Below, piece by piece: positions 1 to 64,000 of a stretch of DNA of 64,000 nt. The stretch comes from Candidatus Woesebacteria bacterium (GTDB lineage Bacteria > Patescibacteriota > Microgenomatia > UBA1400 > UBA1396), in assembly GCA_963749595.1 (NCBI GenBank), contig CAVVNJ010000010.1, positions 65,223 to 129,222 of the forward strand. Direction: 5' to 3'. The notes under the pieces were generated by a model. That model was given only the letters and a program-made list of their open reading frames with translations, made no database searches and was not told where the DNA came from. Within the stretch, counting starts at the first letter, position 1. Each line of letters begins with the position of its first letter. The position numbers were made by a program, and so were the translations under genes.

Positions 1-58
1 AAATACCTTGGTTCAACAACATGTTTCTGCTATTAGGGTCAGCCTGTCAACCAGCTAG

Positions 59-143
59 TTTTCCACAAAATGTTAACAAGTTGCCGGTTTTAGTGGATAA
101 CTACCCCAGCCATGGTGGAATAATTGGGATCAACTTTTCCACT
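59..143. promoter_or_regulatory. Cluster of DnaA-box-like 9-mers just upstream of dnaN (possible oriC segment)
   Basis: ttttccaca 59-67, agtggataa 92-100 (rc ttatccact) and ttttccact 135-143. Each has 1-2 mismatches to TTATCCACA. The region reads as non-coding. Confidence 0.35.
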
Positions 144-336
144 TTCACACTATTCCCACCACCCCGCCACCCCGTTTAATCACATTTTGCGGTTTGTCCC
201 CAACCCAATTCACATTTTTTTACACCACCTCGTCGGTTCGGCGCTCACACGAAGCTTTTCCGGACTAGTCGATGGGACAAGCCTCGGTTTTCAACTTATC
301 CTCACGCCTACTACTACTGCTTCTATTAATAACTCT

Positions 337-1467
337 ATGAAGTACACTACGGCCATGAAGTGTCAAATTGACCAAGATTTACTTTTAGATCATCTTCTGG
401 AAGCCCAAAGATTCGTGGCTAGTAAGGGATTCGCTTCAGCCTTACTAGGAGGAATTCAAATTGAGGTTACCACTGATAGTAACTTAGTTATCCGATCAAG
501 TACGGGATCGGTTCTTTATCAAGTCGAGCTATCCTGTCAAAACGCGGATTCGGGATCGGTCGTGATTCCGGCTGGCTTATTGGTATCCAGTGTCAAAACT
601 CTTGGTAGTGGTTTAGTAAATCTGGAAACCGATGGTGATCAGCTGGTGGTTTCTCAGGGTTCGTCGCGTTTTCAAATCGCCGCTTTAACCGGGGAAGACT
701 TCCCTCGCCTAGCTGATGAGGATAAAGCGGAAAAGTTTCTCTTGCCGGTAGAAAATTTCGTCAAGGCCGGTCGGCGGGCCCTGATTGCCGCCAGCGCTGA
801 TGAAACGAAGCCGGTTCTAACCTCGGTCCTGCTGGAGATGCGTCAACCCAACGCTTTAGTGGCGACTGACGGCTTTAGACTATTCCGCGCCGTGACTGAT
901 GTTTCTCTTGATCAGGAGGGGTCTTTATTGCTGCCGGCTAAAGTATTGCGGGACCTACTAGGTATTCTTGAGAAAAGATCGACTAATGTCTTGGAATGTT
1001 ATGCCGACGCGCAGCGATCGAGCGTTTTGTTTAATCTAGGTAATGGTTGGCTAAAAACGGCGACAATCGCCGGTGATTATCCGGCTTACCGCGCGATTAT
1101 TCCGGAAGCTTGCGCCTACTCAATGACAGTCGAGCGAGAGCTGTTGTTGCAAGCCGTCAAACAGGCCATGATTTTCGCCAAAGAGTTTTCCGGCATCGTT
1201 GTTTTGGAGGTAGTTGAGGGTGAGTTGGTGGTTTCTTCGCAAAATAGCACTTCCGGTAAGACTCGATCGCGCCTGGCAGTGATTGGAATTGAGGGCGAGC
1301 CAGTGAAGTTTGCGGTTAATGGGCGCTATTTGCTGGATTTTCTCAGTGTGGTTGAAGGACTGGAAATTAAAATTCAGGGAAATGAATCACTCCGTCCGGT
1401 TCTCTTCACATTGCCGGAGGACGAATCCCTCCTCTATCTGGTGATGCCATTCAAGCTGCAAGAATAA
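337..1467 (+). CDS. dnaN: DNA polymerase III beta subunit (sliding clamp)
   Basis: Taken from ORF 124-1467, whose first 71 codons look non-coding. MKYTTAMKCQIDQDLLLDHL resembles a clamp N-terminus (alternative start 355). The C-terminal YLVMPFKL is clamp-like and the length is about 370 aa. Confidence 0.9.
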   Translation: MKYTTAMKCQIDQDLLLDHLLEAQRFVASKGFASALLGGIQIEVTTDSNLVIRSSTGSVLYQVELSCQNADSGSVVIPAGLLVSSVKTLGSGLVNLETDGDQLVVSQGSSRFQIAALTGEDFPRLADEDKAEKFLLPVENFVKAGRRALIAASADETKPVLTSVLLEMRQPNALVATDGFRLFRAVTDVSLDQEGSLLLPAKVLRDLLGILEKRSTNVLECYADAQRSSVLFNLGNGWLKTATIAGDYPAYRAIIPEACAYSMTVERELLLQAVKQAMIFAKEFSGIVVLEVVEGELVVSSQNSTSGKTRSRLAVIGIEGEPVKFAVNGRYLLDFLSVVEGLEIKIQGNESLRPVLFTLPEDESLLYLVMPFKLQE

Positions 1468-1475
1468 TTATCTTG

Positions 1476-1484
1476 TGATACAAT
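1476..1484 (+). promoter_or_regulatory. Extended -10 box (TGaTACAAT) 9 nt upstream of the rpmH ATG
   Basis: tgatacaat at 1476-1484, ATG at 1494. The same motif and spacing recur at many genes in this window. Confidence 0.4.
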
Positions 1485-1493
1485 TCCACCTCT

Positions 1494-1628
1494 ATGAAGC
1501 GAACTTGGCAACCTAAAAAAGCGAAACGCGCCCGCAAACACGGGTTTTTGCACCGCATGGCTACACGCGCCGGTCAGTTGGTTCTGCAGCGCCGCCGGGC
1601 TCGCGGTCGTCATCGCTTGACCGTTTAA
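1494..1628 (+). CDS. rpmH: 50S ribosomal protein L34
   Basis: Not in the ORF track because it is under 60 aa. It translates to [44 protein letters not shown] and sits in the classical position before rnpA. Confidence 0.95.
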
Positions 1629-1646
1629 GCACGCTACAATAACCCC

Positions 1647-1985
1647 ATGCTCCCCTCTTCCTTGCGTCTCGATCTTCGGGCCTGGCCGGAATTCTTCACC
1701 AATCCAAAGATTAAGAAAACGCCGCATCTGACGTTTTTGTGGCAGGGTAATCCCGTTCAACAATTGCAGGTCGCGGTAGTAGTGAAAAAGACTTTCGGTG
1801 GGGCGGTGGAACGGGTTAAAATCCGCCGCGTTATCCGCTCAGCGATCATTCGCTTATGGAAGACTAATCCCGATCTTTTTCACCCATCAGTGGGGGTGGT
1901 AATTATTCCCCGTCGACCAGTGACTTCACAAGCGGAGTGCGAACGGGAAATTGCATCGGTTTTTACTCAGTGGTTGAGCGCGTGA
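1647..1985 (+). CDS. rnpA: Ribonuclease P protein component
   Basis: 112 aa and basic, with a GGAVERVKIRRVIR motif. It lies between rpmH and yidC. Confidence 0.85.
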   Translation: MLPSSLRLDLRAWPEFFTNPKIKKTPHLTFLWQGNPVQQLQVAVVVKKTFGGAVERVKIRRVIRSAIIRLWKTNPDLFHPSVGVVIIPRRPVTSQAECEREIASVFTQWLSA

Positions 1986-2048
1986 TACAATTCCCCCTGT
2001 GCCAGGGCTCCCCTTCCCGCTCCCAATCCCGCCGGCGCTAGAGGAAAT

Positions 2049-2930
2049 ATGTTGGATTTTATTGTTAAACCCTTAACCGATCTGATTATTTGGTTGTATT
2101 CCCTGACCGGTAGTTTTGGCTTCTCGATTTTGCTTTTGACGGTGATCGTGCGGATTGCCATGATTCCCCTTTCACTTTCCAGTATTCGCATGCAGAAAAA
2201 AATGCGGATAATTCAACCTAAAATTAAAGAGTTAGAGCTAAAGCACGCCGACAGCAAAGATAAAACCCAACTTCGCCTGGCCCAGATGGAGCTTTACCGG
2301 GAGCATAAAATTAATCCATTGGGAGGTTTACTGCCGTCCCTGATTCAATTTGTCCCCATGATCGCGGTCTATCAGGTTCTTCGCCACTTTTTGGCCAATC
2401 AGGATCTAATAACACAAGGAGGGACCTTCTTTTTAGGTTTTGACCTAACTCAACGTGACCCCACTTATATCCTGCCGATTCTAGCGGCGGCTTTTTCTCT
2501 GATTCAAGCCTTAATGATCTTACCGGGCCTGGAGCAGCACGATTTAGTCCCGGAAAACTCGCCGTCGAAAAAAGTTCAAAACGCCAACCAACAGGAAACC
2601 AAAAAACAGGACAGTGCCGCCGCGATGCAAAAACAGATGGTTTTCACAATGCCGATCATGACTGGTCTGTTCGCGATCGGTTTTCCCGCCGGATTGGGGC
2701 TGTACTGGATTGCGACCACTATCTTCGGGATTGGTCAGCAGTATTTTGTTACCGGACTGGGTGGGTTGGAACCATATCTGGCCAAGGTTGGCTTGGTAAA
2801 AAAACACCCCGCACTAGCGTTGGTTTCAACCAATCAGCTGGCGGCAGCGCTTGAGTCGGTTAAAGTCACCAAAATCGATCGAAAAATGAATAAGGCAAAA
2901 CCACGCAAGGCTAAGAAAGGAAAAAAATGA
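2049..2930 (+). CDS. yidC: Membrane protein insertase YidC (short Oxa1-type)
   Basis: GFSILLLTVIVRIAMIPLSL...MQKKMRIIQPKIKEL, several TM segments and a basic C-tail. An agagga RBS lies upstream. Confidence 0.9.
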   Translation: MLDFIVKPLTDLIIWLYSLTGSFGFSILLLTVIVRIAMIPLSLSSIRMQKKMRIIQPKIKELELKHADSKDKTQLRLAQMELYREHKINPLGGLLPSLIQFVPMIAVYQVLRHFLANQDLITQGGTFFLGFDLTQRDPTYILPILAAAFSLIQALMILPGLEQHDLVPENSPSKKVQNANQQETKKQDSAAAMQKQMVFTMPIMTGLFAIGFPAGLGLYWIATTIFGIGQQYFVTGLGGLEPYLAKVGLVKKHPALALVSTNQLAAALESVKVTKIDRKMNKAKPRKAKKGKK

Positions 2931-3400
2931 CCATTCCGGAATACCTGGATCAATTGCTGAATTACCTCGGAGTAGAGGGTGCGGAGGCCAAGGTTGAAGA
3001 GACTGAGGAGTATGTTTTTGTCAACTTGGCGGTTCCGGAAGAAGACGCCGGGAAAATGATCGGCGCTCACGGTGAAAATATTCAGGCCCTGCGACAAATC
3101 ATCTTTCTCAGCTTCACCGAGTATCTGGGTGAGAAAAAGGTTGTGGTTAACGTCAATGATTACAAGGACAAAAAAGAGGAAGCGGCTAGGGAAATTGGCT
3201 ATGAGGCCGCCGAGAGAGCGGTTGACATTCAAGAGCCGCAGCACTTGCCGAGGTATCTATTGGCCCATCAGCGTCGCGCGGTTCATCAGGTGTTGAATGA
3301 ATACAACGGCGTCTTTACCCGCTCCGAGGGCGAGGGGGAGGATCGTCATTTAGTGGTGTATCCTGAAAGTTATCGCGAGCAGTTTGATACCGACGAGTAA
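2927..3400 (+). CDS. jag: Jag-like KH/R3H RNA-binding protein
   Basis: KH-like GKMIGAHGENIQALRQI. The ATGA overlap with the yidC stop is the conserved yidC-jag arrangement. Confidence 0.75.
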   Translation: MTIPEYLDQLLNYLGVEGAEAKVEETEEYVFVNLAVPEEDAGKMIGAHGENIQALRQIIFLSFTEYLGEKKVVVNVNDYKDKKEEAAREIGYEAAERAVDIQEPQHLPRYLLAHQRRAVHQVLNEYNGVFTRSEGEGEDRHLVVYPESYREQFDTDE

Positions 3401-3401
3401 T

Positions 3402-3812
3402 ATGCATCTTTACGTTCATACTGATGGAGGAAGTCGGGGAAACCCGGGCCACGCCGCTTACGGCTTTGTTTTTCTCAATGAAACTGGAGAAGTGATTTAC
3501 GAAAATGGGGCCTATCTTGGCATTGCGACCAATAACGAAGCTGAGTATCACGGACTAATTGCGGCTGTGGAGGCATTGCAAGAGTTTAAGAATGTCCAAG
3601 GGGTTACTTTTCGGTTGGATTCTAATCTGGTGGTGCAACAAGTGCTCGGTAACTGGAAGATCAGGGAGCCTAGGTTACGCGACTTAGTGAATAAAGTTCG
3701 CGACCTGCTACGTCAAGTCGATTTACCCTACGTCATTGAATATGTTCCCCGAGCCCAAAACTGGCAGGCTGATGCCATGGTTAACCAAAAGCTCGATGCC
3801 GAGTTGGGATAG
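3402..3812 (+). CDS. rnhA: Ribonuclease HI family protein
   Basis: MHLYVHTDGGSRGNPGHAAYGFV...NNEAEYHGLIAAVEAL...LDSNLVVQQV. The ATG at 3402 follows the jag stop directly. Confidence 0.8.
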   Translation: MHLYVHTDGGSRGNPGHAAYGFVFLNETGEVIYENGAYLGIATNNEAEYHGLIAAVEALQEFKNVQGVTFRLDSNLVVQQVLGNWKIREPRLRDLVNKVRDLLRQVDLPYVIEYVPRAQNWQADAMVNQKLDAELG

Positions 3813-3862
3813 TATACCGAGAGCTAATCGTTTGGGTCGCCTGATAGAACGTGAAGTCTCAC

Positions 3863-3918
3863 CTCTGGAAGGTCAGACCTTCCTGGCGTAGAAACGCCGA
3901 AGGTCTGACCTTCCAGAG
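3863..3918. repeat. REP-like palindromic element (double copy forming a long hairpin); likely terminator after rnhA
   Basis: ctctggaaggtcagaccttc at 3863-3882 is the exact reverse complement of 3899-3918. An inner ggcgt/acgcc hairpin is present. The core recurs at 17855, 24932, 49205, 56527 and 59813. Confidence 0.8.
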
Positions 3919-3980
3919 AACTCCACCAAGACCCTCAATAGGCCCTGGCGGGTTGGCGGCCGGATCTTTACACTTAGGGG

Positions 3981-5555
3981 GTGCATCAGAAGTTTGTAGT
4001 CCAAGTGGAACCTGAAGAGGAGTGGATAGCTGTCCCAATCGAGGTCAGCGAACCATCTCCTGTGGTGGTTAAGCCTGAGCCCTTGGTCCAACCACGCCCA
4101 AGACAACATATCAGGGTTGATATCGAACAGGTGGAGCGAGAACAGCGCCAAAGGGTGCAAGAGCTTTTGCGCGAGGATGTACTAAAAAAGACTCACGAGT
4201 CAGTGGTGATTAATAAACCACGTGGGGTCGGAGTCCCACCTCAGTCTATTGCCACGGCACAGGAAGACGCTTTTCGCCGTATCCAGCTGCCAAATCTCGA
4301 GAGGATTGAGCGTCTTTATCAACCTCAATCAACCAAATCAAAGCGGAGTAAGCCGACTACTTTCTGGCAGGGAATCAGAAATAAGGCAACAAGAATAATA
4401 GGCAGGGCAGGGAGGGGTAAGAACTTTCTTTGGAGCTTAGGCTTAGGAGTGGTTGTACTTCTAGTCATCAGCGTCGGGTTTTTTTGGCTGGTCAAAACCG
4501 ATGTCCAGGCAGCAGAAAAAGAGGCGCGCTCGCTGGTAGAAGACATTCAGCAGAGTCGGATTTCTTCAGCCAGGGAACGGGTGGCCGATTTACAACGCAA
4601 ACGCTCGCGCTATGTTTGGCTATTTAATCGGGTACAGCCGATCTTTGTTCTTGCTCAGGGGCGTTCCAAGGCGCTCCACATTGCACAACTGTTGGAAGTT
4701 TCCGATTCTGGATTACACCTCGCTGAGGTGGGGTTGGATAGCTACGCGGTACTAGATCAAGGCTATCGGCAATTTTTAAGCCAGGAAGATGGTAAGAGCA
4801 CCGAGACCTTTACTAAAGTGTCTGGAAAACTTGAGGTCTTATTCACCGAACTATCTTCATTGCAGGCCAAGCTTCAGCGCTTGAATAATCCCTATCATCT
4901 GGCGGCGATCGACGAGTTTAAAAATGAATTGAATGACCGGATGCCTCACCTGCGCAAGTATTTCCTTTCCGCCAAGCAGCTAACCTATGTTTTGCCGGAG
5001 ATTCTGGGGGAGAACGGCCACAAGAAGCAGTATCTAATTTTGTTACAAAATAATGCCGAGTTGCGACCCACTGGAGGATTCATTGGCTCGTTTGCGCTTT
5101 TGACGGTGGAGAATGGCAAGTTTCTGGACTTCAGGGTGGAAGACGTTTACGAAGCCGACGGCCAGTTGAATGGTTTTGTGGCGCCACCGGAGGAAATTAC
5201 CCAATATCTCGGGGAGGCGCAGTGGTTTTTGCGCGATGTAAACTGGAGCCCGGATTTCCCCACCGTGGCGCAACAAGCTGGTTGGTTTTTGGATAAGGAG
5301 CTCAAAATCAAGCCGGACGGGGTGATTGGAATTAATTTATCGGTAGTGAAAAAAATGCTGGAAGTTTCCGGACCAATCCGCCTTGTCGATTACGATGAGG
5401 TGATTACCAAAGACAATCTTTATGAGCGGGCCCAGCAGCACGCGGAGCTCAATTTTTTCCCGGATCAACCCAAAAACGCGATTTTCTCAGCGCGGTGGCC
5501 AGCGCCTTGTTTGAGAAGCTTTTCCGCGAGGACACCAATACCTTGTTGGTCATGA
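3981..5555 (+). CDS. Membrane-anchored DUF4012-like protein, N-terminal part (frame broken near 5453-5461)
   Basis: TM segment FLWSLGLGVVVLLVISVGFFWLV, then LILLQNNAELRPTGGFIGSFALL. The tail after ..AELNFF reads as out-of-frame sequence. Confidence 0.7.
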   Translation: MHQKFVVQVEPEEEWIAVPIEVSEPSPVVVKPEPLVQPRPRQHIRVDIEQVEREQRQRVQELLREDVLKKTHESVVINKPRGVGVPPQSIATAQEDAFRRIQLPNLERIERLYQPQSTKSKRSKPTTFWQGIRNKATRIIGRAGRGKNFLWSLGLGVVVLLVISVGFFWLVKTDVQAAEKEARSLVEDIQQSRISSARERVADLQRKRSRYVWLFNRVQPIFVLAQGRSKALHIAQLLEVSDSGLHLAEVGLDSYAVLDQGYRQFLSQEDGKSTETFTKVSGKLEVLFTELSSLQAKLQRLNNPYHLAAIDEFKNELNDRMPHLRKYFLSAKQLTYVLPEILGENGHKKQYLILLQNNAELRPTGGFIGSFALLTVENGKFLDFRVEDVYEADGQLNGFVAPPEEITQYLGEAQWFLRDVNWSPDFPTVAQQAGWFLDKELKIKPDGVIGINLSVVKKMLEVSGPIRLVDYDEVITKDNLYERAQQHAELNFFPDQPKNAIFSARWPAPCLRSFSARTPIPCWS

Positions 5556-6256
5556 AATCATTGTTGCAGTCGGCTGATGAGGCTGAGCTACTGGTTTATC
5601 TGGATAATCAGCAAGCCAATGAGGCTTTGACCAACCTGGGTTGGGATGGCTCCCTGCGCACCCCAGATTGTCCCAATCCATTTCCGGCTCAGTCCTGTTT
5701 TGTGGACACCATCATGCAGGTTGAAGCCAATGTTGGTGTGAACAAAGCTAATCAATTTATTAAGCGTCAAATTAAACAGACGGCAACGTTAAGGGGACAG
5801 CAGGTGCTGCACGAACGAACCATCGTGTTGCAGAACACCGCTGACTCCAATGCTTGGCCTGAGGGCGCGTACAAAGACTATTTTCGGCTGTTTGTAACCC
5901 AGGGTTCGCAACTATCCGCTCTGACCATAAATTCGGCGCCAGTCGACTTACGCGGGGTCAAAGTGAGCGCTGAAAAAAACAAAACCGTTTTTGGATTTTT
6001 GGTTAACGTTCCCATTAAAAGCACCGCGACGATTCAGATTTCCTATAACACGCCGGTGCCCGACGCCTCACCCCTGGTTTACGCCTTGTTTGAGCAAAAG
6101 CAGGCTGGTGCCGGTTTTGACCCCATTGAAACCAAGATTGTGATTGAAGATCGAAAAGTTTTAACCGTGGCGCCGGAGCCGAAAATCGATGGCCGGACCC
6201 TGGAGTTTGACGGCGATCGGCGCACTCACCAATATTACGCCGTTGAAGTTCGTTAG
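5495..6256 (+). CDS. DUF4012-like protein, C-terminal part (continues 3981-5555 in the -1 frame)
   Basis: This frame is open from 5426 and reads ..FFPGSTQKRDFLSAVASALFEKLF across the T6C3 run. Confidence 0.7.
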   Translation: MASALFEKLFREDTNTLLVMKSLLQSADEAELLVYLDNQQANEALTNLGWDGSLRTPDCPNPFPAQSCFVDTIMQVEANVGVNKANQFIKRQIKQTATLRGQQVLHERTIVLQNTADSNAWPEGAYKDYFRLFVTQGSQLSALTINSAPVDLRGVKVSAEKNKTVFGFLVNVPIKSTATIQISYNTPVPDASPLVYALFEQKQAGAGFDPIETKIVIEDRKVLTVAPEPKIDGRTLEFDGDRRTHQYYAVEVR

Positions 6257-7920
6257 GAATTGGGCCAGGGTTCAGTAATTAACATCGACTTAGTGGGCTG
6301 AAGATTTTGCCAAACCGCCTCGGTAACAAACGGCATGAAGGGGTGGAGTAGCCGCAAACAGGTTAGGTAGACATTTTTTACCACGGCTAAATAGACTTCC
6401 CGATCGGTCCGATTCTTGTTTTCCTCAAGATAACGATTGGCAAATTCATTCCAAATAAAGTCGTATAGACCCAAGGCGGCGTCACTGAAATGATAGTGTT
6501 CCAGATGTTGAGTGGTTGTTTTTACTAGAGTCGATAACTGATTTAATATTTCTTGATCAACCAAGTTGGTGGAGGATGCATTCTCTGGAAAAGTTTCCCC
6601 CAATTCTTGCTCCTGAAGTTGAATAAACCGCCCAATATTCCAGATTTTGTTGCCAAAGTTACGGTAGCCCTTGACCTTGGGCTCACTCAAAGCGATGGGA
6701 TTTCCCGGTGCTGAGCCGGCAACTAGGGCGATTCGCAAAGCGTCGGCACCATACTTGGCGATAATTTCCAAGGGATTAACCACATTGCCTTTAGATTTGC
6801 TCATTTTGGCGCCCTTGGCGTCGGTGACCATGGAGTGGAGATAGACGGTTTTGAACGGCGCGACACCTTCAGGGTGGGCGCTGTCGTTAGTCAGATATTT
6901 CCCCAACATAATCATCCGGGCAATCCAGAAGAAAAGAATATCCCACATCGAGTCCAGAACAGCCGTGGGGTAGAAACGCTTGAAGTCTGGTCCGTCTGGA
7001 TAACCCAATACTGCTAGTGGCCATTGACCGGAACTAAACCAGGTGTCAAAAGTATCGGTGGATTGAACATATTCTTCACCCGGGGGGGTAATGGAAACCA
7101 CATAGTTGGCAGAAGAGGTGATTACGCTTTGCAACCCGGCGCGGATTTCATCAAGAGTAACTCCGGCGAGTAGTGCTTGGTCAATGCTCTCCGAGCGCCG
7201 CTCTCCCTCGTGGTTGATATAGGTGACCTGAATCGATCCCCCGGTTCCAGTTGAAGTGTTATACCAGACCGGCATCCGGATTCCCCAGACGATCTGACGG
7301 GAAATTGGCCAGTCGCGAATGTTGCTTAACCATTGTTCATATTGTTTGGTAAAGCGTTGGGGAATGACTTTTACTTCGCTGGTGCGCACTGCTTGCAGGC
7401 CCAACTCGGCCAATCCCTCCATCCGGACAAACCAGTTGGGGTAGGGCAAGGGCTCAATGGGGTGATTACCCTTATAGCAGACCGCAACTTGATTGGTGTA
7501 ATTTTGGTCAATTTTTTCGACCAAGTTTTCGGCTTGAAGTAGGCCGACAACCGCTTGACGCGCATTAGTGGTTCCTAATCCTTGGAATTGTTCGCGCAAC
7601 ATTTCAGCTCTGGTTTTGTCCGGCTCGTTGGGCGGTTGCAACCAGTCTAGGTCGATTTTGCCAAAAGTATTAATAGTCGAGTATATCGGCAAATTATGCT
7701 GTTTTCCGATTTTAAAATCATTAATATCATGTGCTGGGGTGACTTTAAGCAAGCCGGTGCCAAATTCCGGATCAACGTAGTCGTCGGCAATAATTGGGAT
7801 CGGTTGGCGGGTTAGCGGATTGAGGACGTAATCTCCCTGGAGCGAAGTTGTGCGTGGATCATTGGGGTTAATCGCCACCGCCACATCGGCAAAAATCGTT
7901 TCCGGCCGAACGGTAGCCAC
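6253..7920 (-). CDS. valS: Valyl-tRNA synthetase, C-terminal fragment (frame open up to about 8025)
   Basis: VATVRPETIFADVAVAINP, EFGTGLLKVTPAHD and KMSKSKGNVV. The upstream in-frame sequence HEERQSPLYYLRYHFADGE continues the N-terminal fragment. Confidence 0.9.
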   Translation of the reverse strand: MATVRPETIFADVAVAINPNDPRTTSLQGDYVLNPLTRQPIPIIADDYVDPEFGTGLLKVTPAHDINDFKIGKQHNLPIYSTINTFGKIDLDWLQPPNEPDKTRAEMLREQFQGLGTTNARQAVVGLLQAENLVEKIDQNYTNQVAVCYKGNHPIEPLPYPNWFVRMEGLAELGLQAVRTSEVKVIPQRFTKQYEQWLSNIRDWPISRQIVWGIRMPVWYNTSTGTGGSIQVTYINHEGERRSESIDQALLAGVTLDEIRAGLQSVITSSANYVVSITPPGEEYVQSTDTFDTWFSSGQWPLAVLGYPDGPDFKRFYPTAVLDSMWDILFFWIARMIMLGKYLTNDSAHPEGVAPFKTVYLHSMVTDAKGAKMSKSKGNVVNPLEIIAKYGADALRIALVAGSAPGNPIALSEPKVKGYRNFGNKIWNIGRFIQLQEQELGETFPENASSTNLVDQEILNQLSTLVKTTTQHLEHYHFSDAALGLYDFIWNEFANRYLEENKNRTDREVYLAVVKNVYLTCLRLLHPFMPFVTEAVWQNLQPTKSMLITEPWPNS

Positions 7921-8011
7921 GACCAGGTAGGGAACTTCTTGGCCGTTGATAATTCGCGGTTCGCCGTCGGCAAAGTGATAGCGGAGATAATAAAGCGGCG
8001 ACTGACGCTCC

Positions 8012-8590
8012 TCATGGAAGCACTTCTAGATCGGCAAAAGTGGTGCCACACTTAGGGCAGTAGTTAACGATGTAATTATCCCGATAAATCAAGCCATCTT
8101 TTTCTAGTTTCTGAAAGGTGTCAAAAACCAGGTGCAGCACTTTTTCGTCCAGGGTGAAGGTTCGGCGGTCCCAGTCGGCAGAAAAACCCAGGGCTTTCAT
8201 TTGGTCGACAATTAGGCCGGAATTTTGTTTGACGAAGGAAAAAATATCGCGATAGAGGGTTTCGCGATCAAATTGAAAGCGGGATTGACCCTTTTTCTTC
8301 AGCTCTTTTTCGTAAACAAATTGGGTTTCAAAACCGGCGTGATCGGTACCAGGAAACCAGACGGTGGGGTGACCCTGCATGCGTTTCCAGCGGATTAAGA
8401 TGTCTTGAATGACGTACATGGCATGGCCGGCGTGGAGTGAGGCGTTGGCGTTGGGTGGGGGCATGAGAATGGAGAAAGGCTCTAAATCAGATTCGTTAGG
8501 CTTAAAGGCGCCGGATTCTTCCCAGCGGCGATAAATCTGCGCCTCGTACTCCTGATGTTGGTAGGTGGTGGGAAAAACGGCCATGAGCAT
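8012..8590 (-). CDS. valS: Valyl-tRNA synthetase, N-terminal fragment
   Basis: PPPNANASLHAGHA (HIGH-type motif), WFPGTDHAGF and CPKCGTTFADLEV. It ends at a premature tga at 8012-8014. Confidence 0.9.
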   Translation of the reverse strand: MLMAVFPTTYQHQEYEAQIYRRWEESGAFKPNESDLEPFSILMPPPNANASLHAGHAMYVIQDILIRWKRMQGHPTVWFPGTDHAGFETQFVYEKELKKKGQSRFQFDRETLYRDIFSFVKQNSGLIVDQMKALGFSADWDRRTFTLDEKVLHLVFDTFQKLEKDGLIYRDNYIVNYCPKCGTTFADLEVLP

Positions 8591-8727
8591 TGATTATATC
8601 AAGGAATCATTCCTGGGTGGGATTACCGCAAGATTCCGGCAGTATTCCGGCGCAACCTATCAAACTAGATCAGTCCGGATTTTCTTCGTCTTGTCTGGAG
8701 AGCTGGCGCGCGCTAGGGTAGGTTGTC

Positions 8728-9315
8728 ATGAAACAAGTGATTCTCGACGTTGAGACTAAAAAAACCTTTGAAGAGGTGGGTGGCTATTTACCCCAACAGC
8801 TGGGAGTGAGTTTTGTGGGCGTTTGTTTGCGGGACGGCTTCACCGGCGCGGGCGAATTCAGAGGATTTTTTGAAAAAGATCTGCCGCAACTTTGGCCGAT
8901 TTTGGAAACCGCCGATGTCTTAATCGGTTTCAACATTGAGGGTTTTGATCTGGAAACTTTGCGACCCTACTACTCGGGAAATCTGGACAAGTGGGGGGTG
9001 TTGGATTTGATGTTGCGTTTTAAAGACGCCGCCGGACACCGGATTAGCTTGGATTCTATTGCTCAGGAAACTTTAGGAGTTGGTAAGAGCGGGAACGGGT
9101 TGGATGCGATTCGCTACTACCGCACTGGTCAATTGCGGGACTTGGCAAAATATTGTCTCAAGGACGTGGAAATTACGAGGGATGTTTATGATTTTGGCCG
9201 GACTCAGGGCAAGGTCAAGTACACCAATAAGTGGAACCGAAAAATTGAAATTCCAATCGACTTTTCTTTTACGCCCAGTCAATCTGATGGAATCCAAATG
9301 ACTCTTCTGGGTTAA
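8728..9315 (+). CDS. RNase H-fold 3'-5' exonuclease-like protein
   Basis: VILDVETKKT...LIGFNIEGFDL...YCLKDVEITRDVY resembles DEDD / PolB-exonuclease-like proteins. Confidence 0.6.
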   Translation: MKQVILDVETKKTFEEVGGYLPQQLGVSFVGVCLRDGFTGAGEFRGFFEKDLPQLWPILETADVLIGFNIEGFDLETLRPYYSGNLDKWGVLDLMLRFKDAAGHRISLDSIAQETLGVGKSGNGLDAIRYYRTGQLRDLAKYCLKDVEITRDVYDFGRTQGKVKYTNKWNRKIEIPIDFSFTPSQSDGIQMTLLG

Positions 9316-9330
9316 GTCGCCGGTGGTACA

Positions 9331-9534
9331 ATGGACGTCATGTCGCCAACTCTTTTCGACTCGGAGATGGTGAAGAATCAGCAGAAGACGATTGAGTTGG
9401 AAGCGGAGTTGAACCAGTTGAAGAGCGGAATTAAAACACGAGCCCGACCAAGAAAACCACCATGCCCAAAGAGCGGAAATAGCGACAGCACACCACCTGG
9501 AAAAACGGCCAGGCCGACACCCCAACGAATATAG
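9331..9534 (+). CDS. Hypothetical small protein (uncertain; lies in an indel-rich stretch)
   Basis: ORF only. There is a coiled-coil-like N-terminus followed by a low-complexity basic/proline tail that may be out of frame. Confidence 0.25.
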   Translation: MDVMSPTLFDSEMVKNQQKTIELEAELNQLKSGIKTRARPRKPPCPKSGNSDSTPPGKTARPTPQRI

Positions 9535-9567
9535 CTCCGTGTTACGTGTCCTGCTTCTCCTGGTGGT

Positions 9568-9858
9568 TTGATGTCAGCATTCTGGGCTCTGCCCAAGGGC
9601 GTTGGTTTTGAGTCCCAGCACGAGAAAGAGCAGATCCTGATGGTGTTGCGGCAGCATCCGGTGGTTAATCTTAAGTGGATGGCGACCGTGGTGGCTCTGC
9701 TGTTGGGTCCGGTTCTGGTCAGTCCGTTGTTTCCGTTCTTCAGCTTCTTGCCGGAGCGGTTCTTTCTTCTTCCTCAACCTGGGTTGGCTGATGTTAATTT
9801 TGGCCTATGTGATCGAAAGTATCTTGAGTTGGTACTACAATCTTTATATCATTACTGA
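9568..9858 (+). CDS. bPH (YdbT-like) membrane protein, N-terminal fragment
   Basis: The TM helix WMATVVALLLGPVLVSPLF is followed by a frame break in the ttc/ctt-rich run at 9761-9775. Confidence 0.5.
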   Translation: MMSAFWALPKGVGFESQHEKEQILMVLRQHPVVNLKWMATVVALLLGPVLVSPLFPFFSFLPERFFLLPQPGLADVNFGLCDRKYLELVLQSLYHY

Positions 9859-10123
9859 TGAGCGATTGATTGACGTCGACTTTTATTCTCTGATTTACAA
9901 ATCGGTTTCCGAGGCCAAGCTCGACAAGATCGAGGACGTGACCGCCACGACGGCCGGGGTTTTCGGGGCCATGTTCGATTTCGGTACCATTAGCGTTCAG
10001 ACCGCCGCCGAAAAAAGGGAGTTTGAGCTGGGTAGCGTGCCGCATCCGGCCAAGGTGACGAAGTTTTTGAACGAATTGATTTTGGAAGAGGAACGCGAGC
10101 GGAACGAGGGACGGGTAAGCTAG
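9791..10123 (+). CDS. bPH (YdbT-like) membrane protein, C-terminal fragment
   Basis: WYYNLYIITDERLIDVDF...ISVQTAAEKREFELGSVPHPAKV. The frame is open upstream through FFFLNLGWLMLIL. Confidence 0.6.
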   Translation: MLILAYVIESILSWYYNLYIITDERLIDVDFYSLIYKSVSEAKLDKIEDVTATTAGVFGAMFDFGTISVQTAAEKREFELGSVPHPAKVTKFLNELILEEERERNEGRVS

Positions 10124-10130
10124 GAGCAAT

Positions 10131-10410
10131 ATGTTACAGTTTGTCGGCCGGAACTATTCCTCAATTTACCCTCGTTTCCGGACGGCAGGTGCTGTGAGGG
10201 CGGCCTAAAGCTATTGTTCCTGGGATTTTTTCTGCTCTATCTGATTTTCGCCCTGATGGTAATCGACAAGTTAAGCTGATGACGCACACCATTACCGCCC
10301 CAGCGACGGCTTTTTAGCCGCCGCCAGTTGGCTGTATTTGGTTTTGCCGGCCTGGTGTTGTTTTCGCGCTCTTCACTCTGTAGCGCTTTTATTGCTATCA
10401 TGAGCCAAAG
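10131..10410 (+). pseudogene. Small two-TM membrane protein readable only across several frames
   Basis: MLQFVGRNYSS, LKLLFLGFFLLYLIFALMVI, RQVKLMTHTITAPATAF and RRQLAVFGFAGLVLF lie in different frames. Confidence 0.3.
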
Positions 10411-10435
10411 ATGAGCGCGCAAACCGCCTCGCTTA

Positions 10436-10666
10436 GTGGGTATACCTTCCAAGACGACTTGGTCGACGACGGCCTCGGTAAAGTTAGAGAGGGGCGAGTT
10501 GTACTTAGCCGCCTCGTTTTTCGGGGGGGAACAGTCGCCACATGACGGACGGCGTTTAGTTAAGTTGTTGGAGAGCTTAGACCGGCCGGATAGTCGCTCA
10601 CTATACTTGGCGATCGAAAATTTTCTGCCCGCCTCAGTGGCGAAACTGCCGCGTCGATCGCTTTGA
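10436..10666 (+). CDS. Hypothetical fragment, possibly the N-terminus of the 10688 gene
   Basis: ORF only. An alternative frame reads ..DRFDFKDGISA directly before the MTLFSYGFSLAVLVRG start. Confidence 0.35.
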   Translation: MGIPSKTTWSTTASVKLERGELYLAASFFGGEQSPHDGRRLVKLLESLDRPDSRSLYLAIENFLPASVAKLPRRSL

Positions 10667-10687
10667 TTTTAAAGATGGGATCAGCGC

Positions 10688-12268
10688 ATGACCTTGTTTA
10701 GCTATGGGTTCAGTTTGGCGGTATTGGTCCGGGGAGAAGGCGGGCGGTGGCTCGCGGAGGGCGATCAGGAGAGAGTGGTATTAGAGGGGGAAATTCGGCC
10801 TGGGGATTTGTTCTTACTCGCCACCGCCCGCGCCAAAGAGTTGGGTCTAAAGCTTGACTCACTAATTGGTCGGCCGGCGGACGACGTCAGTTTGTTATTT
10901 TCCCGCATTCAAACCCACCCGCACTCCGGGGAAATTGCCGTTCTGGCGGTACAATTTGCGCCGCCGGCCGAAGAAACCAGGGCGGCAGCGACTTTGTCCA
11001 TTCAGGAGTCAAAACCGGACAGTGAAATCATTCCCGAAAATATCAGTCGACCGATGATCGCTCCCCGTCATCTAATTGCCCCGGAGAAAATCGAGCAGGG
11101 TATTTTGGCCTCAGAAGAAGAAAAAGCCAGTCGGATTAAACGCACAATAGTGAAGAAGGAGTTATTTTCTGGCTTGGCTCAATCACTGCGCCACCGCAAG
11201 AATCTGTTGTGGTTGGCGGCGGGAATCGGTTTGATTTTTCTTCTGATTTTAGCCATGGTGATTTACCGGGGCGCCGCTTTAGAAAAAGAGCGGAAAGACG
11301 TGGTGGTGCCGTTGGAACAATTGGTGTCAACCTCGCTTGCATTACCACCGGAGAAGATTGGTGAACAGCGGGCGGCGGTACAGTCTTTGCTGGAACGCCT
11401 GCGGGCAACTCGGGTTACTTACGGCTCCAATCAGAGGCGGGTACGCGAGCTGTTAACGTTGATCGAAGAGAAAAACGGGACCATTTCCGGCGAAAAACAA
11501 CTGGTCAATCTCCCAATCTTTTATGATTTTCGTCTGATTAGCGCGGAATTTTTGGCCAGCAAGGCGGCTCGGGAAAAAAACCAAAGCGTCTTTGTGGATG
11601 GCGGCAGCGGGGTAATTTTGTCGCTTAATCTTGATACCAAACAAAATGAAACCTACCCTCGCGAGGGAATTGCTGGCCCGCTCGACATTGCTTTAACAGG
11701 GAACACGGCTTACATTTTGCAGTCCGGGAAAATTATGAAAGCGGCGGCGTCTCAGACTAAGGCCGATGAGGTTGCGGCCCTGGGAGCGGTGCGGGAGCCT
11801 CTACTGCTTGATCGGTTTGGCGAGACACTCTATATTTTTGACCGCTCCGGGCAACAAATTTGGCGACTACCCCTGGTTGAAGACGCCACACCCTCAGGTT
11901 GGATTAAGTCCGCGCGCGGCGTTGATTTTTCCGCCGTCACTTCGTTGGCCATCAATGGCTCGATTTGGTTGGGCAGCAGCGACGGTAATATTTATGAATT
12001 TGTCCGCGGGGAGCGTCAATCGTTTAGCGTCTCAGGCTTAGTCGAGCCGTTTACTTCTTCCCTTTATCTGGCGGTGACGGAAGAGGGTGAGCGGTTAGCT
12101 GTGGTGGAGCCAGCCAAAAAACGCTTAGTGCTGTTAAACAAGCAGGGAGAATATCAACAACAAGTCGAGTCGGAACAAATCGGAGCGGTAACTGACGTTT
12201 TTCTGGCTGAGGATGAGAAAAGCGCCTACCTGGTTGCTGGCAGTGTGGTGTATAAAGTTGACCTTTAG
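10688..12268 (+). CDS. Hypothetical membrane protein with a repeat-rich (propeller-like) C-terminal region
   Basis: 526-aa ORF with a central TM segment LLWLAAGIGLIFLLILAMVIY. No catalytic motif was recognised. Confidence 0.7.
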   Translation: MTLFSYGFSLAVLVRGEGGRWLAEGDQERVVLEGEIRPGDLFLLATARAKELGLKLDSLIGRPADDVSLLFSRIQTHPHSGEIAVLAVQFAPPAEETRAAATLSIQESKPDSEIIPENISRPMIAPRHLIAPEKIEQGILASEEEKASRIKRTIVKKELFSGLAQSLRHRKNLLWLAAGIGLIFLLILAMVIYRGAALEKERKDVVVPLEQLVSTSLALPPEKIGEQRAAVQSLLERLRATRVTYGSNQRRVRELLTLIEEKNGTISGEKQLVNLPIFYDFRLISAEFLASKAAREKNQSVFVDGGSGVILSLNLDTKQNETYPREGIAGPLDIALTGNTAYILQSGKIMKAAASQTKADEVAALGAVREPLLLDRFGETLYIFDRSGQQIWRLPLVEDATPSGWIKSARGVDFSAVTSLAINGSIWLGSSDGNIYEFVRGERQSFSVSGLVEPFTSSLYLAVTEEGERLAVVEPAKKRLVLLNKQGEYQQQVESEQIGAVTDVFLAEDEKSAYLVAGSVVYKVDL

Positions 12269-12322
12269 CCGATCTTGCTTTCACTGCCGATGGAACATAA
12301 ACTGTCTTGTTGGAATTAGAAA

Positions 12323-12772
12323 ATGAGGAATGAAGCTATGACGCTTGCCCAGCAGAGCATTTTTTCGATTGCTCCGGCCAACCGGCTTGATCCGGAGGAG
12401 CAGGGTGAAATTGTCCAGTCGGTTCAGGATTGGTTGTTGGGTCTGGTCCTGCCGGATCGGGAGGTAGCGACTCACCTTGGCGACGATGGCGTTGCTCTGG
12501 GAAGCAAGTTGCAAAGGTTACAGCTGGACTCTACTTCGGAAGAGGAAAAAGAGTTGCTGCGGGACGATATTTTTTCCCGATTGAGTCGTGTGCCGAATAT
12601 TGAGGCGATTCTTCATCGTTATGCGGATGAGTTTAAAGTTGATTTCTTGGGCGAACGGATTTCATTGGAGCGGGAATTGGCTGGTTTCGATCTAGAACGC
12701 TTGGGGCAAATTGATCAGGCTTATGAGGCTTTTAACCATGGTGATTACGCGCTCGTTCTCGAGCTCCTTTGA
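12323..12772 (+). CDS. Hypothetical acidic protein
   Basis: 149-aa ORF followed by a long nested hairpin. Confidence 0.6.
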   Translation: MRNEAMTLAQQSIFSIAPANRLDPEEQGEIVQSVQDWLLGLVLPDREVATHLGDDGVALGSKLQRLQLDSTSEEEKELLRDDIFSRLSRVPNIEAILHRYADEFKVDFLGERISLERELAGFDLERLGQIDQAYEAFNHGDYALVLELL

Positions 12773-12783
12773 GACGTTGAGAT

Positions 12784-12871
12784 GAGGAATCATTCCTACC
12801 TCACCCTACGCCTGGAGGAATCAATCCAGATTGATTCCTCTAGAGGTGAGCCTCGGTAGGAATGATTCCTC
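12784..12871. repeat. Nested palindromic element / bidirectional terminator between convergent genes
   Basis: gaggaatcattcctacc at 12784-12800 is the reverse complement of 12855-12871. The inner stem pairs 12815-12825 with 12830-12840. The core aggaatcattcct also occurs at 8602-8614. Confidence 0.7.
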
Positions 12872-12875
12872 TTAT

Positions 12876-15266
12876 TTATTCCCGCCAAAAATGGAAGCCC
12901 TCGGCCAGCTCGAAGATGCGTTCGGCGGTGACGAAGTACTTTTCCTCGACCGGTTTTTTGATCGGATTGTTATCTTTGTCGAGAGCGTCGACCATCATCC
13001 GAACGCAATCCAAGCAATAATCTCGAGTGAAGGGGTCGGTGAGGAGGGTGTGTTCCTCGAACTTGAGTTGATCGGTGGGGTCGTCCGGGCGGGTAGGAAG
13101 GCCGGTTTGACCAACAATCCAAGTTCCGCGCCAAACATTTTCCCGAGCTTGGGGTTCAGTGCCACGCCAAAAAATTTCGGAGGTTTGTTCACATTGATGA
13201 TCGCCTGGGGTGGCATCATTGGGTAGGTCACCGGAGCGCTTGCAAAAACTTGCTTTGGCGATCGTGGGCGGCGCCTCGCGCCAAACGGCATCGGTTTGAT
13301 CGCGCAGCAAGAAAGTCATGATGTCATTCCAGATTGGCGCCGCCCCCGTCACGCCTGAGACCAGGTTCTGGTTCATAGCCGTGTTGTCGTTGTTTCCGAC
13401 CCAAACCGCCGTTAAATATTCCGGAGTAAAGCCCATTGTCCAGTTGTCGCGCAGGTCGTTGGTGGTTCCGGTTTTGGCCGCCACTTTGCGTCCGCGAATA
13501 TAAAGTTCCGAGTTGGTGCCAAAAGCGTTGGCCCGGGCATTGTTGTCGGAAATAATATCATTGGTCAAATAGGCCACCTCTCGATCCAGAACGCGGTAAA
13601 TTTCATCTGGGTCGGTGGAGATTTTCAAATCAGGAATCGCTCGCTCGTTGGCTGGCGAGTTGGGTGCCACGGCCTGTAATTGCTCGACGGATTGCGCCCT
13701 CGCCTCCGGATCGGCTTCAAATAGTACTTTTCCCCGGAAAGTCTCGATTTTCAAAATGGAAATTAAGGGAACCTTGACGCCGTTATTAGCCAAGACTCCG
13801 AAAGCAGTGGCCATCTCGGTCATGGGTATTTCTCCCGCACCAAGGGCCAGTGAAAGTCCAAAACGTTGCGGCTGGTCCTTGAGCGTGGTGATTCCCATGG
13901 CTGACGCGGTGGCAATAAAATTATCCAAACCATTCAGACCCAAGGTTTTTACCGCCGGCAGGTTGTAGGAGTTGGCCAGGCCGGTGCGCAGGGTAACCGG
14001 GCCGTGGTAATTGCCATCATAGTTTTGCGGACAATAGGCCTTCTGACCTAAGTTTTCAAAACAGGTTGGTATATCAAGCAAAATAGTATTCATGCTGACG
14101 CGGCGCAACTGCAAAGCCGTAGCGACATCAAGGGGCTTAATCGACGATCCGGGTTGGCGGGGACGCAGCGTCATGTTGATTTGACCCTCGTGGGTGGCGT
14201 CAAAATAATCTCGCGAGCCGACCATGGCCAAAATTTCCCCGGTCTTAGGCCGGGTGACCAATGCCGCGCCATTGCCCACTTTAAGCCGCGACAAGGTATT
14301 AATTTCGGCTGATAGCGAAGCCTGCACCGTATCTTGCAAGCTAAGGTCCAAAGTGGTGGTAACCCGCAATCCACCGCGCTCAACCAAGGCATGCCCGTAT
14401 TGTTCGACTAGTTGATCCCGCACGGAAAAGACAAAATGTGGCGCCCGGATAGAAAACTTTTTTTCGGCAAAATGAAGCGGGGTTTGGAAAGTCTGATCGG
14501 CTTGTTCGCGGGTGATATAGCCATCCTCAGTCATTCGCCGCAGCACTTCCTTTTGCCGTTCTTTGCCGAGTTCAGGAGTATTGCCAAAAGGCGAGTAGCG
14601 GGTTGGAGACTGAGGTAAACCGCCGAGATAAGCCGCCTCCGCCAGTGATAATTCCCGCGCCGGTTTGCCAAAAAAGGTTTGCGCCGCCGCCTCAATTCCC
14701 CAGGCAGTGCCACCATAGGGAATGTGATTCAAATACATTTCTAAAATTTGGTCTTTGCTGTATAACACCTCGGTGACGATGGTGAGAATGGCTTCTTTGA
14801 ATTTTCGTTCGATCGTGCGTTCGCGGGAGAGGAGGGAAACTTTGACCAATTGCTGAGTCAAAGTCGATCCTCCCTGTAGTTGTTGTTTGAACAGAGTGTT
14901 AAGACCCGCCCGAAAAATACCGACGAAGTCGAGCCCAAAGTGGCGATAAAAATTCTTATCCTCGATGGCGATGCTGGCTTGGGACACATAGGGTGGCAGC
15001 TCGGACAGCTTGACCGGCGTGCGGTTTTCATCCGCGAATATTTCGTATAACAATTCGCCGTTGCGATCAAAGATTTTGGTGCTCACCGCCAAGTCTTCCG
15101 AGGAGCGCAGTCGGGCTGGTGATGGTAAATCGCGCAAGAAAAAAATGACGGTTAATATTAGAACCGCCACGGCAGCAAGAGCCAGGGCCAACAGGATTTG
15201 GACCGGACGTTTTAACTTCCGGTATCTGGAGGCGGTCTTTTTTAAACGGGAGAGCGAAAACTTCAC
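12876..15266 (-). CDS. Class A penicillin-binding protein (transglycosylase + transpeptidase)
   Basis: N-terminal TM segment. GT51 motifs IAIEDKNFYRH and GGSTLTQQLVK, plus transpeptidase motifs SSIKP and KTGTT. Confidence 0.9.
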   Translation of the reverse strand: MKFSLSRLKKTASRYRKLKRPVQILLALALAAVAVLILTVIFFLRDLPSPARLRSSEDLAVSTKIFDRNGELLYEIFADENRTPVKLSELPPYVSQASIAIEDKNFYRHFGLDFVGIFRAGLNTLFKQQLQGGSTLTQQLVKVSLLSRERTIERKFKEAILTIVTEVLYSKDQILEMYLNHIPYGGTAWGIEAAAQTFFGKPARELSLAEAAYLGGLPQSPTRYSPFGNTPELGKERQKEVLRRMTEDGYITREQADQTFQTPLHFAEKKFSIRAPHFVFSVRDQLVEQYGHALVERGGLRVTTTLDLSLQDTVQASLSAEINTLSRLKVGNGAALVTRPKTGEILAMVGSRDYFDATHEGQINMTLRPRQPGSSIKPLDVATALQLRRVSMNTILLDIPTCFENLGQKAYCPQNYDGNYHGPVTLRTGLANSYNLPAVKTLGLNGLDNFIATASAMGITTLKDQPQRFGLSLALGAGEIPMTEMATAFGVLANNGVKVPLISILKIETFRGKVLFEADPEARAQSVEQLQAVAPNSPANERAIPDLKISTDPDEIYRVLDREVAYLTNDIISDNNARANAFGTNSELYIRGRKVAAKTGTTNDLRDNWTMGFTPEYLTAVWVGNNDNTAMNQNLVSGVTGAAPIWNDIMTFLLRDQTDAVWREAPPTIAKASFCKRSGDLPNDATPGDHQCEQTSEIFWRGTEPQARENVWRGTWIVGQTGLPTRPDDPTDQLKFEEHTLLTDPFTRDYCLDCVRMMVDALDKDNNPIKKPVEEKYFVTAERIFELAEGFHFWRE

Positions 15267-15288
15267 ACCATGATTATACTGGGTTGGT

Positions 15289-15810
15289 ATGCCACATTCA
15301 CATCTTTCGCCGCGATCAGAATTATTCCAGACTCAGGTGCCTCCCTCGGTGCGGGCTTTTTTGCCATCAGAACTGGCCGAATTGGTGGACGACAGTCTCC
15401 AGCTCCATCAGGTGGTTCAATCGATCGAGGCAACCCAATTTAATGATTATTCCTTTGTCGTTTTCCCTCTGGCTAAGGTTTATGAAGGTTTTTTAAAATT
15501 ATTATTCTTTCAATTGGGGTTGGTAAAAAAAGAGGTTTATTATGCACGGCACTTTCGGATCGGCCGGAGTTTTAATCCCGATTTGGTGCCGCGTTTGCGG
15601 GATGAGTCTTGGTTGTATGATGATGTGGCTCGTTTGTGTGGCGAGGGGTTGGCGCGGGAATTATGGGAAGTTTGGTTGGCCGGCCGCAATCACTTGTTCC
15701 ACTTTTTTCCTGGTGATCGTTATTTGTTAAATCGAAATGAATCCGGCCAACTGATCAACCGTTTGTTGGCGGCAATGGAGTCGGCTTTGGCTTGCCGGCC
15801 CAGGGTATAA
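15289..15810 (+). CDS. Hypothetical protein with a HEPN-like Rx4H motif
   Basis: 173 aa. RNHLFH is encoded at 15685-15702. A tatact box at 15275-15280 lies 8 nt before the ATG. Confidence 0.6.
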   Translation: MPHSHLSPRSELFQTQVPPSVRAFLPSELAELVDDSLQLHQVVQSIEATQFNDYSFVVFPLAKVYEGFLKLLFFQLGLVKKEVYYARHFRIGRSFNPDLVPRLRDESWLYDDVARLCGEGLARELWEVWLAGRNHLFHFFPGDRYLLNRNESGQLINRLLAAMESALACRPRV

Positions 15811-15864
15811 ATGTTACAATCAACCACATTACGGCCTGATATAGCCGGATATTAGGGGGCGAGC

Positions 15865-16521
15865 ATGGCATTTGGCAACATTACCGTTTCTGGTCTTCCA
15901 GGTTGTGGTTCAACTACCTTGTTGCGTGCCTTAAAAGAAGAGTTGAAGTTCGAGGGCTGGACGGGCTTTTCCGGCGGGGAATTCATGCGTGCCTACGCGG
16001 TTGAAAAGGGATTAATAAATCCCGCCGATGGTAAGTTGCACCACTCGGCTGCAGTTTACGGTGAAGATTTTGATCGCGAAGTTGATTTTGGTATGCGCCA
16101 CCGCCTGGAATCGGGCCAGGGCTGGATCTTGGAATCTTGGCTGTCGGGCTTCATGGCACAGCAAGTCCCGGGAGTTCTGAAAGTGCTTTTAGTTTGCTCT
16201 GATGACGCTGTCCGGATCGACCGGATTGTTAATCGCGACAACGTTTCGGTTAATGATGCCAAGCGACACATTCAAGACCGAACGGAGAAGAACGTTGCCA
16301 AATGGATTCGGATGTATGCCAAGGAATGGGAAGAATGGGTGGTGAAATCGGGAAAAGTCGCACCGAACGCAAGGATCGACTTTTGGCGACCCGAGTTATA
16401 CGATATAGTGATCGACACGTATTCCACCAATAAAGTCGATACCCTGAGTGCCGTTCTAAACCGCCTGTATGAGTCCCGCCAAAAACCAGCCAGCCAGCCA
16501 AAAGCTAACCGCCCTGCGTGA
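15865..16521 (+). CDS. Cytidylate kinase-like P-loop NTPase
   Basis: Walker A ITVSGLPGCGSTT, with ..VLLVCSDDAVRIDRIVNRD.. and YDIVIDT resembling the cytidylate-kinase-2 type family. Confidence 0.7.
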   Translation: MAFGNITVSGLPGCGSTTLLRALKEELKFEGWTGFSGGEFMRAYAVEKGLINPADGKLHHSAAVYGEDFDREVDFGMRHRLESGQGWILESWLSGFMAQQVPGVLKVLLVCSDDAVRIDRIVNRDNVSVNDAKRHIQDRTEKNVAKWIRMYAKEWEEWVVKSGKVAPNARIDFWRPELYDIVIDTYSTNKVDTLSAVLNRLYESRQKPASQPKANRPA

Positions 16522-16681
16522 TAAGCACGCGGATCATGTTTCGCAAAAATCGCGACGGCTAAATCACGTTCAGTCCCTGGGTGAGGGCGTGGGAAGAACT
16601 TTTCACACCACCCGCGATCATTTAACGCCATTTCGTTATCAAGAAGCGTTCCGCTCCTTGTACTCCTTTTTCTTTTTGGAG

Positions 16682-17296
16682 ATGAGCTTGTTGGTGATTT
16701 GGGTTGCCTACCGGGCTATGGTCGCCATGCCGGTTTGGTTTGACGAGGGCGTCGCTAAGGCACTAGTCTTTGGTTTGCCGGTCTTTTGGTTTGCGGCACG
16801 TTCTAAGTTTGTGGCCAATGAGTTGGGTTTGGATCCCCGGCGCATGCTGCCGGGGTTGTACCTTGGCTTGGCGGTTGGAGGTTTGTATGGCTTTATGGGG
16901 ATTTTGACCGAGGTGGTGGGTGGTCGGCAAGTGGTGGCCGGCAACCTTTTTGGAACCGATCAATTTTGGTGGCTGGCTTTCCTGGCCTTGCTAACCGCTT
17001 GGTGGGAGTCGTTATTCTTTTATGGCCTGCCGGTGCAATATATCCGCAGCGTTGCCCCCTGGTTTTCCGAGACTCTCACCGCGTCATTCACAGTTTGCTT
17101 GTTTTTGCTATTTCACGCTCCCCTGCGCTTGCTGGTGGCCGGTTACTCACCCTTTTTTCTAGTGCAAATGGGGGTGTTGCTGTTGTTCGCGATCGGGCAG
17201 TATATACTATACGTCCGGACGAAAAATATGTATGCCGTGGTTCTGTCCCATCTTTTATGGGGACTAGTGATCGAAATTTATTCGCGACCATTATGA
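16682..17296 (+). CDS. CPBP-family intramembrane protease-like protein (degenerate motif)
   Basis: Polytopic, with WWESLFFYGLP in place of EExxxR, plus FHAP and HLLWG. The start is uncertain because the ORF opens at 16469. Confidence 0.65.
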   Translation: MSLLVIWVAYRAMVAMPVWFDEGVAKALVFGLPVFWFAARSKFVANELGLDPRRMLPGLYLGLAVGGLYGFMGILTEVVGGRQVVAGNLFGTDQFWWLAFLALLTAWWESLFFYGLPVQYIRSVAPWFSETLTASFTVCLFLLFHAPLRLLVAGYSPFFLVQMGVLLLFAIGQYILYVRTKNMYAVVLSHLLWGLVIEIYSRPL

Positions 17297-17856
17297 AAAA
17301 ACAACAATGGCTGAGCAGCTCAGCGCTATTTATTTTTGGCCTGGTCATCATGATCGCTACCCTGCGGGTCTCGCACGTGCGGGCCAGCTATGCCTCCAAC
17401 GGATTGGTGCAACAGACGCAGGAAAGCGAAACCGATCTAATTTTGGCTCAACTCACTCAATCAAGTTTGCCGGGATCGGTTCCCTACCTTTGGCAGCGGG
17501 GCTGGGAGAGGGCCGAGTTGTTATGGTTGGCGGAAAATGAAAAACCTGAGATTTGGTTGGGACGCATTGCCGACCGGGTTGAATCGGCTGAGTTAGCGGA
17601 CTCACTGGGGCGGGAAGAGTTGGCCCTATCTACTTACCTAAAGGCTTTTGGTTACCTCCATCAGGGTGCTCACACCTGTTTTGCCGAGGGCGATACTCCA
17701 GAGTATTGTGAACGAGTAACCTTTACTGCCGCCACGGACGCCTTAGCGGATTCGGTGCAGAGATTTGCCCAGTCAACTACTTCCGACGCTCTTCGGGCCA
17801 GGGCAGACAGTCTGCGTTCCCAAATTCAAGCTCTCCGGCAGCAATTCCAGTTCTAA
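17293..17856 (+). CDS. Hypothetical membrane-anchored protein
   Basis: MKKQQWLSSSALFIFGLVIMIATL signal/anchor. There is an ATGA overlap with the upstream stop. Confidence 0.6.
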   Translation: MKKQQWLSSSALFIFGLVIMIATLRVSHVRASYASNGLVQQTQESETDLILAQLTQSSLPGSVPYLWQRGWERAELLWLAENEKPEIWLGRIADRVESAELADSLGREELALSTYLKAFGYLHQGAHTCFAEGDTPEYCERVTFTAATDALADSVQRFAQSTTSDALRARADSLRSQIQALRQQFQF

Positions 17857-17901
17857 GGTTTGACCTTCCAGGCGTGAGGGTGCTGTGGGGTCTTACCCTC
17901 A
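17855..17901. repeat. REP-like element copy
   Basis: aaggtttgaccttccaggcgtgagggt followed by the hairpin tgagggt...accctca. Confidence 0.7.
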
Positions 17902-17915
17902 TGTATACTGGCTTC

Positions 17916-18689
17916 ATGGGCTCAAATTTTCCCACCCGCCAGGAGTTAATCAGAGAGCATCGGCGTGGTACAGCACGGGAACGCTTGCACGGCCGAATTC
18001 CCAGTGAGTGGCTACGGGCAGCGGTTTATGGCGCCAACGATGGCATCGTCACCACTTTCGCGGTAGTGGCGGGTGCGGCGGGTGCGCAGCTCGGGGTCAG
18101 AGTAATCCTGATTTTGGGCATCGCCAATATGGCTGCCGACGGTCTTTCCATGGCCTTGGGTGATTATCTAGGTTCGTTTGCGGAGATGCGCTACAAACTC
18201 CGCCAACTTGCCCTGGAGAAATGGGAATACCAACAAATACCGGAAGTTGAGCAAGCCGAGATCGTGGCGCAGTACCAAAAACAAGGGTATTCGGCCGCTG
18301 ACTCGCATGCGCTGGTAAAGATTCTGACGAAAAACCCCAAACACTTGATCGAAATGGGTTTCAACCAGGAGATGGGATCGCTGCCGGAAGACCGGCGGTC
18401 AATTTGGCGCACCGGACTAGTTACCTTTTTAGCTTTTGTCGGCGCCGGTTCTCTTCCTCTGGTGCCATACTGGTGGGGAGCCATTTCAGGATTGGAGATC
18501 GCGACCGCTTGGCAGCTGCCAATCTCGGCTTTATCCACCGGAATCGCCCTGTTTGTCACCGGGGCCATCAGAACTTTGATTACCAAAGATTCTTGGCTCA
18601 AAAACGGGCTGCAGGTTCTCGGAATTGGCTCGCTGGCCTCATTGACGGCGTATTTTTTGGGGATTTTTATCGAGAGACTGGTGGGCTAG
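17916..18689 (+). CDS. VIT1/CCC1 family iron/manganese transporter
   Basis: YGANDGIVTTFAVVAGAAGA with C-terminal TM helices. The tgtatact box at 17902-17909 lies 6 nt before the ATG at 17916. Confidence 0.8.
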   Translation: MGSNFPTRQELIREHRRGTARERLHGRIPSEWLRAAVYGANDGIVTTFAVVAGAAGAQLGVRVILILGIANMAADGLSMALGDYLGSFAEMRYKLRQLALEKWEYQQIPEVEQAEIVAQYQKQGYSAADSHALVKILTKNPKHLIEMGFNQEMGSLPEDRRSIWRTGLVTFLAFVGAGSLPLVPYWWGAISGLEIATAWQLPISALSTGIALFVTGAIRTLITKDSWLKNGLQVLGIGSLASLTAYFLGIFIERLVG

Positions 18690-18971
18690 ATGTATCGACT
18701 TTATACTTCGAATACTTGTCCCAAAGGAGTGGCTGCTCAGGATTGGCTGATTTCGCGGGGATTGGAAGCGGCAATTGTTAATTTGGATGCGATGGCTGAT
18801 CAGGTAGCCGAACATAAGTTGCGTCTCTTAATCCGAGGTGCGCTCGGCAACGACGAAGCCGACGTGATTCTGCCGGTTTTATCCAGGTTGGTGGGAAGCG
18901 AGGAACAACTAGAACTGATTGGCTTCGAGCCGAATCGTTGGGAAGAAAAAACGGGGAAACATGAAAATTAA
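18690..18971 (+). CDS. Glutaredoxin/NrdH-like thioredoxin-fold protein (single Cys)
   Basis: MYRLYTSNTCPKGVAAQDWL has CPKG in place of CxxC. Confidence 0.5.
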   Translation: MYRLYTSNTCPKGVAAQDWLISRGLEAAIVNLDAMADQVAEHKLRLLIRGALGNDEADVILPVLSRLVGSEEQLELIGFEPNRWEEKTGKHEN

Positions 18972-19452
18972 ACAACTTTACTCGGGTGCCGATCATGGGG
19001 GTTGGAAAATCAAACAGGAATTATTGGCCTGGTTGGCGGGACCGGTTTCTGCCGCCGGCGAAATTATGGATTTGGGGGCGGATCACTTGGATCCCGATGA
19101 TGACTATCCCTTGTTCGCGAAGGCGGTGTCCAGCCGGGTATCGGAGTCCAGGGAGCCGGTGGATCAGGATCCAACGGTTTGGGGTTTGTTGTTATGCCGC
19201 TCCGGAGCGGGGATGACGATTTTGGCTAACCGCTATCCGTTTGTTCGGGCGGTGGTTTGCCGCTCGGTGGAGGACGCCCGCCACGCCAGAGAGCACAACA
19301 ATGCCAACGTGGTGGTGTTGGAGGGAGATTACATTACACTCGGCGAAGCCCGCGCCGTTATTCAAGCATTTTTGACCACACCATTTGAGGGCGGGCGGCA
19401 CGCCCGCCGCCTACGCCAGATTGAGAAAATTGCCAGAGAAATCAAGTCATGA
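18961..19452 (+). CDS. rpiB: Ribose-5-phosphate isomerase B
   Basis: MKIKQLYSGADHGG...LLCRSGAGMTILANR...NANVVVLEG is RpiB/LacAB-like. Confidence 0.85.
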   Translation: MKIKQLYSGADHGGWKIKQELLAWLAGPVSAAGEIMDLGADHLDPDDDYPLFAKAVSSRVSESREPVDQDPTVWGLLLCRSGAGMTILANRYPFVRAVVCRSVEDARHAREHNNANVVVLEGDYITLGEARAVIQAFLTTPFEGGRHARRLRQIEKIAREIKS

Positions 19453-20108
19453 TTATCCCTGGAATCCTCACCGATCAATTAGCCTCGGCCCGGCAGCAAC
19501 TGGATCAGCTGGCGAAACTTACGCCGCGTCCCGAGGTGGTGCAAATCGACATTGTCGATGGTGAGTTCGCTGACGAGCTAACTATCGATCCGAGTTCTCT
19601 ATCTGAGTTGGATCGACACAATCTTTCCCTAGATCTGCATCTAATGTGCGTAGAGCCAATCTATTCAGTCGAGGAAATGGCGGGGCTTTCCGGTATCCGC
19701 TCGGTAATCGGTCAGGTGGAGCGGATGTCCAGCCAGCGGGAGTTTCTCGAATCGGTTCGCCAGAATCACTGGCTGGCTGGTTTGTCGCTTAACTTGTATA
19801 CGCCGCTGGAAGCGGTCGAGGAAGAAGTTTGGGAGATGGTCGATATTTTACAAATCATGGGCGGAGAAGCCGGTTCGCAGGGGCAAAAGTTTCATCCCTC
19901 GGCTCTGGCTGTGATCCAGGAAGCGGTGCAGAGACGGGAAGAGCTCGCTTTTGACTTTCGCATTATGGTCGATATTGGTTTGCAACCGGAAACGATCGCC
20001 TTAGCTCAAGCGGCCGGAGCCGATGATTTTGTGGTCGGATCGTATTTGACCGAGAATGTCGACCAGCATTGGCAAGAACTGCAAAAAATAGGGAGAGGAC
20101 GATCCTGA
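19449..20108 (+). CDS. rpe: Ribulose-phosphate 3-epimerase-like protein
   Basis: VQIDIVDGEFA and LDLHLMCVEP. Overlaps the rpiB stop. Confidence 0.75.
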   Translation: MIIPGILTDQLASARQQLDQLAKLTPRPEVVQIDIVDGEFADELTIDPSSLSELDRHNLSLDLHLMCVEPIYSVEEMAGLSGIRSVIGQVERMSSQREFLESVRQNHWLAGLSLNLYTPLEAVEEEVWEMVDILQIMGGEAGSQGQKFHPSALAVIQEAVQRREELAFDFRIMVDIGLQPETIALAQAAGADDFVVGSYLTENVDQHWQELQKIGRGRS

Positions 20109-20731
20109 TGACTAAAACCAATCCGATTCGCACCAGCAAGCCGCGCTATTTTCAACGGGTGGCCATCTTTGGTTCGGCCGATATTTCTGAGGGGGACGAG
20201 GCCTATCGCTCGGCTTTCACGGCGGCTCAATTGCTGGCCGGTGAAGGGCGGGAGATTGTTAACGGTGGTGGTCCAGGCATCATGCAGGCCGCTACCGACG
20301 GGGCGCATGCGGCCAACGGCAAAGTGTTCACTATTTCTTTCCAACCGATCGACGCGCCTTTTTTTGAAGGCAAAACCGATTCGAATATTGGTGATCAAGA
20401 CGTCATCGCTGAAAACTATGTTGAACGATTGAATTTGCTGATGGAACATTCCGATGCTTTTGTCATTTTTAAGGGCGGCACCGGTACGCTGAGTGAGTGG
20501 ATGACGGTCTGGCTGATGGCACATATTTATTATGGTCACCACAAACCGTTTGTGCTGTTTGGTTCGTTTTGGCATGAGGTGGTGGCGGTGATGCAAAAAC
20601 ATTTTTATATTGGCAAGCAGGAGCTACGCGTGTTCCGGGTGGCGGACACGCACGCCGATTTGTTGCGGGCGTTTCAAGAATTGGAAGAAGAAATGGAGCT
20701 GATTAAACAGGGGAAAAATAATGTTGTTTGA
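20108..20731 (+). CDS. LOG family (TIGR00730-type) nucleotide-binding protein
   Basis: VAIFGSA...IVNGGGPGIMQAATDGA...FVIFKGGTGTLSE. There is an ATGA overlap at 20106-20110. Confidence 0.8.
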   Translation: MTKTNPIRTSKPRYFQRVAIFGSADISEGDEAYRSAFTAAQLLAGEGREIVNGGGPGIMQAATDGAHAANGKVFTISFQPIDAPFFEGKTDSNIGDQDVIAENYVERLNLLMEHSDAFVIFKGGTGTLSEWMTVWLMAHIYYGHHKPFVLFGSFWHEVVAVMQKHFYIGKQELRVFRVADTHADLLRAFQELEEEMELIKQGKNNVV

Positions 20732-21623
20732 CACGATCTCCATCGGCTCGGCTACACTCGACATTTTTTTGCGGGCGGATAGTTTCGCGGTGAACGAAAA
20801 AAGCGGTAAAGAATTCATTTATATCGAGGAGGGGGCCAAACATAATGTCGACGAGTTTGCCCTGCAATCTGGAGGTGGTGGATCGAACACGGCGGTGGGA
20901 TGGGCGCGGCTCGGTCTCCGAGCCGCGCTGATTGCGGAGGTGGGGAAAGACCTGGCGGCCTCGGTAATTCAACAAGAGTTGGAACGGGAGAAAGTCGACT
21001 TATCATTGTTGGTAAAGGAAAAGAGCGAACATACCGCCGTCTCGGTGCTTCTGATTTCCGGCGATGGGGGGAGAACGGCGATTACGGCCCGCGGCGCAGC
21101 CAACCTTTTGACGGCTTCCGACATCGACTGGGAAAAATTACACACCAACTGGCTCCATCTATCCTCACTGGGTAACAACGAATTAATCGTCCGCGCCGCG
21201 GCTCATTGTCGGGAACACCGGATTCGCTTTTCCTGGAATCCCGGTGGACGGGAATTGGCGGAGCTCGAATCCGGCGCCCTCCACCTCAACGAGGTACGGC
21301 CGACCTTGTTTTATCTGAATGAAGATGAAGCGGTTCGTCTAACCAAGGCTGGCTACCAACTTGAGCAGGGCGGGGAGATCGTGATTGTCACCAATGGGAA
21401 AAAAGGTGGGCGGTGGTATGAACACGGCCAGTGGTTTGAATTCAATGCGCGGGAGACAAAAGTGGTGCAGGAAACTGGTGCCGGCGATGCTTTTTTGACC
21501 GGGGTAGTGGCGGGCTACCTGCATGACCGGCGCACTATCGAGGCAATCGAGTGGGGTAAGTTGGAGGCCGCTTCCGTAGTGCAATACATGGGCGCCAAAA
21601 CCGGGTTGTTGCGGTCTCTCTGA
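20721..21623 (+). CDS. PfkB-family carbohydrate kinase (ribokinase-like)
   Basis: GGGGSNTAVGWARLG and ETGAGDAFLTG motifs. Confidence 0.8.
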   Translation: MLFDTISIGSATLDIFLRADSFAVNEKSGKEFIYIEEGAKHNVDEFALQSGGGGSNTAVGWARLGLRAALIAEVGKDLAASVIQQELEREKVDLSLLVKEKSEHTAVSVLLISGDGGRTAITARGAANLLTASDIDWEKLHTNWLHLSSLGNNELIVRAAAHCREHRIRFSWNPGGRELAELESGALHLNEVRPTLFYLNEDEAVRLTKAGYQLEQGGEIVIVTNGKKGGRWYEHGQWFEFNARETKVVQETGAGDAFLTGVVAGYLHDRRTIEAIEWGKLEAASVVQYMGAKTGLLRSL

Positions 21624-21650
21624 AAACCAAAGGGTCTGCTCTGAATTTAC

Positions 21651-22020
21651 AAAACTCCCCAGGAGACCAATAAGGGGTTTGTTTGCATCCACTCTGGGCA
21701 AACGGCGGCAAAGGTCGATGCTATTTACGATTGATACTCGATTCTCTGTCTGACTGATGCTCGACTTGTTACTTGATCGATATCCCTTTCATGGCCCTAC
21801 GACAATATGTACATATGTACAACAAACTCTAATACTCATTAATAGTGTCTTTCTTTCAAATCAGGATCACCGGACTTAAATTGATCGATCCTTGCCCAGA
21901 CTGGCCAGAAAACGACCCTAAACGACCCCTATTTTGGCCAAAGGGACTCCGAATGATCCCAACAACTGACCCGCTCTCGGCTCATTTAGGGGGTAGTCCG
22001 GGGTGCAAGTTGCCGGGAAG
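21651..22020. repeat. Degenerate copy (A) of the long inverted-repeat intergenic element family
   Basis: Collinear similarity to 50540-50945. Examples: tccactctgggcaaac versus tccacctgggcaaac, and gggggtagtccggggtgcaagttgccgggaag versus gggggacagtttgggaggcaaaatgctgggagg. Confidence 0.5.
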
Positions 22021-22084
22021 ATGTGTTTGCTTCGCGGCCAGGATGATCATAGAAGGTGCCAGACGCGCCGCCGCTTCGCCTTAA

Positions 22085-22093
22085 TGGTATAAT
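22085..22093 (+). promoter_or_regulatory. Extended -10 (TGgTATAAT) 8 nt upstream of the pgk ATG
   Basis: tggtataat at 22085-22093, ATG at 22102. There is no room for an SD, which implies a leaderless transcript. Confidence 0.45.
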
Positions 22094-22101
22094 TACCCGG
22101 T

Positions 22102-23121
22102 ATGTATTTCCTCAAGGCTCTTAATCTCAAAGAAAAACGCGTCCTGTTGCGCCTGGACCTTGATTTGCCGGAAAACGCCGATGGCTTTGATACCACCCGC
22201 CTGGAAGCCGGCGCCGGAACACTGAACTTTATTCTCAAGCGCGGCGCGGCCGCCGTCCACGTTATTGGCCACCGCGGTCGTCCGGATGGTAAAGTCGTCA
22301 AGAAGCTATCGCTTCAGCCTATTACCGATTTGCTAATCGCCATGGTGCCGCAAAAATATCGCGAGAAAGTTACCTTCGGCGACAACCTGCGTTTTGATCC
22401 CGGCGAAGAAAAAAACACCAAAACTTTTGCCAAAACTCTTGCCAAAGGTCACGACATTTACGTTAATGACGCTTTTGCCACTGCCCACCGTGAGCATGCC
22501 TCGATGGTTGCGTTGCCTTACCTTTTGCCCACCGTCATGGGTCGCCAGTTTGAAAAAGAAATCAAGGTTTTGCGCAAGATCGCCCATTCACCCAACCGCC
22601 CGTACACCATCATTCTCGGCGGCGGCAAGGACGACAAACTCGAATACATCGATCGCATGTTTGATAAAGCCAACGTTTTTTTGATTACCGGTGCCTTGGC
22701 CATCAATCGGAAAGAGGAGCTGGAGAAAAAGTACCGCAAAGTGATCGTCGCTGATTTGCTGCCGGATAATCTTGATATGACGCTGGAGTCGCTGGAGCAG
22801 TTTGACCGTTTCATCAAAGCCTCCGAAACCGTGGTCTGGAACGGCCCGGTCGGCAAATACGAAGACAAGATTCATTCGGCCGGAACGATTTTCATTGCCA
22901 ATTCGCTGTCCCGATCCAAGGTTTTCTCGGTTCTCGGCGGTGGCGATACCGAAGCGGCAGTCGACTTGCTCGGCTTTAAACGCGATCAGTTTTCCCACGT
23001 TTCTACCGGCGGCGGCGCCATGATGGAGTTGTTGGCCGATGGCACCCTGGCCGCCTATGAGGCGATCAAGGAGAGCCAAGGCAATTTTGCTTGGGAAAAG
23101 AATTTAGAGTTTGTCCTCTAG
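22102..23121 (+). CDS. pgk: Phosphoglycerate kinase (short form)
   Basis: KRVLLRLDLDLP, IGHRGRPDG, NDAFATAHREHAS and STGGGAMMELL. Confidence 0.9.
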   Translation: MYFLKALNLKEKRVLLRLDLDLPENADGFDTTRLEAGAGTLNFILKRGAAAVHVIGHRGRPDGKVVKKLSLQPITDLLIAMVPQKYREKVTFGDNLRFDPGEEKNTKTFAKTLAKGHDIYVNDAFATAHREHASMVALPYLLPTVMGRQFEKEIKVLRKIAHSPNRPYTIILGGGKDDKLEYIDRMFDKANVFLITGALAINRKEELEKKYRKVIVADLLPDNLDMTLESLEQFDRFIKASETVVWNGPVGKYEDKIHSAGTIFIANSLSRSKVFSVLGGGDTEAAVDLLGFKRDQFSHVSTGGGAMMELLADGTLAAYEAIKESQGNFAWEKNLEFVL

Positions 23122-23145
23122 AACGTTTTCGGTATACTGTGCTTT

Positions 23146-23829
23146 ATGGGGTTGACGGATCGTTTTCCTGACTTTAGGCACCTGATGCGAGAATCGGATA
23201 ACAGACGTCTGTCTGAACTCCCTGTTGAGCCAACTCCACCAACTGCGGAAACAAAGAAGAGAAATGAAGAAGCGGCTCTGTCCCGGGTGGCTCTAGATCT
23301 GGCAAAAGCTACTGCTAAAGCGGTGATGGATTCAAAAGATTTCTATCTTGTTTCTGGATTGGGAGTCAAGCATTACCGCAGTAGACTGCACCCAGACCTA
23401 CAGTTTACCATTGATAATGAAATCGGAGGATCCGGGAGTCAATATCAAATAGAATTTGTCTTTCCGACGATAGATTTTCTGAATAATGATGAGGTGTGGG
23501 GAAAAGAATATTCAAGATCGAGGTATACTTTTCGCAGCACAGGTAATGGACTGAAAGCTAAGCATTGGGAAAGATTGAGAAGACATTATTTATCAAAAGA
23601 TATGTATAAAAAACTGCCAAATGTGAAGAATGAGATTGGAAAGCAGGGTAAGGCTCCTTTTCTCAGTCCAGAAGAGGCAAAAAAGGCAACCACTGGTTTG
23701 TCCATGGATTTAGACCCGATTGAAAGTGCCGTTTGGGATAAGGGGGAAACAACTGATTCTAGGCGAGTACTCGATGATTTACAGCGGGATGCTACCCAGT
23801 TAATGGGATATTTAAAACCACAAGGCTGA
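23146..23829 (+). CDS. Hypothetical protein (AT-richer insert between pgk and gap)
   Basis: 227-aa ORF. A tatact box at 23133-23138 lies 7 nt before the ATG. No recognised motif. Confidence 0.6.
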   Translation: MGLTDRFPDFRHLMRESDNRRLSELPVEPTPPTAETKKRNEEAALSRVALDLAKATAKAVMDSKDFYLVSGLGVKHYRSRLHPDLQFTIDNEIGGSGSQYQIEFVFPTIDFLNNDEVWGKEYSRSRYTFRSTGNGLKAKHWERLRRHYLSKDMYKKLPNVKNEIGKQGKAPFLSPEEAKKATTGLSMDLDPIESAVWDKGETTDSRRVLDDLQRDATQLMGYLKPQG

Positions 23830-23878
23830 AACCCAACAGCCTTGAATTTTCTCTCAATCTTTGACACCATGCCCCCAT

Positions 23879-24925
23879 ATGGCAAAAATCGCAATTAACG
23901 GCTTCGGCCGCATCGGACGCACGGCTTTTCGAGTTTGGTATGAGCGTTTCCGCGATACGAGCGAGCTGGCGGTGATTAACACCTCCGGTTCCGCCGATAT
24001 CGAAACCTGGGCGCATCTACTCAAGTACGACACCAACTATGGCGTCTGGCCTTTTAGTGTCGTGGCCAAAAAGATCCGCGCCGCCAAAGAAGTAACTGAT
24101 ACCGACATCGAGATCGGCACGATTGAAATCGACGGCCGCTCGATTCTGGTCACGGCCCAACGCGATCCGGCCAAGATTCCCTGGGCCAAGTATGGTGTGG
24201 AGAATATTATCGAGTGTACCGGTGTTTTTCTGACGCAGGAAAAGGCCAATCTCCATTTGGTAGGCGGCGCCAAGGCGGTAGTGCTGTCCGCTCCGGCCAA
24301 GGACGCTAGCATTGCGACGGTAGTTCGCGGCGTTTCGGCCGAGGGGCAGAAGCCGGCCAACGGCATCGTGTCCAATGCCTCCTGCACCACCAACTGTGTA
24401 ACGCCGGTGGCGGCGATCATGCAGCAAGCTTTTGGGATCGAGAAAGCGTTGATGACTACGATTCATGCCTACACCGATGATCAGAATTTGACGGATAACT
24501 CGCACAAAGATCTGCGCCGGGCCCGCAGTGCGGCGCGCAACATTGTGCCCACTACTACCGGGGCGGCCAAGACCACGGGTGAAGTTATTCCGGAATTAAA
24601 GGGCATCTTTGATGGTTTGTCGATTCGCGTGCCGGTTTCTGTTGGGTCGTTATCGGATATGGTATTCGTTACCAAACGCCCGACGACGGCGGAAGAAGTG
24701 AACCAGGTTTTTGCCGCCGCTGCCGGTTCTGAGCGCTGGAAGGGGATTTTGGCCGTCAGCACCGACCCAATTGTCTCGCAGGACATTGTCGGCCGGAGCG
24801 AATCGGCGATTGTCGACTTACCACTGACCCAAGTCATTGGCGGTAACCTAGTGAAGGTTATCGCTTGGTACGACAACGAGTGGGGTTACTGCAACCGCTT
24901 GGTTGAGGTCGCGGTCGCGCTATAA
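23879..24925 (+). CDS. gap: Glyceraldehyde-3-phosphate dehydrogenase
   Basis: MAKIAINGFGRIGR, active site SNASCTTNC, and WYDNEWGY. Confidence 0.95.
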   Translation: MAKIAINGFGRIGRTAFRVWYERFRDTSELAVINTSGSADIETWAHLLKYDTNYGVWPFSVVAKKIRAAKEVTDTDIEIGTIEIDGRSILVTAQRDPAKIPWAKYGVENIIECTGVFLTQEKANLHLVGGAKAVVLSAPAKDASIATVVRGVSAEGQKPANGIVSNASCTTNCVTPVAAIMQQAFGIEKALMTTIHAYTDDQNLTDNSHKDLRRARSAARNIVPTTTGAAKTTGEVIPELKGIFDGLSIRVPVSVGSLSDMVFVTKRPTTAEEVNQVFAAAAGSERWKGILAVSTDPIVSQDIVGRSESAIVDLPLTQVIGGNLVKVIAWYDNEWGYCNRLVEVAVAL

Positions 24926-24931
24926 AGTTTT

Positions 24932-24982
24932 CCCTGGAAGGTCAAACCTTCCAGGGGTAAGTTTGAACAAGGTCAGACCTTA
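24932..24982. repeat. REP-like element copies after gap (likely terminator)
   Basis: Perfect palindrome ccctggaaggtcaaaccttccaggg at 24932-24956, plus aaggtcagacctta at 24969-24982. Confidence 0.75.
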
Positions 24983-25009
24983 CTCTTGATTCCTGTATAC
25001 TGAAACTTA

Positions 25010-25978
25010 ATGCGCCTGAAATTTCTTGTTTTTCTGGTTCTGTTTTTGGTCATCGGCGGTCTCGGCGCCTATCTTTGGTACCGTCGCTTTCGCCCCATCA
25101 CGCCCTATCCTGATTTTCAGCCGCCGATTGCCTACCGCGCCGATCCCTCCCAGTTGGTCCAAAGAATCGACGAGCTGACTAATCCCTTTCTCACCCCACC
25201 CTGTTTTGTCACCGCCACCAATACTTGTCAGTTAATCTTTATCCACCCGCCGGAATACGGAGAGAACAGATTGGAAATTCGTTCGTTTAAGGCCGCGCAA
25301 CAATCTGGCCCGACTCAATTTTTGCCTTTTGGCCAAATGTTGGTGGCCCGTAATGCTTTAACCCAACATTATTTGGACACACTGATCGGCGGCGCGGCCA
25401 GTCAGCCCTATCTGGATTTTGTTCATCAACTCCCCGGAGAGGCGGCCACCCAACAGCTTAACCCCAGTTTTATCTATGCGGTTTACGAGCATCTGTTTGC
25501 TGTCACCAGTGAAAGCCCAATCAACTCACCCCTCGCGCCGCCGGAGCTGTCGGTGCAAAAAATTGGCGAGAGTTATCAGGAGGGCAGCAACTTGTTGGCC
25601 GTGCCTGGCAGCGCCGATATTTTAATTGCTGCCCTGCAAAACAAGGACTGGTCCCCGGAAGCCAAAGCCTTAACCTACGCGCTGGCCAAGAACCTGGCGC
25701 CGGAAGTGGTGATTAAGTTTTTGGCGGAAGAGGGAGCGCTGGAGCGGCGTTATTTGGCAACCTTTGCCCCGCCAGAACTGGAATCGGTCAAGCGAGTCGA
25801 ATACGCCGGTGCCGCGGTTGGCTTGACTCAGCTCTATTCCGACGAGAATAAATCTTGGCAAGTTGCCCTGTGTCGAAATGGTTTGGCTCAGGCTTGTCGA
25901 GTTGAGGACGAGGCCTTGTTGTGTTCACCAGTGCCGCAGTTTAATGAGGATTGCCGGTTGAACCTGCTGGATTTGTAG
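25010..25978 (+). CDS. Hypothetical membrane-anchored protein
   Basis: N-terminal TM segment FLVFLVLFLVIGGLGAYLW. The tgtatact box at 24994-25001 lies 8 nt before the ATG. Confidence 0.65.
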   Translation: MRLKFLVFLVLFLVIGGLGAYLWYRRFRPITPYPDFQPPIAYRADPSQLVQRIDELTNPFLTPPCFVTATNTCQLIFIHPPEYGENRLEIRSFKAAQQSGPTQFLPFGQMLVARNALTQHYLDTLIGGAASQPYLDFVHQLPGEAATQQLNPSFIYAVYEHLFAVTSESPINSPLAPPELSVQKIGESYQEGSNLLAVPGSADILIAALQNKDWSPEAKALTYALAKNLAPEVVIKFLAEEGALERRYLATFAPPELESVKRVEYAGAAVGLTQLYSDENKSWQVALCRNGLAQACRVEDEALLCSPVPQFNEDCRLNLLDL

Positions 25979-25985
25979 AAATCCC

Positions 25986-25994
25986 TGCTATAAT
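25986..25994 (+). promoter_or_regulatory. Consensus extended -10 (TGcTATAAT) with no ORF start at leaderless distance
   Basis: tgctataat at 25986-25994. The downstream 120 nt are stem-rich and end in a T7 run. Confidence 0.4.
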
Positions 25995-26000
25995 ATTAGA

Positions 26001-26122
26001 CGGAGCGATCTCGTCAACCGAGACCGACGCGCATGGGATAACTCGTTACCCGGCCGTAGTGCGCTCCCTCTTGAAGGGGGCAGGCTTCACCCTCCCCGAA
26101 ATCCTGATTTATCTGTTTTTTT
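26001..26122 (+). other. Candidate structured RNA / 5' leader (unclassified)
   Basis: Closing helix ggagcg...cgctcc, internal hairpin ctcg-tcaac-cgag, a G/C-rich 3' stem region, then ctgttttttt at 26113-26122. Confidence 0.2.
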
Positions 26123-26148
26123 CTTGTACCACTTGGTGCACGATTATT

Positions 26149-26256
26149 ATGCTGGAGACGGCACTGTTTGGTTTTCCGTATTTCTCGAGCTTTGCCGTGA
26201 TTCTGGGGGCAACGCTGTGGTTTAATTGGCGGAAGTTTGCCAAAAATAGGAAATAA
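26149..26256 (+). CDS. Possible 35-aa single-TM peptide
   Basis: MLETALFGFPYFSSFAVILGATLWFNWRKFAKNRK, the 3' part of ORF 25951-26256. Confidence 0.3.
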   Translation: MLETALFGFPYFSSFAVILGATLWFNWRKFAKNRK

Positions 26257-26297
26257 TCATTGTTTTTCTAATAGTTTTATACTACAATTGGGCAACT

Positions 26298-26558
26298 ATG
26301 AATAAAGTTCAGCTTTCTCTCACTAACGAAGAAGTAGCGATTCTCAGCAGTTTTGGGAGCCAATTTGGTTATTCGTTGCCAAAAACCATCCGTTTTGTCA
26401 TTAGTCGATCGGTTGAGGAATTTGTCGACAAGGGTCTAGTGCCAGAGTTTCCGATGAGCGAGGCAACGGAGAAGATTGGTCAATTAGCCCTAGCCGAGCA
26501 TCAGAGCGGGCTAACCAAGAAGATTGACAGTATTAGTGATTTTATGAATCAACTATGA
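26298..26558 (+). CDS. Putative antitoxin of the RelE/ParE-type pair
   Basis: 86 aa. It overlaps the toxin gene by 4 nt (ATGA), the typical type II TA organisation. Confidence 0.6.
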   Translation: MNKVQLSLTNEEVAILSSFGSQFGYSLPKTIRFVISRSVEEFVDKGLVPEFPMSEATEKIGQLALAEHQSGLTKKIDSISDFMNQL

Positions 26559-26815
26559 CTTTGCACTATACCGATCGCTTTCGGAAAAGGTTGGCCAAGC
26601 GAGTGAATAAGAGTCTGGATTTAAAAGAGAAAGTTGAGCGGCAGTTGGGGTTATTGCAGGCTGATGCTCGTCACCCAGCTCTGAAAATGCATAAACTAAA
26701 AGGGGCGCGATCAGAGCAGTTCGCAATCCGCATTGAGGGTGATTTGCGGATCACTTTCGTCAGGGTCGATGACGGGTTTCTGTTAGTTGATATCATTACC
26801 CACGATGAGTATTAG
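26555..26815 (+). CDS. RelE/ParE superfamily (YafQ-like) toxin
   Basis: RHPALKMHKLKGARSEQFAIRIEGDLRITFVRVDDGFLLVDIITHDEY. Confidence 0.8.
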   Translation: MTLHYTDRFRKRLAKRVNKSLDLKEKVERQLGLLQADARHPALKMHKLKGARSEQFAIRIEGDLRITFVRVDDGFLLVDIITHDEY

Positions 26816-26906
26816 TCAAATAATAGTCGATTATTAGCCGCTATTTCACGAAATAGTTCACGAGTTTGAGAACAGATGCTTTCTTTTGGCTAATTCCAGC
26901 TAGTCA

Positions 26907-26934
26907 CAACTTGTACAAGATGTTGTACAAGTTG
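26907..26934. promoter_or_regulatory. Perfect 12-nt inverted repeat containing two TGTACA cores (possible operator)
   Basis: caacttgtacaa-gatg-ttgtacaagttg. It lies in the 340-nt region upstream of 27160. Related TGTACA pairs occur at 21808-21821 and 35571-35588. Confidence 0.4.
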
Positions 26935-27159
26935 GACCAAGCAGAAAATCCGGAAATTAACCCCTATCTCCCCACGTCCCTGCTCCCGAAGCTATTCCGA
27001 AATAATGCTAGTTGGTTCGCTCCTTTACACCCTGTGGACAAGTTATGCTACAATATGGGCTTAAGATGGATTGGACCTGCACATTTTTGCAGTCTGTATC
27101 AGTTGGAAGACCGATTGGTTCTTCCGTGTTCCCACTATTAAGCTCAACTAAGGAGGCCC

Positions 27160-28449
27160 ATGCCCTGGAATCCTGATCGTGAATCACGAGAAATGTCGTC
27201 GCGGGAATTGCAAGATTCTTTGGCCGATCGAATTGCCCCTGGAACAAGGTTGAGAAAGTTTGCCCGCAAGGCGGTGCCTTTTGGTTTGGCTGGTCTGGCC
27301 GCCGTCAGTGGTCTGCGTGGTGGCGAGATGGCCAAGCAATTTGGTCTGGATGCCCGTCCGGCCTTGGCCCAGGAAAATGAGCAGGAATCGGAAAAGCACT
27401 TATTTCAGGCTACTGTGACGGTTGATGGTCTGCCGGTGTACGACAGTTCCCGGGAAGAGGCGCGGAAAATTAATGAGTTGCCGATGGGAACTTCGCTTTT
27501 TGTGGTTGGCGGCGAAGCAGACGAGAATGGTTTTATTCGTTACGTGGATGAGAATGACACGTCCCAGACCTTGGGCTTCTTGCCCTATCAGGGAATCGAG
27601 GTTGGTTTGGCGGTTATTCCTGGCGCTCCGGTTCCAGAGCGAGTGGCTTCGGCGGAACAAAATAAGTTATACCGCGCAACGGCAACGGCGGCGGTGCGCG
27701 TTCGTTCCACCCCGGAAATTATCGACGGCAACGTAGTGGACATTATGGAAAGTGGTGAAGAGGTGTTGGTGCAAGGTACTGGCTCGCAAGAGTGGAGTCA
27801 GGTCTTTAGGGAAGATGGAACGCCGTGGGGTTGGTCAGCGTCGAGGTATTTGAGTGTTGATTTGGATGAGCCGGTGGATGTGGGTTTGGATGAGGAGGAG
27901 CCGACGGGTGAATTGGCGAATGTAGTGACGAGCGTGGTGACGCAGCCGGGAATGGGAGCGGGTGAGAATGAAGATGCGAAGCCGATTTTGAAAGATGAGA
28001 GTGAGGAAGAGGAGCCGGTGCCGACTGGTGGAAGATATACCCCCGCTTTAAGTGCGGATCAGCTGAGATTTGTAACGCAAACGCTGGAAGTAAATAGTGA
28101 CGCAAAGGATTGGGCGGGACACACAATTGAAGTGCCAAGAGATCCAGATCCAAGTAGGGAGGGTATTTTCCGAGAGGTTGGTGCTCTGGAAAAGACCCAA
28201 GTGTTTATTAAGGGTCGCGTAGTGGGTATCTTTAGTATTGAAGGAATTCTTCGCGGGGAAAAAATAATTCCTGATGAACAAGAGATTTGGTATGCAGAAG
28301 TTAAAGTTGGTGAGAAGACGATGTTCTTTGCTCTGGGCTCATTGGACTTACAAGGTTGGCTTGGAATGTCTCCGACCACACCCAAGAACGATGAGGTTAG
28401 CGTAGCCACAGGAGCGTTCAATACGACGATGGAGATTTGGACGTCGTAG
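27160..28449 (+). CDS. Secreted protein with SH3b-like domain(s)
   Basis: An aaggagg RBS is present, and the RKFARKAVPFGLAGLAAVSG signal is Tat-like. YRATATAAVRVRSTPE...EEVLVQGTGSQEWSQV is SH3b-like. Confidence 0.7.
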   Translation: MPWNPDRESREMSSRELQDSLADRIAPGTRLRKFARKAVPFGLAGLAAVSGLRGGEMAKQFGLDARPALAQENEQESEKHLFQATVTVDGLPVYDSSREEARKINELPMGTSLFVVGGEADENGFIRYVDENDTSQTLGFLPYQGIEVGLAVIPGAPVPERVASAEQNKLYRATATAAVRVRSTPEIIDGNVVDIMESGEEVLVQGTGSQEWSQVFREDGTPWGWSASRYLSVDLDEPVDVGLDEEEPTGELANVVTSVVTQPGMGAGENEDAKPILKDESEEEEPVPTGGRYTPALSADQLRFVTQTLEVNSDAKDWAGHTIEVPRDPDPSREGIFREVGALEKTQVFIKGRVVGIFSIEGILRGEKIIPDEQEIWYAEVKVGEKTMFFALGSLDLQGWLGMSPTTPKNDEVSVATGAFNTTMEIWTS

Positions 28450-28742
28450 TTAAATTCTTCCAGAAGAATAAAAATGTACCAATTGTGGTGGTATTTAAGG
28501 ACGATGTTGCGAGTGATTTTGCAACCTTACCTGCAGGATGGCAGAATGATCCTCGCATTGCTCTAAATGTTCGTCTTATCGAAGGTTCTGACTCTGGTCA
28601 AATGGTGCTCATGATTGCAGGCGTTCCCGCAGGGCAGTACTTGTTTGATGAGACTTTTCCTGACAAATTAATGATCATGTTGGGTAAGACCTTTATACCA
28701 ATCCCCGATCCTCGTTTCGTTGGAACGTCCTACGGCAACTAG
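28437..28742 (+). CDS. Hypothetical protein
   Basis: ORF only (TTG start, uncertain). Confidence 0.45.
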   Translation: MDVVVKFFQKNKNVPIVVVFKDDVASDFATLPAGWQNDPRIALNVRLIEGSDSGQMVLMIAGVPAGQYLFDETFPDKLMIMLGKTFIPIPDPRFVGTSYGN

Positions 28743-28775
28743 CCAGGCGGTCTTGTCTTTTGGTAAGATGTATTT

Positions 28776-29417
28776 GTGCGCAGAAAACCGTCGATTATTT
28801 TCTTATTCATTCTGGTTATTGGACTTGGCTTAGGCTACACATTTCTCCATTCATTTCCGAGAGTTTCGGTAAGGGGAACACAGCCGATTGCTCTACCATG
28901 GAGTGTTCGGGCTGCTGTAGATGTAAAGGATCAGAGCGGAGTAGTACTTTCACAGAAACCCGGATACTACGTTGGTCTGGGTAAGTTTCTGCGGTTATTC
29001 CGTGATAAGAGTGATTATTTGTGGCTATCGACGCTGGTGCCGTTTGGTATTCATAACTACCTGCTTGGTACTGGCGATAGTGTTCCATTTGCCGATGTTG
29101 AGGTTAGTAGGGGTTTAGGTGAAATAACTTATCTCATAAACGATATTAATTACTCATCCATCTCAACTAATGACCTTCAGAGCAGGTTGTCGGTGGGCGA
29201 TACTATTTTGATAGAGATTGCTTTGCCAGAGGAGTCAAATATTGGTACTTATCAGGGTTTTCAGAGTCAATGTACGGATGAAAGATGTCGCGGCTACTTC
29301 GACCTCACTCTTGATGTGGAGAGTAACCGACGAATGATTGAATCCAAAAAAATAATCAAGGAGATTATCTCTCCGGATACGAGACTGATTCTCTCTAAAG
29401 AAGAAGATGAGATTTAA
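28776..29417 (+). CDS. Hypothetical membrane-anchored protein
   Basis: GTG start 6 nt after tggtaagat. N-terminal TM segment IIFLFILVIGLGLGY. Confidence 0.55.
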   Translation: MRRKPSIIFLFILVIGLGLGYTFLHSFPRVSVRGTQPIALPWSVRAAVDVKDQSGVVLSQKPGYYVGLGKFLRLFRDKSDYLWLSTLVPFGIHNYLLGTGDSVPFADVEVSRGLGEITYLINDINYSSISTNDLQSRLSVGDTILIEIALPEESNIGTYQGFQSQCTDERCRGYFDLTLDVESNRRMIESKKIIKEIISPDTRLILSKEEDEI

Positions 29418-30354
29418 GACCTTCCTTATTAGCGCATTGGTTTTTGTATTTTTTTTAGTTGGCGGTTCTCTTAGGCCGTCGCTCGTTTGGGCGCAAAGTT
29501 GTAGTGGAACATACTCTGGCACAACATCACAGGGTGCGTGTAGTTACAATGCGTCTGCTCAGCTTTATACCTGTAGTAGTACAGACTATAGTTACAGCAC
29601 GTCATGTATCCAGATGACTTCTGGTTCTGGCGGCTGTGTGCATGAAGTTCTATCAGACAGTAATTGTTATCTAGCCGATGGTGGTCGAACTTGTATTGTT
29701 CAGGGTGGGGGTAGCGGTGGTTTCTTCACTTCCGGCTGCACCTACACCGCTGGCGGAGGTGGAGGAACTCCAACCCCCACTCCTTCCGGCGGCACCGGTG
29801 TCCCTGGGCCTTGCGGCGGCTGTAGCAGTTGCGGTGCCCCATCCGATCAGTGTCGCGTTGATGCCATCGGAAACTGTGTTTGGGACCCGGGAAGTTGTAG
29901 TGTGATTGTGGTCTGTAGCCCCACCTGCGCCCCCAAACTATGCGGCCAGAGCGATGGTTGCGGCGGTACTTGTGCCGCTACGGACGACGGCGCTCCGGCC
30001 ACGCCGGTCATTTCCGCCCCTGCCGATGGCTCGGTCGTTACTCCCAATGCCAACGGCCGGATCTCGGTTATCTGGGCTGCGGTCGCCAAAGCCGAGGGTT
30101 ACCGGATTGAACTTTACGCCTCCGCCAATCCGGACGTGGACTGGACGACCACTTCTGGTTCTCTATCGGGAGGAGATCAGTCCTCGTATGGCAAGAGTCG
30201 GGCCTTTGATAGCTCTACTACCACCGACTGGCGAAGCCGCAAAACGGGACGGCGGTTTCCGGCGCAGCTTGGATCGGTCAGGATCTGGGTCGAGACCGGG
30301 AAATTGTCGCCGGTTAAGTCAGCAAAGCACGAATGCCAACAGGCTCGCGGGTGA
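29407..30354 (+). CDS. Large secreted Cys-rich / discoidin-domain surface protein, N-terminal fragment
   Basis: Signal peptide, Cys-rich modules, a PT linker, then AFDSSTTTDW (start of an F5/8-type-C domain). The frame is lost at about 30230. Confidence 0.7.
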   Translation: MRFKTFLISALVFVFFLVGGSLRPSLVWAQSCSGTYSGTTSQGACSYNASAQLYTCSSTDYSYSTSCIQMTSGSGGCVHEVLSDSNCYLADGGRTCIVQGGGSGGFFTSGCTYTAGGGGGTPTPTPSGGTGVPGPCGGCSSCGAPSDQCRVDAIGNCVWDPGSCSVIVVCSPTCAPKLCGQSDGCGGTCAATDDGAPATPVISAPADGSVVTPNANGRISVIWAAVAKAEGYRIELYASANPDVDWTTTSGSLSGGDQSSYGKSRAFDSSTTTDWRSRKTGRRFPAQLGSVRIWVETGKLSPVKSAKHECQQARG

Positions 30355-30915
30355 CCTCTGCTCGTCCAGTACAGCGACAATGGCTCTTCCTGGACTACCC
30401 GAAACGCTTAACTTTGGTGGCGGATGGTCTTCTTAATTCTTATCCTCTAACCGGCAGTGCCGCCGCACCGTACTGGAGGTTGCTGGCCAATTCCAATACG
30501 GCAGTAGCACTCCGTTGGGCAGGTATTATGATTTCGAACTGCGGACTGCCGGCGAAGCTATTTCACCGACTGCCCTTACTCAGGCTGGAACGAGCTATTC
30601 GCTTCGGTGCCGGTGGCGCGGGATTATACGGTTCATGTCCGTTCGACAATACCACTTGCCCACCTACTGATAGCTCTCAGTGGAGTAGTTGGGTCAGTTT
30701 CTGGCGCCGCCAGTACGGTGACCGGAACGGTGTATTATGACGCCACCAATACTGCTAACTTAGTTGGCGGGGTTTGTACCGGAACCGGCTCGGCCTTGCC
30801 GACTGGCGGTGCCAGTGGTGATTTAGCCACAATCGGTGGAGCCCGTAGCGGCGGCGCCTTGGGGCCAATGCCGCCACTCGCGCTTTTGACGACAACAATG
30901 CGACCTACTGGATGA
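30231..30915 (+). pseudogene. Middle part of the same surface protein, readable only by repeated frame changes
   Basis: AKPQNGTAVSGAAWIGQDLG, VTSAR, VQYSDNGSSWTT, TLVADG...APYWRLLANSNT and ...GDLATIGGARSGGALG lie in alternating frames. The last break is in a G4 run at about 30861. Confidence 0.5.
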
Positions 30916-32357
30916 GCAGCCAGACTGGCGCCGCCGTCTTAAACGCTGCTTGGATCGGTCAGGACTTCGGAGCAGGTAACGAGACGGAGGTTACCAGCTT
31001 CTCTATCCGCCAGTACGGTAATTCGGCGGTCCGCGTGACCAGCGTCCATGTTGAGCACTCGGACAACGGAACCAACTGGACTCAGCTGCAGAATATGGCG
31101 GTAGCCAATAACGCCAATACCAACACTTATACCCTCAACAACTCGGCCAATCACCGCTACTGGCGCTTGCGGGCTGGCACTGCTACTTCGCAAGGTTGGG
31201 GCTGGGTGGTTAATGAAGTCGAGTTTTTCTCTGGCACTGGTGGCGCTGGCGGGGGCGTGGGCACTTTGTCGATTATTGGGCGGGATTACGCTCAGTATTC
31301 CGATCAGGTGACCGTAGCCGCCGACGGCAGTTACTCGGTTAATCTGCCCTATAGTGCCAGTGGCACCAATCAGGTTTCCCTGGTACTAGATACGGCGACC
31401 GATTACGTCTGTTCCTGTCCGGCGGGTTGTACCTATTCCAGTGTGAACGCTCCATTATCCGGTCTAGACTTTTACATTACCGATGCGCGTGAGGCTTGGT
31501 TCCAGGCGATCGGTGGTGGCATAGCTGCTTTAGCTAGCCAGGGTACGGTCTTGACTAATCCCATTCCGGCCGGCTGTTCTGGCAGTTGTAAGCCCTATTT
31601 GCTAACCAGGTCGGGTGCGGTGGCGGGTTCTTCTGGAGTGATGGTCACGGGCGGCGGCAGTATCGATTTATCGCGGGAGACGGGTGAGCAGACTCTCCAA
31701 TTAGACGAGGATAACGCTCGTGTGATTGGACGAGTCAGCCCGAAGATCGCTCAGGAGAATTATGCCTACTTCCAGCGGCTCTATAAGTTTCCCGCTAATC
31801 CGACCAGTGATTTTACGACCACGGGGACAGATGCGGCCAAGCCGACCGGGACGCCGGTTAATGCCGGGGTGGAGGCCTTTTATCACAACGACGACTTGAC
31901 GATACTGGATCCCTGGCAAATCGATGCCGGTGAGTCAATCGTAATTTTTGTCGCGGGCGATTTAAACATTAACAATACGATTCTGGTGGCTCAGACCGGA
32001 TTTTTGGCCTTTATTGTCCAAGGTGACATCATTATCGATTCTTCAGTAGGGCACGTGGATCCGACGGCTGGTACGGCGGGTAATAGTGTGGTGGAGGGGG
32101 TTTACGTGGCTAATGGCAAGTTGCTGCTACCTACCCGTGGTACGGCTGCCGGGGGCGACTATAAGTTTGTCGGTGAGGGAACGTTTGTTGGTTGGGGCGG
32201 AGTCGAGCTAGACCGCGATTATGCCGATACCGGTACGCGCGGCACCCTCAACACTAGTAATCCCGCTGAAGTTTTCCGCTACCGTCCCGATTTTGTGGTC
32301 CGGGCGCCCAGCCGTCTCAAGGTTCCCCGCTATACCTGGCGCGAAGTGGCTCCCTAG
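30912..32357 (+). CDS. Same surface protein, C-terminal fragment (discoidin domain + beta-rich C-terminal region)
   Basis: The upstream in-frame ANAATRAFDDNNATYW continues into AAWIGQDFG...YWRLRAG...VNEVEFF. The frame is open from 30849. Confidence 0.75.
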   Translation: MSSQTGAAVLNAAWIGQDFGAGNETEVTSFSIRQYGNSAVRVTSVHVEHSDNGTNWTQLQNMAVANNANTNTYTLNNSANHRYWRLRAGTATSQGWGWVVNEVEFFSGTGGAGGGVGTLSIIGRDYAQYSDQVTVAADGSYSVNLPYSASGTNQVSLVLDTATDYVCSCPAGCTYSSVNAPLSGLDFYITDAREAWFQAIGGGIAALASQGTVLTNPIPAGCSGSCKPYLLTRSGAVAGSSGVMVTGGGSIDLSRETGEQTLQLDEDNARVIGRVSPKIAQENYAYFQRLYKFPANPTSDFTTTGTDAAKPTGTPVNAGVEAFYHNDDLTILDPWQIDAGESIVIFVAGDLNINNTILVAQTGFLAFIVQGDIIIDSSVGHVDPTAGTAGNSVVEGVYVANGKLLLPTRGTAAGGDYKFVGEGTFVGWGGVELDRDYADTGTRGTLNTSNPAEVFRYRPDFVVRAPSRLKVPRYTWREVAP

Positions 32358-32381
32358 TTTTTCTGAAAAAGTGCCAACCCT

Positions 32382-32790
32382 TGGAGATATATATCTCCCC
32401 GCCAACTTGCGCCCTAGGTGGGTTGGTAATGGCACCGAAAAGATCAGTTGGGAGGAACATTCGGGGACCGTTTACGTCCAGAATGGTTATTTGGGGACTT
32501 TTTCTGAGCCATCTCAGTGCCGATTTAAAACTAGGGACTCTTTGGGGACTGTTTGAGTCCAAGGAATTATGTCGAGTAAGGTTGTATCCCTGATTGTCGA
32601 GTTGGTCCACATAAGGCACGAGGAAAGTCCCCGATTTAAAGTCGGCACTCTAAAGGCACCGATAAAGTCCTTATTCGACCAACCAGGACCAAACCAGGAC
32701 CAATGGAGGAACATTAAGGGAACATCTCAGGATCATTTACGAACTATTTCGGGCGCAAATCGCTGGGAGGATATAGATGTCCGAACTCGT
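32382..32790. repeat. Copy B of the long inverted-repeat intergenic element (MITE-like)
   Basis: The left end is ggagatatatatctccccgccaacttgcgccc. The reverse complement of the right end is cacgagttcggacatctatatcctcccagcgatttgcgccc, nearly identical to the left end of copy C. Confidence 0.65.
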
Positions 32791-32823
32791 GAAGATAATT
32801 GTGAAAAACCAGACAAGCCAGAG

Positions 32824-33177
32824 CTATCTTCGTTTTATGGACGTCACATCCACCACCAACGTAAATTTATTCTGGCAATCAGGTTGAGCGTTGGGCGAAC
32901 ACAACGGCTGGCCGTAAAAAAAACGCGGCTTGGCTTCCGCGCGAATCTTCTGCTCGCAAAACTCCGCTAAATCGACTGGCGCCGAGGCAATCGCCGTGGT
33001 TTGAAAGTGACCTTTTTTTTCATATTCCAAGCGATACTCATTACGGCATAATAATTTGTATTCCGCTTCCGGATCGGCCAAATCGATCATCGATTCGGTA
33101 TTAACCATCAGAGGCTGGGTTAGTAAAAACAGCAGAACTAGAATCCCGCCCCAAATAAATAACCGTGGTACTTTCAT
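32824..33177 (-). CDS. Hypothetical secreted protein
   Basis: Signal/anchor MKVPRLFIWGGILVLLFLLTQ. Confidence 0.55.
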   Translation of the reverse strand: MKVPRLFIWGGILVLLFLLTQPLMVNTESMIDLADPEAEYKLLCRNEYRLEYEKKGHFQTTAIASAPVDLAEFCEQKIRAEAKPRFFYGQPLCSPNAQPDCQNKFTLVVDVTSIKRR

Positions 33178-33201
33178 GTCCTTAGTTTACAATTGACCGA
33201 A

Positions 33202-34218
33202 CTAATTCACCAACATAGTGGGCGACTGTTCCTCAAGGCTGGTGCCATTTTCGTTGGTGGCGCTAAGTTTAACTTTTACCCTGACAGAGCCTTTATCCAA
33301 GCCATAAATATCAACACTAAAAGTCTGGCCATCGCAGGTTCCGGCAGATCCGGAACTGGGGCAGTCAATTACCCAGGTGGCGCGTTTTTCCGGACCAAAA
33401 CCGATTTCTCTGGCCGCGTCGGTTCGGCCACCCATTTGAGAGACAATAATTTCCTCTGCAGAGAGACTGATTCGCAGTTTATCGTAGGCTTTGACTGTTG
33501 GTTTAATATTGATCCGAGTCTTGCCTCCGATCGTAATTTTTCGAGAGCTTAGGGTGGCTCCAACCGATACAATTTGCGGCGCTGGTCGCAGGTCCGGACG
33601 AACGGTGCAGCAGAAGCCAGCAGCACCGGAAAGTAGACAACGATTATCTCCAGCAGCTAGGTCTCGGCCAACATCGCCGCAATTATTAATACCGGTAAAA
33701 CAGTCGCCGCCGGCAGAGCAAGTGTCTTCAGTTGGGGTAGTGGGTTGAGGTGTAGTCTGACCGCCTGTTCCACCCGAGACACACCGAAGGTCTGGACCGG
33801 AGAGAGAAGAACAGCGTCGTCGGTCAGCTGCACCGCCATAAACCTTGACCAGATAGAGACACTCGCTGTCGGGACATTCTGCGCCGACATAGGGAAAAGA
33901 TATGTCCACATCATGATATTTTTGCTGCAAAAGATTATAAGCATTTTCTCTGGAAACATCTACAAAACCGGTTGACTGGCATTGATACCAGTGATAGTTA
34001 GCCCCGCAACCTGCGGCATTCAGAGGAAAATCACCAATCTGGCCATAAAGAGTTCCACTACAGCCACCGCAGCTGGCTTCACTTTGCAAATTTTGTCGTT
34101 GTTGTAAGCCAGATAATGCTACGGCTCCGCCAACAGCGACCAGGGCCAAAACTAGTATGTTTCCGAGCACGCGGCGGGGAATTTGTTGACCCAGAAAGAA
34201 AACCGAGTTTTTGGCCAT
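33202..34218 (-). CDS. Hypothetical secreted Cys-rich protein
   Basis: N-terminal TM segment followed by multiple Cys pairs. 338 aa. Confidence 0.65.
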   Translation of the reverse strand: MAKNSVFFLGQQIPRRVLGNILVLALVAVGGAVALSGLQQRQNLQSEASCGGCSGTLYGQIGDFPLNAAGCGANYHWYQCQSTGFVDVSRENAYNLLQQKYHDVDISFPYVGAECPDSECLYLVKVYGGAADRRRCSSLSGPDLRCVSGGTGGQTTPQPTTPTEDTCSAGGDCFTGINNCGDVGRDLAAGDNRCLLSGAAGFCCTVRPDLRPAPQIVSVGATLSSRKITIGGKTRINIKPTVKAYDKLRISLSAEEIIVSQMGGRTDAAREIGFGPEKRATWVIDCPSSGSAGTCDGQTFSVDIYGLDKGSVRVKVKLSATNENGTSLEEQSPTMLVN

Positions 34219-34227
34219 AGTTCTATC

Positions 34228-35562
34228 CTAATCCCGCGCGGCGCGGCGAGCAACGGACAAAATATTCGCCGCGCCGCGCAAATAATGGCTTGGCAGCGAG
34301 AGCACCTTACTCATGGCAGCGGCCAGCCAGGATTGACCGTCGGATTCGATTAGCAACTGCAACTGGGCGGCAATATTCTTTGTGTCGGCCATGCGCGCCA
34401 AACCAAGGTGGAGGAAAGTTTGTTGAATGTTTTTTTCCCATTCGCCCCATGGCTCCAACAGCAACAATGGACAACCGGCAGCGATAGCGTCATAGGCCAT
34501 GTCGCCGGACGGCTTGGTTACGACCAAATCGGCCCACGGAAAACCGTACTGAATCAATAATTGGTTGGCGGTTACAACATCGTCGGCGTAGAGCAACCGG
34601 AGTTTGGCTTGTTCATCATTCATCGCGCCGATTTTAACTCGATTAGTCTTGGCGATCCGTTTGACCATCTCGGCATGGTCGGCGTTAGTGCTGGCGTAAT
34701 AGATAATTTGACCGGGACAGGACGAGCTTTTACAAAGCGGCAATAGCTGACGCAAAATAGCGGCTAGTTCTTCCTTGTTGGTTCCGAGGCCGCCGGTCGT
34801 CAAGAGAATTCGCAGTGGTCGGTGGTGCCAACCGGTCAGGGTTTTGTTGGTGCGCGCAGCCACGATGCGCGGATCGACCGGCGGCCCCGTCACCACCACC
34901 CGGTCCGGATCGACTTTTTTATTCATTGACTCAGCTAATTCCAGAAAATCAAACCGGGTCTTTTCGTCAAAAACACAGTAGTGCATGGTTTTTAGTTCGG
35001 CGTGCTGCAGATATTCCGGCCGGACAAAGGGGTCAGTGACGATCTGGACGATAGTTTTGCCGGTGTTGGCCAAAATATTGCCCGCCTGGTCATGAACGCT
35101 AATGATGGGCCGTTTGGTATCTTCGCAAAGATATAAGAGTGGTCCGGTGATAGCGGCGGTAATCGGCAATTTTCGCCGGCCATACTTGTCGATGATGTTT
35201 TTCTTCAACCAGGCGAATAGATCATTGCGAGCCATTAAACGGCCCAGGCTTTCGGATACGGCAATCCGCCGCCAATCCTCCTTGGCCACATAATTGGTCG
35301 GATCGACCAGCCAAGCTTTTTCCCGATTAACTAAATCTTTTCCCCAAGCGGCCACGGCAATGGCCAGCGCCATCGAGTAGTGCGCCCGGGAGAAAACGAC
35401 GTCAGGTTGATTTAGCTCGTCAACGACGGTGTGTTGCAGCTCAACGATATCGCGGAAGCTGGCGGAGACGGTGACGATCGGAAATTGCGTTCGGGAAAGG
35501 ATAAATTGGTCTTCTTCCAAAATGCGCGCTAGGGCATCGTCGAGAAGGCTTTTGGCAGGCAT
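34228..35562 (-). CDS. GT-B glycosyltransferase (MGDG synthase/UgtP-like, GT28-type)
   Basis: LLTTGGLGTN and ADLVVTKPSGDMAYDAIAAGCPLLLLEPWGEWEKN resemble the UgtP/MurG C-terminal motif. Confidence 0.6.
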   Translation of the reverse strand: MPAKSLLDDALARILEEDQFILSRTQFPIVTVSASFRDIVELQHTVVDELNQPDVVFSRAHYSMALAIAVAAWGKDLVNREKAWLVDPTNYVAKEDWRRIAVSESLGRLMARNDLFAWLKKNIIDKYGRRKLPITAAITGPLLYLCEDTKRPIISVHDQAGNILANTGKTIVQIVTDPFVRPEYLQHAELKTMHYCVFDEKTRFDFLELAESMNKKVDPDRVVVTGPPVDPRIVAARTNKTLTGWHHRPLRILLTTGGLGTNKEELAAILRQLLPLCKSSSCPGQIIYYASTNADHAEMVKRIAKTNRVKIGAMNDEQAKLRLLYADDVVTANQLLIQYGFPWADLVVTKPSGDMAYDAIAAGCPLLLLEPWGEWEKNIQQTFLHLGLARMADTKNIAAQLQLLIESDGQSWLAAAMSKVLSLPSHYLRGAANILSVARRAARD

Positions 35563-35626
35563 GGGTTCATTGTACAGATATTGTCACAAGAAACTATGGT
35601 ATTGATATCATTTTCAATGATAAGGA

Positions 35627-36562
35627 TTGGCTCAGAGGATATATTTCCCTAACATGGAAAAATATCAAGAGCTTGGGCTTCCGGAATACAATATTCCTGA
35701 AAATACTGGTGTGATTCAACCACTTGAGGAAGGGATTAGAAGTGGGGAAATATTATTTGAAGGTGATCATTTCTTGGGCGTTTGTGCCGCTCCTCTCCGC
35801 CCCCACACCTATGGAAAACACGATGTCTTGTGGTTTATCTCGAGGGAAACGGGTGCCTTGGCCTCCAATTGGAACAATCTTCTACGGGATGAAGCGTTAA
35901 TTATCCAAATTGAGAAAGCATTTAGTTTACGGCAAGAAAAAGACGTCTCCCTGAGGCTATATTGTCACGATACCGTGCGGTCGATTCGTTATCCCCTAGA
36001 CAGTTCCGTTCTACTTGATAGGAACATTCAAAGTATTCCGCAAGCCCACATGCATATCGCTGAGGGAATCTCTAGCCCGCCGCCAGATCGAGTTTCCATC
36101 ATTGGGGCCGATTCTCCCAATTTTATCTATAAGTTGGCAGTAATTTTTAACCATTCTCAGGAGCTATTTTCAAAATGGTTAGTTGAACACAATGTTGACT
36201 TCGGCAAACCATTCTCGTATATCCAGAAAGTTGGACTGACCAATGCGGTTAGAGTACAGCGGACAGTTTTTGAGTTTGAGTCCCTATTGTTTGCATTAAA
36301 AGGTGCTGATGGACTAAAACAACAACTGGAGCCAATCTGGTACGCATTTGTTGCTTCCTTAGAGGACAACAAATTTTCTTACCCTGAATTGTCGGTTTTT
36401 ATGAAAACCAGCTACTCGCCAAACTTGGCCTTCCTAATTCCAACAGTTAACGATAATCGATTGTACAATCTTGACACACAAAAGACCTATGTTTTTGCCG
36501 GAACGATCTCTTCCCCAGTTGAGTTATTAATGAAAGGCGGCGGATGGCTGAACAGAATCTGA
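35627..36562 (+). CDS. Hypothetical protein with a HIT-like histidine motif
   Basis: 311 aa with IPQAHMHIAEG. Overlaps the start of the downstream guanylyltransferase gene. The start codon is uncertain (TTG 35627 or ATG 35654). Confidence 0.5.
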   Translation: MAQRIYFPNMEKYQELGLPEYNIPENTGVIQPLEEGIRSGEILFEGDHFLGVCAAPLRPHTYGKHDVLWFISRETGALASNWNNLLRDEALIIQIEKAFSLRQEKDVSLRLYCHDTVRSIRYPLDSSVLLDRNIQSIPQAHMHIAEGISSPPPDRVSIIGADSPNFIYKLAVIFNHSQELFSKWLVEHNVDFGKPFSYIQKVGLTNAVRVQRTVFEFESLLFALKGADGLKQQLEPIWYAFVASLEDNKFSYPELSVFMKTSYSPNLAFLIPTVNDNRLYNLDTQKTYVFAGTISSPVELLMKGGGWLNRI

Positions 36563-37662
36563 AGGTATCAAATAATATTTTCGCAGTAATTTTGGCCGGA
36601 GGAGGAGGAACAAGATTATGGCCAGCCTCAAAAGAGAAACTCCCCAAACAGTTTCTGAAACTCAACGGCCCCATCACCATGACCCAGGCAACTATGAAGA
36701 GGCTGTTGCCATTTGTTCCAATAGAAAACATTATCCTTGTGACCAATGAAAAGTACGCGGATGAAATAAAGAGGGAGTTGCCCGAGTTGCTAGAGGACAA
36801 CATAATTTATGAGCCAGAAAAAAAAGACACAGCTCTGGCAATGTTGGTTGGAGCGCTGGTGGCGCGCTCAAGAAATCCGGATGCCGTTATTGTAAATGGC
36901 GCCTGCGACCATATTGTGGAGAATATCGATCTATTTATCAATACCATGAAGGATGCAATCTCTATTGCCAGCAATAGTGAAAATCTTGTTGCCGTCGGAA
37001 TTGTTCCGACAAGACCCGACACTGCGTTTGGATACATACAAAGCGGCAAACCAATAACAGTTAAGGGTATATCACGCAAGATTTACGAGGTTTCCTCATT
37101 TCGTGAGAAACCTGATTATGATGTTGCCAAGGAATATGTTGAAAGCAAACAATATTATTGGAATGCAAACATGTACGTCTGGCATGTTGAGACATTAATA
37201 CAAGCTTTCCACAAATACTGTCCAGATGTGCTAAAAAGGGTTCAACCGATTATTAATGCTGATTTTATCTCCATCAAACAGCATCTTCCGAAGATCTATC
37301 AGGATTTTCCTTCCATCTCAATAGATTATGCCATCAGCGAAAAAACGGACAATCTCTTGCTTATCCCGGGAAATTTCGGTTGGAATGACATTGGCGACTG
37401 GAAAGTAGTATATGATCTGCAGCCACATGATGCTAATGGCAATGCTACGATGCCCAATTGTAGTTCAGATGAAGCCATGTTTATTAACAGCCGGGGAAAT
37501 CTAGTTTGGAACAGTAAAAAGAAGATCGCATTACATGGATTAAACAATCTGGTGGTTGTTGATACTGGCGATGTAATAATGATTTGTAAGAAAGATGAAA
37601 CCCAAAAAATAAAAAAAGTTGTTGAGTTGTTAAAAACACAGGGAAGATTGGAATATCTCTGA
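36544..37662 (+). CDS. manC: Mannose-1-phosphate guanylyltransferase-type sugar nucleotidyltransferase
   Basis: FAVILAGGGGTRLWPASKEKLPKQFLKL and GYIQSG...FREKPD. Confidence 0.85.
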   Translation: MAEQNLKVSNNIFAVILAGGGGTRLWPASKEKLPKQFLKLNGPITMTQATMKRLLPFVPIENIILVTNEKYADEIKRELPELLEDNIIYEPEKKDTALAMLVGALVARSRNPDAVIVNGACDHIVENIDLFINTMKDAISIASNSENLVAVGIVPTRPDTAFGYIQSGKPITVKGISRKIYEVSSFREKPDYDVAKEYVESKQYYWNANMYVWHVETLIQAFHKYCPDVLKRVQPIINADFISIKQHLPKIYQDFPSISIDYAISEKTDNLLLIPGNFGWNDIGDWKVVYDLQPHDANGNATMPNCSSDEAMFINSRGNLVWNSKKKIALHGLNNLVVVDTGDVIMICKKDETQKIKKVVELLKTQGRLEYL

Positions 37663-37668
37663 TCAAGA

Positions 37669-38307
37669 TCAGTACGAGGACAATACGTTTCCAGAAACAT
37701 TCTCTTTTTCTTTGCCTACGGCATAGGCGCTATGTTCCAAAAATAGCCAGGTATGAAAGTCAGACAAGGTCGAAATCCTTCTTATCTTTTCTTCAAGCTT
37801 TTTAACGCTTTCAGCCTCTCTACCTTTTCTTTCCCGCAGCACTTCTTCGCTGATACCAATGTTCTCTGAAGTAAGGAAGTCAAGTTCATACCCATCATTC
37901 GGAGTCAAGCCAAATACCCATTCGAAAGCCGCTTTGGTCCTAGCCATATGAAATTCCGAGGTGATGACTAATAACCGTTTTAAATTTCTTGGATCGGTGT
38001 GAATAACTCTGGCGAAGTAGGCGTTTCCGATGGTATCGTAGGAAGAAGTTTCCAATAATATTTTTTCAGGGCTGATACCCCGGCTGGCTAAATAATATGC
38101 CGCTGCTTGTGATTCAAAAATGGGAAAACCCTGTGGGTTCAGCGGTGGTGCTTTGTGGGTAGTGCCCGCGCTCAAGGTAATGAAAAATGGATTCTCGCGG
38201 TTACTTTTTAGTGCAAGTTCTAACCTTGCTTTGGTCCATTCCGGCAAACCACCTTTGTCTGTCAGACCACCACCGGGTATAAGAATTGCCTGATATTCTT
38301 TCCTCAC
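37669..38307 (-). CDS. YdcF/DUF218 family protein
   Basis: ILIPGGGLTDKG...LLVITSEFHMARTK. Confidence 0.75.
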   Translation of the reverse strand: MRKEYQAILIPGGGLTDKGGLPEWTKARLELALKSNRENPFFITLSAGTTHKAPPLNPQGFPIFESQAAAYYLASRGISPEKILLETSSYDTIGNAYFARVIHTDPRNLKRLLVITSEFHMARTKAAFEWVFGLTPNDGYELDFLTSENIGISEEVLRERKGREAESVKKLEEKIRRISTLSDFHTWLFLEHSAYAVGKEKENVSGNVLSSY

Positions 38308-38373
38308 ACCATCATCTTATCATAACTATAATTAATCCCCGCCAACAACGTCTTGATTTGTTTTTGATGCCTT

Positions 38374-39444
38374 TCAAAAGCCGTGAGTTTTGGATTTCTT
38401 GCCTCCTTTTTCAAAATAAGAAATTAAATGTGGGTCTATTAATTTGCCTCTTTTTTTCATCAAAAGCAACCTTCTTAATTTGCCCCTCAGAATTTCGGAT
38501 TGGTAAAAAGGACGGATATATCCTAAACGGCTTAATTGGCCAAGCACCGTCTCCGCCTCTTTAAACTGACCTAATATGTCCAAAGATCCAGAAATTCCCT
38601 CAGTGATGGTTGCCACTCTATCGTTGGAAAAGCCGATTTTCTCTACCAACAGTTGAGCTTTGTTAATCGTTATAAATAATTTGTCCTTGTCATTCCGGTG
38701 TGCATATGAAAATAGCAGCATTCGAAATAGCTCTGATTTTGTGACATCGTCTGCAGAATCTATGATATTTTCAGCATAATCAATTACTTTTTGCCATTGA
38801 CTAGTGGCGTAATAGTTCGTGACCACATTTAAATGGGTAAGATTAATTATTTCATTATCTTTTGTTGCTTCTCCAATGCTTAAGGTTTTTTCATTGTATG
38901 ATCTTGTGGCCTCAATAATATCTTCTCCCGTGCTGATGTCCGATAATATCTTTGCCTTTTCAACACAAATATTTCCATAGACTCCGATAGCCCCGGAACA
39001 TCTCGATGACAAGTCAGTTTCAAAAAGATTTTCGTAATACTCTGCCACTATAAAAGCGTTATGGATGTCACCACCCTCTCTAAGTGATCTGATAATCTTT
39101 GGTGCCATGGGAATCATATCGCCGTTTATTACCACCAAACACTCGTTGGCTTGTTCCTCGCAGAAGCCTTTTTTGGTTAATAAGTCCCGCATGAGACTTT
39201 CCCTAAGAAGAATGGCGTCAATTCTGGAGATTGCCAATATCTTGCAAAATGAATTAAGCTGTTTTTGACTGAAAATCCTCTTCCCATTTATCACTTTTGA
39301 CAAAATGCTAGGATCCATATCCCCAAAACCAAGATCCTCCATCATTTCCAGAGATAATTTATTGAGGGAGCTTCCGTTAATAAACACAATTCTATTGCCA
39401 ACTCTTTTATAATATCTTTGCAATAAATTATGTAGCTTTTTCAT
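38374..39444 (-). CDS. Putative HTH regulator with a long helical-repeat C-terminal domain
   Basis: AT-rich 356-aa ORF. The N-terminus DPSILSKVINGKRIFSQKQLNSFCKIL is XRE-HTH-like. The rest is predicted all-helical by eye. Confidence 0.55.
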   Translation of the reverse strand: MKKLHNLLQRYYKRVGNRIVFINGSSLNKLSLEMMEDLGFGDMDPSILSKVINGKRIFSQKQLNSFCKILAISRIDAILLRESLMRDLLTKKGFCEEQANECLVVINGDMIPMAPKIIRSLREGGDIHNAFIVAEYYENLFETDLSSRCSGAIGVYGNICVEKAKILSDISTGEDIIEATRSYNEKTLSIGEATKDNEIINLTHLNVVTNYYATSQWQKVIDYAENIIDSADDVTKSELFRMLLFSYAHRNDKDKLFITINKAQLLVEKIGFSNDRVATITEGISGSLDILGQFKEAETVLGQLSRLGYIRPFYQSEILRGKLRRLLLMKKRGKLIDPHLISYFEKGGKKSKTHGF

Positions 39445-39548
39445 TATCTTTAATTAAATAAATATCTGAATCTTACATCAAAATCAGGTAGGAGTACACT
39501 AATGGTTGCGATAGTTTGATCGATAGTGATCTGATTAAATAGAAAAAT

Positions 39549-39611
39549 ATGTTTGGATTAGCCTTATTGATTGATCTGATTGCAGTTACCAACGCGATTT
39601 GCTCGCCTTAG
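39549..39611 (+). CDS. Possible 20-aa hydrophobic peptide ORF divergent from the regulator
   Basis: MFGLALLIDLIAVTNAICSP. The tgattaaat box at 39532-39540 lies 8 nt before the ATG, matching the window's leaderless spacing. Confidence 0.25.
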   Translation: MFGLALLIDLIAVTNAICSP

Positions 39612-39652
39612 TCCAATAGAAACAATCAATAAACGCTTCCCAGAAATTTATG

Positions 39653-39735
39653 TGCCGGCTGAAGGATTCGAACCTACGTAGGCTATTGCCAACAGATTTA
39701 CAGTCTGTCCCCGTTGACCGCTTGGGTAAGCCGGC
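39653..39735 (-). tRNA. tRNA-Tyr (GTA)
   Basis: Acceptor GCCGGCT/AGCCGGC, anticodon loop cTGTAAa, long variable arm, and T loop TTCGAAT with one U-U mismatch in the T stem. No encoded CCA. Confidence 0.85.
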
Positions 39736-39789
39736 GATAGGGCAAATTATAGCATGATTTTTCTCGAGAAAATTGGTTCCCTAGTCGCC

Positions 39790-40176
39790 TTAACGATTAT
39801 TTGGCTTAGGTTTGATTCTTTGAACCAGACTATGGGCAAATAGCATCATGATGTCGATCCGGCCCAGTTCCAAAAAAAGCGCTTCCAAGGAGCGGGCATT
39901 TTTCTGATCGCGGTAATTTCCGGCAACACTTTCCAAAGCATCAAGGTCGACAACAACTTCCTCTTTACCGACCGAAACTTTCATTTGCGAGCCATGCTGC
40001 TCCCGCAGTTCGGCGATCATTTTATTGACCGTCTCCCAGGCAGATTCAACTCCCGTTGTTTCCGGCTTATGTTCGAAATCCGGGACCGGGAGAACTTCTT
40101 TCAATCGGGTGTTATGGGAAACCACCAGCCGGCCAAAACCTTCGGCAATCGTGGATTGATCTTTTCTTTTTCTCAT
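39790..40176 (-). CDS. Hypothetical protein
   Basis: 128-aa ORF with no recognised motif. Confidence 0.55.
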   Translation of the reverse strand: MRKRKDQSTIAEGFGRLVVSHNTRLKEVLPVPDFEHKPETTGVESAWETVNKMIAELREQHGSQMKVSVGKEEVVVDLDALESVAGNYRDQKNARSLEALFLELGRIDIMMLFAHSLVQRIKPKPNNR

Positions 40177-40237
40177 GATTGAAGTGTATCATACCGATCG
40201 AATTGCCAAATGTCGGTAAAAGGTATGTAATTAATCC

Positions 40238-40897
40238 ATGGACGAAATAACCGACTTGACCCCAGACTCAACCGATCCGGAAATTGGCCCGGTCGATCAG
40301 CAGGGGGCGGTTTCACCGATCATCTGGGTAGTCGGAACATTGATTGTCGTTGCGCTGGTGGTGGCCGCCGCTGTGGGTGGTTACTGGTATGCCACCCGCG
40401 GAACTAAGACTGTTCCCGAACCAACCTTTAGTCCAGCGCCGGAGCCAACGGCGCCCGGAGTGGCTTGCACCCTGGAAGCCAAGCTTTGTCCGGACGGATC
40501 TTCCGTGGGCCGGACCGGTCCCAACTGTGAATTTTCTCCCTGTCCCAATGCCGCCACTCCAACCCCATCGCCCGATCCTTTTGCCTCCTGGAAAACTTAT
40601 TCCAACGATCAGTATGGGTTCTCGATCATGTATCCCGCCGAGTACAAGGTGCTGACCGATAAAGACTCACTGTCCGGTTGGCCCAATGCAGTGGCGCTGA
40701 TCTATAACGGCGGCCAGGCATACGACATTGCCATTCAGGCGTGGGATTCCGAGGAAGATTACCAATTGGCTTATCCCCAAGCCGGCACGGAATTGGTGGT
40801 CTACCAGATCAAGGGCAAGTTCGTGACGGTAGTTGACTCCACCCGCGAGCCGAACAACCAGGCGGTGATGACCACCTTCGAAAAGCTGACTCAGTAG
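40238..40897 (+). CDS. Hypothetical membrane-anchored extracytoplasmic protein
   Basis: TM segment IIWVVGTLIVVALVVAAAVGGYWY, a Pro-rich linker with a CxxxC...C pattern, then a YSNDQYGFSIMYP domain. Confidence 0.6.
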   Translation: MDEITDLTPDSTDPEIGPVDQQGAVSPIIWVVGTLIVVALVVAAAVGGYWYATRGTKTVPEPTFSPAPEPTAPGVACTLEAKLCPDGSSVGRTGPNCEFSPCPNAATPTPSPDPFASWKTYSNDQYGFSIMYPAEYKVLTDKDSLSGWPNAVALIYNGGQAYDIAIQAWDSEEDYQLAYPQAGTELVVYQIKGKFVTVVDSTREPNNQAVMTTFEKLTQ

Positions 40898-41028
40898 CCT
40901 ATATTATTTACTATTTTGCCAAAATCGAGTAAAATTTCCAGGCCAGACCAGTGAACATCGCGTTCTCCAGGTCGGGCATGAACAACTAGCTGTTATCGTC
41001 CGCTTTAGTGCCATAAGGAGGATTTCTC

Positions 41029-41190
41029 ATGGCAACCGTAACCGTAGTAGAAGGTGATATTACCAAAGTCGAGTCTGACGCGATCGCGACCCTCGCCAAC
41101 CCGTTTGGCATGTGGTTCGGCGAAGTGAAGTTGGTGATCTACGACAACCCGTCGCAGGCTGCCCGCTTCCGCGCGCTGCTTGGCAGCTAG
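41029..41190 (+). CDS. 53-aa ORF resembling the N-terminal strand/loop of a Macro domain (possible remnant)
   Basis: An aaggagg RBS lies 7 nt upstream. MATVTVVEGDITKVESDAIATLAN.. then diverges. Absent from the ORF track because it is under 60 aa. Confidence 0.45.
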   Translation: MATVTVVEGDITKVESDAIATLANPFGMWFGEVKLVIYDNPSQAARFRALLGS

Positions 41191-41199
41191 AACTAAACC

Positions 41200-41225
41200 G
41201 GGGGAGCGGAGCAATCCGCTCCCCC
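41200..41225. terminator. Perfect 11-bp stem hairpin between convergent genes
   Basis: gggggagcgga-gcaa-tccgctccccc, followed by aaaatcttt. Confidence 0.7.
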
Positions 41226-41232
41226 AAAATCT

Positions 41233-41634
41233 TTAACGGTCCTTTATTTTCTTCCAGGTGGACATCAATTTTTGGTCGAAACTCCATAATTCCAGAGATT
41301 CTGATTTTGCTCTGGCCAACAAGAAACAATCGGCGAATGACTCAGAAAAAATATCAAAATATTCGAGTGCTAATGCCAGGGTTTTTCGATCAAAAATATT
41401 TATGTACCCAGCAGACAAAAGCGCGCGCAATTTTTTGATAGCTTGTGCTTTAGGAAATCCATAATACTTGTTTAGAATATATTCTGTTTCAAAAATACTA
41501 ACTGAATCGACTACCACGTTGATAGTGCCCGATTGAGCCTTTTGAAAGATTGCCTGGGCCTCTTTGGTCTGGGCGGGCACGTCGGCCAAAAGGAAACGAA
41601 GCAAGATATTTGTGTCGGCCAAAATGGTTTTCAT
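41233..41634 (-). CDS. vapC: PIN-domain toxin VapC
   Basis: ILADTNILLRFLL...ETEYIL...FADCFLLA, the acidic PIN signature. Confidence 0.85.
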   Translation of the reverse strand: MKTILADTNILLRFLLADVPAQTKEAQAIFQKAQSGTINVVVDSVSIFETEYILNKYYGFPKAQAIKKLRALLSAGYINIFDRKTLALALEYFDIFSESFADCFLLARAKSESLELWSFDQKLMSTWKKIKDR

Positions 41635-41882
41635 TTCTCATTCAACATGTCTTCGATCACGCCCTGGGCAAATAAATCATGAATTTGCTCGTTAGACAAA
41701 GGCTTTTTATTGGTGTGAAGGCTGCCTTTTAAATCGAGCCAGTTTTCCACCGGCGTAATCACTATCTTTCCCTTCTCTAGGGACAGCGCAACCTTGCCCT
41801 TTAACGGAATGCCCAGCTTGCGGCGCATTGCGGCGGGGATACTTAACTGTCCTTGAGAGGTTATCGATACCATCGCGACCAT
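41631..41882 (-). CDS. vapB: AbrB/SpoVT-type antitoxin VapB
   Basis: SQGQLSIPAAMRRKLGIPLKGKVALSLEKGKIVITP. Overlaps vapC by 4 nt. Confidence 0.8.
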   Translation of the reverse strand: MVAMVSITSQGQLSIPAAMRRKLGIPLKGKVALSLEKGKIVITPVENWLDLKGSLHTNKKPLSNEQIHDLFAQGVIEDMLNEK

Positions 41883-41913
41883 CCATTAATCTTAAAGTAT
41901 TTCATTACTTTTA

Positions 41914-42129
41914 TCAATTGATCTTATCTTCCCTCATCAATTCTTCCCCAGTGCTAACGAGGTAGCCCATCATTTTGGATTCGGCGAAAGCTTGATCGAG
42001 TTCTTCGACCGTTAGCTGGCGTCCGGCTCGATCGGCTGCTTCTTGAGCCGCGCAAATTGGGCAATTTTCCGGATCAGGCATGCCGCCGGTGACTAATATC
42101 GGTTGAAGATTTTTCTTGAGATAAGTCAT
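41914..42129 (-). CDS. Hypothetical small protein
   Basis: 71-aa ORF containing CPIC. Confidence 0.45.
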   Translation of the reverse strand: MTYLKKNLQPILVTGGMPDPENCPICAAQEAADRAGRQLTVEELDQAFAESKMMGYLVSTGEELMREDKIN

Positions 42130-42246
42130 AGCCCAAATCTAGCAGCCAATCCTTACAGAATACTAACCAAATGTAGAAATGCGGCTGATTTATAGGAAAT
42201 AATTTCTCGCAAAAAACAGGCCGATTTTTCCTGTTACGATAAGCTT

Positions 42247-43387
42247 GTGACCTGGTTGCGTCGATTCTGGCCTTACTTGCTGTTTGCGATCATTGGATTG
42301 CTGGTCTATTTTCCGACCTTTCAAAACGGTTTCGTTTGGGATGATGAGGAGCAAATCGTGCTCAACGAATCGGTCCATACGCTCCAAAATTGGCCGCGGC
42401 TGTTCCGCGGTTCGACTTTCAATGCCGGTGGCGCCACATCTCTCGGGCGGACTGTACTACAAACCACTGATGATGCTGACTTACGCCGTTCTCTATGGAC
42501 TGGCCATCGGCGAAGCCAGTTGGTTTCATGGTTTTCAATTATTACTCCACATCGCCAACGCCGGTTTATTCTTTGCCTTGCTGGTTTGGATTTTCCAAAG
42601 AACGTCGCCCATCCATCGTCTTGGTCGATCGCAATTACTTGTTTTGTGGTTCTTGGCCGCCGTGTTTTTGGTCCACCCACTCAACGTTGAGGCCGTGGCT
42701 TATATTGCCAGCCTGCAAGACGTGCTGGCCATTTTCTGGGGATTGCTGGCGGTGAATATTTTGTTCCGCCGATCAACAACCGTTGGGAGTTATCTTATCG
42801 CCGCGATTTTCTTATTAGCCGCGCTATTTTCCAAAGAAACCGGGGCACTTTTTGTCGTGATGGCCATTCTCGGCACGGTGTTATTTTCCCGAAAAAAAAG
42901 GTCGATCCACGCGGTCGGAGCGATCGGAATAGTAGTGGCAATTCTATATTCTTGGTTGCGCTTCGGCGTGGCGCAGTTGTATTTTCAAGCGCACGGACTA
43001 AGCCCGATTACCCGTATCGGTCTGGGTCAGAGATTGATCAGCCTGCCAAAAATTCTTGGGTTTTACGGCCGGACTTTTATTTGGCCCGATCATTTAGTGA
43101 TTGCACAGCATTGGTTGGTGGCAGATTTTTCGCCGGTCGATTTTTGGCAGCCATTACTCATTATTTTATTTTCACTCGCGATTTTCGTTGGGTGGCTGCG
43201 CCGCACCGGACGGTATCGCGAACCGCAACTGATCTTCTTTTTGTTATGGTTTTTTCTTGGCCTGGGTTTGCACGCCCAGATTTTTCCGCTCGACATGACC
43301 GTAGCCGACCGTTGGTTCGCGTTTCCGATGCTGGGACTTTTGGGACTGGGGGCAGTTATTGCTTGGCCGGCAATCGATCGGAATTAA
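42247..43387 (+). CDS. Polytopic PMT/TMTC-like glycosyltransferase-type membrane domain (frame break at about 42437-42450)
   Basis: LVYFPTFQNGFVWDDEEQIVLNESV, then GGLYYKPLMMLTYA in the next frame, followed by many TM helices. Confidence 0.65.
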
Positions 43388-43970
43388 GCGGCCGGTAATC
43401 AAATGGTTCTGGCTGATTATCGGTTTGATTGTTTTGTTGGCGCTGGGGTCGCGCAGCTGGTTCCGGGTTCAAGTCTGGCGGGATAGTCTGACCCTTTACA
43501 GCCAGGACATTCAACAAAATCCGGACGCTTTTGACTTAACGAACAATTATGGAGTGGCGCTCTACCGAGCTGGTCGTGAGGAAGACGCGCTGGGCGCTTT
43601 TCGCCGCTCAACGGAAATTGCGCCTGACTGGTGGACCAACTGGAACAATTTAGGCGCCATTCAAGAGCAGCCGGGGCAAATCGATCTGTCCCGGCAGTCG
43701 TACCAAAAGGCGATCGATAAAGGCCAGTATTATTTGGCTTATGAAAATCAGGCGAACTTGTTGTTTAACCATTATCCGGAAGAGGCAATTGCGTTTATCG
43801 AGGAGACTTTGCCGGTTCTGCCCTACAATTTAAAACTCTGGCATTTGTATATTTTGGCCTTGGAAAAACAGGGCCGGATTCAAGATTCGTTGCGAGTGGC
43901 TCAAGAGCTGGCGAAGCGAACGGGGCAGACTCCGTTTACCGAGTTGTACCAGAGACTGAAAACTTTATGA
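43359..43970 (+). CDS. TPR-repeat C-terminal part of the same protein (frame break at about 43380-43390)
   Basis: TM segment, then NNYGVALYRAGREEDALGAFRRSTEIAPDWWTNWNNLGA (TPR). Confidence 0.65.
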   Translation: MLGRQSIGIKRPVIKWFWLIIGLIVLLALGSRSWFRVQVWRDSLTLYSQDIQQNPDAFDLTNNYGVALYRAGREEDALGAFRRSTEIAPDWWTNWNNLGAIQEQPGQIDLSRQSYQKAIDKGQYYLAYENQANLLFNHYPEEAIAFIEETLPVLPYNLKLWHLYILALEKQGRIQDSLRVAQELAKRTGQTPFTELYQRLKTL

Positions 43971-43978
43971 GGTTTTCC

Positions 43979-43987
43979 TGATACAAT
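43979..43987 (+). promoter_or_regulatory. Extended -10 (TGaTACAAT) upstream of tRNA-Trp
   Basis: tgatacaat at 43979-43987, 13 nt before the tRNA 5' end. Confidence 0.4.
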
Positions 43988-44000
43988 ACGTAGCATTGTT

Positions 44001-44071
44001 AGGGCTATGATGTAACGGTAGCATGAGGGTCTCCAAAACCCTTCGTCTAGGTTCAAATCCTAGTAGCCCTG
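44001..44071 (+). tRNA. tRNA-Trp (CCA)
   Basis: Acceptor AGGGCTA/TAGCCCT, anticodon loop cTCCAAa, T loop TTCAAAT. No encoded CCA. Confidence 0.9.
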
Positions 44072-44124
44072 CTGACTATTGAATACCCATTGACACCTGT
44101 TGCTTATATGCAACAATATCCTAA

Positions 44125-44436
44125 GTGAAAAAGATTGTCGAAATCGACGAAAGGGCTAGTAAGGAACTCAGAACCTTCTCTCCAGAAATCCAAGCTAGAT
44201 TCGTCGCTCTGTTCGGCATTTTAGGTCAAGAAGGTTTTCTCAAGGAACCGTTTGCCAAGCGGCTCGATGACAAACTCTTTGAGGTTCGAGTCAAACATGA
44301 AGGACAGTGGCGAGCGGTTTATGCCTACGTCGATAAAAATAAAGTAATTATTTTGTCGGCCTTTCACAAAAAGACGCAGAAAGCGCCGAAACAAGAATTA
44401 AAGAAAGCCGAAAAACGTTTACAGGAGTATTTATGA
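44125..44436 (+). CDS. Gp49/HigB-like RelE-superfamily toxin
   Basis: FSPEIQARFVALFGIL...LFEVRVKHEGQWRAVYAYVDKNKVIILSAFHKKTQK. Confidence 0.75.
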   Translation: MKKIVEIDERASKELRTFSPEIQARFVALFGILGQEGFLKEPFAKRLDDKLFEVRVKHEGQWRAVYAYVDKNKVIILSAFHKKTQKAPKQELKKAEKRLQEYL

Positions 44437-44720
44437 AGAAACAACCAAAAACCATCTCGATTAAAGAATTTTCTCAGGGATTTAGCCAGGAACAAAAAAG
44501 AATCGTCGAAGAAGAAACCCGATTTTATTTTTTACTGACTTCTTTCAAAGAAGCCAGGGAAAAGAAGGGTTTGTCTCAGGAAGAACTGGCTCGAAAGGCC
44601 AAAGTGAACCGTACTACCCTCAGCAAAATCGAGTCCGGTCTCCGCAATGCGACGATCGACACTCTAGATAAGTTGGCGACAGCCATGGATATGAAGCTGG
44701 ATGTTAGATTGAGGGCTTAA
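44433..44720 (+). CDS. XRE-family HTH antitoxin (HigA-like)
   Basis: KGLSQEELARKAKVNRTTLSKIESGLRNATIDTL. Overlaps the toxin by 4 nt. Confidence 0.8.
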   Translation: MKKQPKTISIKEFSQGFSQEQKRIVEEETRFYFLLTSFKEAREKKGLSQEELARKAKVNRTTLSKIESGLRNATIDTLDKLATAMDMKLDVRLRA

Positions 44721-44797
44721 TTTTCCGAAGTAGTTCCAACACGCTTCATTAGTCCCCACAACAGCCAAACTAATTTTTCTTTGCTATCATAGCCGCA

Positions 44798-45136
44798 ATG
44801 ATTCTAACTAAATCGCAACCATTTTCGCTTGAGGAAATCGAACAGTTAAAAGAACAGTTCGAGGTTTACATTAAAACGGTTATTGATGTGGAAAAGAAAG
44901 TTTGTTCGGCCGGCATGGATCGACATTTTGAGGGTGAAGAAATCCTATTGGGTCAAGGTTCAAAACAGAGTGATGTTTGGGGTGGTGGAATCGATATCGA
45001 GACTAAGGAGATAGACTTTAACTCACTGATCAATGTTCGACCCAGGGATAACAATTCCAAAAACGAAATCCAGAACGAAACTATTAGAGGGCAATACAAA
45101 AAGCTGACCGAATATTTTTTCCAGAAATTATTATGA
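44798..45136 (+). CDS. Small conserved hypothetical protein (possibly DUF5674-like)
   Basis: 112 aa. The tgctatcat box lies 7 nt before the ATG. The family name is from memory only. Confidence 0.5.
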   Translation: MILTKSQPFSLEEIEQLKEQFEVYIKTVIDVEKKVCSAGMDRHFEGEEILLGQGSKQSDVWGGGIDIETKEIDFNSLINVRPRDNNSKNEIQNETIRGQYKKLTEYFFQKLL

Positions 45137-45411
45137 CTGACACATCACTATTGGCGGGATCACTTTCCAACGACCTTTTTCGGGTAGTTAATCTGCAGCA
45201 GCGGGGCTCGATGTTGGCCGCACAACGTTTTTTACAAGAGGCTAAGCGCTGGTCCGGACCGCTGGCGAAAAAAGCGGATAAGAAATACATCCGCACTATT
45301 GCCGAGCACATCAATCTAGCTGATCCGGAAGAAACAATGTCGATGGCTGAAATAGAAAAATATCTGATGTTTGGGGTTTTGTTACAGAATTACACGCTAC
45401 ATAATGCGTAG
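45133..45411 (+). CDS. Hypothetical protein
   Basis: 92-aa ORF with an ATGA overlap with the upstream gene. Confidence 0.5.
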   Translation: MTDTSLLAGSLSNDLFRVVNLQQRGSMLAAQRFLQEAKRWSGPLAKKADKKYIRTIAEHINLADPEETMSMAEIEKYLMFGVLLQNYTLHNA

Positions 45412-45483
45412 ATTCCAATACGTTCCACCAGTCCCGCTAAGCGACTATTTTCCATAAGATCTCCGCTCGGGTATGATGGACAC

Positions 45484-46095
45484 ATGGCAAAAACAAGAAT
45501 TCTTGATACCTCGTTAACAAGCCTGATTTTTCTATCCCTATTTTTTATTTCAGGAGTCGGTTTTGGATTGATTGCCAGAGGATCTTTTTGGCAGCAAAAA
45601 AACAGCGCGGCGGAGTCCGCCCAATCTGCGCCGGAAGAAGTAGTTCTAAATTCCGACTTAATTTACCAAAATGACGAATATGGTTTTTCATTACAATACC
45701 CGGAGGGGTCAATAATCGATACTGCGCCTAATCGGGATCGTATCCTGAAGATCGAGCCTCCGGCAGAATACACTCTTGCCGAAACTCAACTAACTATTCG
45801 GACCTTGGCAGAGCCCTTTGGCGAGTCTATCAATCGACTCATCAAGCAAGATAAACAAGAGGCGAGCAATAATCTATATACCGGTGTGTTAGTTGCCGAG
45901 ATTGATGGCCTACCAGCGAAGAGATTTTATACCATTGTTTGTCCAGAAAGAGGCAGTTGTGAAAAAACGAATAAATATTATGTCAATGCTCAGGGAATCA
46001 CTTATATAATTACCACGACAACTTTTGTGGACGGAGGCAATACTTCAATTAACGAGGATGCAACAGAAAGAATAGTTAATTCTTTAGACCTTTAG
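45484..46095 (+). CDS. Hypothetical membrane-anchored protein
   Basis: TM segment LIFLSLFFISGVGFGLI, then a YQNDEYGFSLQYP domain similar to that of 40238-40897. Confidence 0.6.
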   Translation: MAKTRILDTSLTSLIFLSLFFISGVGFGLIARGSFWQQKNSAAESAQSAPEEVVLNSDLIYQNDEYGFSLQYPEGSIIDTAPNRDRILKIEPPAEYTLAETQLTIRTLAEPFGESINRLIKQDKQEASNNLYTGVLVAEIDGLPAKRFYTIVCPERGSCEKTNKYYVNAQGITYIITTTTFVDGGNTSINEDATERIVNSLDL

Positions 46096-46625
46096 GGTCG
46101 CACGACCATGATGTTCGGATTGCCCCGTCCCTTTTGGGCCGTGTCGATGCCGTAGCCGTCTACCCAGAGGTCATCAATCCAGAAACCGACGTAATCAACC
46201 GTCGCCTCAACTTCTTGGGCCCCATTTTTCGCCAAAAGACAAATAACCGCCACTTCGGCAAAACCGGATTCGCTTTGCAAGACCTCGCGGGCCTTTTTGA
46301 TCGTGTGGCCTTTATCCAGAATATCTTCCACCAGTAGGGCTTTTTTATCGGTGAATTGTCCCGGTTTAATAAGAGTCATGATCTTTGGCTCGCGCGAGGA
46401 AGAAGTTTTGTCACCATAGGTTGAGATTTTGATTGAGGTTTGGGGAAGATCAAAATCGAGTGCGAATAAGGCTTGGGCGAGATCGACTCCGAAACGGGCG
46501 GCGCCTTCCATGACCAATACCAGAACCAGATTCTCGGCCGAGCCGTAGTCGGTGACGATTTGCTTGGCCAACTCTTGAACTCTTTTTTTAATTTGTTCAG
46601 CCGAAAAGAGTATTTCTTTTTTCAT
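46092..46625 (-). CDS. hpt: Hypoxanthine(-guanine) phosphoribosyltransferase
   Basis: PRPP motif ALLVEDILDKGHT. 177 aa. Confidence 0.85.
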   Translation of the reverse strand: MKKEILFSAEQIKKRVQELAKQIVTDYGSAENLVLVLVMEGAARFGVDLAQALFALDFDLPQTSIKISTYGDKTSSSREPKIMTLIKPGQFTDKKALLVEDILDKGHTIKKAREVLQSESGFAEVAVICLLAKNGAQEVEATVDYVGFWIDDLWVDGYGIDTAQKGRGNPNIMVVRP

Positions 46626-46701
46626 GACGCCTTATTTATTTATCTGTACCGGCAGTATAGATCAAAAATGATCGGAAAGATCACTGGTATACTGGGAGGA
46701 T

Positions 46702-47610
46702 ATGGAAACCAAAACCACTTTTATTTGGGTAAAAAAACACGCGCTGACCATTTTCTTGTTGGCTGTGGTTGTTGTTCTGGTCTCCAACCGGGTGAATGTC
46801 CAGACCAGGCTACAGGACCTTGAAATGAGTTCCGGCGGAGTCGGGGTTGGTCTCCAAGGCGCGCCGGAGTTGGGGTTGGCCAAGGATATGGCGGTAACCT
46901 CTTCTTTCTTGCCGCCTGAACCGATTTCGGTGCCACCGTTTTCTCAGGCCGACCGTTTAGTGATCACTAATTCATCGCTTTCATTACTGGTGAAGGATGT
47001 AGCTCAGTCCATGGAACAGATACGTCAGGGGGCCGAAGGACTGGGTGGTTTTCTAGTCGATTCCAGTCTAAATGCCCCAGAGGGAACGGACACGGGCAGT
47101 ATCGCAGTACGTGTGCCGGTTGAGAAATTGAGCGAGGCTCTAGCTGCCTTCCGTGGATTGGCGGTGCGAGTCACCAGCGAGCAGGTGACCGGCCAAGACG
47201 TGACCGATCAATTCGTTGATTTAACGGCGCGATTGGCGGTATTGGAAAAAACGAAAGCGAAGTTTGAGTTGATTCTTGACGAGGCCCGGACCGTTCAGGA
47301 GTCGCTGGAAGTCCAACGCGAATTGGTTAATTTGCAGTATCAGATTGATGCGGTTAAAGGCCAGCAAAAATACCTTGATGAATCAGCCAAAACGGTACGA
47401 ATCACTGCCTTTTTGTCGACCGATGAGCTCGCTTTGCCTTTTGCGCCGGAGGATGCCTGGCGGCCGGAAGCAGTTTTCCGCCAAGCCGTTCGTTCGCTGG
47501 TTGGAATGCTGCGCGGATTCGGATCGGTAGCAATCTGGGCCGTAGTTTTTGTCCCGCTTTGGTTGCCGGCGATCATCATTTTGCGTTGGTTACGCCGACG
47601 ATTCGCTTAG
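46702..47610 (+). CDS. DUF4349-like membrane protein
   Basis: N-terminal TM segment, VRVPVEKLSEAL..., DVTDQFVDLTARLAVLEK coiled coil, and C-terminal TM helices. Confidence 0.7.
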   Translation: METKTTFIWVKKHALTIFLLAVVVVLVSNRVNVQTRLQDLEMSSGGVGVGLQGAPELGLAKDMAVTSSFLPPEPISVPPFSQADRLVITNSSLSLLVKDVAQSMEQIRQGAEGLGGFLVDSSLNAPEGTDTGSIAVRVPVEKLSEALAAFRGLAVRVTSEQVTGQDVTDQFVDLTARLAVLEKTKAKFELILDEARTVQESLEVQRELVNLQYQIDAVKGQQKYLDESAKTVRITAFLSTDELALPFAPEDAWRPEAVFRQAVRSLVGMLRGFGSVAIWAVVFVPLWLPAIIILRWLRRRFA

Positions 47611-49329
47611 TCGACGCTGTCTTCGACGCAAATAAATTAGGGTGACACCCAAGAGAGTGGCCGCGATGGCCAGCGAAAAAGGCCAGGCCGTTACGGTTTC
47701 CTCAACAATAACCGGGCCGGTTTGAGCATTGCGAATGGTCGCTCGGATTCGGTATGGTCCGAAAGCAAAGAGCGGGTCATAGGTAAAGGGAGTGGCCATG
47801 GCAGAGCGGGGGTCGTCCCGCCGTTGCCGGGCCGCAAAAATTTCTCGGCTGCTGTTGGCCAAAATCCGGTCCGGTAGACCTGGTTGCTCGTGGACGATGT
47901 GGTCGCGCCAATCAAGGACCACAATTGAAAGATCCGGAGCGGCGACGGTCTGGCTGGTGTTTTCTACTTGGGGACGAACAATTAAAGTTTGCAGCGAATC
48001 GATTAGTTTGGGCAAACGAAGAAAATTTATTTTCCAAGATAGGGGTTCAAGATTGTCGCTGGTGACGCGGACTAAAAGGTTGGCCGCGACGGCGCCGCGC
48101 GCCTGGGCGCCGGAATCGTTGAGAGGATCTTCCGCGGTTGGTTTTGAGGAGAGCAGAAGCATAAAGTACCAATCCCGGCGCGCGGCGTCACTGGGAATAT
48201 CCAATCCCAAGACCAGTTGTTGACTGGTATGACTGGGCAGGACGAAGGGTTGGTTGAGTTGGCGATCGGCATTTTGCATTTTGGCATAAGGAAAAGTATT
48301 GGTTTCCAACAACATTGGATAGCCGGTCTGGCCATCAGCGCCAAAATCCTGCAGCGTGGGGACAATCTCGACGCCGGTGGCGCCGCTGTTTTCCAAAAGA
48401 AAAGCCTGAGTGACTAGTTTCCCAGGTTGGACCGCAATTTCTACCACCGTTGGGCTGAGGGACAATTCCCAAGGTGCGGTTTGTTGGGCGCGCGCGGCGC
48501 GCGGTACGGCCAACAGGGAAATTCCCATGAGCGCGGTGATTAAGATTCCGGCTAAACTTCGCCGCGCCGCGCGCGCCAGCCAAATCCAACCTGCCACCAC
48601 CATGGCCAAGGAGGCCCATTGAGCGATGGTCAGACCCCAGGGTCCAGCGGCTGAATCAAGTCGTAGCAACTCGAGTGAGAAACGCACGGTGCCATATCCC
48701 ACCAGATACATTCCGGTATACAGTCCGCTACCCATTTGAAAAAAAGGAGCCTTGGTTTTTCTTTGATAACGCCATAATAAATACAGTCCCAAGCCGATTA
48801 ACAAGGTGGCAATCGACTCATAAAGAAACAAAGGGTGATAGCGTTCGACTGATGAATATTGTGGCAGCCGGTGCGCCGGGTCGATCTTGATTGCCCAGGG
48901 CAAGGAGGTGGGCCGACCATACAGTTCTTGATTAAAATAGTTGCCCCACCGACCGATAGCCTGGCCGAAAGGAACGGCGACAAAAATGGCATCCAGCAGT
49001 TCGGACCAGCGCCAGGGCATTCGGGTTAATCGTTTTCCCAACCAGAGTCCGATCAGACCGCCGATGATGGCGCCGTAAATTCCCAAACCCCCCTGCCAAA
49101 TATATAGCGCCTCAAGAGGGTGTGATTGATAGAGGTGCCAGTCGGTAAAAACGTGATAAATCCGGGCGCCAATTAGTCCACCGATAAAGATGTTCCACGC
49201 CAGGAGGGTCAGACCTTCAGAGGTTTTACCTCTGGAAGGTCTGACCTTCTCGGCCAAGATGTGTTCGGCTAGCGAAAAGGAGGCCAAAAAAGCTATCCCA
49301 ATAATTAATCCATAAGGCGAGAAATTCAT
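47590..49329 (-). CDS. lgt: Prolipoprotein diacylglyceryl transferase fused to a roughly 300-aa extracytoplasmic C-terminal extension
   Basis: LYIWQGGLGIYGAIIGG and FGQAIGRWGNYFNQELYGRPT. The extra domain ends in a TM segment plus RRRQRR. Confidence 0.85.
   Translation of the reverse strand: MNFSPYGLIIGIAFLASFSLAEHILAEKVRPSRGKTSEGLTLLAWNIFIGGLIGARIYHVFTDWHLYQSHPLEALYIWQGGLGIYGAIIGGLIGLWLGKRLTRMPWRWSELLDAIFVAVPFGQAIGRWGNYFNQELYGRPTSLPWAIKIDPAHRLPQYSSVERYHPLFLYESIATLLIGLGLYLLWRYQRKTKAPFFQMGSGLYTGMYLVGYGTVRFSLELLRLDSAAGPWGLTIAQWASLAMVVAGWIWLARAARRSLAGILITALMGISLLAVPRAARAQQTAPWELSLSPTVVEIAVQPGKLVTQAFLLENSGATGVEIVPTLQDFGADGQTGYPMLLETNTFPYAKMQNADRQLNQPFVLPSHTSQQLVLGLDIPSDAARRDWYFMLLLSSKPTAEDPLNDSGAQARGAVAANLLVRVTSDNLEPLSWKINFLRLPKLIDSLQTLIVRPQVENTSQTVAAPDLSIVVLDWRDHIVHEQPGLPDRILANSSREIFAARQRRDDPRSAMATPFTYDPLFAFGPYRIRATIRNAQTGPVIVEETVTAWPFSLAIAATLLGVTLIYLRRRQRRLSESSA
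49205..49250. repeat. REP-like palindrome embedded in frame in the lgt coding sequence
   Basis: agggtcagaccttcagaggt-ttt-acctctggaaggtctgaccttct. It encodes EKVRPSRGKTSEGLT in the loop after TM1. Confidence 0.7.
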
Positions 49330-49874
49330 GGCGTGCCCCGAACCACTAACAGTCCGGCGGTCAATAGCAGACCATAGAGCAGATAGGCTCCGACCAGAAA
49401 GTTAACGGTCGGAGATCCGGCCGGAAATTGGTGAAAATAGGTGGTCTGGATGCGGGCGGCCTGGCCCCGAAAATAATCCATCATTTCCCACCAGTAAACA
49501 CTGGAAAGCCCCCAGAAGAAGCCTAGCCCCAGGGCCGCCCGCGTCGACGAGATTAAAAACAGGGCCAACACCGGTAGGAGCAAGATGACTATGCCTTGCC
49601 GCAGAGGTGAGCTATCGACGATTGGTGCGGAGGAAGCTTCGCCTAAGGGTAAACGGTGGTGGGCAGCCTGCTTAAGTTGGCTGTCGATTAAAAAAATAAA
49701 GTGGGCGAGAAAAACACCGGCCACAAAAAGGGCGGCCGAGAGAGCTGATCTAATTGGCTCTTCAACGGAAAACGACCGAGCCTCGCCGACTAGTAAACCA
49801 GTTATTAGCGTGACTAACAGATGTTGGTGTTGGGATCGCACTCCCGCAAGTGCGTCATGGACGGTGGTTGGCAT
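49326..49874 (-). CDS. Hypothetical polytopic membrane protein
   Basis: 182-aa ORF with several hydrophobic helices. Confidence 0.55.
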   Translation of the reverse strand: MPTTVHDALAGVRSQHQHLLVTLITGLLVGEARSFSVEEPIRSALSAALFVAGVFLAHFIFLIDSQLKQAAHHRLPLGEASSAPIVDSSPLRQGIVILLLPVLALFLISSTRAALGLGFFWGLSSVYWWEMMDYFRGQAARIQTTYFHQFPAGSPTVNFLVGAYLLYGLLLTAGLLVVRGTP

Positions 49875-50418
49875 CGCGCTCGGCCTCCGCCGAAGATGAA
49901 ATTAGGGGAAGATTAATGATCTCTATTCCCGCCTGAGCTAAACCGCGCTTGCGAGCCTGCCAACCGAAGCCAAGCAGGGCGCAGCCGCCGCCGACCAAAG
50001 CCAGCAAGACCTCAAAAACTCCTGAAACCGGTTGAGGTTGGGTGGTGGTGACCGTGGAAGTCGTGTCGGTGGTATCGGTGATCCCCCCGGCTGCCGCGGC
50101 AACGGTAATAGTACCCGTTAAGTTGGCGTCGTAAGCGGAATAGTAGGCGTAGGTTCCGGCGGTTGCAAGTGTAACGGTTTTGTTTGCACCCGGTCCGATG
50201 TCGCCGGTATTAAAACCAGCCGTTTCGGCAGTGCGGGCACTTTGGGTAGCGGTGTCGGAGTTAAGGAAAATAACTTGATCGCCGGCAGAAACTTGCAAGG
50301 TTGACGGAATGTAGGCAGTCGAGGTGATAGTGACTGAATAGGTGGCGGCCAAAGCTTTACCGATTGAGAAAGTCAGAATCAGTAAAAAAACCAGCAGTAA
50401 CTTCCCGGTTTTTATCAT
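49855..50418 (-). CDS. Cupredoxin-fold-like surface protein lacking obvious copper ligands, with a C-terminal anchor
   Basis: YIPSTLQVSAGDQVIFLNSD...GTYAYYSAYDANLTGTITV. A T-rich linker is followed by a TM segment and KRG. Confidence 0.5.
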   Translation of the reverse strand: MIKTGKLLLVFLLILTFSIGKALAATYSVTITSTAYIPSTLQVSAGDQVIFLNSDTATQSARTAETAGFNTGDIGPGANKTVTLATAGTYAYYSAYDANLTGTITVAAAAGGITDTTDTTSTVTTTQPQPVSGVFEVLLALVGGGCALLGFGWQARKRGLAQAGIEIINLPLISSSAEAERDANHRP

Positions 50419-50502
50419 GAGTTAATTCTAGAGATTATTTTCGGTGGAGACAACCCAAATAAAGGGCGTAACTCCTGATTGGATTTTTCACGACCATCTT
50501 CA

Positions 50503-50968
50503 CGAGTTTGGGATCTATATCTCCCCAGCGATTTGCCTCCCAAACTGTCCCCTCCAGAGACCTCTAATTACTCCTAAAGGTGACCCCAAACAGGTCCTAA
50601 TTCAAACCTTATGGGCAATAGAGGTCCAGTACTAGGTTAGTTTGAGTCCACCTGGGCAAACAAGGGCCATTTAGAGACCGTCGATCGGTCAAAAACCAAA
50701 GATACTGTCAGGATGAACTAGATTGCATAGTAGTCGATAAGCGGTTAGTACAACAGTTAATTGAACCCGCTAATGGGAACCATTCGCCCATTCTTGACCC
50801 TGATTTGCCCGTCGTGGCCAAGAAGGCACCGGGAACTGACCCTTTTTAACCCAAAGGTCCGTTATTGCACCCCAAGCAACCCTAAAATAAGACCTGTTCG
50901 GGGTGACTTTGGGGGACAGTTTGGGAGGCAAAATGCTGGGAGGGTATATATCCCCAGCCATAAACTCG
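50503..50968. repeat. Copy C of the long inverted-repeat intergenic element (best-defined, MITE-like)
   Basis: The left end is cgagtttgggatctatatctccccagcgatttgcctcccaaactgtcccc. The reverse complement of 50912-50968 is cgagtttatggctggggatatataccctcccagcattttgcctcccaaactgtcccc. Confidence 0.7.
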
Positions 50969-51111
50969 ACCATCCGGCTCCATACAAGTTTCAGGACTGA
51001 TTTCTATGTACTATTGTTAGAGGGTTGAAGCATAGTAAGATGCTTAGCATGAGCAAACCGGAACATCGTCGGGACTAATCCTTGACGATACCGGACTTAG
51101 GAGAACTTAGT

Positions 51112-51564
51112 ATGCGCCCTCTCGAAAACGATCGGTCCCCGGCGTCGGGAGCGGAGTTCCTCCCTTATTATTTCGTCGTTGACAGCGATATTAGGTCGGT
51201 TATCGATCAGCTTGAAAATCAACATCCAGAATTCACCCATAACAGCCATAGAGTGGGCCGGGTTGAAACATTCTGGTTCAGCAACGCCGAGGACGAGAGG
51301 AATTTTGAAGAGGCATTGCTAAAAAATGGCGTCGATTTTGAAAAAGAGTTTCGCCCATCCTATTTCTTGCTCAACTCGGAAAGTGCCCGGATGGTAAGCA
51401 ACGCCCTTTGGTCGGAGGATGATGATTTTGGCATTAATTCTACTCAGCAAGGAAACCAAGAAGTTCTCTGGGTCAAAACTCCTGATGCTGAGCGGCGGCT
51501 ACGGGCGAAACTTCGCGAGCTGCGGGTAAATGCGGATATTCGCGACTTTAACCCGCTTCAATAA
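51112..51564 (+). CDS. Hypothetical protein
   Basis: An aggag RBS lies 9 nt before the ATG at 51112 (the ORF opens at 51082). Confidence 0.55.
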   Translation: MRPLENDRSPASGAEFLPYYFVVDSDIRSVIDQLENQHPEFTHNSHRVGRVETFWFSNAEDERNFEEALLKNGVDFEKEFRPSYFLLNSESARMVSNALWSEDDDFGINSTQQGNQEVLWVKTPDAERRLRAKLRELRVNADIRDFNPLQ

Positions 51565-51574
51565 GTCGTTGAGT

Positions 51575-51877
51575 TTATTCCGACAATGTATTTTTTCTGG
51601 GGACCTCGGCCTCAAGCTGTTTCAATTTCCAGAGAAACAGGGCAGTTTTATTTCTCGCCTTGGCGTCCTTGACAAAATTTTGTGCTCGCTCGAGTAAGCC
51701 CCGCGGCTTATTTTTTACCAGACGCATGCACATGCCGACCGTCTTGGGGTCCGGAACACCTTTTAAATCGATGGCCAGGCGGTAAGCATAATCCTGAAAC
51801 TCCTGCGAAACGTATTTTCCGGAATCGCCGACTTTATAACGGGCCAATAAATCCGATAATGAATTGACGTCCGCCAT
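51575..51877 (-). CDS. Hypothetical small basic protein
   Basis: 100-aa ORF. Confidence 0.55.
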   Translation of the reverse strand: MADVNSLSDLLARYKVGDSGKYVSQEFQDYAYRLAIDLKGVPDPKTVGMCMRLVKNKPRGLLERAQNFVKDAKARNKTALFLWKLKQLEAEVPRKNTLSE

Positions 51878-51879
51878 GG

Positions 51880-53122
51880 CTACAGTTTAGCACCGGCCGA
51901 GACTTCGATTTCCCGCCGCAAACTTAAGCTGGCTAAAGCGCCGGCCAAGAAACTCAGGAAGACTAATGTCCAGTTCCAGCCGACCAGGAGCAAAATAATT
52001 CCCAGGGAAAAACCAAAAACCAAAGTTGAAGACAGTATGATTTCCCGATTGGCATAAAAAGCAAAGACGTTGTGCTGCCTCGATCGGAGTAACAGGGTGG
52101 CTGAAAACAAGGTGCCGTAAACGCTGGAGAGTAAACGATCAATCGTCTCGGTTACGACTAGCGCCAAGGGAATCTGGGCGAAAAAGACACGTGGCAACCA
52201 GAGAAGCCCCCAAAAAGCCCCGGCCGTAGCCTGAAGCCGGGACACCTTCCGGCCATCGAAAGCTAATCCGGAAAGGTAAACCAAAAGTAGGGAAAAGAGG
52301 GTCGCGCCGGAAAGAATGTAGCTGACTGTGGAGATCCGACCAAAGGTGACGAACAAGAACACCGGCCAGAGAACGTTCAACCCAATCTCTTCCCAGGCAT
52401 AACCAGCAATGCCCAGCACCAGGGTGCGGTCAGTCCGATGGCGAAGCATTTCCCAAAAGTCGGACCAATGCCAACTTAGATTGGTGCGGAAATTGGGGAT
52501 AAATAACAAAAGCACCGCTGACGCCGCTGCTAAACCCGCGCCGGTCAAGAAGACGCTCAAGTAGCCAAAATTCACCACCAGCCAAGCGGCCACCAAGGGA
52601 GCCGTGACCAAGGCTAGCTTGCTGACAAATTCCAACACGCCAACTTCTTCGCCGGCGTGTTTAGGTTTGGCCACCGAGGTGAAATAGGAAAAGTGACCGG
52701 TCCAGTACAGAAATACGCCGATTCCCTGCAAAATAGCCGCTACCGGAAAAAGCCAGGGAAACGAACGGATAAAAGGAAAGAGACAGAGAAAGGCGATGCG
52801 GAAAAATTGGCCGACCATCATCGCGTGACTCATTCCCAGGATTCGGAACAACGCCGATAGCGGTTGTGCCAGGACTAGAACCGTTACACGCTCGAGTAAA
52901 TAAAACAACAAAACGGCCAACAGGCCCGCTCGCAACGGCTCGGTGAAAAATCGAGTAATGAAAGAATAGCTCCCGACCGAATTCAAATAGTGCAACCGGG
53001 GTGGCAATGACTAGCAAGGCATCAGCCGCGCGCAGGGCAAAACTATGGGTGTAAAAACCCTTCAGTTCTTTGGGTAGAAAATGCGGGCGCAGGTGAAATT
53101 GAAGCGGGAAGCGGAGGGGCAT
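51880..53122 (-). CDS. MFS-type transporter with a frame break near its 5' end (about 52985-53007)
   Basis: Two overlapping ORFs (51880-53007 and 52661-53122) jointly give a roughly 12-TM protein. Confidence 0.6.
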
Positions 53123-53127
53123 AGCCT

Positions 53128-53705
53128 TTACTCTAGCACGACGTAGGGCAACTCCTCGGATAGAGTAATGATGGTCTTTTTGATCGCGGCGGTTTCTTCG
53201 TTGCTAAGGGATTGGAGAACGTACGCCTGACCGGGAATGGTACGTTGGCCGCCTCGACTATCGACGCCGATACGCGCCACCCAAAACTGATTGGTGTTCA
53301 GGTGTAGCGCAGACTATTGAGACCGTTGTGTATCTTCGGTCCGGAGTCGAACTGCAGCTTGTATTGTCCGGAGGTCAAATCGAGATCGTCGTGGAACACG
53401 ATCAGGTTCGGGGTAGGGTTCGCAATCCGTGACTGGGATCGCGGTGTAAGTACCAGCGCGCCGCGGCGGCGACGGAGCGGCCGGATTCGTTCATGAACGT
53501 TTGTGGTTTGAGCAAGATCAGCTCGTCGCCGCCGCGGCGCAACCGCAAAACCTCGGCCTCAATTTTTTTCTCCATTTTCCATTCCAATTTAACGTTGGAT
53601 CGGACCAAAGTCGGACCAGTTCGTCGAGCGCCAGCCAGCCGACGTTGTGGCGGGAGCGGTGATAGGCATCACCCGGATTGCCGAGGCCAACCAGGAGATA
53701 GCGAC
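53128..53705 (-). pseudogene. pth: Peptidyl-tRNA hydrolase, at least 3 frame changes and no clear start codon
   Basis: [46 protein letters not shown]...HNGLNSL and ARIGVDSRG...EETAAIKK lie in different frames. Confidence 0.7.
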
Positions 53706-54890
53706 TCAGATTTCCTCCTCGTCGGATTGCTGATAGGAATCAATGGCGCTGCGGTAAACCTTTTCGTATAACGGAATTAATCGGTCGGGGTGAAAACGTT
53801 GGGCCTGGTCAAAGGCTTTTTGCCGCAAAGGGGCAAGATCTTTCTGACTAATGGCGATCATCTTTTTGGCCACCGCCGCGACGGCCTTTTCCCGATTAGC
53901 GGTGTCCGGAACCAATAAACCGGCGGAGCCGACCAGCTCGGTGTTGGCCCGCGAGGCTAAGGCAATGACTGGCAGTTGGTGGGCCATTGCCTCCGGGGTG
54001 GTATAGCCAAAAGTTTCAAACCGGCTCAGCGTCACGAAAACGTCGCCCTGGTGATATAACCGCTTGGTAATTAATTCATGATGTGGGATTTTGCCGAACC
54101 AGCGAATTGCATCACTAATCTTTAGTTCCAAGCTCAGCGCGAACAGAGCTTGCCGTTCCGGACCGTCACCGATAATTACCAATTCCGCGTCTGGCAGTTT
54201 CTTTTTAGCCAGGGCAAAAGCGTGGATTAGTAAATCAACCCGCTTTTCCGGACTGAGCCGGCCGACAAACAAAAATGATTTTGCCCGCGGGTTATGGCTG
54301 GGGTGCTGGGCAAAGCTTTCCGGGGACAAAGGGTTGGAGCAAACGATAATCGGCTCCGGGGTTCCATGTTCGCGGAGATCGCTGGCCACAAACTGAGAGG
54401 GAGCAATCGTGGCGTCGCACCACCGGCTGAGAACGCGGTTCAGCCGCCAGCCACCTTGGCTGATAATCCGGGCCAAGCGGGCGTTGCGAATTCCGATGAT
54501 TTTCATGGCTTCTTCGTCCATGAAGTAGGTGTGAAAGGTCTGAATTAGCGGTATTTTCAATCGTTTGCTAACGAGAAATCCTTCCAATCCAACACTGAGT
54601 GGGGTATGAACATGAACGACTTCCGGTGAAAATTCCTTGATGTCATTGAGGAATAAGGGCAGACTGGTACCCAGCCTGAAATCGGGGTAAATCACCACGT
54701 CGACTGATCTCACATATTTAACCGTCACGTTAGGATGCAAAAAACTGAGATCGACCGGCTCTTTGGGACTGGGCGCCTGCACGAAAACCTGGTGCCCGGC
54801 CTCGGCGAGCGCGTTAGCTAGAATTATCACCGCCGTGGCCACGCCGCTGACAATCGGATAAAAAGCGTCGGTATACATGGCGATGCGCAT
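53706..54890 (-). CDS. GT4-family glycosyltransferase
   Basis: [21 protein letters not shown] and ...[20 protein letters not shown]. The ORF is intact. Confidence 0.85.
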
Positions 54891-54914
54891 AGTTCTCTAT
54901 ACTATAATACCTCT

Positions 54915-56150
54915 ATGACTTGGCAGAGCGAGGTAATTCGTCAGGATTTTCCGATTTTATCCCGACAGGTTCATGGGCAGCCATTGATTTATCTCGATAA
55001 CGCGGCCACGACGCATAAACCGGAGGCGGTGATTGGAGCGATCAGCGATTACTATCGTCACCACAACTCGAATGTCCACCGCGGGAGTTCATACGTTGGC
55101 CGATGAGAGCACGCAGATTTATAGCGAGGCCCGGCGAGACGATCGCCGGTTTTTTTGGGGCGACAGCCGGAAGAATTGATCCTGACTCGCAACGCGACCG
55201 AGGCGCTCAACCTGGCCGCGCTGGGCTGGGGTCGGCAATGGGTTGAGGCCGGGCGACGCGATCGCGGTCACGATCATGGAGCACCACAGCAACTTTGTCC
55301 CCTGGCAGGAGTTGGCGCGGGAGAAGGGCGCTCAGTTCGTGGTTTTGCCGTTGACGGACGACGGTCGTTTAGACCAGACGGCCGCGCTGCAGATTATGGA
55401 TGAGTTAGGCGACAAATTAAAGGTCCTGGCGCTGACCCACGTTTCTAATACTTTGGGCACGGTCAACCCGGTCGAGAAGATCACCGCTCATCTTAGTCGA
55501 AAATCCTGGCGTTCCCGCGTGCTGGTCGTCGCCGATATTGCCCAAAGCGCGGCTCGCATTCCCCTTTCCTCGATTGCTCTGGGCGTCGACGCTCTGGCTT
55601 TCTCCGGTCATAAGATCTATGGTCCGATGGGCATTGGCGGTTTAATTGTTCAACGCAAGTCGATTGGCAGAGTTCCAACCGGTTTTGTTTGGCGGCGGCA
55701 TGATCGGCCGCGTCGGCGAATCCGAGACCACCTTACGCCGAGGATCTTCAGGATCGTTTTACCGCCGGAACTCCTGATGTAGCCAGCGCGGCCGGTCTGG
55801 CCGCCGCCTTCGACCTACTGAACAAAATTGGTCGGAGGCCGTTTTGGTCCACGAGCAGGAAATCACTCAGTACGCCTACGAGCAGCTTAGTCGGTTGCCG
55901 GAAATCGAGTTGGTCGGTCCCCAGCCGGACGCCGGACGACTCGGCTCAGTCGCTTTCCTGTATAAAGGAGTGCATGCCCATGACGTGGCTCAGATTCTCG
56001 ACCGCTCCGGGGTGGCGGTTCGCTCGGGTCATCACTGCACGATGCCACTGCATACTGTATTGTGGCTGGCCAGCGACCACCCGCGCCAGTTTTGCGATTT
56101 ATACCACAGCCGAGGAAATCGATGCGCTGGTGGCGGCGCTGATCAAGTAA
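54915..56150 (+). pseudogene. sufS: Cysteine desulfurase SufS-type, at least 8 frame changes
   Basis: LIYLDNAATTHKP, TRNATEALNL, IMEHHSNFVPW, LTHVSNTLGT, FSGHKIYGPMGIGG, FTAGTPDVA and RSGHHCTMPL are spread over frames 0,1,2,0,1,2,0,2,0. Confidence 0.8.
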
Positions 56151-56171
56151 AAAAGGTATTCCGACATTAAT

Positions 56172-56589
56172 ATGGACGATCTTTACCGGGACCACATTCT
56201 AGATCATGCCGAAAATCCCGCCGCGAGGGTAAGTTTGCCCCATCCCACCCACACCGGCAGTTATGGCAATCGCTCCTGCGGCGACGAGATCGACCATTGA
56301 TCTAGAGATTATTGACGGCCGAATCATCGCGGTTCGTTGGCGCGGCGAGGGTTGCGTGATTAGTCAAGCGGCGGCCAGTTTGCTAGCCGAGGAAATCGAA
56401 AATCTGCCGATTGAAGAAGTATTATCCTGGGAAGATGACGCGGTGCTGGACGAGCTCGGTTTGCCGGAGGTTTCTTACGCCCGCCGGCCTTGCGCTCTGA
56501 CGTTTATCAATACCCTCCGCCACATCCTGAGGGTCAGACCCTCCAGGCGTGAGGGTACCCCAGGGTCAGACCCTCAGGAGGAAGGGTGA
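56172..56589 (+). CDS. sufU: SufU/IscU-type Fe-S scaffold, one frame break at about 56292 and a repeat-encoded C-terminal tail
   Basis: MDDLYRDHILDHAENP...GNRSCGDEI, then (+1) TIDLEIIDGRIIAVRWRGEGCVISQAAAS. Confidence 0.7.
56527..56578. repeat. REP-like element (variant core GGGTCAGACCC, two copies) forming the 3' end of the sufU ORF
   Basis: ctgagggtcagaccctccaggcgtgagggtaccccagggtcagaccctcagg. Confidence 0.65.
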
Positions 56590-57128
56590 TCATTGGCATT
56601 GGCAGTACCAATCCAGTGAAGCAAGCAGCCGTGGAGCAAGCGGTGCGGGCGGCGCATCAGCATTTAGGTCTTGCGGACTTACTCGATTTCCAAGCTCATG
56701 AAGTTCCCAGTGGAGTTCCGGCCCAACCATTTTCGGACGAAGAGACCAAGCGGGGAGCTCTTAATCGCCTGAGCGGAGTATTGTCTCTAAATTCGGCAAT
56801 CGATCTGGCCTTTGGTCTAGAAGGCGGGGTGGTCGAATTGGCGGACGGATTGTACTCGACAGTTTGGATTGCGGTTGGCAACCAAGCTGGAAAAATTGTC
56901 GTCGCGAACGGTATTAGATTTCCCTTGCCAGAAAACTTGGCGGTGGGAATTCGCTCCGGCCAGGAAATGGGCGCGGTCATGGACCAGCTTTGCCAAACCA
57001 CCGGAGTCAAACATGGGGCCGGTATGATCGGCGTGCTCACCGGCGGGGTAGTAACCCGCACCCAAGCTTATTCCGATCTGGCGCGGATTGCGTACGGCCT
57101 GTTTTTGCCGAATTTCACCGCCACTTGA
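56586..57128 (+). CDS. yjjX: YjjX-type (DUF84) inosine/xanthosine triphosphatase
   Basis: IIGIGSTNPVKQAAVEQAV...GMIGVLTGG. GTG start. Confidence 0.75.
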   Translation: MIIGIGSTNPVKQAAVEQAVRAAHQHLGLADLLDFQAHEVPSGVPAQPFSDEETKRGALNRLSGVLSLNSAIDLAFGLEGGVVELADGLYSTVWIAVGNQAGKIVVANGIRFPLPENLAVGIRSGQEMGAVMDQLCQTTGVKHGAGMIGVLTGGVVTRTQAYSDLARIAYGLFLPNFTAT

Positions 57129-57203
57129 CGCGATTCCCAATTCCAGCGCATACTGAATTTACCCAGATCTTGGGTTCGTTTGGATATAGCTGGAAGGAAA
57201 TTT

Positions 57204-58937
57204 ATGGCCATGGCCCGTCGAACAAGAAACTTTCTCCTGATCGGAGTTGTCCTTGCCTTGATTATTGCCGGTGCCGCGACCTTTTTTGTTCTGAATCGCT
57301 ATTTCCTGACCGGTCAGACTACCGAGCTGCGGGGCAGGGCCAGCATTGGCGCCATCGGTACCGCAACCATGACCCTGGATACCAAATCAAATACTCGCTA
57401 CGTCAACGATGAGTTTCCGGTCGATATTACTCTTGATACTGGTAACGGCGCTGTTTCGGCGGTCGCGGTTGGGTTGAACTATACCTCCAGTGGCACTGAT
57501 CCAGAACTGCAAATAGTCGATGCCGATCCAACCCGAGACGGGATCCAAATTATTTCTCACGTTGCAACGAATATGCCTGGTTGTTCCGATCAGATTAACC
57601 AAGTGAACCGGGAAACTGCTGACCCGCGCCACATCTTCATTGATTTCGGCGCCACTTGCGGCAGCGCTACCGGTTACAACAGTGGGGGTAAAAAAATCAT
57701 TGCCACCATTGTTTTTCGGGCCAATCGCGCGATCTCAAAGACAATTGAACACGATCCAACCAAGGCGATCGTAACATTGAAGGAGACCGGGGATGATACC
57801 CTCAACTCCGTGCCGGCCCTTACCATTAACGTGCTGGCCGATACTCAGGCACCGGTGGTCTCTTTTACTCCCGATTCATTGGTTGCGCGTACGGACGGAA
57901 AGCTAGCCACTAGTAGCGCCATGGTCCGTTTCGCCTGGAACGGCACTGAGCAACCAGCTCGTGCCGACGACACGGTTTTGCTTGATCAATACGTGGAATA
58001 TCAGTATCGCTTCAATGAGGCGGCCTGGCCGACTACCTGGGTTAGGGAAAAGACCGTTACCCGCAGCTTTGCCCATAATGTCACGACCGGCCACACCATT
58101 CAGGTTCGCGGACGCGACAAAAATGGCAATATCAGTGCGCCGATTTCAAAAAATTTCCTAGTGGACCTGTCGCCCAGTGTTAGTAGCATTGCTCCAACTC
58201 ATGGGGCCGCCGGTGCCCAGATTACCATAGCCGGATTCAACTTTGGCACAGTCAAAGGTTCGGTGTTTTTCGGCACGGCTGAAGTAACGGGAACTAATAT
58301 CATTAGTTGGACGAATGAGCGGATAGTTGTTAGGATTCCCGCCACTGCGGGATCGACAGTGAGCGTTAAACCCCCGGCGCCCCAGCCGGTTTCCAACACG
58401 GTGCCTTTCACGTTGGATACCAACCTGCGCTTAGTAATGAACTTGCAGGGCTTGGGTCAAGATCGAGGTCCAAAACAGGTGAGCGTAGTGGTTTCCCGCG
58501 GCACCTATGAGGCACGCTTCAACAACCTGGATGCGATCTGGGACGCGGCCGAAAACGCCTATGTGGTGGTGACACCGCCGCTGGCCGATACTGGTCTTGC
58601 TACCGCTGCCAACTTCGTAGTGTCGGTTAAAGAAATGTCGCGCCTACGCAAGAAGTTTACCGCCGTTTCGTTAACGCGCGGCTCACAAACCTCGGTGGTA
58701 AAGAAAGCTGCGGCTGATTTACAAAAGGTAGGTGACGTCAACAACGACAACAAGATCAGCGTGCTGGATTTCAGCGACATGGTGCGCCCTGGTAACTTTA
58801 CCGGCCTCGCGACGGCGGTAACCGCGGCTAACGCCAAGTATGATCTTAATGGCGATGGGTCATTGACTGCCGCCGACATCGCTCTGTTGTTGGCCAATTA
58901 CACGCAACTGGAAACCCCAGGCGATGCCGAGAAATAA
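57204..58937 (+). CDS. Membrane-anchored surface protein: cohesin-like domain + IPT/TIG domain + C-terminal dockerin
   Basis: A ggaagg RBS is present. The IPT/TIG segment is IAPTHGAAGAQITIAGFNFG. The dockerin repeats are GDVNNDNKISVLDFSDMV and YDLNGDGSLTAADIALLLANY (58731-58901). Confidence 0.75.
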   Translation: MAMARRTRNFLLIGVVLALIIAGAATFFVLNRYFLTGQTTELRGRASIGAIGTATMTLDTKSNTRYVNDEFPVDITLDTGNGAVSAVAVGLNYTSSGTDPELQIVDADPTRDGIQIISHVATNMPGCSDQINQVNRETADPRHIFIDFGATCGSATGYNSGGKKIIATIVFRANRAISKTIEHDPTKAIVTLKETGDDTLNSVPALTINVLADTQAPVVSFTPDSLVARTDGKLATSSAMVRFAWNGTEQPARADDTVLLDQYVEYQYRFNEAAWPTTWVREKTVTRSFAHNVTTGHTIQVRGRDKNGNISAPISKNFLVDLSPSVSSIAPTHGAAGAQITIAGFNFGTVKGSVFFGTAEVTGTNIISWTNERIVVRIPATAGSTVSVKPPAPQPVSNTVPFTLDTNLRLVMNLQGLGQDRGPKQVSVVVSRGTYEARFNNLDAIWDAAENAYVVVTPPLADTGLATAANFVVSVKEMSRLRKKFTAVSLTRGSQTSVVKKAAADLQKVGDVNNDNKISVLDFSDMVRPGNFTGLATAVTAANAKYDLNGDGSLTAADIALLLANYTQLETPGDAEK

Positions 58938-58947
58938 AGAAGGAGTT

Positions 58948-59814
58948 ATGTTGCTGCCCGTTTTAACCCTCCGCTCGGTTGTTGTTAGACTGATTAAACT
59001 GGGGGTTCTGGCTGGCCTGGTTCTGATACTGATTGGCAATTTGGTTCCTCAACCGCAGGCTTATGTCCAAGGCGGAGTCGGCAAAATATTGCTCCAACCG
59101 GCGACTGGAACCATGACCACCGGAACGGATTTTGCGGTTGATGTCATGATTAATACCGGCGGTCGGGCAATTTCAGCCCTGGCTTTTCGCCTACCGGTGA
59201 ATGCCGCTGACTTGCAGGCCACATCAGTTACCGGCAATGAGGCTATCGGAGGAGGTTGGTCTTACCCTTATAGTGCGACCACCGTTAATGGACAGAACAT
59301 TGTCGAGTTGATGGCGGTTAACAGTTCGACGACCGGCTATACTTCCGGTACCAACGTCAAAATTGCCACGATTGTTTTTCGGGCGACCTCAGCTTTTACC
59401 AATAAAGCTTTGACCTTTGATTTGACGCAAACGCAAATGTTGACTAAAGAAGCCACGCCGGTTGATATTTTGGGAACGGCGACTGGCGGAACCTATAGTG
59501 CCTCCGGAACGGCGGTTGCGCCCACCCCGACACCAACGCCAACCCCCACACCGACACCTGATCCGGATGCTACTCCCACCCCGACGCCGCTACCGACTCC
59601 CACTCCTGATACTACCGCTACGCCCACTCCAACACCGGACATTGGTATTGGTGGTGGCGATGACACTATTGGTGGTTCAACAGACACCACTGGTCAGCCA
59701 GCAATCACTCAACCGGTTCCGGAAACGGCCAGTCCAGGTGCGATGTTTGCCTTGGGCCTCGGCGGTTTTGGCTTGCTGGTCTTGGGAGGCTTTGCCTTCC
59801 GGCGCCGCAGCTAA
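58948..59814 (+). CDS. Cohesin-domain protein with a PT-rich stalk and a C-terminal sorting-signal-like anchor
   Basis: An aaggag RBS is present. The cohesin-like segment is TDFAVDVMINTGGRAISALAFRL...KIATIVFRA. The TPTPTP linker is followed by VPETASPGAMFALGLGGFGLLVLGGFAFRRRS. Confidence 0.75.
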   Translation: MLLPVLTLRSVVVRLIKLGVLAGLVLILIGNLVPQPQAYVQGGVGKILLQPATGTMTTGTDFAVDVMINTGGRAISALAFRLPVNAADLQATSVTGNEAIGGGWSYPYSATTVNGQNIVELMAVNSSTTGYTSGTNVKIATIVFRATSAFTNKALTFDLTQTQMLTKEATPVDILGTATGGTYSASGTAVAPTPTPTPTPTPTPDPDATPTPTPLPTPTPDTTATPTPTPDIGIGGGDDTIGGSTDTTGQPAITQPVPETASPGAMFALGLGGFGLLVLGGFAFRRRS

Positions 59815-59856
59815 GGTTAAACCTTCCAGGCGTGAGAATGGGCAAGATCTGATCTT
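59813..59856. repeat. REP-like element copy plus a small palindrome between convergent genes
   Basis: aaggttaaaccttccaggcgtgaga, then aagatc-t-gatctt. Confidence 0.6.
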
Positions 59857-61291
59857 AAGCGGAAAGCGGTTTCATCGTTGGAAACAGAATAACGTCGCGA
59901 ATTTTGGTTTGATTGGTCAGCAGCATTACCAAGCGATCAATTCCCAATCCCAAGCCACCGGTTGGCGGCATACCATACTCCAGCGCTTCAATAAAATCTT
60001 CGTCCAACGGATGTTTTTCCTCATCTTCGGTGCGTTCTTCCGCCCAGTACTGCCGCTGCAGGACCGGATCGTTGAGCTCGGTGTAAGCATTGCCCACCTC
60101 CCAGCCAAAAATGTAGGGTTCAAAGCGTTCGATTAAGCTCGGATCTTTCCGATGCGGCTTGCAGAGGGAAGTCGTTTCGCGGGGCATATCGGTCACAAAA
60201 GTCGGTTGAATCAATTTTGGCTCAACGGCCTCAAAAAGGGCAGCAATGCCCAGACCGCGTTTCCATTCCCCTGCGTACTCCAAGCCCTGTTTTTTGATCT
60301 CTTCGCGCAGCTGATCATCGCTTAATTGATCGACGTCAATATTGAGGTATTCCTTGATTCCGTCTTTCATTGGCAGCCGACGCCAGGCACCAGCCAACTC
60401 AATCGTCGTGCCTTGATACTCGAACCGCGTAGTGCCATGCACTGCCAGTGCCGCATTCTGGTAAATTTTTTCGGTCAGGGTCATCATGTCGGTGTAGTCA
60501 GCGTAAGCGGCGTAACATTCCATCATCGAAAACTCCGGGTTATGAGTCCGGTCAACGCCCTCGTTGCGGAAGTTGTGGTCAATCTCGTAAACCTTATCGA
60601 ATCCACCGACAATCAGGCGCTTAAGGTAGAGTTCATCGGAAATTTTCAGATATTGGGGAATGTCCCAGGCGTTAATGTGGGTCACGAATGGCCGGGCGTT
60701 GGCACCACCATACAAAGGTTGCAGGGTCGGAGTTTCCACCTCCAGAAAACCCGCTTCGTCCAAAGTTTTTCGCACCGACTGCATAATCGCGGTGCGCGCT
60801 CGGATGACATTTTTTACCGCCTCATTCAGATTTAAGTCCACATAGCGACGCCGGTACCGTTCTTCCTCGTCAGAAAGTCCGTACCAAGTATCGGGCAGGG
60901 GGCGAATGGCTTTAGCCAATAGTTCGATCCGACGCGCCAAAACACTGGGCTCGTTGGCTTGGGTCAAGAAGCGTTCGCCGGAAACGCGGAGAAAGTCGCT
61001 GGTTTGGAGCGACTCGACCTCGGCAAAATTATCGGTAGCGTCGGCCTTGCAGACAACCTGAATTTTTCCTGATTCGTCAATTAAATCGATAAAGCGAATT
61101 TTGCCGTGACCGCGTAGGGCTCGGATGCGGCCGGCAATCTGGACCGATCGGCCGTCGAGTTCTTCTAAAGCCTGAGTGTTGGTGTGAGTTTTGTGGGCTT
61201 CCTGGGGATAGGGATTGGTGCCGCGTTCGATTAATTCCTGGCGAACGTGGAGGCGGGATTGGCGGATGTCGTCGAGACGGGAAGAGGCCAT
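59855..61291 (-). CDS. lysS: Lysyl-tRNA synthetase (class II)
   Basis: Class II motifs FRNEG..., ...GGLGLGIDRLVMLL and an OB-fold N-terminus. Probable start MASSRLDDIRQ at 61291. Confidence 0.9.
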   Translation of the reverse strand: MASSRLDDIRQSRLHVRQELIERGTNPYPQEAHKTHTNTQALEELDGRSVQIAGRIRALRGHGKIRFIDLIDESGKIQVVCKADATDNFAEVESLQTSDFLRVSGERFLTQANEPSVLARRIELLAKAIRPLPDTWYGLSDEEERYRRRYVDLNLNEAVKNVIRARTAIMQSVRKTLDEAGFLEVETPTLQPLYGGANARPFVTHINAWDIPQYLKISDELYLKRLIVGGFDKVYEIDHNFRNEGVDRTHNPEFSMMECYAAYADYTDMMTLTEKIYQNAALAVHGTTRFEYQGTTIELAGAWRRLPMKDGIKEYLNIDVDQLSDDQLREEIKKQGLEYAGEWKRGLGIAALFEAVEPKLIQPTFVTDMPRETTSLCKPHRKDPSLIERFEPYIFGWEVGNAYTELNDPVLQRQYWAEERTEDEEKHPLDEDFIEALEYGMPPTGGLGLGIDRLVMLLTNQTKIRDVILFPTMKPLSA

Positions 61292-61342
61292 ATGGGGGAA
61301 TTGTACCACTAGCGACAACGCAAACACCCACCGTTGTGAGAG

Positions 61343-63292
61343 TTATCTGGTAGTTGATCCAGAAAGCTTATCAGCCCGCAAAACCTTGATGGCTTTTTGG
61401 ATTACTTCCTTTTGTTTCTCGGTGACAGGAACCAAGGTAAATCCCTTACCAAGGGGAACGATGATCAAAGCGAAGCCCTCATTTTCACCCATATTTTTTT
61501 CCGACCACCATTTCGGCGCGCCAAATATCGGATAGTTGGTATAGGGGTTATCTCCGTCAAAGGCACTACCCCAGCCTGAGCCGGGCTTATTTCCCCCGAC
61601 AATAACCGCTGGTTTTACCCTCTTTTGAATACCTTGGTAGGTAGACTGCAATCCAAGCAGAGGTTTTTCGTTGGAACCCCGTCCTTGAAGTCCATGCAGC
61701 ATAGTCATCGGTACGATTGATTTAGGACCCAAGTTTAGATAAATAGTGCCTAGTTCGGCTAGAAGTGGCACTCCAGCAGTTTGGGAAATATAGGTAGCGG
61801 GGGGAATCGGCAGACTGTCGACACCCTGTCCCACGGCGCGTTTCCACCCAGCCCCACGCAAGCTATCGGAAAGCAAGAGGGCTAGATTACGATCACCCAT
61901 GCTACCCATCATGGCCAAGAGACTATCGAGAATCTTTCGTCGATCATGTAAGTTGCCGGCGGTTTTTTCCATTACGTCCATCCAGGCAGCAAAAGAATGG
62001 TCGTCTTGACTGATTTTTTTCAGATTGCTTTTAAAAGCTCTGATTTGAGCAGCGCTTGATCCGTAGCGGAGATGGGCAAAAACTTCAATGGTAAGCGGCA
62101 TGCGGATTGCCTCGCCAGATAGGGTACTAAAATCCAAGTTGAGCTTGTTGTACGGAACTTCATAAGCATTGGCAAAGTAAGCACTTTGTGAGTCGCCGAT
62201 TTCCGGATAACTACTTATTGCTTTGGCCGTGCGCTTTTCCTTATCTTGTTGCTCTACCGGCGAGTCCTTTTCCGTCTTTGAGCGCACTGAACCGCCGCCA
62301 ATCTGCACTTGAATGGGCCCCTCTCGATGATAGGCTTCCTGAATCCGCTCATCGGTTGTGCCTTCGCTTTCAGTCTCGTCAAGTTTTTCGATCGCCTCTA
62401 AAACCAAATCAGCCACCTGCTGATTCATAAAGCCGTAATGAAAATTCTTTTCTGAATCAAGGATGATGCCTTGTTCCAAGGGATCGGTGGGGGGAAGTCC
62501 CAGTCTGGTGCCAAGCGAATCGGCCGGTTTTTTGCGATTAGAGCCTTTAGGAGTGCCGATAGCCACCAGTTCTTTGCCGGTATTCTCTACTCCCGAATCA
62601 TGATAATGGGAGGTAACCACTCCATCACAATCGATATCAATTGCTTGTCTGGCTCCATGCACCGGATCATTCTTGCTCCTGCCAGGGGGTTGGTGGAAGG
62701 CCTTAAGCGAATAGACCACCTTTCCATTGCGGTGGAAACGAATGGTTGCACCGTTGGCAATTAGTGGAACCTCCATTCCGCCGAGCATGTTTTTCCAGAT
62801 ATTTAGACCAGCTTCGTCCGCCGACCAACCAGGATGACCGAAATACTCGGAAACCATACCAACAACTTTTCCCTGTTCGTAAAGTGGGCGCAGAAACCTC
62901 TGGAATAAGGTGATCTGCTTGTCCAAATTAATGGACCGGGTCAAATTACCCGTATACTTTTTGACCCAGCCTTCAATTTCATCGCCGGTAAGAATAACTA
63001 CCGCCCGATCATCATCTAAGATTCGGCGTTGTAGTTGATCGATGGCTCGAATATCTGAGGAGGCGGAGCCAATATGCAGATCGCCCACTGGGTAGATGAC
63101 GGCTAAGTTATTCTTTAAGTGAAAAGGCCTACCTTTTGCGGGATCATTTCTTTCGGCTGACTCTTGAATGACAAACCATTCCAGCAGGGCCAGTTCTTCG
63201 GCAGAAAGTTCGCGCAACTGCCCAACCATCTTATCGACGAGTCCGCCAATAAAGGAGCGACGTTCGTTTTGTTCATTATTATTTCGTCCCAT
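61343..63292 (-). CDS. Large protein: calcineurin-like metallophosphoesterase domain followed by a degenerate copy of itself
   Basis: The first half has GDLHIG, LTGDEIEG and SHYHD. The second half aligns with it but reads FAHLRYG, LSDSLRG and VGGNKPG. Confidence 0.7.
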   Translation of the reverse strand: MGRNNNEQNERRSFIGGLVDKMVGQLRELSAEELALLEWFVIQESAERNDPAKGRPFHLKNNLAVIYPVGDLHIGSASSDIRAIDQLQRRILDDDRAVVILTGDEIEGWVKKYTGNLTRSINLDKQITLFQRFLRPLYEQGKVVGMVSEYFGHPGWSADEAGLNIWKNMLGGMEVPLIANGATIRFHRNGKVVYSLKAFHQPPGRSKNDPVHGARQAIDIDCDGVVTSHYHDSGVENTGKELVAIGTPKGSNRKKPADSLGTRLGLPPTDPLEQGIILDSEKNFHYGFMNQQVADLVLEAIEKLDETESEGTTDERIQEAYHREGPIQVQIGGGSVRSKTEKDSPVEQQDKEKRTAKAISSYPEIGDSQSAYFANAYEVPYNKLNLDFSTLSGEAIRMPLTIEVFAHLRYGSSAAQIRAFKSNLKKISQDDHSFAAWMDVMEKTAGNLHDRRKILDSLLAMMGSMGDRNLALLLSDSLRGAGWKRAVGQGVDSLPIPPATYISQTAGVPLLAELGTIYLNLGPKSIVPMTMLHGLQGRGSNEKPLLGLQSTYQGIQKRVKPAVIVGGNKPGSGWGSAFDGDNPYTNYPIFGAPKWWSEKNMGENEGFALIIVPLGKGFTLVPVTEKQKEVIQKAIKVLRADKLSGSTTR

Positions 63293-63463
63293 ATTCGTTT
63301 TCCTTATACATCTAGTGTCTTGAAGAGAGTATCAACGCTAAATGTAGAAAGACAATATTGTGTTTTGGGCACCCGATAACTATACTAAAGTCTTCGGTTT
63401 TTCCAGCTTAAGTAATAAAAGTATTTTTTTAGAATAAGACCTGAGTTTGCTATACTTCCCCTT

Positions 63464-64000
63464 ATGGACCCGCTCCCGCAACCTATTATCCCGCCCACCA
63501 ATATCCAAACCTACCGCGCTCGCTTGGCTGAATCCCTCATTTATAATGAGAAATTCACTCAGCTTCACTTTGAATTAGTCGAGCCCAACCGGATCAAGTT
63601 CCAAGCCGGCCAATATTTACAATTAACCGTTCCGGGAACCCCGCAGAAGAAAAGCTATTCCATTTGTTCCGATTCTCAGGTCGATCATGCCGTTTCCATC
63701 TTGATCGACGTTACGCCGCGTGGGGCGGGGACTAATTATTTGTTAGGACTCAAGCCGGGGGATGAGGTTTCGTTTATGGCGCCGTTTGGCCGCTTCGTGA
63801 TTGAACCGCGCGAGACGCCGCTGGGCGCCGCCGAAAAAGCGATTGTTTTTGTAGCCACTGGGTCCGGCGTGGCACCGGTCCGGTCAATATTAGAAGATCT
63901 ACTCATTTATAAAGCGGATGACCGGCCGATGATTCTACACTGGGGTTTGCGCCACGCCGAGGATCAGTGTTGGTTTGAGGATTTCGAATTATTGTCCGAA
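63464..64000 (+). CDS. FNR-like FAD/NAD(P)-binding oxidoreductase (3' partial, runs off the window)
   Basis: Not in the ORF track because it has no stop in the window. FQAGQYLQLTVPG...KKSYSICS is an RxYS-type FAD site, and FVATGSGVAPVRS is a NAD(P) site. The tgctatact box lies 7 nt before the ATG. Confidence 0.75.
   Translation, partial: MDPLPQPIIPPTNIQTYRARLAESLIYNEKFTQLHFELVEPNRIKFQAGQYLQLTVPGTPQKKSYSICSDSQVDHAVSILIDVTPRGAGTNYLLGLKPGDEVSFMAPFGRFVIEPRETPLGAAEKAIVFVATGSGVAPVRSILEDLLIYKADDRPMILHWGLRHAEDQCWFEDFELLSE

Follow-up and report, generated by a model that had tools for sequence, protein, structure and literature searches.

A dispersed family of palindromic doublets resembling REP/REPIN repeats in an uncultured bacterial lineage

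The closest described systems are the REP/REPIN-RAYT systems of E. coli and Pseudomonas (Nunvar 2010; Bertels & Rainey 2011; PMC3116915, PMC5581495), in which short, mostly extragenic palindromes form doublets that can be folded into one hairpin and persist vertically at orthologous sites. The bracketing of RAYT genes by palindromes is known for these systems as the REPtron arrangement, and is the arrangement of the palindrome-bracketed Y1 genes described below (PMC3733652, PMC5581495). For REPs, dimers and hybrid dimers are documented, as are in-frame copies within genes, REP ends that provide a stop codon and, in Thauera GTAG-1, stems of 5 bp (PMC3733652). The GTAG- and CGTC-tagged REP super-families in particular form HH, TT and HT dimers with conserved spacers (Di Nocera et al. 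2013, PMC3733652), in a survey whose phyla do not include the lineage studied here.

The stretch of DNA analysed in this study (64 kb in total, hereafter the window) carries six elements, A to F, of a family that shares with the REP/REPIN-RAYT systems its short, mostly extragenic palindromes, its doublets, of which some fold into one hairpin, and the vertical persistence at orthologous sites. In a related genome, MAG GCA_964511175.1, Y1/HUH genes are also bracketed by repeats and have no adjacent IS genes. The family differs in its much smaller hairpins (5-bp stem, 3-nt loop) at a fixed spacing of 31–32 nt, and in its tag, which is an 11-nt conserved stretch on the 3' side of the hairpin and not a GTAG directly adjoining the stem at its 5' side. 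Furthermore, the MAG possesses two RAYT-like genes (158–159 aa) which score below the curated RAYT cutoff, and the host belongs to an uncultured lineage, with RAYT-like relatives labelled as Patescibacteria and none encoded in the 64-kb window. Agreement with the tagged super-families extends to dimers with conserved spacers, hybrid dimers of two hairpin classes (here element F, and positions 3595–3650 of MAG contig L006), stop-supplying ends, intragenic in-frame copies, and a GTAG in approximately one third of the linkers and before the 3' core of the Y1b gene. In contrast to those super-families, the tag here reads CCAGGCGT(R)AG, often as GTGAG or GTAAG, and stands 7–8 nt from the next stem. 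Because dimers, hybrid dimers, 5-bp stems, intragenic copies and supplied stop codons are all documented, the repeats appear to be of the known REP/REPIN-RAYT kind, and are best read as a compact REP/REPIN-like family with already documented REP features in a poorly studied, uncultured lineage.

MITEs derive from DDE-type IS, and PATEs are ORF-less IS200/IS605 derivatives which retain only the left-end and right-end hairpins. IS200/IS605 ends and PATEs are comparable to the present family in that no target duplication is made and in that sub-terminal hairpins are recognised in single-stranded form by a Y1 HUH enzyme, as is proposed here. They differ in that no parent IS bearing TnpA/TnpB was seen here, in the window or in the neighbourhood of the Y1 genes of MAG contig L010, and in that the two hairpins, instead of forming a distinct left end and right end, belong to one family. 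Rickettsia palindromic elements (RPE) and in-frame intragenic REPs offer a parallel to element E, an in-frame insertion of 45 nt which adds 15 residues and leaves the ORF open. However, there is no sequence relation to RPE, the family is much shorter than RPE-1, and both element D and a copy on MAG contig L003 are length-neutral, unlike the RPE pattern.

Detection and architecture of the repeat family

An earlier note on this DNA had proposed a dispersed, REP-like palindrome family with at least seven copies. Each of the seven coordinates listed holds the sequence as described when window positions are checked, hence the sites are real, but the number of loci is six and not seven, because 24932–24956 and 24969–24982 make up one element. 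The family itself was borne out by its enrichment and its uniform architecture. The motif GGTCAGACC has eight matches in the window against 0.37 ± 0.54 expected, and eight were reached in no shuffle. For the 17-mer core GGAAGGTCAGACCTTCC, allowing up to three mismatches, 13 window matches compare with 0.11 expected, and xxGGT-NNN-ACCxx 13-mers with paired outer bases occur 15 times compared with 2.2 in shuffles, 12 of the 15 falling within the six elements. A chance origin of the repeats was ruled out by the shuffles. The reading as a CRISPR or tandem array was rejected since no locus has more than two or three units, and GGTCAGACC at 48628 was discarded as a further copy, being an isolated chance match of 4 bits with the covariance model. 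Rfam scans of the window (gathering cutoffs and E ≤ 1) returned only two tRNAs and one spurious miRNA-hairpin match on element A. Overall, the density of the repeats is 12 hairpins in six elements per 64 kb. When sub-family 2 (below) is counted, six of eight elements lie outside maximal ORFs, i.e. in ~14% of the window, and the intragenic elements are D and E.

Every locus is composed of a 13-nt hairpin, an 18–19-nt linker and a second 13-nt hairpin, giving an element of ~45–60 nt in which the starts of the two hairpins are 31–32 nt apart, and this layout is uniform in 12 copies from three genomes. The hairpin has a 5-bp stem (RRGGT/ACCYY) and a 3-nt loop. The start of the linker is conserved as CCAGGCGTRAG, with the tag CCAGGCGT[AG][AG]G sitting 3' of hairpin 1 and 7–8 nt before hairpin 2. 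GTAG is read in five of 15 linkers, the remainder having GTGAG, GTAAG or GTGG; an unpaired GTAG abutting the stem was not found in the doublets, and GTAG-A-stem occurs only at the 3' flank of Y1b. Linkers of assignable orientation read in the same direction as the upstream gene or the gene that contains them. Two degenerate second hairpins, those of the elements at 17855 (GGGGTCTTACCCT) and 59813 (AAGATCTGATCTT), had been missed in the earlier reading.

The stems covary. In the 12 aligned copies, pairing holds in 100% of cells for one 5-bp stem and in 98% for the other, and compensatory changes include AU to GC and the reverse at pair 2, UA to CG at pair 5, and GC to AU in the GATC-type hairpin. 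In the long-range alternative, hairpin 1 can pair with hairpin 2 in 87% of cells, the loop positions doing so in no more than roughly half of the copies. A covariance model of the 12 copies scored the six elements at 52–63 bits, followed by 12777–12847 (−) at 23 bits, and all other matches were below 11 bits. In the following descriptions the bit scores are given together with E-values from a second model, built from copies of the related MAG only.

Element A (3863–3918, + strand; 62.3 bits, E 1e-6) reads CTCTGG-AAGGTCAGACCTT-CCTGGCGTAGAAACGCCG-AAGGTCTGACCTT-CCAGAG, and an inverted-repeat search recovered the perfect 20-nt arms that had been reported for it. It is intergenic, 51 nt past the stop of an RNase H-like gene (3812) and 62 nt ahead of a DUF4012 gene. 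Element B (17855–17899, +; 52.5 bits, E 1.7e-6) reads AAGGTTTGACCTT-CCAGGCGTGAGGGTGCTGT-GGGGTCTTACCCT; its first hairpin overlaps the upstream TAA stop (17854–17856), and TGTATACT and the ATG of a VIT1 gene follow. Element C (24932–24981, +; 61.5 bits, E 1e-7), CCCTGG-AAGGTCAAACCTT-CCAGGGGTAAGTTTGAAC-AAGGTCAGACCTT, starts 6 nt after the GAPDH stop (24923–24925) and has TGTATACT and an ATG (25010) downstream. Folding confirmed the perfect 11-bp stem described at 24932–24956. Both A and C are intergenic inside same-strand gene runs. Element D (49199–49254, −; 56.2 bits, E 1e-4) lies within codons 26–45 of Lgt (AEKVRPSRGKTSEGLTLLAW) and has three GGT-NNN-ACC hairpins, at 49236–49248, 49220–49232 and 49205–49217, with a 3' linker, CCTGGCGTGG, that encodes the conserved LAW of Lgt. 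Element E (56525–56579, +; 63.1 bits, E 8e-12), AGGGTCAGACCCT-CCAGGCGTGAGGGTACCCC-AGGGTCAGACCCT, is a direct and not an inverted doublet, located in the 3' end of a nifU-like ORF, directly before the GGAGG/GTG start of an NTPase gene. Element F (59813–59856, +; 56.5 bits, E 1.4e-8), AAGGTTAAACCTT-CCAGGCGTGAGAATGGGC-AAGATCTGATCTT, is a hybrid dimer with a GATC-type second hairpin, and takes up precisely the 40 nt between two convergent genes, both of whose stop codons overlap the element ends: a TAA (59812–59814) overlaps the first hairpin, and the LysRS stop (59855–59857, minus strand) overlaps the second. The stop-codon contacts pointed out previously for A, B, C and F were all found at these positions.

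The box TGTATACT occurs only twice in the window (17902–17909 and 24994–25001), just after B and C and 6–8 nt before an ATG, and a similarly placed TGGTATACT is present at 46685–46693, 8 nt before the ATG at 46702. These boxes look like extended −10 boxes of leaderless genes.

A longer related element, at 12784–12871 (−) and referred to as sub-family 2, is an 88-nt near-perfect hairpin between convergent genes, with cores GGAATCATTCC and GGAATCAATC/GATTGATTCC and with the linker TCCAGGCGTAGGGTGAGG that it has in common with the six-element family. Its RNA fold has an energy of −54.4 kcal/mol (z −7.4). The element was outside the training set of the 12-copy model, which matched it at 23 bits (E 1.7e-5); with the relative-only model the match (12777–12847) had an E-value of 0.004. 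A probable singleton of sub-family 2 is present in a divergent intergenic region at 8603–8625 (+) as AAGGAATCATTCC-TGGGTGGG (AAGGAATCATTCCTGGGTGGG), a weak case consisting of one hairpin and a linker-like tail.

Copies and empty sites in related genomes

Homologues of Lgt led to three syntenic contigs: L010, from MAG GCA_964511175.1 (Lgt 57% identical), L047 (57%) and L009 (72%). The MAG is syntenic with the window over 47.5–61 kb, and contains repeats with the same architecture and linker, with cores GAGGGTGTMACCCTC and doublet loops GGGTGTMACCC. These copies are homologous to those of the window. A covariance model made from five MAG copies and no others recovered exactly the six window elements, in their assigned orientation and with E-values of 8e-12 to 1e-4, plus 12777–12847, which supports the homology independently. 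In L052, a more distant relative, two AAGGTTTGACCTT cores form an inverted pair that lacks the linker, and neither AAGGTTTGACCTT cores nor elements were found in L051.

A pattern scan of genome contigs with GGTNNNACCYTCCAGGCGTRAG gave eight matches, of which two were real, in contigs L003 and L006 of the same MAG. Three others (the 22-mer GGTCAGACCYTCCAGGCGTGAG; L002 257–278, L004 819–840 and L005 6517–6538) were rejected because in high-GC genomes this 22-mer also arises when sequence coding for SRLEGLT is read as its reverse complement, which can mislead pattern scans; the remaining matches were singletons. Doublet scans of viral and metagenome contigs with GGTCAGACC...GGTCTGACC detected no relative of the family, only unrelated high-GC hairpins (GGGGTCAGACCCC...). 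Hairpin doublets of the form GGGGTCAGACCCC...GGGGTCTGACCCC were observed in many unrelated high-GC contigs (L011–L046), with several per contig in L013, L026 and L043, and probably represent other REP-like families having the GGTCAGACC core in common.

As judged by comparison of the contigs, both E and F are insertions relative to empty orthologous sites. Element E corresponds to 45 extra in-frame nucleotides at the nifU/NTPase junction compared with L010 and L047; the extra sequence is precisely the hairpin-linker-hairpin, and adds the 15 residues RVRPSRREGTPGSDP with the ORF remaining open. No target duplication was visible at the E insertion against the empty sites of L010 and L047. The LysRS and cell-surface-protein genes, between which F lies in the window, are only 1 nt apart in L010. 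Both ends of contig L047 fall within an element, as is expected of a multicopy repeat that breaks assemblies. Its 3' copy comes immediately after tRNA-Tyr, and L010 likewise has a copy in that place.

Candidate enzymes and alternative explanations

No Y1 transposase was detected in the 64-kb window by tblastn or a six-frame profile HMM, in line with the earlier observation that the window encodes no RAYT-like enzyme, and no RAYT remnant was found at the two window positions syntenic with the Y1a and Y1b genes of L010. None of the 120 RAYT-like homologues listed is on the 176,697-nt source contig, and among the matches listed from a Y1b homologue search and a profile search, no orthologue was assignable to the source genome. 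The data agree with the suggestion that a cognate RAYT-like enzyme is encoded outside the window, in that MAG GCA_964511175.1 has the family together with two PF01797 genes, one of them repeat-flanked. The two proteins, Y1a and Y1b of contig L010 (158 and 159 aa), have NF047646 (REP-associated tyrosine transposase) as their best NCBIfam family, ahead of IS200, although their scores of 48 and 41 bits stay below its cutoff of 80. Both keep the HUH motif (PNHxHLL) and the catalytic Tyr (of YKA). On either side of Y1b lie inverted 55-nt flanks of GGGTCAGACC cores, four upstream and three at the 3' end, where the flank reads GTAG-A-GGGTCAGACC; a further GGGTCAGACC cluster is found at L006 7028–7092. 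Y1a is bracketed by TTGAGATCSAATCTCAA, and the same GATC-type palindrome is the second hairpin of F and of the element at L006 3595.

Genes for further members of this RAYT-like clade, on L048 and L049, each have palindromes of their own at their flanks. At least 7,996 database proteins fall into this very large clade, those with names being from Patescibacteria. The RAYT-like ORF of L048, a Beckwithbacteria MAG, has two in-frame copies of its flanking palindrome CCTACAAGGAGACTCCTTGTAGG (10149–10175 and 10457–10483). No IS, TnpB or DDE transposase was found in the window or adjoining the L010 Y1 genes. The Y1b-flanking clusters differ from the dispersed doublets in layout (17–18-nt spacing), in lacking the CCAGGCGT linker and in their loops, hence the link between enzyme and repeat is circumstantial, and it comes from another genome, the MAG.

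We consider it rather likely that the lineage has a REP-type repeat of its own, with the six elements as its REPIN-like doublets, mobilised now or formerly by a RAYT-like HUH enzyme. The unit would be the 13-nt mini-hairpin with its CCAGGCGTRAG tag, two hairpins making one element, and where the pair is inverted the element could alternatively fold as a single long hairpin. Such elements would be non-autonomous, and the likeliest mobiliser would be a single-strand DNA transposase of RAYT-like HUH/Y1 type whose gene lies elsewhere in the genome; this enzyme would recognise the folded hairpin and adjacent tag on single-stranded DNA. The source genome presumably contains a RAYT of this type, which may act on these hairpins; if the REP/RAYT reading is true, a RAYT-like gene without adjacent IS genes and bracketed by RRGGTCAGACCYY hairpins should be present there. 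The family and, indirectly, the large RAYT-like Y1 clade (at least ~8,000 proteins) are additions to the lineages where such systems are little described, and the covariance model is ready for use in annotating the repeats. This annotation matters because the repeats lengthen ORFs and provide stop codons, and because assemblies are broken and gene callers misled by them.

Several observations would also suit a structural or regulatory motif selected by the host, either a binding site for a dimeric protein or an RNA stabiliser or processing signal kept at gene boundaries: the persistence of copies at orthologous sites (in Lgt of the window and L009, and 3' of tRNA-Tyr in L010 and L047), the stem covariation, the linkers in the sense of the upstream gene where orientation is assignable, the length-neutral copies in coding sequence, and the placement of B and C immediately upstream of TGTATACT boxes. 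Orthologous persistence does not discriminate, however, since REPINs themselves are known to persist at orthologous sites, and the regulatory context is inconsistent because copies lie between convergent genes (F and 12784–12871), inside ORFs (D and E) and in one divergent intergenic region. With E and F missing at the orthologous junctions of relatives, the assembly of L047 broken by repeats at both contig ends, and the same core bracketing a RAYT-like gene, we regard a host-selected motif as unlikely. It is highly improbable that the elements are intrinsic terminators or 3'-end stabilisers of mRNA with repeated origins at gene ends. Four of the six copies do touch or closely follow a stop codon, and A (−47.7 kcal/mol, z −9.5) and D (−40.2 kcal/mol, z −6.5), which fold as long hairpins, as well as C (z −3.9) and E (z −3.6), fold far better than shuffles; B and F, however, fold no better than shuffled sequence (z −1.3 and −0.4), and D and E are within ORFs. 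A terminator scan of positions 1–20000 called none of the three elements there (A, B and 12784–12871) terminator-like. Use as intrinsic terminators, as put forward in the earlier note, is therefore not upheld: a T run follows none of the six elements, so they are not canonical terminators. The near-identical sequences, the fixed spacing of 31–32 nt and the conserved non-stem linker would furthermore be unexpected of hairpins that evolved independently. Elements inside same-strand gene runs would be transcribed as stable RNA hairpins, and may influence transcripts in this form, rather than as Rho-independent terminators.

Derivation by deletion from an IS, with movement by the transposase of that IS (as a MITE or PATE), overlaps mechanistically with the REP/RAYT explanation. 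Two hairpins with a short linker resemble the minimal left-end/right-end pair of IS200/IS605, the associated enzymes are PF01797 proteins, and E has no direct target duplication, as in Y1 transposition. We nevertheless judge this origin very unlikely, as neither the window nor the surroundings of the L010 Y1 genes hold an IS, TnpB or DDE transposase, and those Y1 genes are single and palindrome-bracketed (REPtron-like), not within an IS. The target-site duplications and long terminal inverted repeats typical of DDE MITEs are also missing; E has no direct duplication and the window no IS that would mark a DDE-type MITE.

Length-neutral copies and other features of the window

Under the preferred REP/RAYT explanation, the copies in Lgt and in a TagA-like gene are not explained by simple insertion. 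With element D, the Lgt loop is longer by only about 2 residues compared with >20 orthologues, i.e. the copy is length-neutral, and L009 has an element at the same Lgt codons, in which one stem pair, the same in both hairpins, is C:G instead of T:A. On contig L003, a hairpin and linker encode ASRLEGVTL in the TagA-like gene, with no insertion relative to a solved TagA. In both genes a conserved coding motif coincides with the linker (LAW in Lgt, ASR in the TagA-like gene). Insertion followed by deletion, or homology-seeded conversion, could be the source of such copies. A further reading, which we hold to be quite unlikely, is that copies can overwrite existing sequence rather than insert into it, where a coding motif matches the CCAGGCGTG linker (LAW, ASRL) and adjacent variable codons are replaced by hairpins; in Lgt, both hairpins would then have later altered the same stem base pair in concert. 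Overwriting, if true, would mean that REP-like repeats take part in homology-seeded gene conversion or templated repair, or that selection for the fold in essential genes is strong. To our knowledge, spread by overwriting has no description for REPINs, and the intragenic copies that leave length unchanged pose a minor but real question about how such repeats spread.

Several other features were observed in the window. Between 51900 and 56600, nifS (54.9–56.2 kb), nifU (56172–56589) and an MFS transporter gene (51.9–53.1 kb) are split across frames relative to their L010 orthologues, and these frameshifts are either pseudogenes or assembly indel errors. A ~4-kb block of low GC (0.405) at 35600–39650, carrying an NTP-transferase gene and a DUF218 gene, is located between tRNA-Tyr (39652–39735, minus) and the orthologue of L010 p455. 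This block may be an island inserted at tRNA-Tyr, because in L010 the tRNA-Tyr runs straight into a repeat element and then p455. GC-rich inverted repeats of CGCG type, unrelated to the repeat family, are present at 53458–53540, 34236–34279 and 48472–48592, two of them with perfect arms of 14–17 nt. Finally, a Gp49 (HigB-like) and HTH_XRE gene pair at 44125–44720, beside tRNA-Trp, is probably a toxin-antitoxin module.

Follow-up and report, generated by a model that had tools for sequence, protein, structure and literature searches.

Copy B, the repeat element considered here, lies in the DNA between the stop codons of two convergent genes, 30912-32357 (+) and 32824-33177 (-), in a 64-kb stretch of DNA that is referred to as the window throughout. 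The source organism is a Patescibacteria (CPR) bacterium. A pgk scan of species-representative genomes returned six close relatives at 65–79% identity, which carry the label Patescibacteria or are mislabeled as "uncultured Pseudomonadales" MAGs, and the more distant pgk matches include WWE3, Saccharibacteria, and Peregrinibacteria. At its start, the window carries dnaN, rnpA, yidC, and jag, and it therefore adjoins the probable origin. The original prediction had placed the element between two convergent genes for secreted proteins. The convergent arrangement is correct, and the 117-aa protein on the right has an N-terminal hydrophobic segment. The 481-aa protein on the left lacks such a segment as called, and its secretion is indicated through a 704-aa homolog in the relative L005, which has a signal-peptide-like N-terminus.

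Copy B is a real, noncoding, hairpin-shaped repeat with matching inverted ends, and it is one of three copies in the window (Table 1). Its left terminus reads ggagatatatatctccccgccaacttgcgccc from 32383, and cacgagttcggacatctatatcctcccagcgatttgcgccc is obtained when 32749-32791 is read as the reverse complement. The coordinates, ends, and modules that had been predicted are all present within 1–2 nt. The terminal inverted repeats (TIRs) are 34 nt long in B and 32–34 nt across the ends of B and C, and the first 16 nt of the R-type end of B, GGAGATATATATCTCCCCGCCAACTTGCGCCC, form a perfect palindrome. An nhmmer profile was made from both ends of B and both ends of C; in the 64 kb, it recovers just those four, with E = 3e-8 to 1e-7, which puts the end similarity above background, and it adds one weak match (E = 0.02) where copy A ends on the right. 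A degenerate end pattern matches five times in the window compared to 0.16 expected matches.

Table 1. Features of the repeat family and their positions in the window.
Feature	Position (strand)	Description
Copy B, whole element	32383..32782 (.)	400 nt; imperfect palindrome of two homologous arms of ~200 nt each
Left TIR of B, "R-type", GGAGATATATATCTCCCCGCCAACTTGCGCCC	32383..32416 (+)	nhmmer end profile, E = 1.4e-7; pattern match
Right TIR of B, "L-type", GGACATCTATATCCTCCCAGCGATTTGCGCCC	32749..32782 (-)	nhmmer, E = 3.1e-8
TTTGGGGACTNTTT boxes, R-type arm of B	32460..32554 (+)	32460-32473, 32490-32503, 32533-32554; direct-repeat family D2
Symmetric interior island of B	32516..32649 (.)	AGTGCCGATTTAAA at 32516-32529 opposite TTTAAAGTCGGCACT at 32635-32649; self-alignment
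11-nt tandem units, L-type arm of B	32677..32741 (+)	GGACCAAACCA, GGACCAATGGA, GGAACATTAAG, GGAACATCTCA, GGATCATTTAC
Conserved motif just outside the L-type end of B	32784..32808 (-)	TTTTTCACAATTATCTTCACGAGTT; TTCACRA repeated at 12-nt spacing
Copy C	50484..50955 (+)	flank motif 50484-50509; L-type end 50510-50542; R-type end 50922-50955
Copy A, decayed	21640..22033 (+)	between pfkB and pgk; left boundary approximate
Solo outside motif, TTCACGAAATAGTTCACGAGTT	26845..26866 (+)	no recognizable element alongside

The symmetry of B extends over its whole length. An end-to-end alignment of B with its reverse complement reaches a local score of 35, compared to 12.8 +/- 2.5 in 200 dinucleotide shuffles (z = 9.1), and six control segments range from z = -1.2 to 0.7. 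A profile of the arms matches B at 32380-32582 (+) and at 32584-32784 (-). The element C covers ~50510-50954 (445 nt), lies in the opposite orientation to B, and is flanked by divergent genes. Its self-complementarity reaches z = 7.5, with arms of 58 nt that are 78% complementary. The right end of B matches the left end of C in reverse complement, with 82% identity over 62 nt that include ~28 nt outside of the element (E = 2e-10), and B is therefore inverted relative to C, in agreement with the original prediction. The L-type end of B is near-identical to the left end of C and is 84% complementary to 50513-50544.

Copy A had been counted as a further member of the family, and its R-type end (21999-22030) bears this out, as does a blastn match to B (E = 6e-7). 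A is nevertheless far more decayed than had been implied. Nothing more than this end and interior boxes such as CCACTCTGGGCAAAC can be recognized, and its self-complementarity is at background (z = 0.6). The right arm of A is one of the five arms from which the arm profile was built, so that its match to this profile is not independent. The profile, the pattern count, and blastn agree that B is a copy of a repeated inverted-repeat element.

Each element takes on the form of two ~200-nt arms that are joined tail to tail, and all five clear arms of A, B, and C align with each other (the left arm of A partly). The columns of this alignment are 47% identical on average, and positions that never vary occur in the terminus and in several of the interior boxes. 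The terminus has a consensus of ~32 bp, GGRNATMTATAYCYYCCCRSCRWYTTGC, and is followed inward by GGGAC/GGACT-type boxes and tandem units of ~11 bp. Identities among the arms lie at ~45–55%, and the interiors of the elements share ~42–45%, compared to 82% over 62 nt at the ends. The right end of B and the left end of C are L-type ends; the left end of B and the right ends of C and A are R-type ends, which resemble each other more loosely. The two termini are thus consistently different, which gives the element a polarity. The arm most similar to the R-type arm of C is the R-type arm of A, at 55%, ahead of the partner arm within C itself (45%).

The conservation continues beyond one end of the element. 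A motif of ~25–28 nt, TTTTTCACRANNATCTTCACGAGTT, lies outside of the L-type end and is common to B and C, where the sequence beside B matches 50484-50511 beside C at 86%. As an exact pattern, the motif is found three times in the window, compared to 0.24 expected matches; copy A has no conserved motif of this kind. The third match stands alone at 26845 (Table 1). It was considered as the mark of a fourth copy, "D", and this was rejected, as the adjacent DNA is not significantly similar to an arm (z <= 2 in the expected orientation; profile E = 0.36). On the opposite strand, the same DNA reaches z = 3.0 against one of the arms. A conserved stretch of 25–28 nt outside of the L-type end, which also occurs solo at 26845, is not predicted for a simple cut-and-paste MITE.

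The inside of the arms is constructed from short boxes. In the self-alignment of B, the inverted module agtgccgatttaaa (32516-32529) pairs with tttaaagtcggcact (32635-32649), and direct modules are present as TAATGGCACCGAAAA and TAAAGGCACCGATAA and as GGAACATTCGGGGACCGTTTACG and GGAACATCTCAGGATCATTTACG. Inverted partners of the TTTGGGGACTNTTT boxes can be seen by eye in the sequence at ~32622-32633 and ~32662-32673. The interiors of A, B, and C together contain ten GGACT/AGTCC words compared to 1.4 expected (p = 2e-6), eight GGGAC/GTCCC words compared to 1.3, and seven GGACC/GGTCC words compared to 1.3. The claim that the interior carries inverted modules, direct modules, and many GGGAC/GGTCC words is thereby confirmed. 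A tandem period of 11 nt is detected by TRF at 32677-32703 in the L-type arm of B, where it coincides with a family of direct repeats at 11-nt spacing, and again at 32534-32555 in the R-type arm. Five 11-nt units of the L-type arm take up 32686-32741. The lag-11 autocorrelation of the L-type arm has a z of 4.9. Among 318 overlapping 400-nt segments of the window, the strongest 11-nt periodicity belongs to 32401-32800, that is, to B (z = 5.0), and the segments over A and C rank third and fifth. The fourth rank is taken by the region 9800-10400, which has no similarity to the elements. Between B and C, the boxes differ in sequence, number, and orientation.

This architecture could also be that of a fixed, functional protein-binding site on the DNA, which might be centromere-like, nucleoid-organizing near the origin, or a large operator. 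The palindromic, 11-bp phased boxes would then wrap around, or be coated by, a putative DNA-binding protein. The 11-nt periodicity that is strongest in B and high in A and C, and the repetition of the boxes in direct and inverted orientation, are in line with such a site. Iteron centromeres with 11-bp units, for example, parC of plasmid R1, show a similar phasing. The ends have been kept while the interiors drifted to ~45%, a pattern that suggests constraint and not copies that were made recently. In the 64 kb in view, none of the three copies is more than ~50 kb away from the likely origin, and the window has no canonical parS. A fixed site is nonetheless unlikely. Five relatives lack the elements at the corresponding junctions, and none is present in 1.27 Mb of fetched loci, although a core function would be expected to be shared more widely. 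The sequence, number, and orientation of the boxes vary from B to C, and no partner protein can be identified nearby. A related pair of proposals appears quite unlikely to us as well. The elements could be undescribed functional palindromic sites of the CPR, with ~11-bp phased GGGAC-type boxes that are bound by a putative host protein close to the origin, for instance, in a centromere-like role; or the 200-nt arm and the outside motif together could be the true mobile unit, which would move by an undescribed mechanism without target duplication.

A coding function can be dismissed. No open reading frame (ORF) is shared across A, B, and C in a six-frame comparison, and a protein-coding gene was rejected as the identity of the element, because the six-frame matches are short, mirror the shared DNA, and lead to no real protein relative. 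The 80-aa translation of the right half of B was compared with 1.8 billion cluster representatives (~15 billion proteins) and found no real relative; its one strong match is the ORF itself, and the remaining matches are driven by the repeats. Likewise, the sole database relative of the 133-aa ORF of B is the same ORF as called in the source assembly, and the ORF over the left part of C has no words in common with anything. The internal ORFs are hence artifacts of the repeated DNA, just as the original prediction held.

A further reading assumes a function at the level of RNA, in which B would be a structured noncoding RNA gene or a long-hairpin 3′UTR or terminator that is selected as RNA. Long hairpins are indeed predicted on both strands of B and C. 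The RNA fold of C has z-scores of -8.7 (+ strand) and -5.8 (- strand), and those of the two strands of B are -2.5 and -3.0; such hairpins are, however, a trivial consequence of the palindromic element. The inner terminal stem differs between B and C and is complementary in each of them (GCGCCC/GGGCGC in B; in C, CCTCCCAAACTGTCCCC with its complement), and B sits where two convergent transcripts would have to terminate, with no other terminator-like site between those genes. The comparative data point the other way. It had been suggested to fold each strand and to compare conserved helices. A, B, and C share just a weak consensus fold (-19.6 kcal/mol), and the covariation term of RNAalifold is unfavorable (+6.4). 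In the stem, G:T mismatches are in balance with A:C mismatches (17:14 in B, 13:18 in C), so that wobble-type mismatches show no strand bias, and two arms of one element are hardly more alike than arms of different elements. By these three tests, a conserved RNA structure is not supported. A known RNA family was ruled out by Rfam, in which the matches of the window at the gathering threshold are two tRNAs elsewhere and none in the elements, and in which nothing is found inside of the elements even at E <= 10, where one weak match to a snoRNA model (E = 6.7) lies outside of C. Scans for promoters and terminators at the element ends are at or below the level of shuffled sequences, and the ends thus offer no promoter-like site for an RNA gene. 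The orientation relative to the neighboring genes is inconsistent, and the 11-nt tandem units and the direct repeats across the arms are features of a DNA-type element. Selection as RNA is therefore very unlikely. Each of the three copies has its own gene context, with convergent genes around one, divergent genes around another, and co-directional genes around the third, for which reason a cis-regulatory element is not expected either.

The junctions of related genomes show what the locus looks like without the element. In L083 and L084, which share 82–84% identity with the window in the 444-aa protein, the 117-aa ortholog is followed by the next convergent gene after 1–2 nt, so that neither the element nor a gene in its place is present. 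In L008, the homologs of the outer 481-aa and 444-aa genes are convergent and 44 nt apart. The gap between pfkB and pgk, in which copy A is found, measures ~90 nt in L005 and 478 nt in the window. Searches with profiles and the pattern found no arm, terminus, or outside motif in the 84 fetched loci of relatives (1.27 Mb). By this comparison, the elements are extra, lineage-specific DNA, and the view of B as an inserted segment is upheld by L083, L084, and L008 insofar as rearranged junctions allow; the relatives with element-free junctions are at 65–84% amino-acid identity and provide no empty site at the nucleotide level.

In a further proposal, B would be one end of a larger unit. Such a unit of ~5.9 kb would comprise the cluster of secreted-protein genes (27160-32357) and be delimited by two outside motifs, one at 26845 (+) and one at 32805 (-), which face each other in inverted orientation. 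In L083 and L084, the cluster is missing at this place, and the 117-aa gene abuts a homolog of the 322-aa protein (25010-25978); moreover, in L001, from the sample that also yielded L083, a close homolog of the F5/8-domain gene has a different genomic setting. The more distant L005 and L008, however, keep the F5/8 homolog between the same outer genes, and the cluster is therefore ancestral at this position. The DNA beside the solo motif is not element-like, the shared motif has just 22–28 nt, and C has no partner motif. A composite unit is accordingly highly improbable.

Another candidate mechanism is movement as single-stranded DNA. B would then be a non-autonomous, PATE- or BIME-like element rather than a DDE MITE, and a Y1 transposase (IS200/IS605-type or REP-associated) would recognize small, putative hairpins at its termini. 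Several properties of the family are reminiscent of this: no target-site duplication is seen, the ends are polar (L-type and R-type), each terminus contains a short palindrome (for example, GGAGATATATATCTCC), and the conserved sequence abuts one end only, similar to the left ends of IS200/IS605, where the target and guide region abut one side. A Y1_Tnp gene is also located at the corresponding junction of L005 (Pfam score of 28.7 bits at a cut-off of 23). Its more natural partner, though, is the other, REP-like repeat family with GGTCAGATCC-type stems that it adjoins. A separate REP-like family of short palindromes in the window (GAAGGTCAGACCTTC stems) fits a Y1 partner, and the REPs as such, better than B and C do, and the window encodes no Y1 transposase. 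The ends of IS200/IS605 are not 32-nt inverted repeats, their targets have 4–5 nt and not ~25 nt, and the conserved flank is absent at copy A. Taken together, transfer by a Y1 enzyme is rather unlikely.

Searches of other collections turned up no further member of the family. The exact end pattern has no match in 596 Gbp of species-representative genomes and, with two patterns, none in viral contigs; in metagenome contigs, it has one chance match inside of an ORF of an AT-rich, phage-like contig. With blastn, B has no match among phage records and C none among plasmid records. The family has not been seen in any other sequence searched and is, as far as these collections reach, a previously unrecorded repeat family in a CPR genome. 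Because the end-pattern scans found no further member, it cannot be tied to a known insertion sequence (IS).

Two other sequencing runs contain the organism as well, as identical proteins are found there on Logan short-read contigs. The ends of these contigs were placed in window coordinates by means of the gene coordinates on the contigs. Two contigs from two samples end at 32749, which is the inner edge of the L-type end of B. At C, a single contig, from one of the samples, breaks off at 50514, after five bases of the L-type end. Another two, from two samples, approach C from the right, run through the R-type end and the right arm, and stop at 50630. The contig that ends at 50514 stops exactly after GGGAT, which is common to both ends, and for this reason an inversion, or presence and absence, of the whole element was considered. 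Identical break points in independent samples point to the structure of the assembly graph and not to chance. Logan unitigs are presumably built with k = 31, in which case a contig would reach 30 nt into an exact repeat. If k is indeed 31, the implied shared block is 50485-50659; it opens with the first bases of the outside motif and extends over the L-type end and the greater part of the L arm, and in B it would run inward from 32778. The breaks thus hint that the L-type half has additional near-identical copies at other sites of the genome; local hypervariability at 50515-50629 would explain them equally well. An inversion, or presence and absence, of the whole of C is excluded at detectable frequency, as the contigs of two samples cross its right boundary unbroken. 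The contigs thereby speak indirectly against an inverton at C: there is no branching over the right repeat and arm, and no invertase occurs among the scanned ORFs of the window.

The interpretation that we prefer, with a probability that we put at about one half, is that B is a lineage-restricted, foldback-type, MITE-like element that is non-autonomous and would be moved in trans. MITEs are defined by a small size, terminal repeats, and the property to form hairpins (PMC11602168, PMC10969869), and those of prokaryotes measure ~50–800 bp (PMC11602168). The MITE-like reading is based on the size of the elements, their missing coding capacity, the TIRs, the hairpin, the intergenic sites in any orientation, the restriction to one lineage, and the conserved ends. 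B and C, with 400 and 445 nt, respectively, lie in the size range, contain no transposase gene and no shared ORF, and carry TIRs of 32–34 nt at all four ends, where 10–15 bp or more are demanded of a MITE. In the proposed mechanism, a transposase that is encoded elsewhere in the genome would bind to both termini. The same transposase would probably also bind to the phased boxes on one face of the helix, which would thus act as additional transposase-binding sites behind the terminus, and would subsequently move the element into intergenic DNA.

Four points set the family apart from a clean member of the MITEs. The first is the target-site duplication of 2–10 bp, which is found neither at B nor at C beyond chance with either definition of the boundary. 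The longest flank match is 5 nt within +/-10 nt of the boundary, which is common among 300 random controls. By eye, C has an 8-nt direct repeat, CGACCATC, 11–12 nt outside of its ends, which has no counterpart at B. Target-site duplications decay with age (PMC10969869), and their absence is therefore weak as a null result. The second point is the partner enzyme: a Pfam scan of ~75 ORFs of the window found no transposase or recombinase, and no longer element that is bounded by the same ends is present in the window. The third concerns the copies themselves. Two intact copies (B and C) and one decayed copy (A) are visible in 64 kb, and these few copies are very divergent. The fourth is the conserved motif outside of one end.

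Mobile and repetitive DNA in Patescibacteria (CPR) has barely been described. No paper on MITEs or intergenic repeat elements in this group was found in the literature, and a survey of MITEs in ~1,700 prokaryotic genera does not mention CPR lineages (PMC11602168). As CPR genomes are small and tightly packed, a noncoding palindrome of 400 nt that recurs in three places within 30 kb stands out. A MITE would mark a transposase system that is yet to be identified and would explain the local synteny and assembly breaks in this lineage, and a conserved protein-binding array would give a lead to chromosome organization where parS-type sites are not evident. In practical terms, the 133-aa gene call over B in the source assembly (P0022) is spurious and constitutes an annotation error.

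Among the described systems, the hairpin MITEs Correia/NEMIS of Neisseria, ERIC/IRU of enterobacteria, and QMITE of Coxiella come close to the B/C family. They are likewise small, noncoding, intergenic, and present in multiple copies, have TIRs of 20–35 nt, can form a hairpin over their full length, and occur in any orientation to the neighboring genes. In contrast to them, the B/C family is larger than most (400–445 nt), has no detectable target-site duplication, and has consistently different ends, a ~25-nt motif outside of one end, and 11-nt tandem units in the arms; no parent IS is known for it, and it has no similarity in the collections searched.

The PATEs and the REP/BIME elements, which are moved by Y1 enzymes, share with B and C the absence of a target-site duplication, the polar ends, the potential for terminal hairpins, and the one-sided flank. 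A PATE has subterminal hairpins in place of inverted ends, inserts 3′ of a target of 4–5 nt, and has a Y1 TnpA or TnpB as its partner. The missing duplication, the polarity, and the mini-palindromes of B and C would fit a PATE, whereas the 32-nt ends and the ~25-nt flank do not, as PATEs and REP/BIME elements have no 32-nt TIRs. REPs are GC-rich palindromes of 20–40 nt that are often clustered and go along with a RAYT gene in the genome, and in B and C, an arm of 200 nt that ends in a terminus of 32 nt forms the unit. The parC site of plasmid R1, in which 11-bp direct repeats are bound by ParR, resembles the family in its 11-bp phasing and in the two blocks around a center. The B/C family differs from it in being chromosomal, in its several divergent copies and nonuniform boxes, in having no adjacent par genes, and in its absence from relatives.

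Long inverted arms with phased sub-repeats behind a conserved terminus are characteristic of the eukaryotic foldback (FB) elements, the IR-DR members of the Tc1 group, and, in bacteria, the multi-site ends of Tn7, Mu, and Tn402. In these systems, the sub-repeats usually represent several transposase-binding sites per end. The B/C family differs in having no known transposase, in arms that are ~50% alike, and in sub-repeats that change from copy to copy. Overall, the family is best filed with elements of the MITE/foldback kind, with some atypical traits, and represents a modest, lineage-specific finding.

The 481-aa gene on the left side of copy B (A, B and C being the three copies of a palindromic, MITE-like, non-coding element) starts with an F5/8 type C domain and encodes no signal peptide. 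Its homologues in two loci from relatives (L005 and L008) are ~705 aa long and carry both a signal peptide and a Cys/Gly-rich N-terminal region, and the alignment of the 481-aa protein with them is restricted to the C-terminal ~365 aa. The gene is either fragmented or has had its N-terminus replaced. The source assembly annotates a 133-aa protein (P0022) from an ORF that crosses the right arm of B with its terminus and extends antisense to the neighboring 117-aa gene; this ORF is spurious. When translated, the 11-nt repeat run inside B weakly matches the database protein P0023 (200 aa), which is built of SQDGLRTVSGQ repeats. P0023 probably reflects 33-nt repeats that correspond to three 11-nt units containing GGAC, and the similarity may be due to relatedness or to coincidence.

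The conserved flank motif that lies just outside the L-type end of B and C also occurs alone. This solo copy (TTCACRA-N5-TTCACGAGTT) is located 29 nt past a YafQ-like toxin gene and has no adjoining element. It faces the motif adjacent to B, and the ~5.9 kb between them hold a cluster of secreted-protein genes. At its center, copy A carries the perfect palindrome TGTACATATGTACA, which consists of 2.1 units of ATATGTAC, and a similar TTGTACAAG word pair is found at ~26911-26934. A short-read contig from the same organism starts at position 21804.

The window opens with dnaN, rnpA, yidC and a jag/KhpB-like gene and therefore adjoins a likely replication origin. The cumulative GC skew runs upward through most of the window. 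Two genes are split: the leucyl-tRNA synthetase gene is divided into two ORFs ~90 nt apart, which could be due to an intervening sequence, an assembly error or a frameshift, and the class-V aminotransferase (cysteine desulfurase-like) gene comprises at least two ORFs that are preceded by a 352-nt stretch without assignment. The genes called on other contigs from this organism include a peptidyl-tRNA hydrolase gene that falls within the window, and they start C's right-hand neighbor at 51112, giving 150 aa versus 160 aa for the longest ORF.

Coordinates of the features, in the window unless a locus is named
Feature	Positions	Strand
481-aa gene	30912-32357	+
Homologue, L005	15594-17708	
Homologue, L008	16577-18697	
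P0022	32569-32970	+
Solo flank motif	26845-26866	
Copy A central palindrome	21805-21821	
TTGTACAAG word pair	~26911-26934	
dnaN to jag/KhpB-like gene	124-3400	
Leucyl-tRNA synthetase	6253-8590 (ORFs 8012-8590, 6253-7920)	-
Class-V aminotransferase	54891-56170 (ORFs 55243-55782, 55844-56170)	
Peptidyl-tRNA hydrolase	53127-53573	-
Second-family palindromes	3853-3920, 17855-17901, 24930-24982, 49189-49249, 56532-56576, 59813-59857	
Second-family palindromes, further sites	8602-8633, 12784-12871	
Y1_Tnp ORF, L005	17748-18287	-

A second repeat family, unrelated to the A/B/C elements, occupies sites at the ends of genes or between them. It is made up of short palindromes whose stems read, for example, GAAGGTCAGACCTTC, together with the conserved linkers CCAGGCGTGAG or CCAGAGG. 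The same architecture is present in three loci from relatives (L003, L006 and L007), but with other stem words (AGGGTGTAACCCT, AGGATGATCCTTC). In L005, the homologues of the genes flanking B's region are separated by a 429-nt gap, within which lies a 179-aa ORF matching Y1_Tnp (IS200-like transposase; 28.7 bits, cut-off 23), and a GGGTCAGATCC-type palindrome adjoins this ORF. The ORF is probably a REP-associated transposase that belongs to the second family, which itself looks REP-like, with stems that vary and a layout that is kept across genera.

Follow-up and report, generated by a model that had tools for sequence, protein, structure and literature searches.

The lgt locus and its hairpin

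The window analysed here, a 64-kb stretch of DNA from an uncultivated member of the Patescibacteria, contains an lgt gene on the minus strand with a palindromic element in its coding sequence (Table 1). The Pfam LGT domain (PF01790, E = 1.2e-56) covers residues 5-251, which places the element inside the domain; C-terminal to it lies a lineage-specific domain of ~310 aa without a Pfam match. Over 21 Lgt sequences 30 columns are invariant, the GRWGNYFNQE signature stretch included, and the enzyme looks otherwise intact, its loop being merely repeat-encoded. An identical Lgt protein recurs in independent assemblies, which makes an assembly artefact unlikely. The gene had been called essential in the initial annotation. 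Most Gram-negatives do not survive deletion of lgt (PMC4728403), but viable deletion strains are reported for pneumococcus (PMC6549034), and essentiality is not established for the present organism.

The palindrome described in that annotation is present and slightly bigger than stated: beyond the core hairpin at 49205-49250 there is an outer stem, and on the lgt-sense (minus) strand positions 49199-49254 form a strong hairpin of 56 bases (minus-strand letters, GCCGAGAAGGTCAGACCTTCCAGAGGTAAAACCTCTGAAGGTCTGACCCTCCTGGC). The element was recovered as inverted repeat I5 in the inverted-repeat search. As RNA, the minus strand of 49195-49260 folds to -39.6 kcal/mol, compared with an average of -18.5 for shuffles (z = -7.7), and none of 200 shuffles folds as stably. 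The doublet occupies approximately nt 76-131 of the coding sequence, corresponding to residues A25-A43 (AEKVRPSRGKTSEGLTLLA), and its in-frame translation within Lgt is EKVRPSRGKTSEGLT, as had been correctly read from the unbroken ORF (47590-49329, minus strand). The core-to-core distance of 31 nt shifts the frame by one, so that the second core escapes the GTC-TGA stop. The intrinsic terminator scan did not report the hairpin, and no T-run lies 3' of it. When the whole window was searched against Rfam, only two tRNAs exceeded the gathering thresholds and the lgt hairpin had no match; the permissive matches at the hairpin are chance miRNA models. A frameshifting signal was considered and rejected, since reading the sequence upstream of the hairpin revealed no slippery heptamer.

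Table 1. Coordinates of lgt, its palindromic element and the other repeat copies in the window.
Feature	Coordinates	Strand	Basis
lgt coding sequence, 579 aa, uninterrupted	47590..49329	-	ORF, Pfam, alignments
Intragenic REP doublet (REPIN-like hairpin) of lgt with outer stem	49199..49254	-	inverted repeat, RNA fold, profile match
First palindromic core, AAGGTCAGACCTT (sense strand), encodes K-V-R-P	49236..49248	-	
Spacer with inner stem-loop (CCAGAGGT AAA ACCTCTG), encodes S-R-G-K-T-S	49218..49235	-	fold
Second palindromic core, AAGGTCTGACCCT (sense strand), encodes E-G-L-T	49205..49217	-	codons read directly
Copy A, intergenic between RNase H-like gene and DUF4012 gene, perfect 20-bp arms	3862..3917	+	fold, profile
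Copy B, begins at stop codon of ORF 16966-17856, upstream of VIT1 gene	17852..17904	+	profile
Copy C, directly 3' of GAPDH gene	24932..24985	+	alignment, profile
Copy E, in frame at 3' end of NifU-like ORF 56263-56589	56523..56579	+	profile, orthologue comparison
Copy F, between convergent genes, overlaps stop codon of ORF 58924-59814	59810..59860	+	alignment, profile

Alignment to E. coli Lgt (5AZB) places the repeat peptide between TM1 and TM2, and in the published topology this loop is cytoplasmic (PMC4728403), so the location first proposed holds. Counted from TM1's conserved E to TM2's GAR motif, the interval spans 31 aa here. The other orthologue with the repeat has 33 aa, and 14 repeat-less orthologues have 26-30 aa; in E. 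coli the loop is longer by one residue. Since loops with and without the repeat are similarly long, the repeat fills the native loop's place with no net gain in length. A repeat-encoded peptide in the cytoplasmic loop, as originally suggested, is therefore retained, whereas its description as an insertion of ~15 residues is not. The suggested comparison with orthologues gave a mixed outcome: without the repeat the loop is alike in length but differs in sequence. For the residues 'RP' and 'LAW' of the repeat-bearing loop, the alignments show counterparts in orthologues and in E. coli RPGSG.

A repeat family in the window and in related genomes

The label 'REP-like' given to the element is justified by its relatives in the window. 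Specifically, the doublet GGTCWGACC-N(15-30)-GGTCWGACC is found 3 times where 0 are expected, and the core, allowing up to 2 mismatches, 13 times where 1.1 are expected. Six full-length copies are found in the 64 kb, all alignable in one orientation. A leave-one-out profile made from the five other window copies finds the lgt copy with E = 1.9e-9 (33.5 bits) at 49250-49202 on the minus strand, model positions 7-55 of 57, and prefers the sense strand there (33.5 vs 13.7 bits). This E-value makes a chance resemblance, which would have undone the original proposal, very unlikely. Additionally, the lgt copy shares an exact 16-nt stretch (GAAGGTCAGACCTTCC) with copy A, which itself folds to -47.7 kcal/mol, and has the unit spacing and architecture of the other window copies. 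In alignment by eye, a GTAG tag is seen in copy A only (GGCGTAGAA), the others having GTGAG, GTAAG or GTAAA there, and a CGTC tag is absent from all six window copies.

The lgt copy and copy E are intragenic, and the four others are intergenic and 3' of genes. All five window copies with informative orientation are co-oriented with transcription, a bias that is not significant (two-sided p = 0.06). The cores occur almost exclusively in doublets, rarely singly, at a density of ~1 per 10 kb; their reading as DNA-uptake sequences was set aside on account of this pairing and low density. Copy E answers the earlier question about in-frame copies elsewhere: it is read in frame as the C-terminal tail of the NifU-like protein (RVRPSRREGTPGSDPQ), followed by EEG and the stop, and directly precedes the Shine-Dalgarno sequence and start of an NTPase gene. 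It is a true net insertion of about 12-15 codons relative to orthologues and is missing in the related loci L002 and L003. The window and one close relative, L001, have the lgt copy, which L002 and L003 lack. The site of copy C is empty in three relatives (L237, L238 and L239), L237 being a GAPDH contig from the same sample as L001. Judged by these comparisons, copies of the family are gained and lost at orthologous sites, which points to mobility.

RAYTs, the Y1/HUH REP-associated tyrosine transposases, are thought to mobilise short palindromes as single-stranded hairpins. L003 encodes two PF01797/NF047646 proteins, one of which is flanked by GGGTCAGACC repeats; this repeat-flanked gene (16330-16809) matches PF01797, and NF047646 with E = 1.9e-10, below the curated cut-off. 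RAYT homologues are present in ~14 of 113 8-kb loci retrieved solely by the doublet pattern, often adjoining a doublet, and tblastn found no RAYT gene within the 64-kb window. Y1 (RAYT-like) transposase genes with the GGTCWGACC core on their flanks are present in related genomes.

Among 99 doublets sampled in Patescibacteria genomes, 40 lie in frame within long open frames, and all ten in-frame doublets checked are in housekeeping genes (LeuRS, ArgRS, GatB, DnaE, UvrD and others); TopA, RecJ and SMC are further host genes. The same core was seen in many Patescibacteria lineages among the matches listed. In-frame doublets of this kind are common in housekeeping genes of these bacteria. The class I tRNA synthetase encoded in the window is ValRS-like by its motifs and is without the LeuRS anchor motif. 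The GatB genes of two genomes carry differing perfect palindromes at the same site (L138 vs L168, perfect 28-bp stem), and one GatB element lengthens its protein by 11 aa compared with an orthologue.

Origin and upkeep of the lgt copy

The sole close Lgt orthologue (L001, 72% identity) carries a hairpin at the same site. The two hairpins are identical at 38 of 57 nt (67%) and differ at the other 19. Four base pairs are changed on both sides, the core being GGTCAGACC in the window and GGCTAAGCC in L001 on both arms, and the L001 core stays a perfect palindrome despite four changes per arm. At the L001 site the fold reaches -39.8 kcal/mol (z = -7.4); the corresponding stretches of L002 and L003 are unstructured. 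When the window hairpin was subjected to random 30% substitution in 5000 trials, -39 kcal/mol was reached in 0.06% of them. Comparison of these two sequences suggests that the hairpin structure has been maintained, by some process, between the window and L001 lineages; it is missing from 14 other orthologues of the same gene architecture. A metagenome scan for the AGGCTWAGCCT...AGGCTWAGCCT doublet gave no further contig of the L001 sample among the matches listed. These L001-type matches are heterogeneous, and some are tandem repeats encoding K-A-K-P.

The lgt element is probably an intragenic member, old and fixed, of a REP-doublet (REPIN-like) family of the kind that RAYTs would mobilise. 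The ancestor shared by the window and L001 lineages would have acquired a copy in the segment that codes for the loop. Its survival would have depended on an Lgt loop tolerant of sequence change, on a frame, K-V-R-P-S-R-G-K, that is stop-free and basic, as befits a cytoplasmic loop, and on the 31-nt spacing, which puts the second core in the G-L-T frame and not in that of the GTC-TGA stop. The encoded peptide would be a passenger rather than a new function. The hairpin may be kept up by a DNA-level process acting on the family, with template switching between the arms, gene conversion by other family copies or RAYT action as candidates, or else selection may act on the mRNA structure. Two points speak against this account. 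After ~30% nucleotide divergence a decaying selfish relic should have lost its hairpin, and the lgt copy did not. As there is no net insertion in lgt, simple insertion of a copy would also need the loss of ~13-16 native codons, or else a replacement mechanism, and we know of no such mechanism for REPs.

A broader reading, which we put forward tentatively, is that the paired perfect palindromes of Patescibacteria form a superfamily (cores AAGGTCWGACCTT, AAGGCTWAGCCTT and AAGTCWGACTT). Its members would persist at their sites in housekeeping genes over deep divergence, with cores that covary, and be actively renewed or functional. Covarying cores at one site are seen in two cases, lgt (window vs L001) and gatB (L138 vs L168). 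If this reading is true, the elements are not passive relics, and either the repeat/transposase system renews them in place, the current family variant overwriting an old copy, or they function in coding DNA or mRNA; such behaviour is not known to have been described for REPs or RPEs (Rickettsia palindromic elements).

The initial annotation had also offered a regulatory RNA. The hairpin could be an exapted cis-regulatory mRNA structure that holds up ribosomes or changes the stability of the mRNA, for instance to time the membrane insertion of TM1, and four double compensatory changes at 67% identity, the improbability of hairpin retention under unconstrained drift and the co-orientation of all five informative copies are consistent with this, as is the argument that many REPs act as RNA elements (PMC3733652). 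We nevertheless consider it unlikely: 14 orthologues of the same architecture do without the hairpin, the same element recurs at unrelated places inside and between genes, the co-orientation falls short of significance, and neither an Rfam match, a terminator-like T-run nor an upstream slippery site was seen. Moreover, the internal palindrome of each core is also kept although the pairing of the arms requires none, which argues against a plain RNA hairpin. A regulatory role of the lgt hairpin is possible but unsupported. Those internal palindromes, still perfect in L001 after four changes per arm, would be expected of a DNA-level site, in which paired 13-nt palindromes are bound by a dimeric protein (putatively a RAYT, a nucleoid protein, or a restriction-modification or uptake factor) and kept genome-wide, with coding regions accommodating them. 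The core common to many lineages among the matches listed and the different perfect palindromes at one GatB site fit such a site as well, but cores that are nearly always doublets instead of scattered singles, their low density, and copies that come and go at orthologous sites make it distinctly improbable.

The two remaining explanations concern how the repeat came to lie in the loop. A plain tolerated insertion of ~15 residues, after the simple Rickettsia RPE model, has precedents in the same genome (the NifU tail, 12-15 aa) and in the phylum (GatB, 11 aa), yet it is very hard to reconcile with a loop of 31 aa against 26-30 aa without the repeat and with the still longer loop of E. coli. Origin in place from the native loop, for example by a template switch, with a family resemblance due to chance, would account for the unchanged net length and for the aligned 'RP' and 'LAW'; we give it almost no credence in view of the full-length profile match, the exact 16-nt stretch also found in copy A, and a spacing and architecture the same as in other copies.

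Comparison with known repeats

Palindromic repeats that are translated count as a rare and disputed origin of new protein segments; most known cases come from Rickettsia, and Patescibacteria can now be added. In the very small genomes of Patescibacteria ~40% of the sampled doublets are in frame, all those checked lying in core genes, and at lgt and gatB hairpins are held at one site while both arms change sequence. This offers a concrete system for studying how REP/RAYT elements are maintained. A repeat origin also helps account for unexplained short 'insertions' in Patescibacteria proteins, and cautions those who annotate or model these proteins that such segments derive from repeats. For lgt itself the practical import is small.

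A REPIN consists of two inverted REP units as a hairpin doublet and is present tens to hundreds of times per genome; a RAYT is a single-copy Y1 transposase gene flanked by REPIN-type repeats. Classical REPINs are nearly all extragenic and ~100 nt long. REPINs and RAYTs were reportedly described in Pseudomonas and E. coli by Bertels and Rainey in 2011 and by Nunvar and colleagues in 2010. Unlike in the classical REPINs, each unit here is a perfect palindrome and copies lie inside genes; neither the lgt copy nor copy E has the extragenic location of REPs and REPINs.

In-frame MITE fusions (Coxiella QMITE, intragenic ERIC, Anabaena MITEs; PMC5896051, PMC10969869) are another case in which small non-autonomous repeats can be translated and modify proteins, and in this the present elements resemble them. 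MITEs have terminal inverted repeats, target-site duplications and an origin from DDE insertion sequences (PMC5896051, PMC10969869), none of which was seen here. Our literature search found no paper linking RAYTs or REPINs with Patescibacteria or mentioning the motif, which is not proof of absence.

Rickettsia palindromic elements (RPE; Ogata et al. 2000) are summarised in two papers (PMC10969869, PMC3733652). According to these, RPEs, like the present elements, are palindromes lying in frame in unrelated housekeeping genes and are translated, their peptides being extra segments thought to occupy permissive surface regions; neither paper is known to mention a transposase partner for RPE-1. RPE-1 is given there as ~100-150 bp, whereas the element here measures 46-57 nt. 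RPEs are described as net insertions confined to Rickettsia, and the lgt copy is neither; relative to repeat-less orthologues, a net insertion is found in the NifU copy and not in the lgt copy.

Intragenic REPs of the GTAG/CGTC-tagged superfamilies were described by Di Nocera, De Gregorio & Rocco 2013 (PMC3733652). Like these, the present elements are short palindromes lying mostly downstream of genes, often as inverted dimers that form larger hairpins, and, judging by relatives, are linked to RAYT genes (PMC3733652). A minority of the REPs in that study are intragenic, the dimers there encoding ~20-30 aa, and many of their host genes serve replication or repair, as do UvrD, DnaE, TopA, RecJ and SMC in Patescibacteria (PMC3733652). 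In contrast to the tagged REPs, the core here is AAGGTCWGACCTT and shows neither GTAG nor CGTC clearly, the phylum is another one, and the intragenic share is apparently much higher (40/99 doublets; compare PMC3733652). Also unlike intragenic REPs, the lgt copy takes the place of a loop that it does not lengthen, and its structure is conserved from one species to another. Together, intragenic REPs and Rickettsia RPEs have already been described, and the lgt case is the same kind of event in Patescibacteria.

A repeat-family hairpin inside lgt

The initial annotation described a REP-like palindrome in frame within the essential lgt gene, and both the palindrome and its translation are borne out. 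The sense strand at 49199-49254(-) reads GCCGAG-AAGGTCAGACCTT-CCAGAGGTAAAACCTCTG-AAGGTCTGACCCT-CCTGGC, in which two mutually complementary 13-nt cores, each a nearly perfect palindrome alone, stand 31 nt apart; an inverted-repeat search finds a short inner stem-loop between the cores, and the whole is enclosed by a short outer stem. RNA folding of the 66-nt segment 49195-49260(-) gives -39.6 kcal/mol, as against a mean of -18.5 +/- 2.7 for dinucleotide shuffles (z = -7.7; 0 of 200 as stable). The lgt ORF is uninterrupted across the hairpin, which is translated as EKVRPSRGKTSEGLT, and residues 5-251 of the product match Pfam LGT (PF01790, E = 1.2e-56). Two or more assemblies hold an identical protein, which makes an assembly artefact unlikely. 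Calling this gene essential extrapolates from Gram-negative bacteria.

The doublet GGTCWGACC-N(15-30)-GGTCWGACC occurs 3 times in the window and 0 times in shuffles, while the core with at most two mismatches occurs 13 times versus 1.1 expected and is nearly always paired. Six elements, all in one orientation, can be aligned end to end (copies A-F in the table), and a profile search of the window found no further copies. A leave-one-out profile built from copies A, B, C, E, and F only matches the lgt copy with E = 1.9e-9 (33.5 bits, model positions 7-55 of 57), and it prefers the lgt sense strand to the opposite strand (13.7 bits). The ORFs beside the copies are real genes, namely RNase H-like, DUF4012, VIT1, GAPDH, NTPase_I-T, and class II aminoacyl-tRNA synthetase. 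All five copies that could be judged are co-oriented with transcription, which is suggestive only (two-sided p = 0.06).

Coordinates of the repeat copies and other features in the window
Feature	Position	Strand	Context
Copy A	3862-3917	+	intergenic
Copy B	17852-17904	+	begins at stop codon
Copy C	24932-24985	+	3' of GAPDH
Copy D	49202-49250	-	inside lgt
Copy E	56523-56579	+	3' end of NifU-like ORF
Copy F	59810-59860	+	between convergent genes
lgt ORF	47590-49329	-	579 aa
C-terminal domain of Lgt	47590-48520	-	~310 aa
Lgt start	49300-49329	-	ahead of TM1
Membrane ORF	49326-49874		182 aa, overlaps lgt start by ATGA
Inverted repeat	48472-48592		within lgt
Second long palindrome	12784-12871		between ORF 12323-12772 and PBP1-type gene
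NifU-like gene	56172-56589		seems frameshifted
Class I aminoacyl-tRNA synthetase gene	6253-8590	-	two ORFs, 8012-8590 and 6253-7920

Copies C and E, which lie outside lgt, behave like mobile DNA. Specifically, the site of copy C is empty in L237 (a locus from the same sample as the related contig L001; 82.8% identical) and in two more relatives. At the 3' end of the NifU-like ORF (Pfam NifU_N), copy E is read in frame and gives the tail RVRPSRREGTPGSDPQEEG in the V-R-P-S-R frame, the same as in the lgt copy; the orthologues of two related loci, L002 and L003, are shorter by 12-15 residues at this end, and the element is absent from their DNA. The search for other in-frame copies, as the initial annotation had proposed, thus brings the translated ones to two of the six in the window.

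The NifU-like gene seems frameshifted, with an N-terminal piece (MDDLYRDHILDHAENP...) from 56172 reaching a stop near 56297 and the rest forming ORF 56263-56589 in another frame, either by a sequencing indel or by a real disruption. The class I synthetase gene, which we take to be ValRS-like from motifs read by eye, has a frameshift near 7920-8010, and the two cases together suggest assembly indel errors. The second long palindrome is unrelated to the family; its 43-nt arms are 79% complementary with GAGGAATCATTCC-type cores, and it may be another REP family; GAGATCSAATCTC palindromes flank one RAYT-like (REP-associated tyrosine transposase) gene of L003. The GC-rich inverted repeat within lgt (30-nt arms, 80% complementary, 61 nt apart) flanks the segment coding the additional membrane helix that separates the Lgt domain from the C-terminal one.

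Loop length and reading frame of the Lgt protein

An Lgt domain followed by a ~310-aa C-terminal domain is found in 16 proteins. With the conserved E in TM1 and the GAR motif in TM2 as its ends, the loop interval is 31 aa in the window Lgt and 33 aa in P0002 (72% identity to it), which both contain the repeat, versus 26 aa in P0003 and 29 aa in P0004 (57% identity each), where the repeat is absent; at the protein level, P0005-P0016 (40-48% identity) show 28-30 aa. The alignment with E. coli Lgt (PDB 5AZB) pairs ANRPGSGWTKNEVENLL with KVRPSRGKTSEGLTLL, the E. coli loop being longer by one residue only. An insertion of about 15 residues, one of two readings initially offered, is therefore wrong: the loop lengths are similar across orthologues, so the repeat sits in the place of the native loop. 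In E. coli Lgt, the N-terminal strand belongs to the periplasmic head and positive charge lies on the cytoplasmic face (PMC4728403), which together with the alignment places the TM1-TM2 loop in the cytoplasm. Reading the element as a peptide that a repeat encodes, within a cytoplasmic loop, is right.

The repeat may have been inserted in the loop with subsequent loss of the displaced codons; another possibility is that recombination would have replaced the native segment. The ancestral CTGGC(G/C)TGG (L-A-W) is in common with the post-core motif CC(A/T)GGCGTG of the repeat. The frame in which the element is read makes sense. Core 1 reads GTC-AGA-CCT (V-R-P), yielding a basic peptide, and core 2 reads GGT-CTG-ACC (G-L-T) owing to the 31-nt spacing (1 modulo 3); in the unshifted frame core 2 would read GTC-TGA, a stop.

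The C-terminal domain, without Pfam match, is preceded by one extra membrane segment and has a second at its end; it is also found alone in P0017-P0019 (~318 aa). The start of the window Lgt is only five residues ahead of the invariant Tyr of TM1, so neither the N-terminal beta1 strand nor arm-1 is present in it; E. coli Lgt loses its activity when its first nine residues are removed (PMC4728403). The membrane ORF overlapping the lgt start is conserved and has no assigned function.

Retention of the hairpin in a related genome

L001, the contig encoding P0002, is 70.7% identical to the window across 2.2 kb and reads CTGAAGGCTAAGCCTTCCAGAGTAAACTCTGGTCAAGGCTTAGCCTTCCTGGCGTGG at the same lgt site. 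The two elements share 38 of 57 nt, which is not above the gene average, and the L001 element folds at -39.8 kcal/mol (z = -7.4); at the equivalent place, L002 and L003 show no structure (z = +2.0 and +0.9). The core changes from GGTC(A/T)GACC to GGCT(A/T)AGCC in both arms, the long stem has four compensatory pair changes, each altered on both sides, with no pair broken, and the internal palindrome of each core is retained. When 30% random substitution with transition bias was applied to the window hairpin in 5000 trials, the mean was -17.6 kcal/mol and -39 was reached in 0.06% of them. This rarity indicates that the hairpin structure is maintained by something.

Selection could act on the mRNA or on the DNA site; arm-to-arm template switching and conversion by other family members are further candidates. 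Families with the AGGCTWAGCCT core and adjoining RAYT-like genes occur in nature. For the regulatory RNA that the initial annotation gave as its other reading, no T-run lies 3' of the hairpin, the terminator scan makes no call there, and an Rfam search gives no match at the site; this role is unproven.

Intragenic doublets, transposase genes, and known systems

Intragenic copies are a general phenomenon in Patescibacteria. When a position was scored as intragenic if an open frame ran 60 codons or more in each direction, 40 doublets qualified out of 99 that could be assessed in the genome loci retrieved, versus 61% of random 40-nt windows there, so doublets show only a mild depletion from genes. 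The ten host ORFs checked are all housekeeping genes: LeuRS, ArgRS, UvrD, DnaE, GatB (two genomes), SMC, topoisomerase I, RecJ, and MurB. Pfam domains flank the element on both sides, except in ArgRS, where it lies within the DALR domain match. A-type cores are seen in the G-Q-T and V-R-P frames (the third would give R-S-D-L) and T-type cores in G-L-T and R-S-D-L; since only open frames were selected, GTC-TGA could not have turned up. The AGGCTWAGCCT variant is also in frame in ORFs whose motifs, by eye, resemble ATP synthase alpha, P-type ATPase, and UvrD.

The gatB genes of two Patescibacteria loci, L138 (4131-5684) and L168 (3760-5319), are 55% identical, and one L138 element adds a net 11 residues compared with L168. 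Elsewhere, after ANIS-x-RP, both genes carry a hairpin of equal length with different cores: AAGGTCWGACCTT in L168 (-40.5 kcal/mol), and AAGTCWGACTT within a perfect 28-bp stem in L138 (-48.1 kcal/mol; two tandem 31-nt palindromes). The lgt hairpins follow the same pattern, a hairpin in one place whose cores differ. Two orthologous genes, in L164 and L233 (open frames with IWEDLKR), also carry a AAGGTCWGACCTT doublet at roughly matching positions; its frames differ (RSDL...RSDL versus GQTL...GLTF), which points to independent insertions or flanking indels.

No RAYT-like gene was found in the window by tblastn. L003 (GCA_964511175.1), which carries a 57%-identical Lgt, encodes two PF01797 proteins whose sole NCBIfam match is 'REP-associated tyrosine transposase', at E = 1e-10 to 1e-12 and below the curated cut-off. 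One gene (16330-16809) has clusters of GGGTCAGACC units on either side. The GGTCWGACC doublet occurs in more than 113 places in the public genome collection, versus a rough chance estimate of ~5, mostly in Patescibacteria MAGs. Among the 113 8-kb doublet loci retrieved, ~14 contain homologues of the L003 proteins, in several cases only a few hundred bases away from the doublet, and likewise ~6 loci with the AGGCTWAGCCT core. Those GAPDH homologues that carry source names belong to Woesebacteria and 'Patescibacteria group', which puts the window in that phylum.

At 16757-16809 of L003, a REP doublet encodes the last ~17 residues and the stop codon of the RAYT-like gene, and the other such gene has a different palindrome at its flanks. 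Unlike the 31-nt doublets of the window, GGTCAGACC units at 3745-3838 of L172 form tandem arrays of 17-nt period followed by inverted units.

Among the papers searched, none links RAYT or REPIN with Patescibacteria or mentions the motif. Two features raise the interest of these findings: the hairpin's structure is conserved where its position inside a gene is fixed, and the repeat superfamily has a higher intragenic share across Patescibacteria than expected. REPs lie mostly 3' of genes, often as inverted dimers, and some have been equated with the Rickettsia palindromic elements (RPEs) RPE-4 and RPE-6 (Di Nocera et al. 2013, PMC3733652); in-frame RPEs are summarised in a 2024 review (PMC10969869). 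Two caveats apply to a comparison with REP/REPIN systems: a cognate RAYT of the lgt-element family is seen in relatives only, and the GTAG or CGTC tag of REP superfamilies is not evident in the window family. By size, host, and the lack of a net insertion, the lgt element is no RPE family member. It works like intragenic REPs and RPEs, and belongs to the REP/REPIN kind.

Follow-up and report, generated by a model that had tools for sequence, protein, structure and literature searches.

The intergenic element at positions 50503 to 50968 of the 64-kb stretch of DNA analyzed here (referred to as the window) is a long imperfect palindrome without coding character. For future reference this element was designated element C, and its two diverged homologues in the window were designated copies A and B. 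We tentatively place element C in an old family of nonautonomous DNA repeats that are bounded by terminal inverted repeats and resemble miniature inverted-repeat transposable elements (MITEs) or foldback elements, in a CPR-like bacterium; this reading may well be correct, and we hold it with somewhat less than even confidence. The element is most likely mobile DNA that lacks a transposase of its own rather than an RNA gene.

Anatomy of element C

A preliminary description of the sequence had reported inverted-repeat ends at 50503-50968, and arms of 58 nt that are 78% complementary were found where it had placed them. Its statement that the last 20 nt of the arms are identical was borne out by a perfect stretch of 21 nt, over which 50532-50552 is the reverse complement of 50912-50932. 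An 18-mer from this stretch occurs 2 times in the window, compared to 0.07 expected. The arm similarity that had been described as continuing inward was recovered as three inner arm pairs (50577-50602/50885-50910, 50615-50627/50856-50868, and 50654-50669/50795-50810), and a global arm-versus-arm alignment gave 70% identity over 211 aligned nt. Element C folded far better than shuffled sequences on both strands (z of -8.1 and -9.1, one per strand). The two start codons that flank the element (50418 and 51112) are 693 bp apart, a distance that falls to 663 bp with the TTG at 51082 as the start. The parts of the element are as follows.

50503-50968, plus strand: element C, long imperfect palindrome, noncoding (plus is the polar strand, on which the phased C-runs lie)
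50510-50567, plus strand: left terminal inverted repeat, 58 nt
50897-50954, minus strand: right terminal inverted repeat, 58 nt
50510-50526, within the left terminal inverted repeat: left mini-palindrome, GGGATCTATATCTCCCC
50942-50954, within the right terminal inverted repeat: right mini-palindrome, GGGTATATATCCC
50532-50552 (left) and 50912-50932 (right): 21-nt perfect core

Elsewhere in the window, a cysteine desulfurase (Aminotran_5) homologue at 54915-56150 (plus strand) is spread over three frames, and the corresponding 417-aa gene of a syntenic relative, L013, is intact. The split homologue is either a pseudogene or the product of indel errors in the source assembly. Indel errors of this kind could slightly inflate the divergence between arms and between copies, and they do not affect the main conclusions.

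Two diverged copies and a candidate fourth

Related copies had been proposed at 32382-32790 and 21651-22020. Both loci were homologous to element C in nhmmer searches and are listed below with their revised boundaries, together with one weak and degenerate candidate, which was all that profile searches for a further full copy returned in the 64-kb window.

32378-32790, minus strand: copy B, inverted relative to element C, with five TGnTCC units phased at 11 nt and with fresh tandem duplications of 11 nt
21651-22036, plus strand: copy A, in the same orientation as element C, with most of the left arm deleted and seven consecutive phased C-run gaps (21895-21970)
26838-27010, plus strand: solo polar motif (26845-26864), then a weak arm-like stretch at 26965-27008

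The homology between element C and copy B was detected with E values of 2e-8 to 4e-9, and pairs that included copy A gave E values of about 2e-7 to 6e-7. Terminal arms are also present in copy B, and copy A has one intact arm, the right arm, which is homologous to the right arms of B and C. Likeness across the copies runs from left arm to left arm (35 of 43 positions match between C and B) and from right arm to right arm (54 of 75 positions match between B and A; z of 9.5). Because the arms resemble each other side by side in this way, the common ancestor was already an asymmetric imperfect palindrome. Identity among the three copies is about 55 to 65%, and conservation between copies is low outside the element ends. 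No near-identical copies were found among the three in the window, and there was no sign of a recent burst. The arm cores of C and B differ on both sides (GCCTCCC/GGGAGGC in C versus GCGCCC/GGGCGC in B), a change that is equally compatible with a stem and with recognition of both ends by one protein.

The candidate at 26838-27010 is possibly a degenerate fourth copy or an occurrence of the polar motif by itself. Its motif at 26845-26864 begins 30 nt after a RelE/ParE-like toxin-antitoxin pair (two 86-aa genes, 26298-26815, plus strand), and a pair of CTTGTACAAG palindromes accompanies the motif on the 3' side of this gene pair. TGTACA-type palindromes occur at the center of copy A (ATATGTACATATGTACA, 21805-21821) and in the solo-motif region (26896-26925). 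All three elements share the sequence (G)TACAAC, which lies in their cores and runs the same way in each.

A polar motif at one end

The two ends of the element family are not equivalent. One end of C and of B reads TTTTTCACnAnnATCTTCACGAGTTyGG, which includes the direct repeat TTCACGA-N5-TTCACGAG, located at 50487-50506 in element C.

50483-50514, plus strand: polar end motif of element C, TTTTTCACGACCATCTTCACGAGTTTGGGAT, at one end only
32786-32805, minus strand: polar end motif of copy B, TTCACAATTATCTTCACGAG, lying 19 nt past the stop of a 117-aa gene

The direct repeat occurs 3 times in the window compared to 0.16 expected, and the third occurrence (26845-26864) stands alone. The motif lies 19 to 30 nt past the stops of two genes, the 117-aa gene and that of the RelE-like toxin. 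A search of viral contigs for the TTCACGA motif returned two matches, both at chance level and in coding sequence.

Helically phased C-runs

On the polar strand, which is the plus strand for C and A and the minus strand for B, runs of two or more C residues lie about one helical turn apart. Nearly half of the gaps between successive C-runs (32 of 73) were 9 to 12 nt long, compared to 16% elsewhere in the window (binomial P = 1.5e-8). The most frequent gap was 11 nt, and multiples of 10 to 11 nt also occurred. The longest array is in the right arm of element C.

50766-50895, plus strand: C-run array of element C, spacing of 9 to 13 nt, with ten consecutive gaps at 50787-50893

These ten gaps constitute the longest series of consecutive 9- to 13-nt gaps on either strand of the 64 kb; the series of seven at 21895-21970 is in the right arm of copy A, and the maximum elsewhere in the window was five. 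When 1,502 segments of 170 nt were scanned by Fourier analysis, the top ranks at periods of 10.25 to 11.75 nt were taken by the three elements, always on the polar strand. Tandem Repeats Finder detected fresh 10- to 11-nt duplications in copies B and A, and A-rich positions are found about half a turn before each C-run. Neither the polar motif nor the phased C-runs were part of the preliminary description. The phasing appears to be a DNA-level pattern of the kind typical of binding sites arrayed on one face of the helix, and the arrays suggest, from their sequence, a predicted binding of protein at multiple sites.

Coding capacity and tests for a structured RNA

One alternative raised beforehand, that the elements are fragments of a known coding gene, was not supported. 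Open reading frames inside the elements scored -0.02 to -0.27 bits per codon, compared to a mean of +0.23 for the genes of the window and +0.12 to +0.17 for small neighboring genes. An 802-aa concatenate of all element open reading frames had no match among 5.8 billion proteins, not even to itself, which indicates that gene callers did not call these frames. Fragments of coding genes were ruled out by the negative codon scores together with the lack of protein matches (5.8e9 proteins).

The preliminary description had also offered a family of structured RNAs, and this suggestion was not supported. A search of the whole window against Rfam at the gathering score returned nothing except two tRNAs, and at E ≤ 10 the three element loci gave only chance-level snoRNA and sRNA matches, so that a known RNA family was ruled out. 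No promoter-like or terminator-like sites belonging to the elements were found; the sole promoter-like match near them belongs to a cupredoxin gene. Mismatches between the arms were not biased toward G-U over A-C types (11 versus 14, 15 versus 18, and 4 versus 5), and many were transversions. When RNAalifold was applied to the three copies, a sample of low power, only the terminal stem (about 30 bp) was retained in the consensus, and the covariation term was positive and therefore penalizing (+2.51). Copy B folded modestly better than shuffled sequences (z of about -3).

Gene context and indications of possible mobility

Copy A lies between tandem genes (PfkB and PGK), copy B between convergent genes (an F5/8 type C domain protein and the 117-aa gene), and element C between divergent genes (cupredoxin and a 150-aa open reading frame). 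With three different gene arrangements, the copies have no common regulatory context. The products of the neighboring genes are cupredoxin, Lgt, PGK, PfkB, the F5/8 type C domain protein, and orphans. The preliminary description had listed no transposase, and neither a transposase nor an integrase was found among about 30 window proteins scanned.

Two syntenic relatives, L013 and L017, keep the gene order MFS, 100-aa gene, cupredoxin, 182-aa gene, Lgt, and DUF4349. In both, 54 to 56 nt separate the stop codon of the 100-aa gene from the start of the cupredoxin gene, compared to ∼1.1 kb in the window, and homology with the window resumes at ACGCCCTTTATTTGGG. The additional DNA in the window comprises the following.

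50470-51574, no strand: lineage-specific segment of ∼1.1 kb, containing the motif, element C, and a 150-aa orphan gene
51112-51564, plus strand: 150-aa orphan gene, inside the extra segment beside element C, with a coding-like codon score and a good ribosome-binding site

The site of element C is thus empty in the two relatives, but the missing segment includes the orphan gene and the relatives are distant from the window organism (55 to 60% identity between cupredoxin proteins). The comparison therefore identifies the segment as accessory and does not show that the element moved alone.

The 150-aa orphan had no homologue in exhaustive protein searches, which included 1.8 billion representative proteins, and it matched no Pfam or PHROG family. 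Its single-sequence AlphaFold model (pLDDT of 65) has two beta-alpha-beta-beta-alpha repeats and gave only generic matches to ferredoxin/ACT-like folds, with a TM score of about 0.3. Pfam, PHROG, and the AlphaFold model offered no support for the orphan as a transposase. The orphan is unrelated to the 117-aa gene beside copy B.

Logan contigs from the same organism (runs ERR12037366 and ERR15459711) carried the flanking genes, and in each of the four cases they stopped within an element (window positions 50514, 50630, 21804, and 32749). The Logan contigs of this sample are about 2.6 to 6.5 kb long, and the chance of a contig ending within a given 400-nt stretch was estimated at roughly 9% each. 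Breaks of this kind are expected from exact repeats of k-mer length elsewhere, and they could alternatively reflect population heterogeneity in the arrays. If the Logan assemblies used 31-mers, as we presume, about 50485-50659 (the motif and the left arm of C) would recur elsewhere in the genome in exact stretches of at least 31 nt, and copies closer than those in the window would probably be located there.

An 8-bp direct repeat, CGACCATC, flanks element C at 50491-50498 and 50967-50974, where it overlaps the conserved motif; nothing comparable was found at B or A. The interpretation of the element as MITE-like was upheld in part. The inverted ends, noncoding character, dispersed contexts, empty orthologous site, and contig breaks speak for it, but no consistent target-site duplication and no transposase were found, and the copies are only about 55 to 65% identical.

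Pattern scans for the arm core (ATATMYYCCCRSCRAYTTGCNYCC) in 185,579 representative genomes, JGI metagenomes, and IMG/VR gave matches at chance level, with the exception of two contigs, L010 (534-2376) and L011 (JGI24021J15306_10086205 and JGI24158J21664_10117408). These carry an element of ∼1.8 kb whose 29-nt inverted ends, CCCCCACCAAnTTGCrCCCATG, are similar to the family's arm core; there is a hairpin at one end, and the interior holds a tandem satellite of ∼150 bp that repeats the motif CAACTTGCGC. This element may be a distant relative, or its resemblance may be a coincidence of the search pattern. Searches of plasmids and phages with the element by blastn gave no match.

Other features of the window

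A separate family of short hairpins, similar to REP sequences or terminators and unrelated in sequence to the elements, is found at gene ends and has the form GAAGGTCAGACCTTC ... GAAGGTCTGACCTTC with variants. A similar GAGGGTGTCACCCTC hairpin is located upstream of the cupredoxin gene of another relative, L016.

3853-3918, 24930-24982, 49189-49249, and 59813-59857: short hairpin family
17855-17901, 56532-56576, 12784-12871, and 8602-8633: also short hairpin family

Low-GC stretches at 36000-40000 and 44000-46000 (0.39 to 0.43 compared to about 0.50) adjoin tRNA-Tyr (39652-39735) and tRNA-Trp (44001-44072); sugar-nucleotide genes and a DUF218 gene are found there beside genes that matched no family, and the stretches may be islands. 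The organism looks CPR/Patescibacteria-like, judging from its small genes, from DUF5671 and DUF5674 in the neighbors and the relatives, and from the fact that its genome is missing among the representative genomes. Cumulative GC skew rises monotonically through the window, and a replication origin was rejected on this basis.

Proposed mechanism and alternative explanations

Each arm can be viewed as tripartite: the mini-palindrome at the tip (GGRGATATATMYCC), then a conserved core (CCCAGCGATTTGCnCCC), then a series of degenerate 10- to 11-bp units that each contain a C-run. With this unit length, successive units face the same side of the double helix. The phased units are probably bound cooperatively by a transposase or recombinase that is encoded elsewhere, in the manner of transposon ends with multiple sites, and such binding of the arm units would have allowed copies to spread to unrelated intergenic sites.

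The same architecture might instead serve a fixed or domesticated chromosomal scaffold for protein binding, such as an iteron- or centromere-like site or DNA wrapped around a nucleoid protein or gyrase, the copies being retained for this function and not for mobility; the phased 10- to 11-bp units, operator-like mini-palindromes, and TTCACGA direct repeats would then assemble a nucleoprotein complex. The strand-specific phasing, which is unique in the window, the A-rich positions half a turn before the C-runs, the persistence of diverged copies in a seemingly compact genome, and the occurrence of the polar motif alone at 26845 are consistent with this possibility. However, no copy has a partition, replication, or regulator gene beside it, gene contexts differ between copies, the orthologous site of the relatives is without the element, and conservation between copies is low outside the ends. 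A scaffold seems unlikely. A more far-reaching version, in which the elements are more than simple transposon debris and form an undescribed class of chromosomal nucleoprotein platform in CPR-like bacteria, is quite doubtful; these palindromes of ∼400 bp, with arms made of helically phased C-run units, would be bound by a protein for chromosome organization, segregation, or insulation of transcription, and they would still spread or turn over. It is also quite unlikely that the element marks one end of a larger inserted cassette or islet, or the scar left by it, in which case the motif and palindrome would be the recombination site of a site-specific recombinase and the cargo would be the 150-aa orphan at C, the 117-aa gene at B, and the toxin-antitoxin pair at the solo motif. 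The segment absent from the relatives does consist of element plus orphan gene, the motif does follow closely on the stops of the 117-aa gene and the RelE-like toxin gene (19 to 30 nt), and the mini-palindrome with its AT-rich center may resemble the core site of a recombinase. Yet copy A has no accessory gene, the gene is on opposite sides of the element in C and B, no recombinase was found, and 380 to 466 bp is far above the size of an integron attC site, in an arrangement that is not a tandem cassette array.

Two further possibilities concern the transcribed strand. Regularly spaced YC dimers have been described for the primary binding site of Rho, with (YC)N9-13 motifs and linkers of roughly 9 nt discussed (PMC6144790), and RNA from the polar strand would display C-runs every 10 to 11 nt, near this spacing, so that the element might be a Rho-dependent terminator or insulator module. 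Besides this compatible spacing, C reaches 0.30 to 0.34 versus 0.15 to 0.20 for G in some 80-nt windows of the polar strand, and A, B, and the solo motif are each downstream of, and co-oriented with, a gene. Secondary-structure potential is reported to be unfavorable for Rho termination (PMC6144790), however, and the element is strongly self-complementary; the overall excess of C over G is small, and element C has no co-oriented gene upstream. We regard a Rho-related function as very unlikely. The least probable of the readings is a family of structured noncoding RNAs that fold as a long hairpin. It would account for the very stable fold of element C (z of -8 to -9) and for some changes seen on both sides of the terminal stem when C is compared with B, but both strands fold equally well, copy B improves little on shuffled sequences, and the 10- to 11-nt periodicity is more readily a DNA-level feature; the Rfam, promoter and terminator, G-U, and consensus results above also count against it.

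The best-supported reading is that the family fits the known MITE type, although its arms are built in an unusual way; it also resembles the transposon ends in which a protein binds several subterminal sites. Little has been described of mobile and repeated DNA in CPR/Patescibacteria-like genomes, and MITEs of such bacteria were not the subject of any paper found in a full-text literature search. Long palindromic repeats of this kind would account for the positions at which assemblies of this organism break and could be used as strain-typing markers. If the arms with their phased units do act as a binding platform, they point to an undescribed DNA-binding protein or transposase; if they are only decaying transposon debris, they are an ordinary feature that is worth masking in annotation.

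Comparison with known systems

Bacterial MITEs (Correia/NEMIS of Neisseria, ERIC, RUP, and Nezha of cyanobacteria) were compared with the elements by description, not by sequence. Like these, the elements are short and noncoding, have terminal inverted repeats (58 nt, 78% complementary, with 21 nt perfect in C), can form hairpins, and have no transposase of their own. They may also resemble MITEs in being dispersed in intergenic regions (three copies and one doubtful copy in 64 kb, with the contig breaks suggesting more) and in being absent at orthologous sites, as seen for the site of element C in two distant relatives. Unlike MITEs, they are longer (380 to 466 bp), self-complementary nearly throughout, and highly diverged from copy to copy, with an extra polar motif at one end and arms of helically phased units; no reproducible target-site duplication was found at the three copies, and no parent insertion sequence in the window proteins scanned or the public collections searched. 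The ends, which the preliminary description had not recognized as those of any IS family, could not be assigned to one here either. IS200/IS605-type ends were rejected because the hairpins have inverted rather than direct flanks and because the 150-aa orphan had no match to a transposase family in Pfam; Tn3-type ends were ruled out because the GGGG tips face inward.

Multiple subterminal binding sites are a feature of the ends of Tn7 and Mu and of the foldback, CACTA, and hAT elements of eukaryotes. The elements share with all of these the many short motif repeats within long inverted ends, a layout suited to cooperative binding of a transposase. However, the units here are very degenerate (a C-run with weak flanks) and 10 to 11 bp long, compared to Tn7 and Mu sites of about 20 bp.

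REP/BIME sequences and REPIN doublets are, like the elements, intergenic palindromic repeats, and BIMEs are binding sites for proteins (IHF and gyrase). In contrast to the elements, REPs are 20 to 40 nt and REPINs about 70 to 100 nt long, and they are mobilized by RAYT transposases; neither a RAYT gene nor a REP consensus was found here. The separate short hairpins of the window (3853-3918 and 49189-49249 among them) look closer to REPs than the elements do. Integron attC sites are imperfect palindromes of roughly 57 to 141 bp that end each cassette on its 3' side, in co-oriented arrays beside an integrase gene, and an attC site or gene cassette was rejected for elements of 380 to 466 bp in mixed orientations and contexts with no integrase found. 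As in rut sites, C-containing dimers are regularly spaced on one strand (PMC6144790), but rut sites are unstructured, clearly C-rich, and G-poor, whereas the element is a strong palindrome with a slight excess of C.

The two arms with direct repeats about 11 bp apart are also reminiscent of parC of plasmid R1. This centromere is built from 11-bp iterons. The elements likewise contain a phased array (P = 1.5e-8, with 10 and 7 consecutive gaps), but partition genes (adaptor plus NTPase) are not adjacent. Unlike parC, the elements have no parM/parR-like genes beside them, are present in several chromosomal copies, and are composed of units that are far less uniform.
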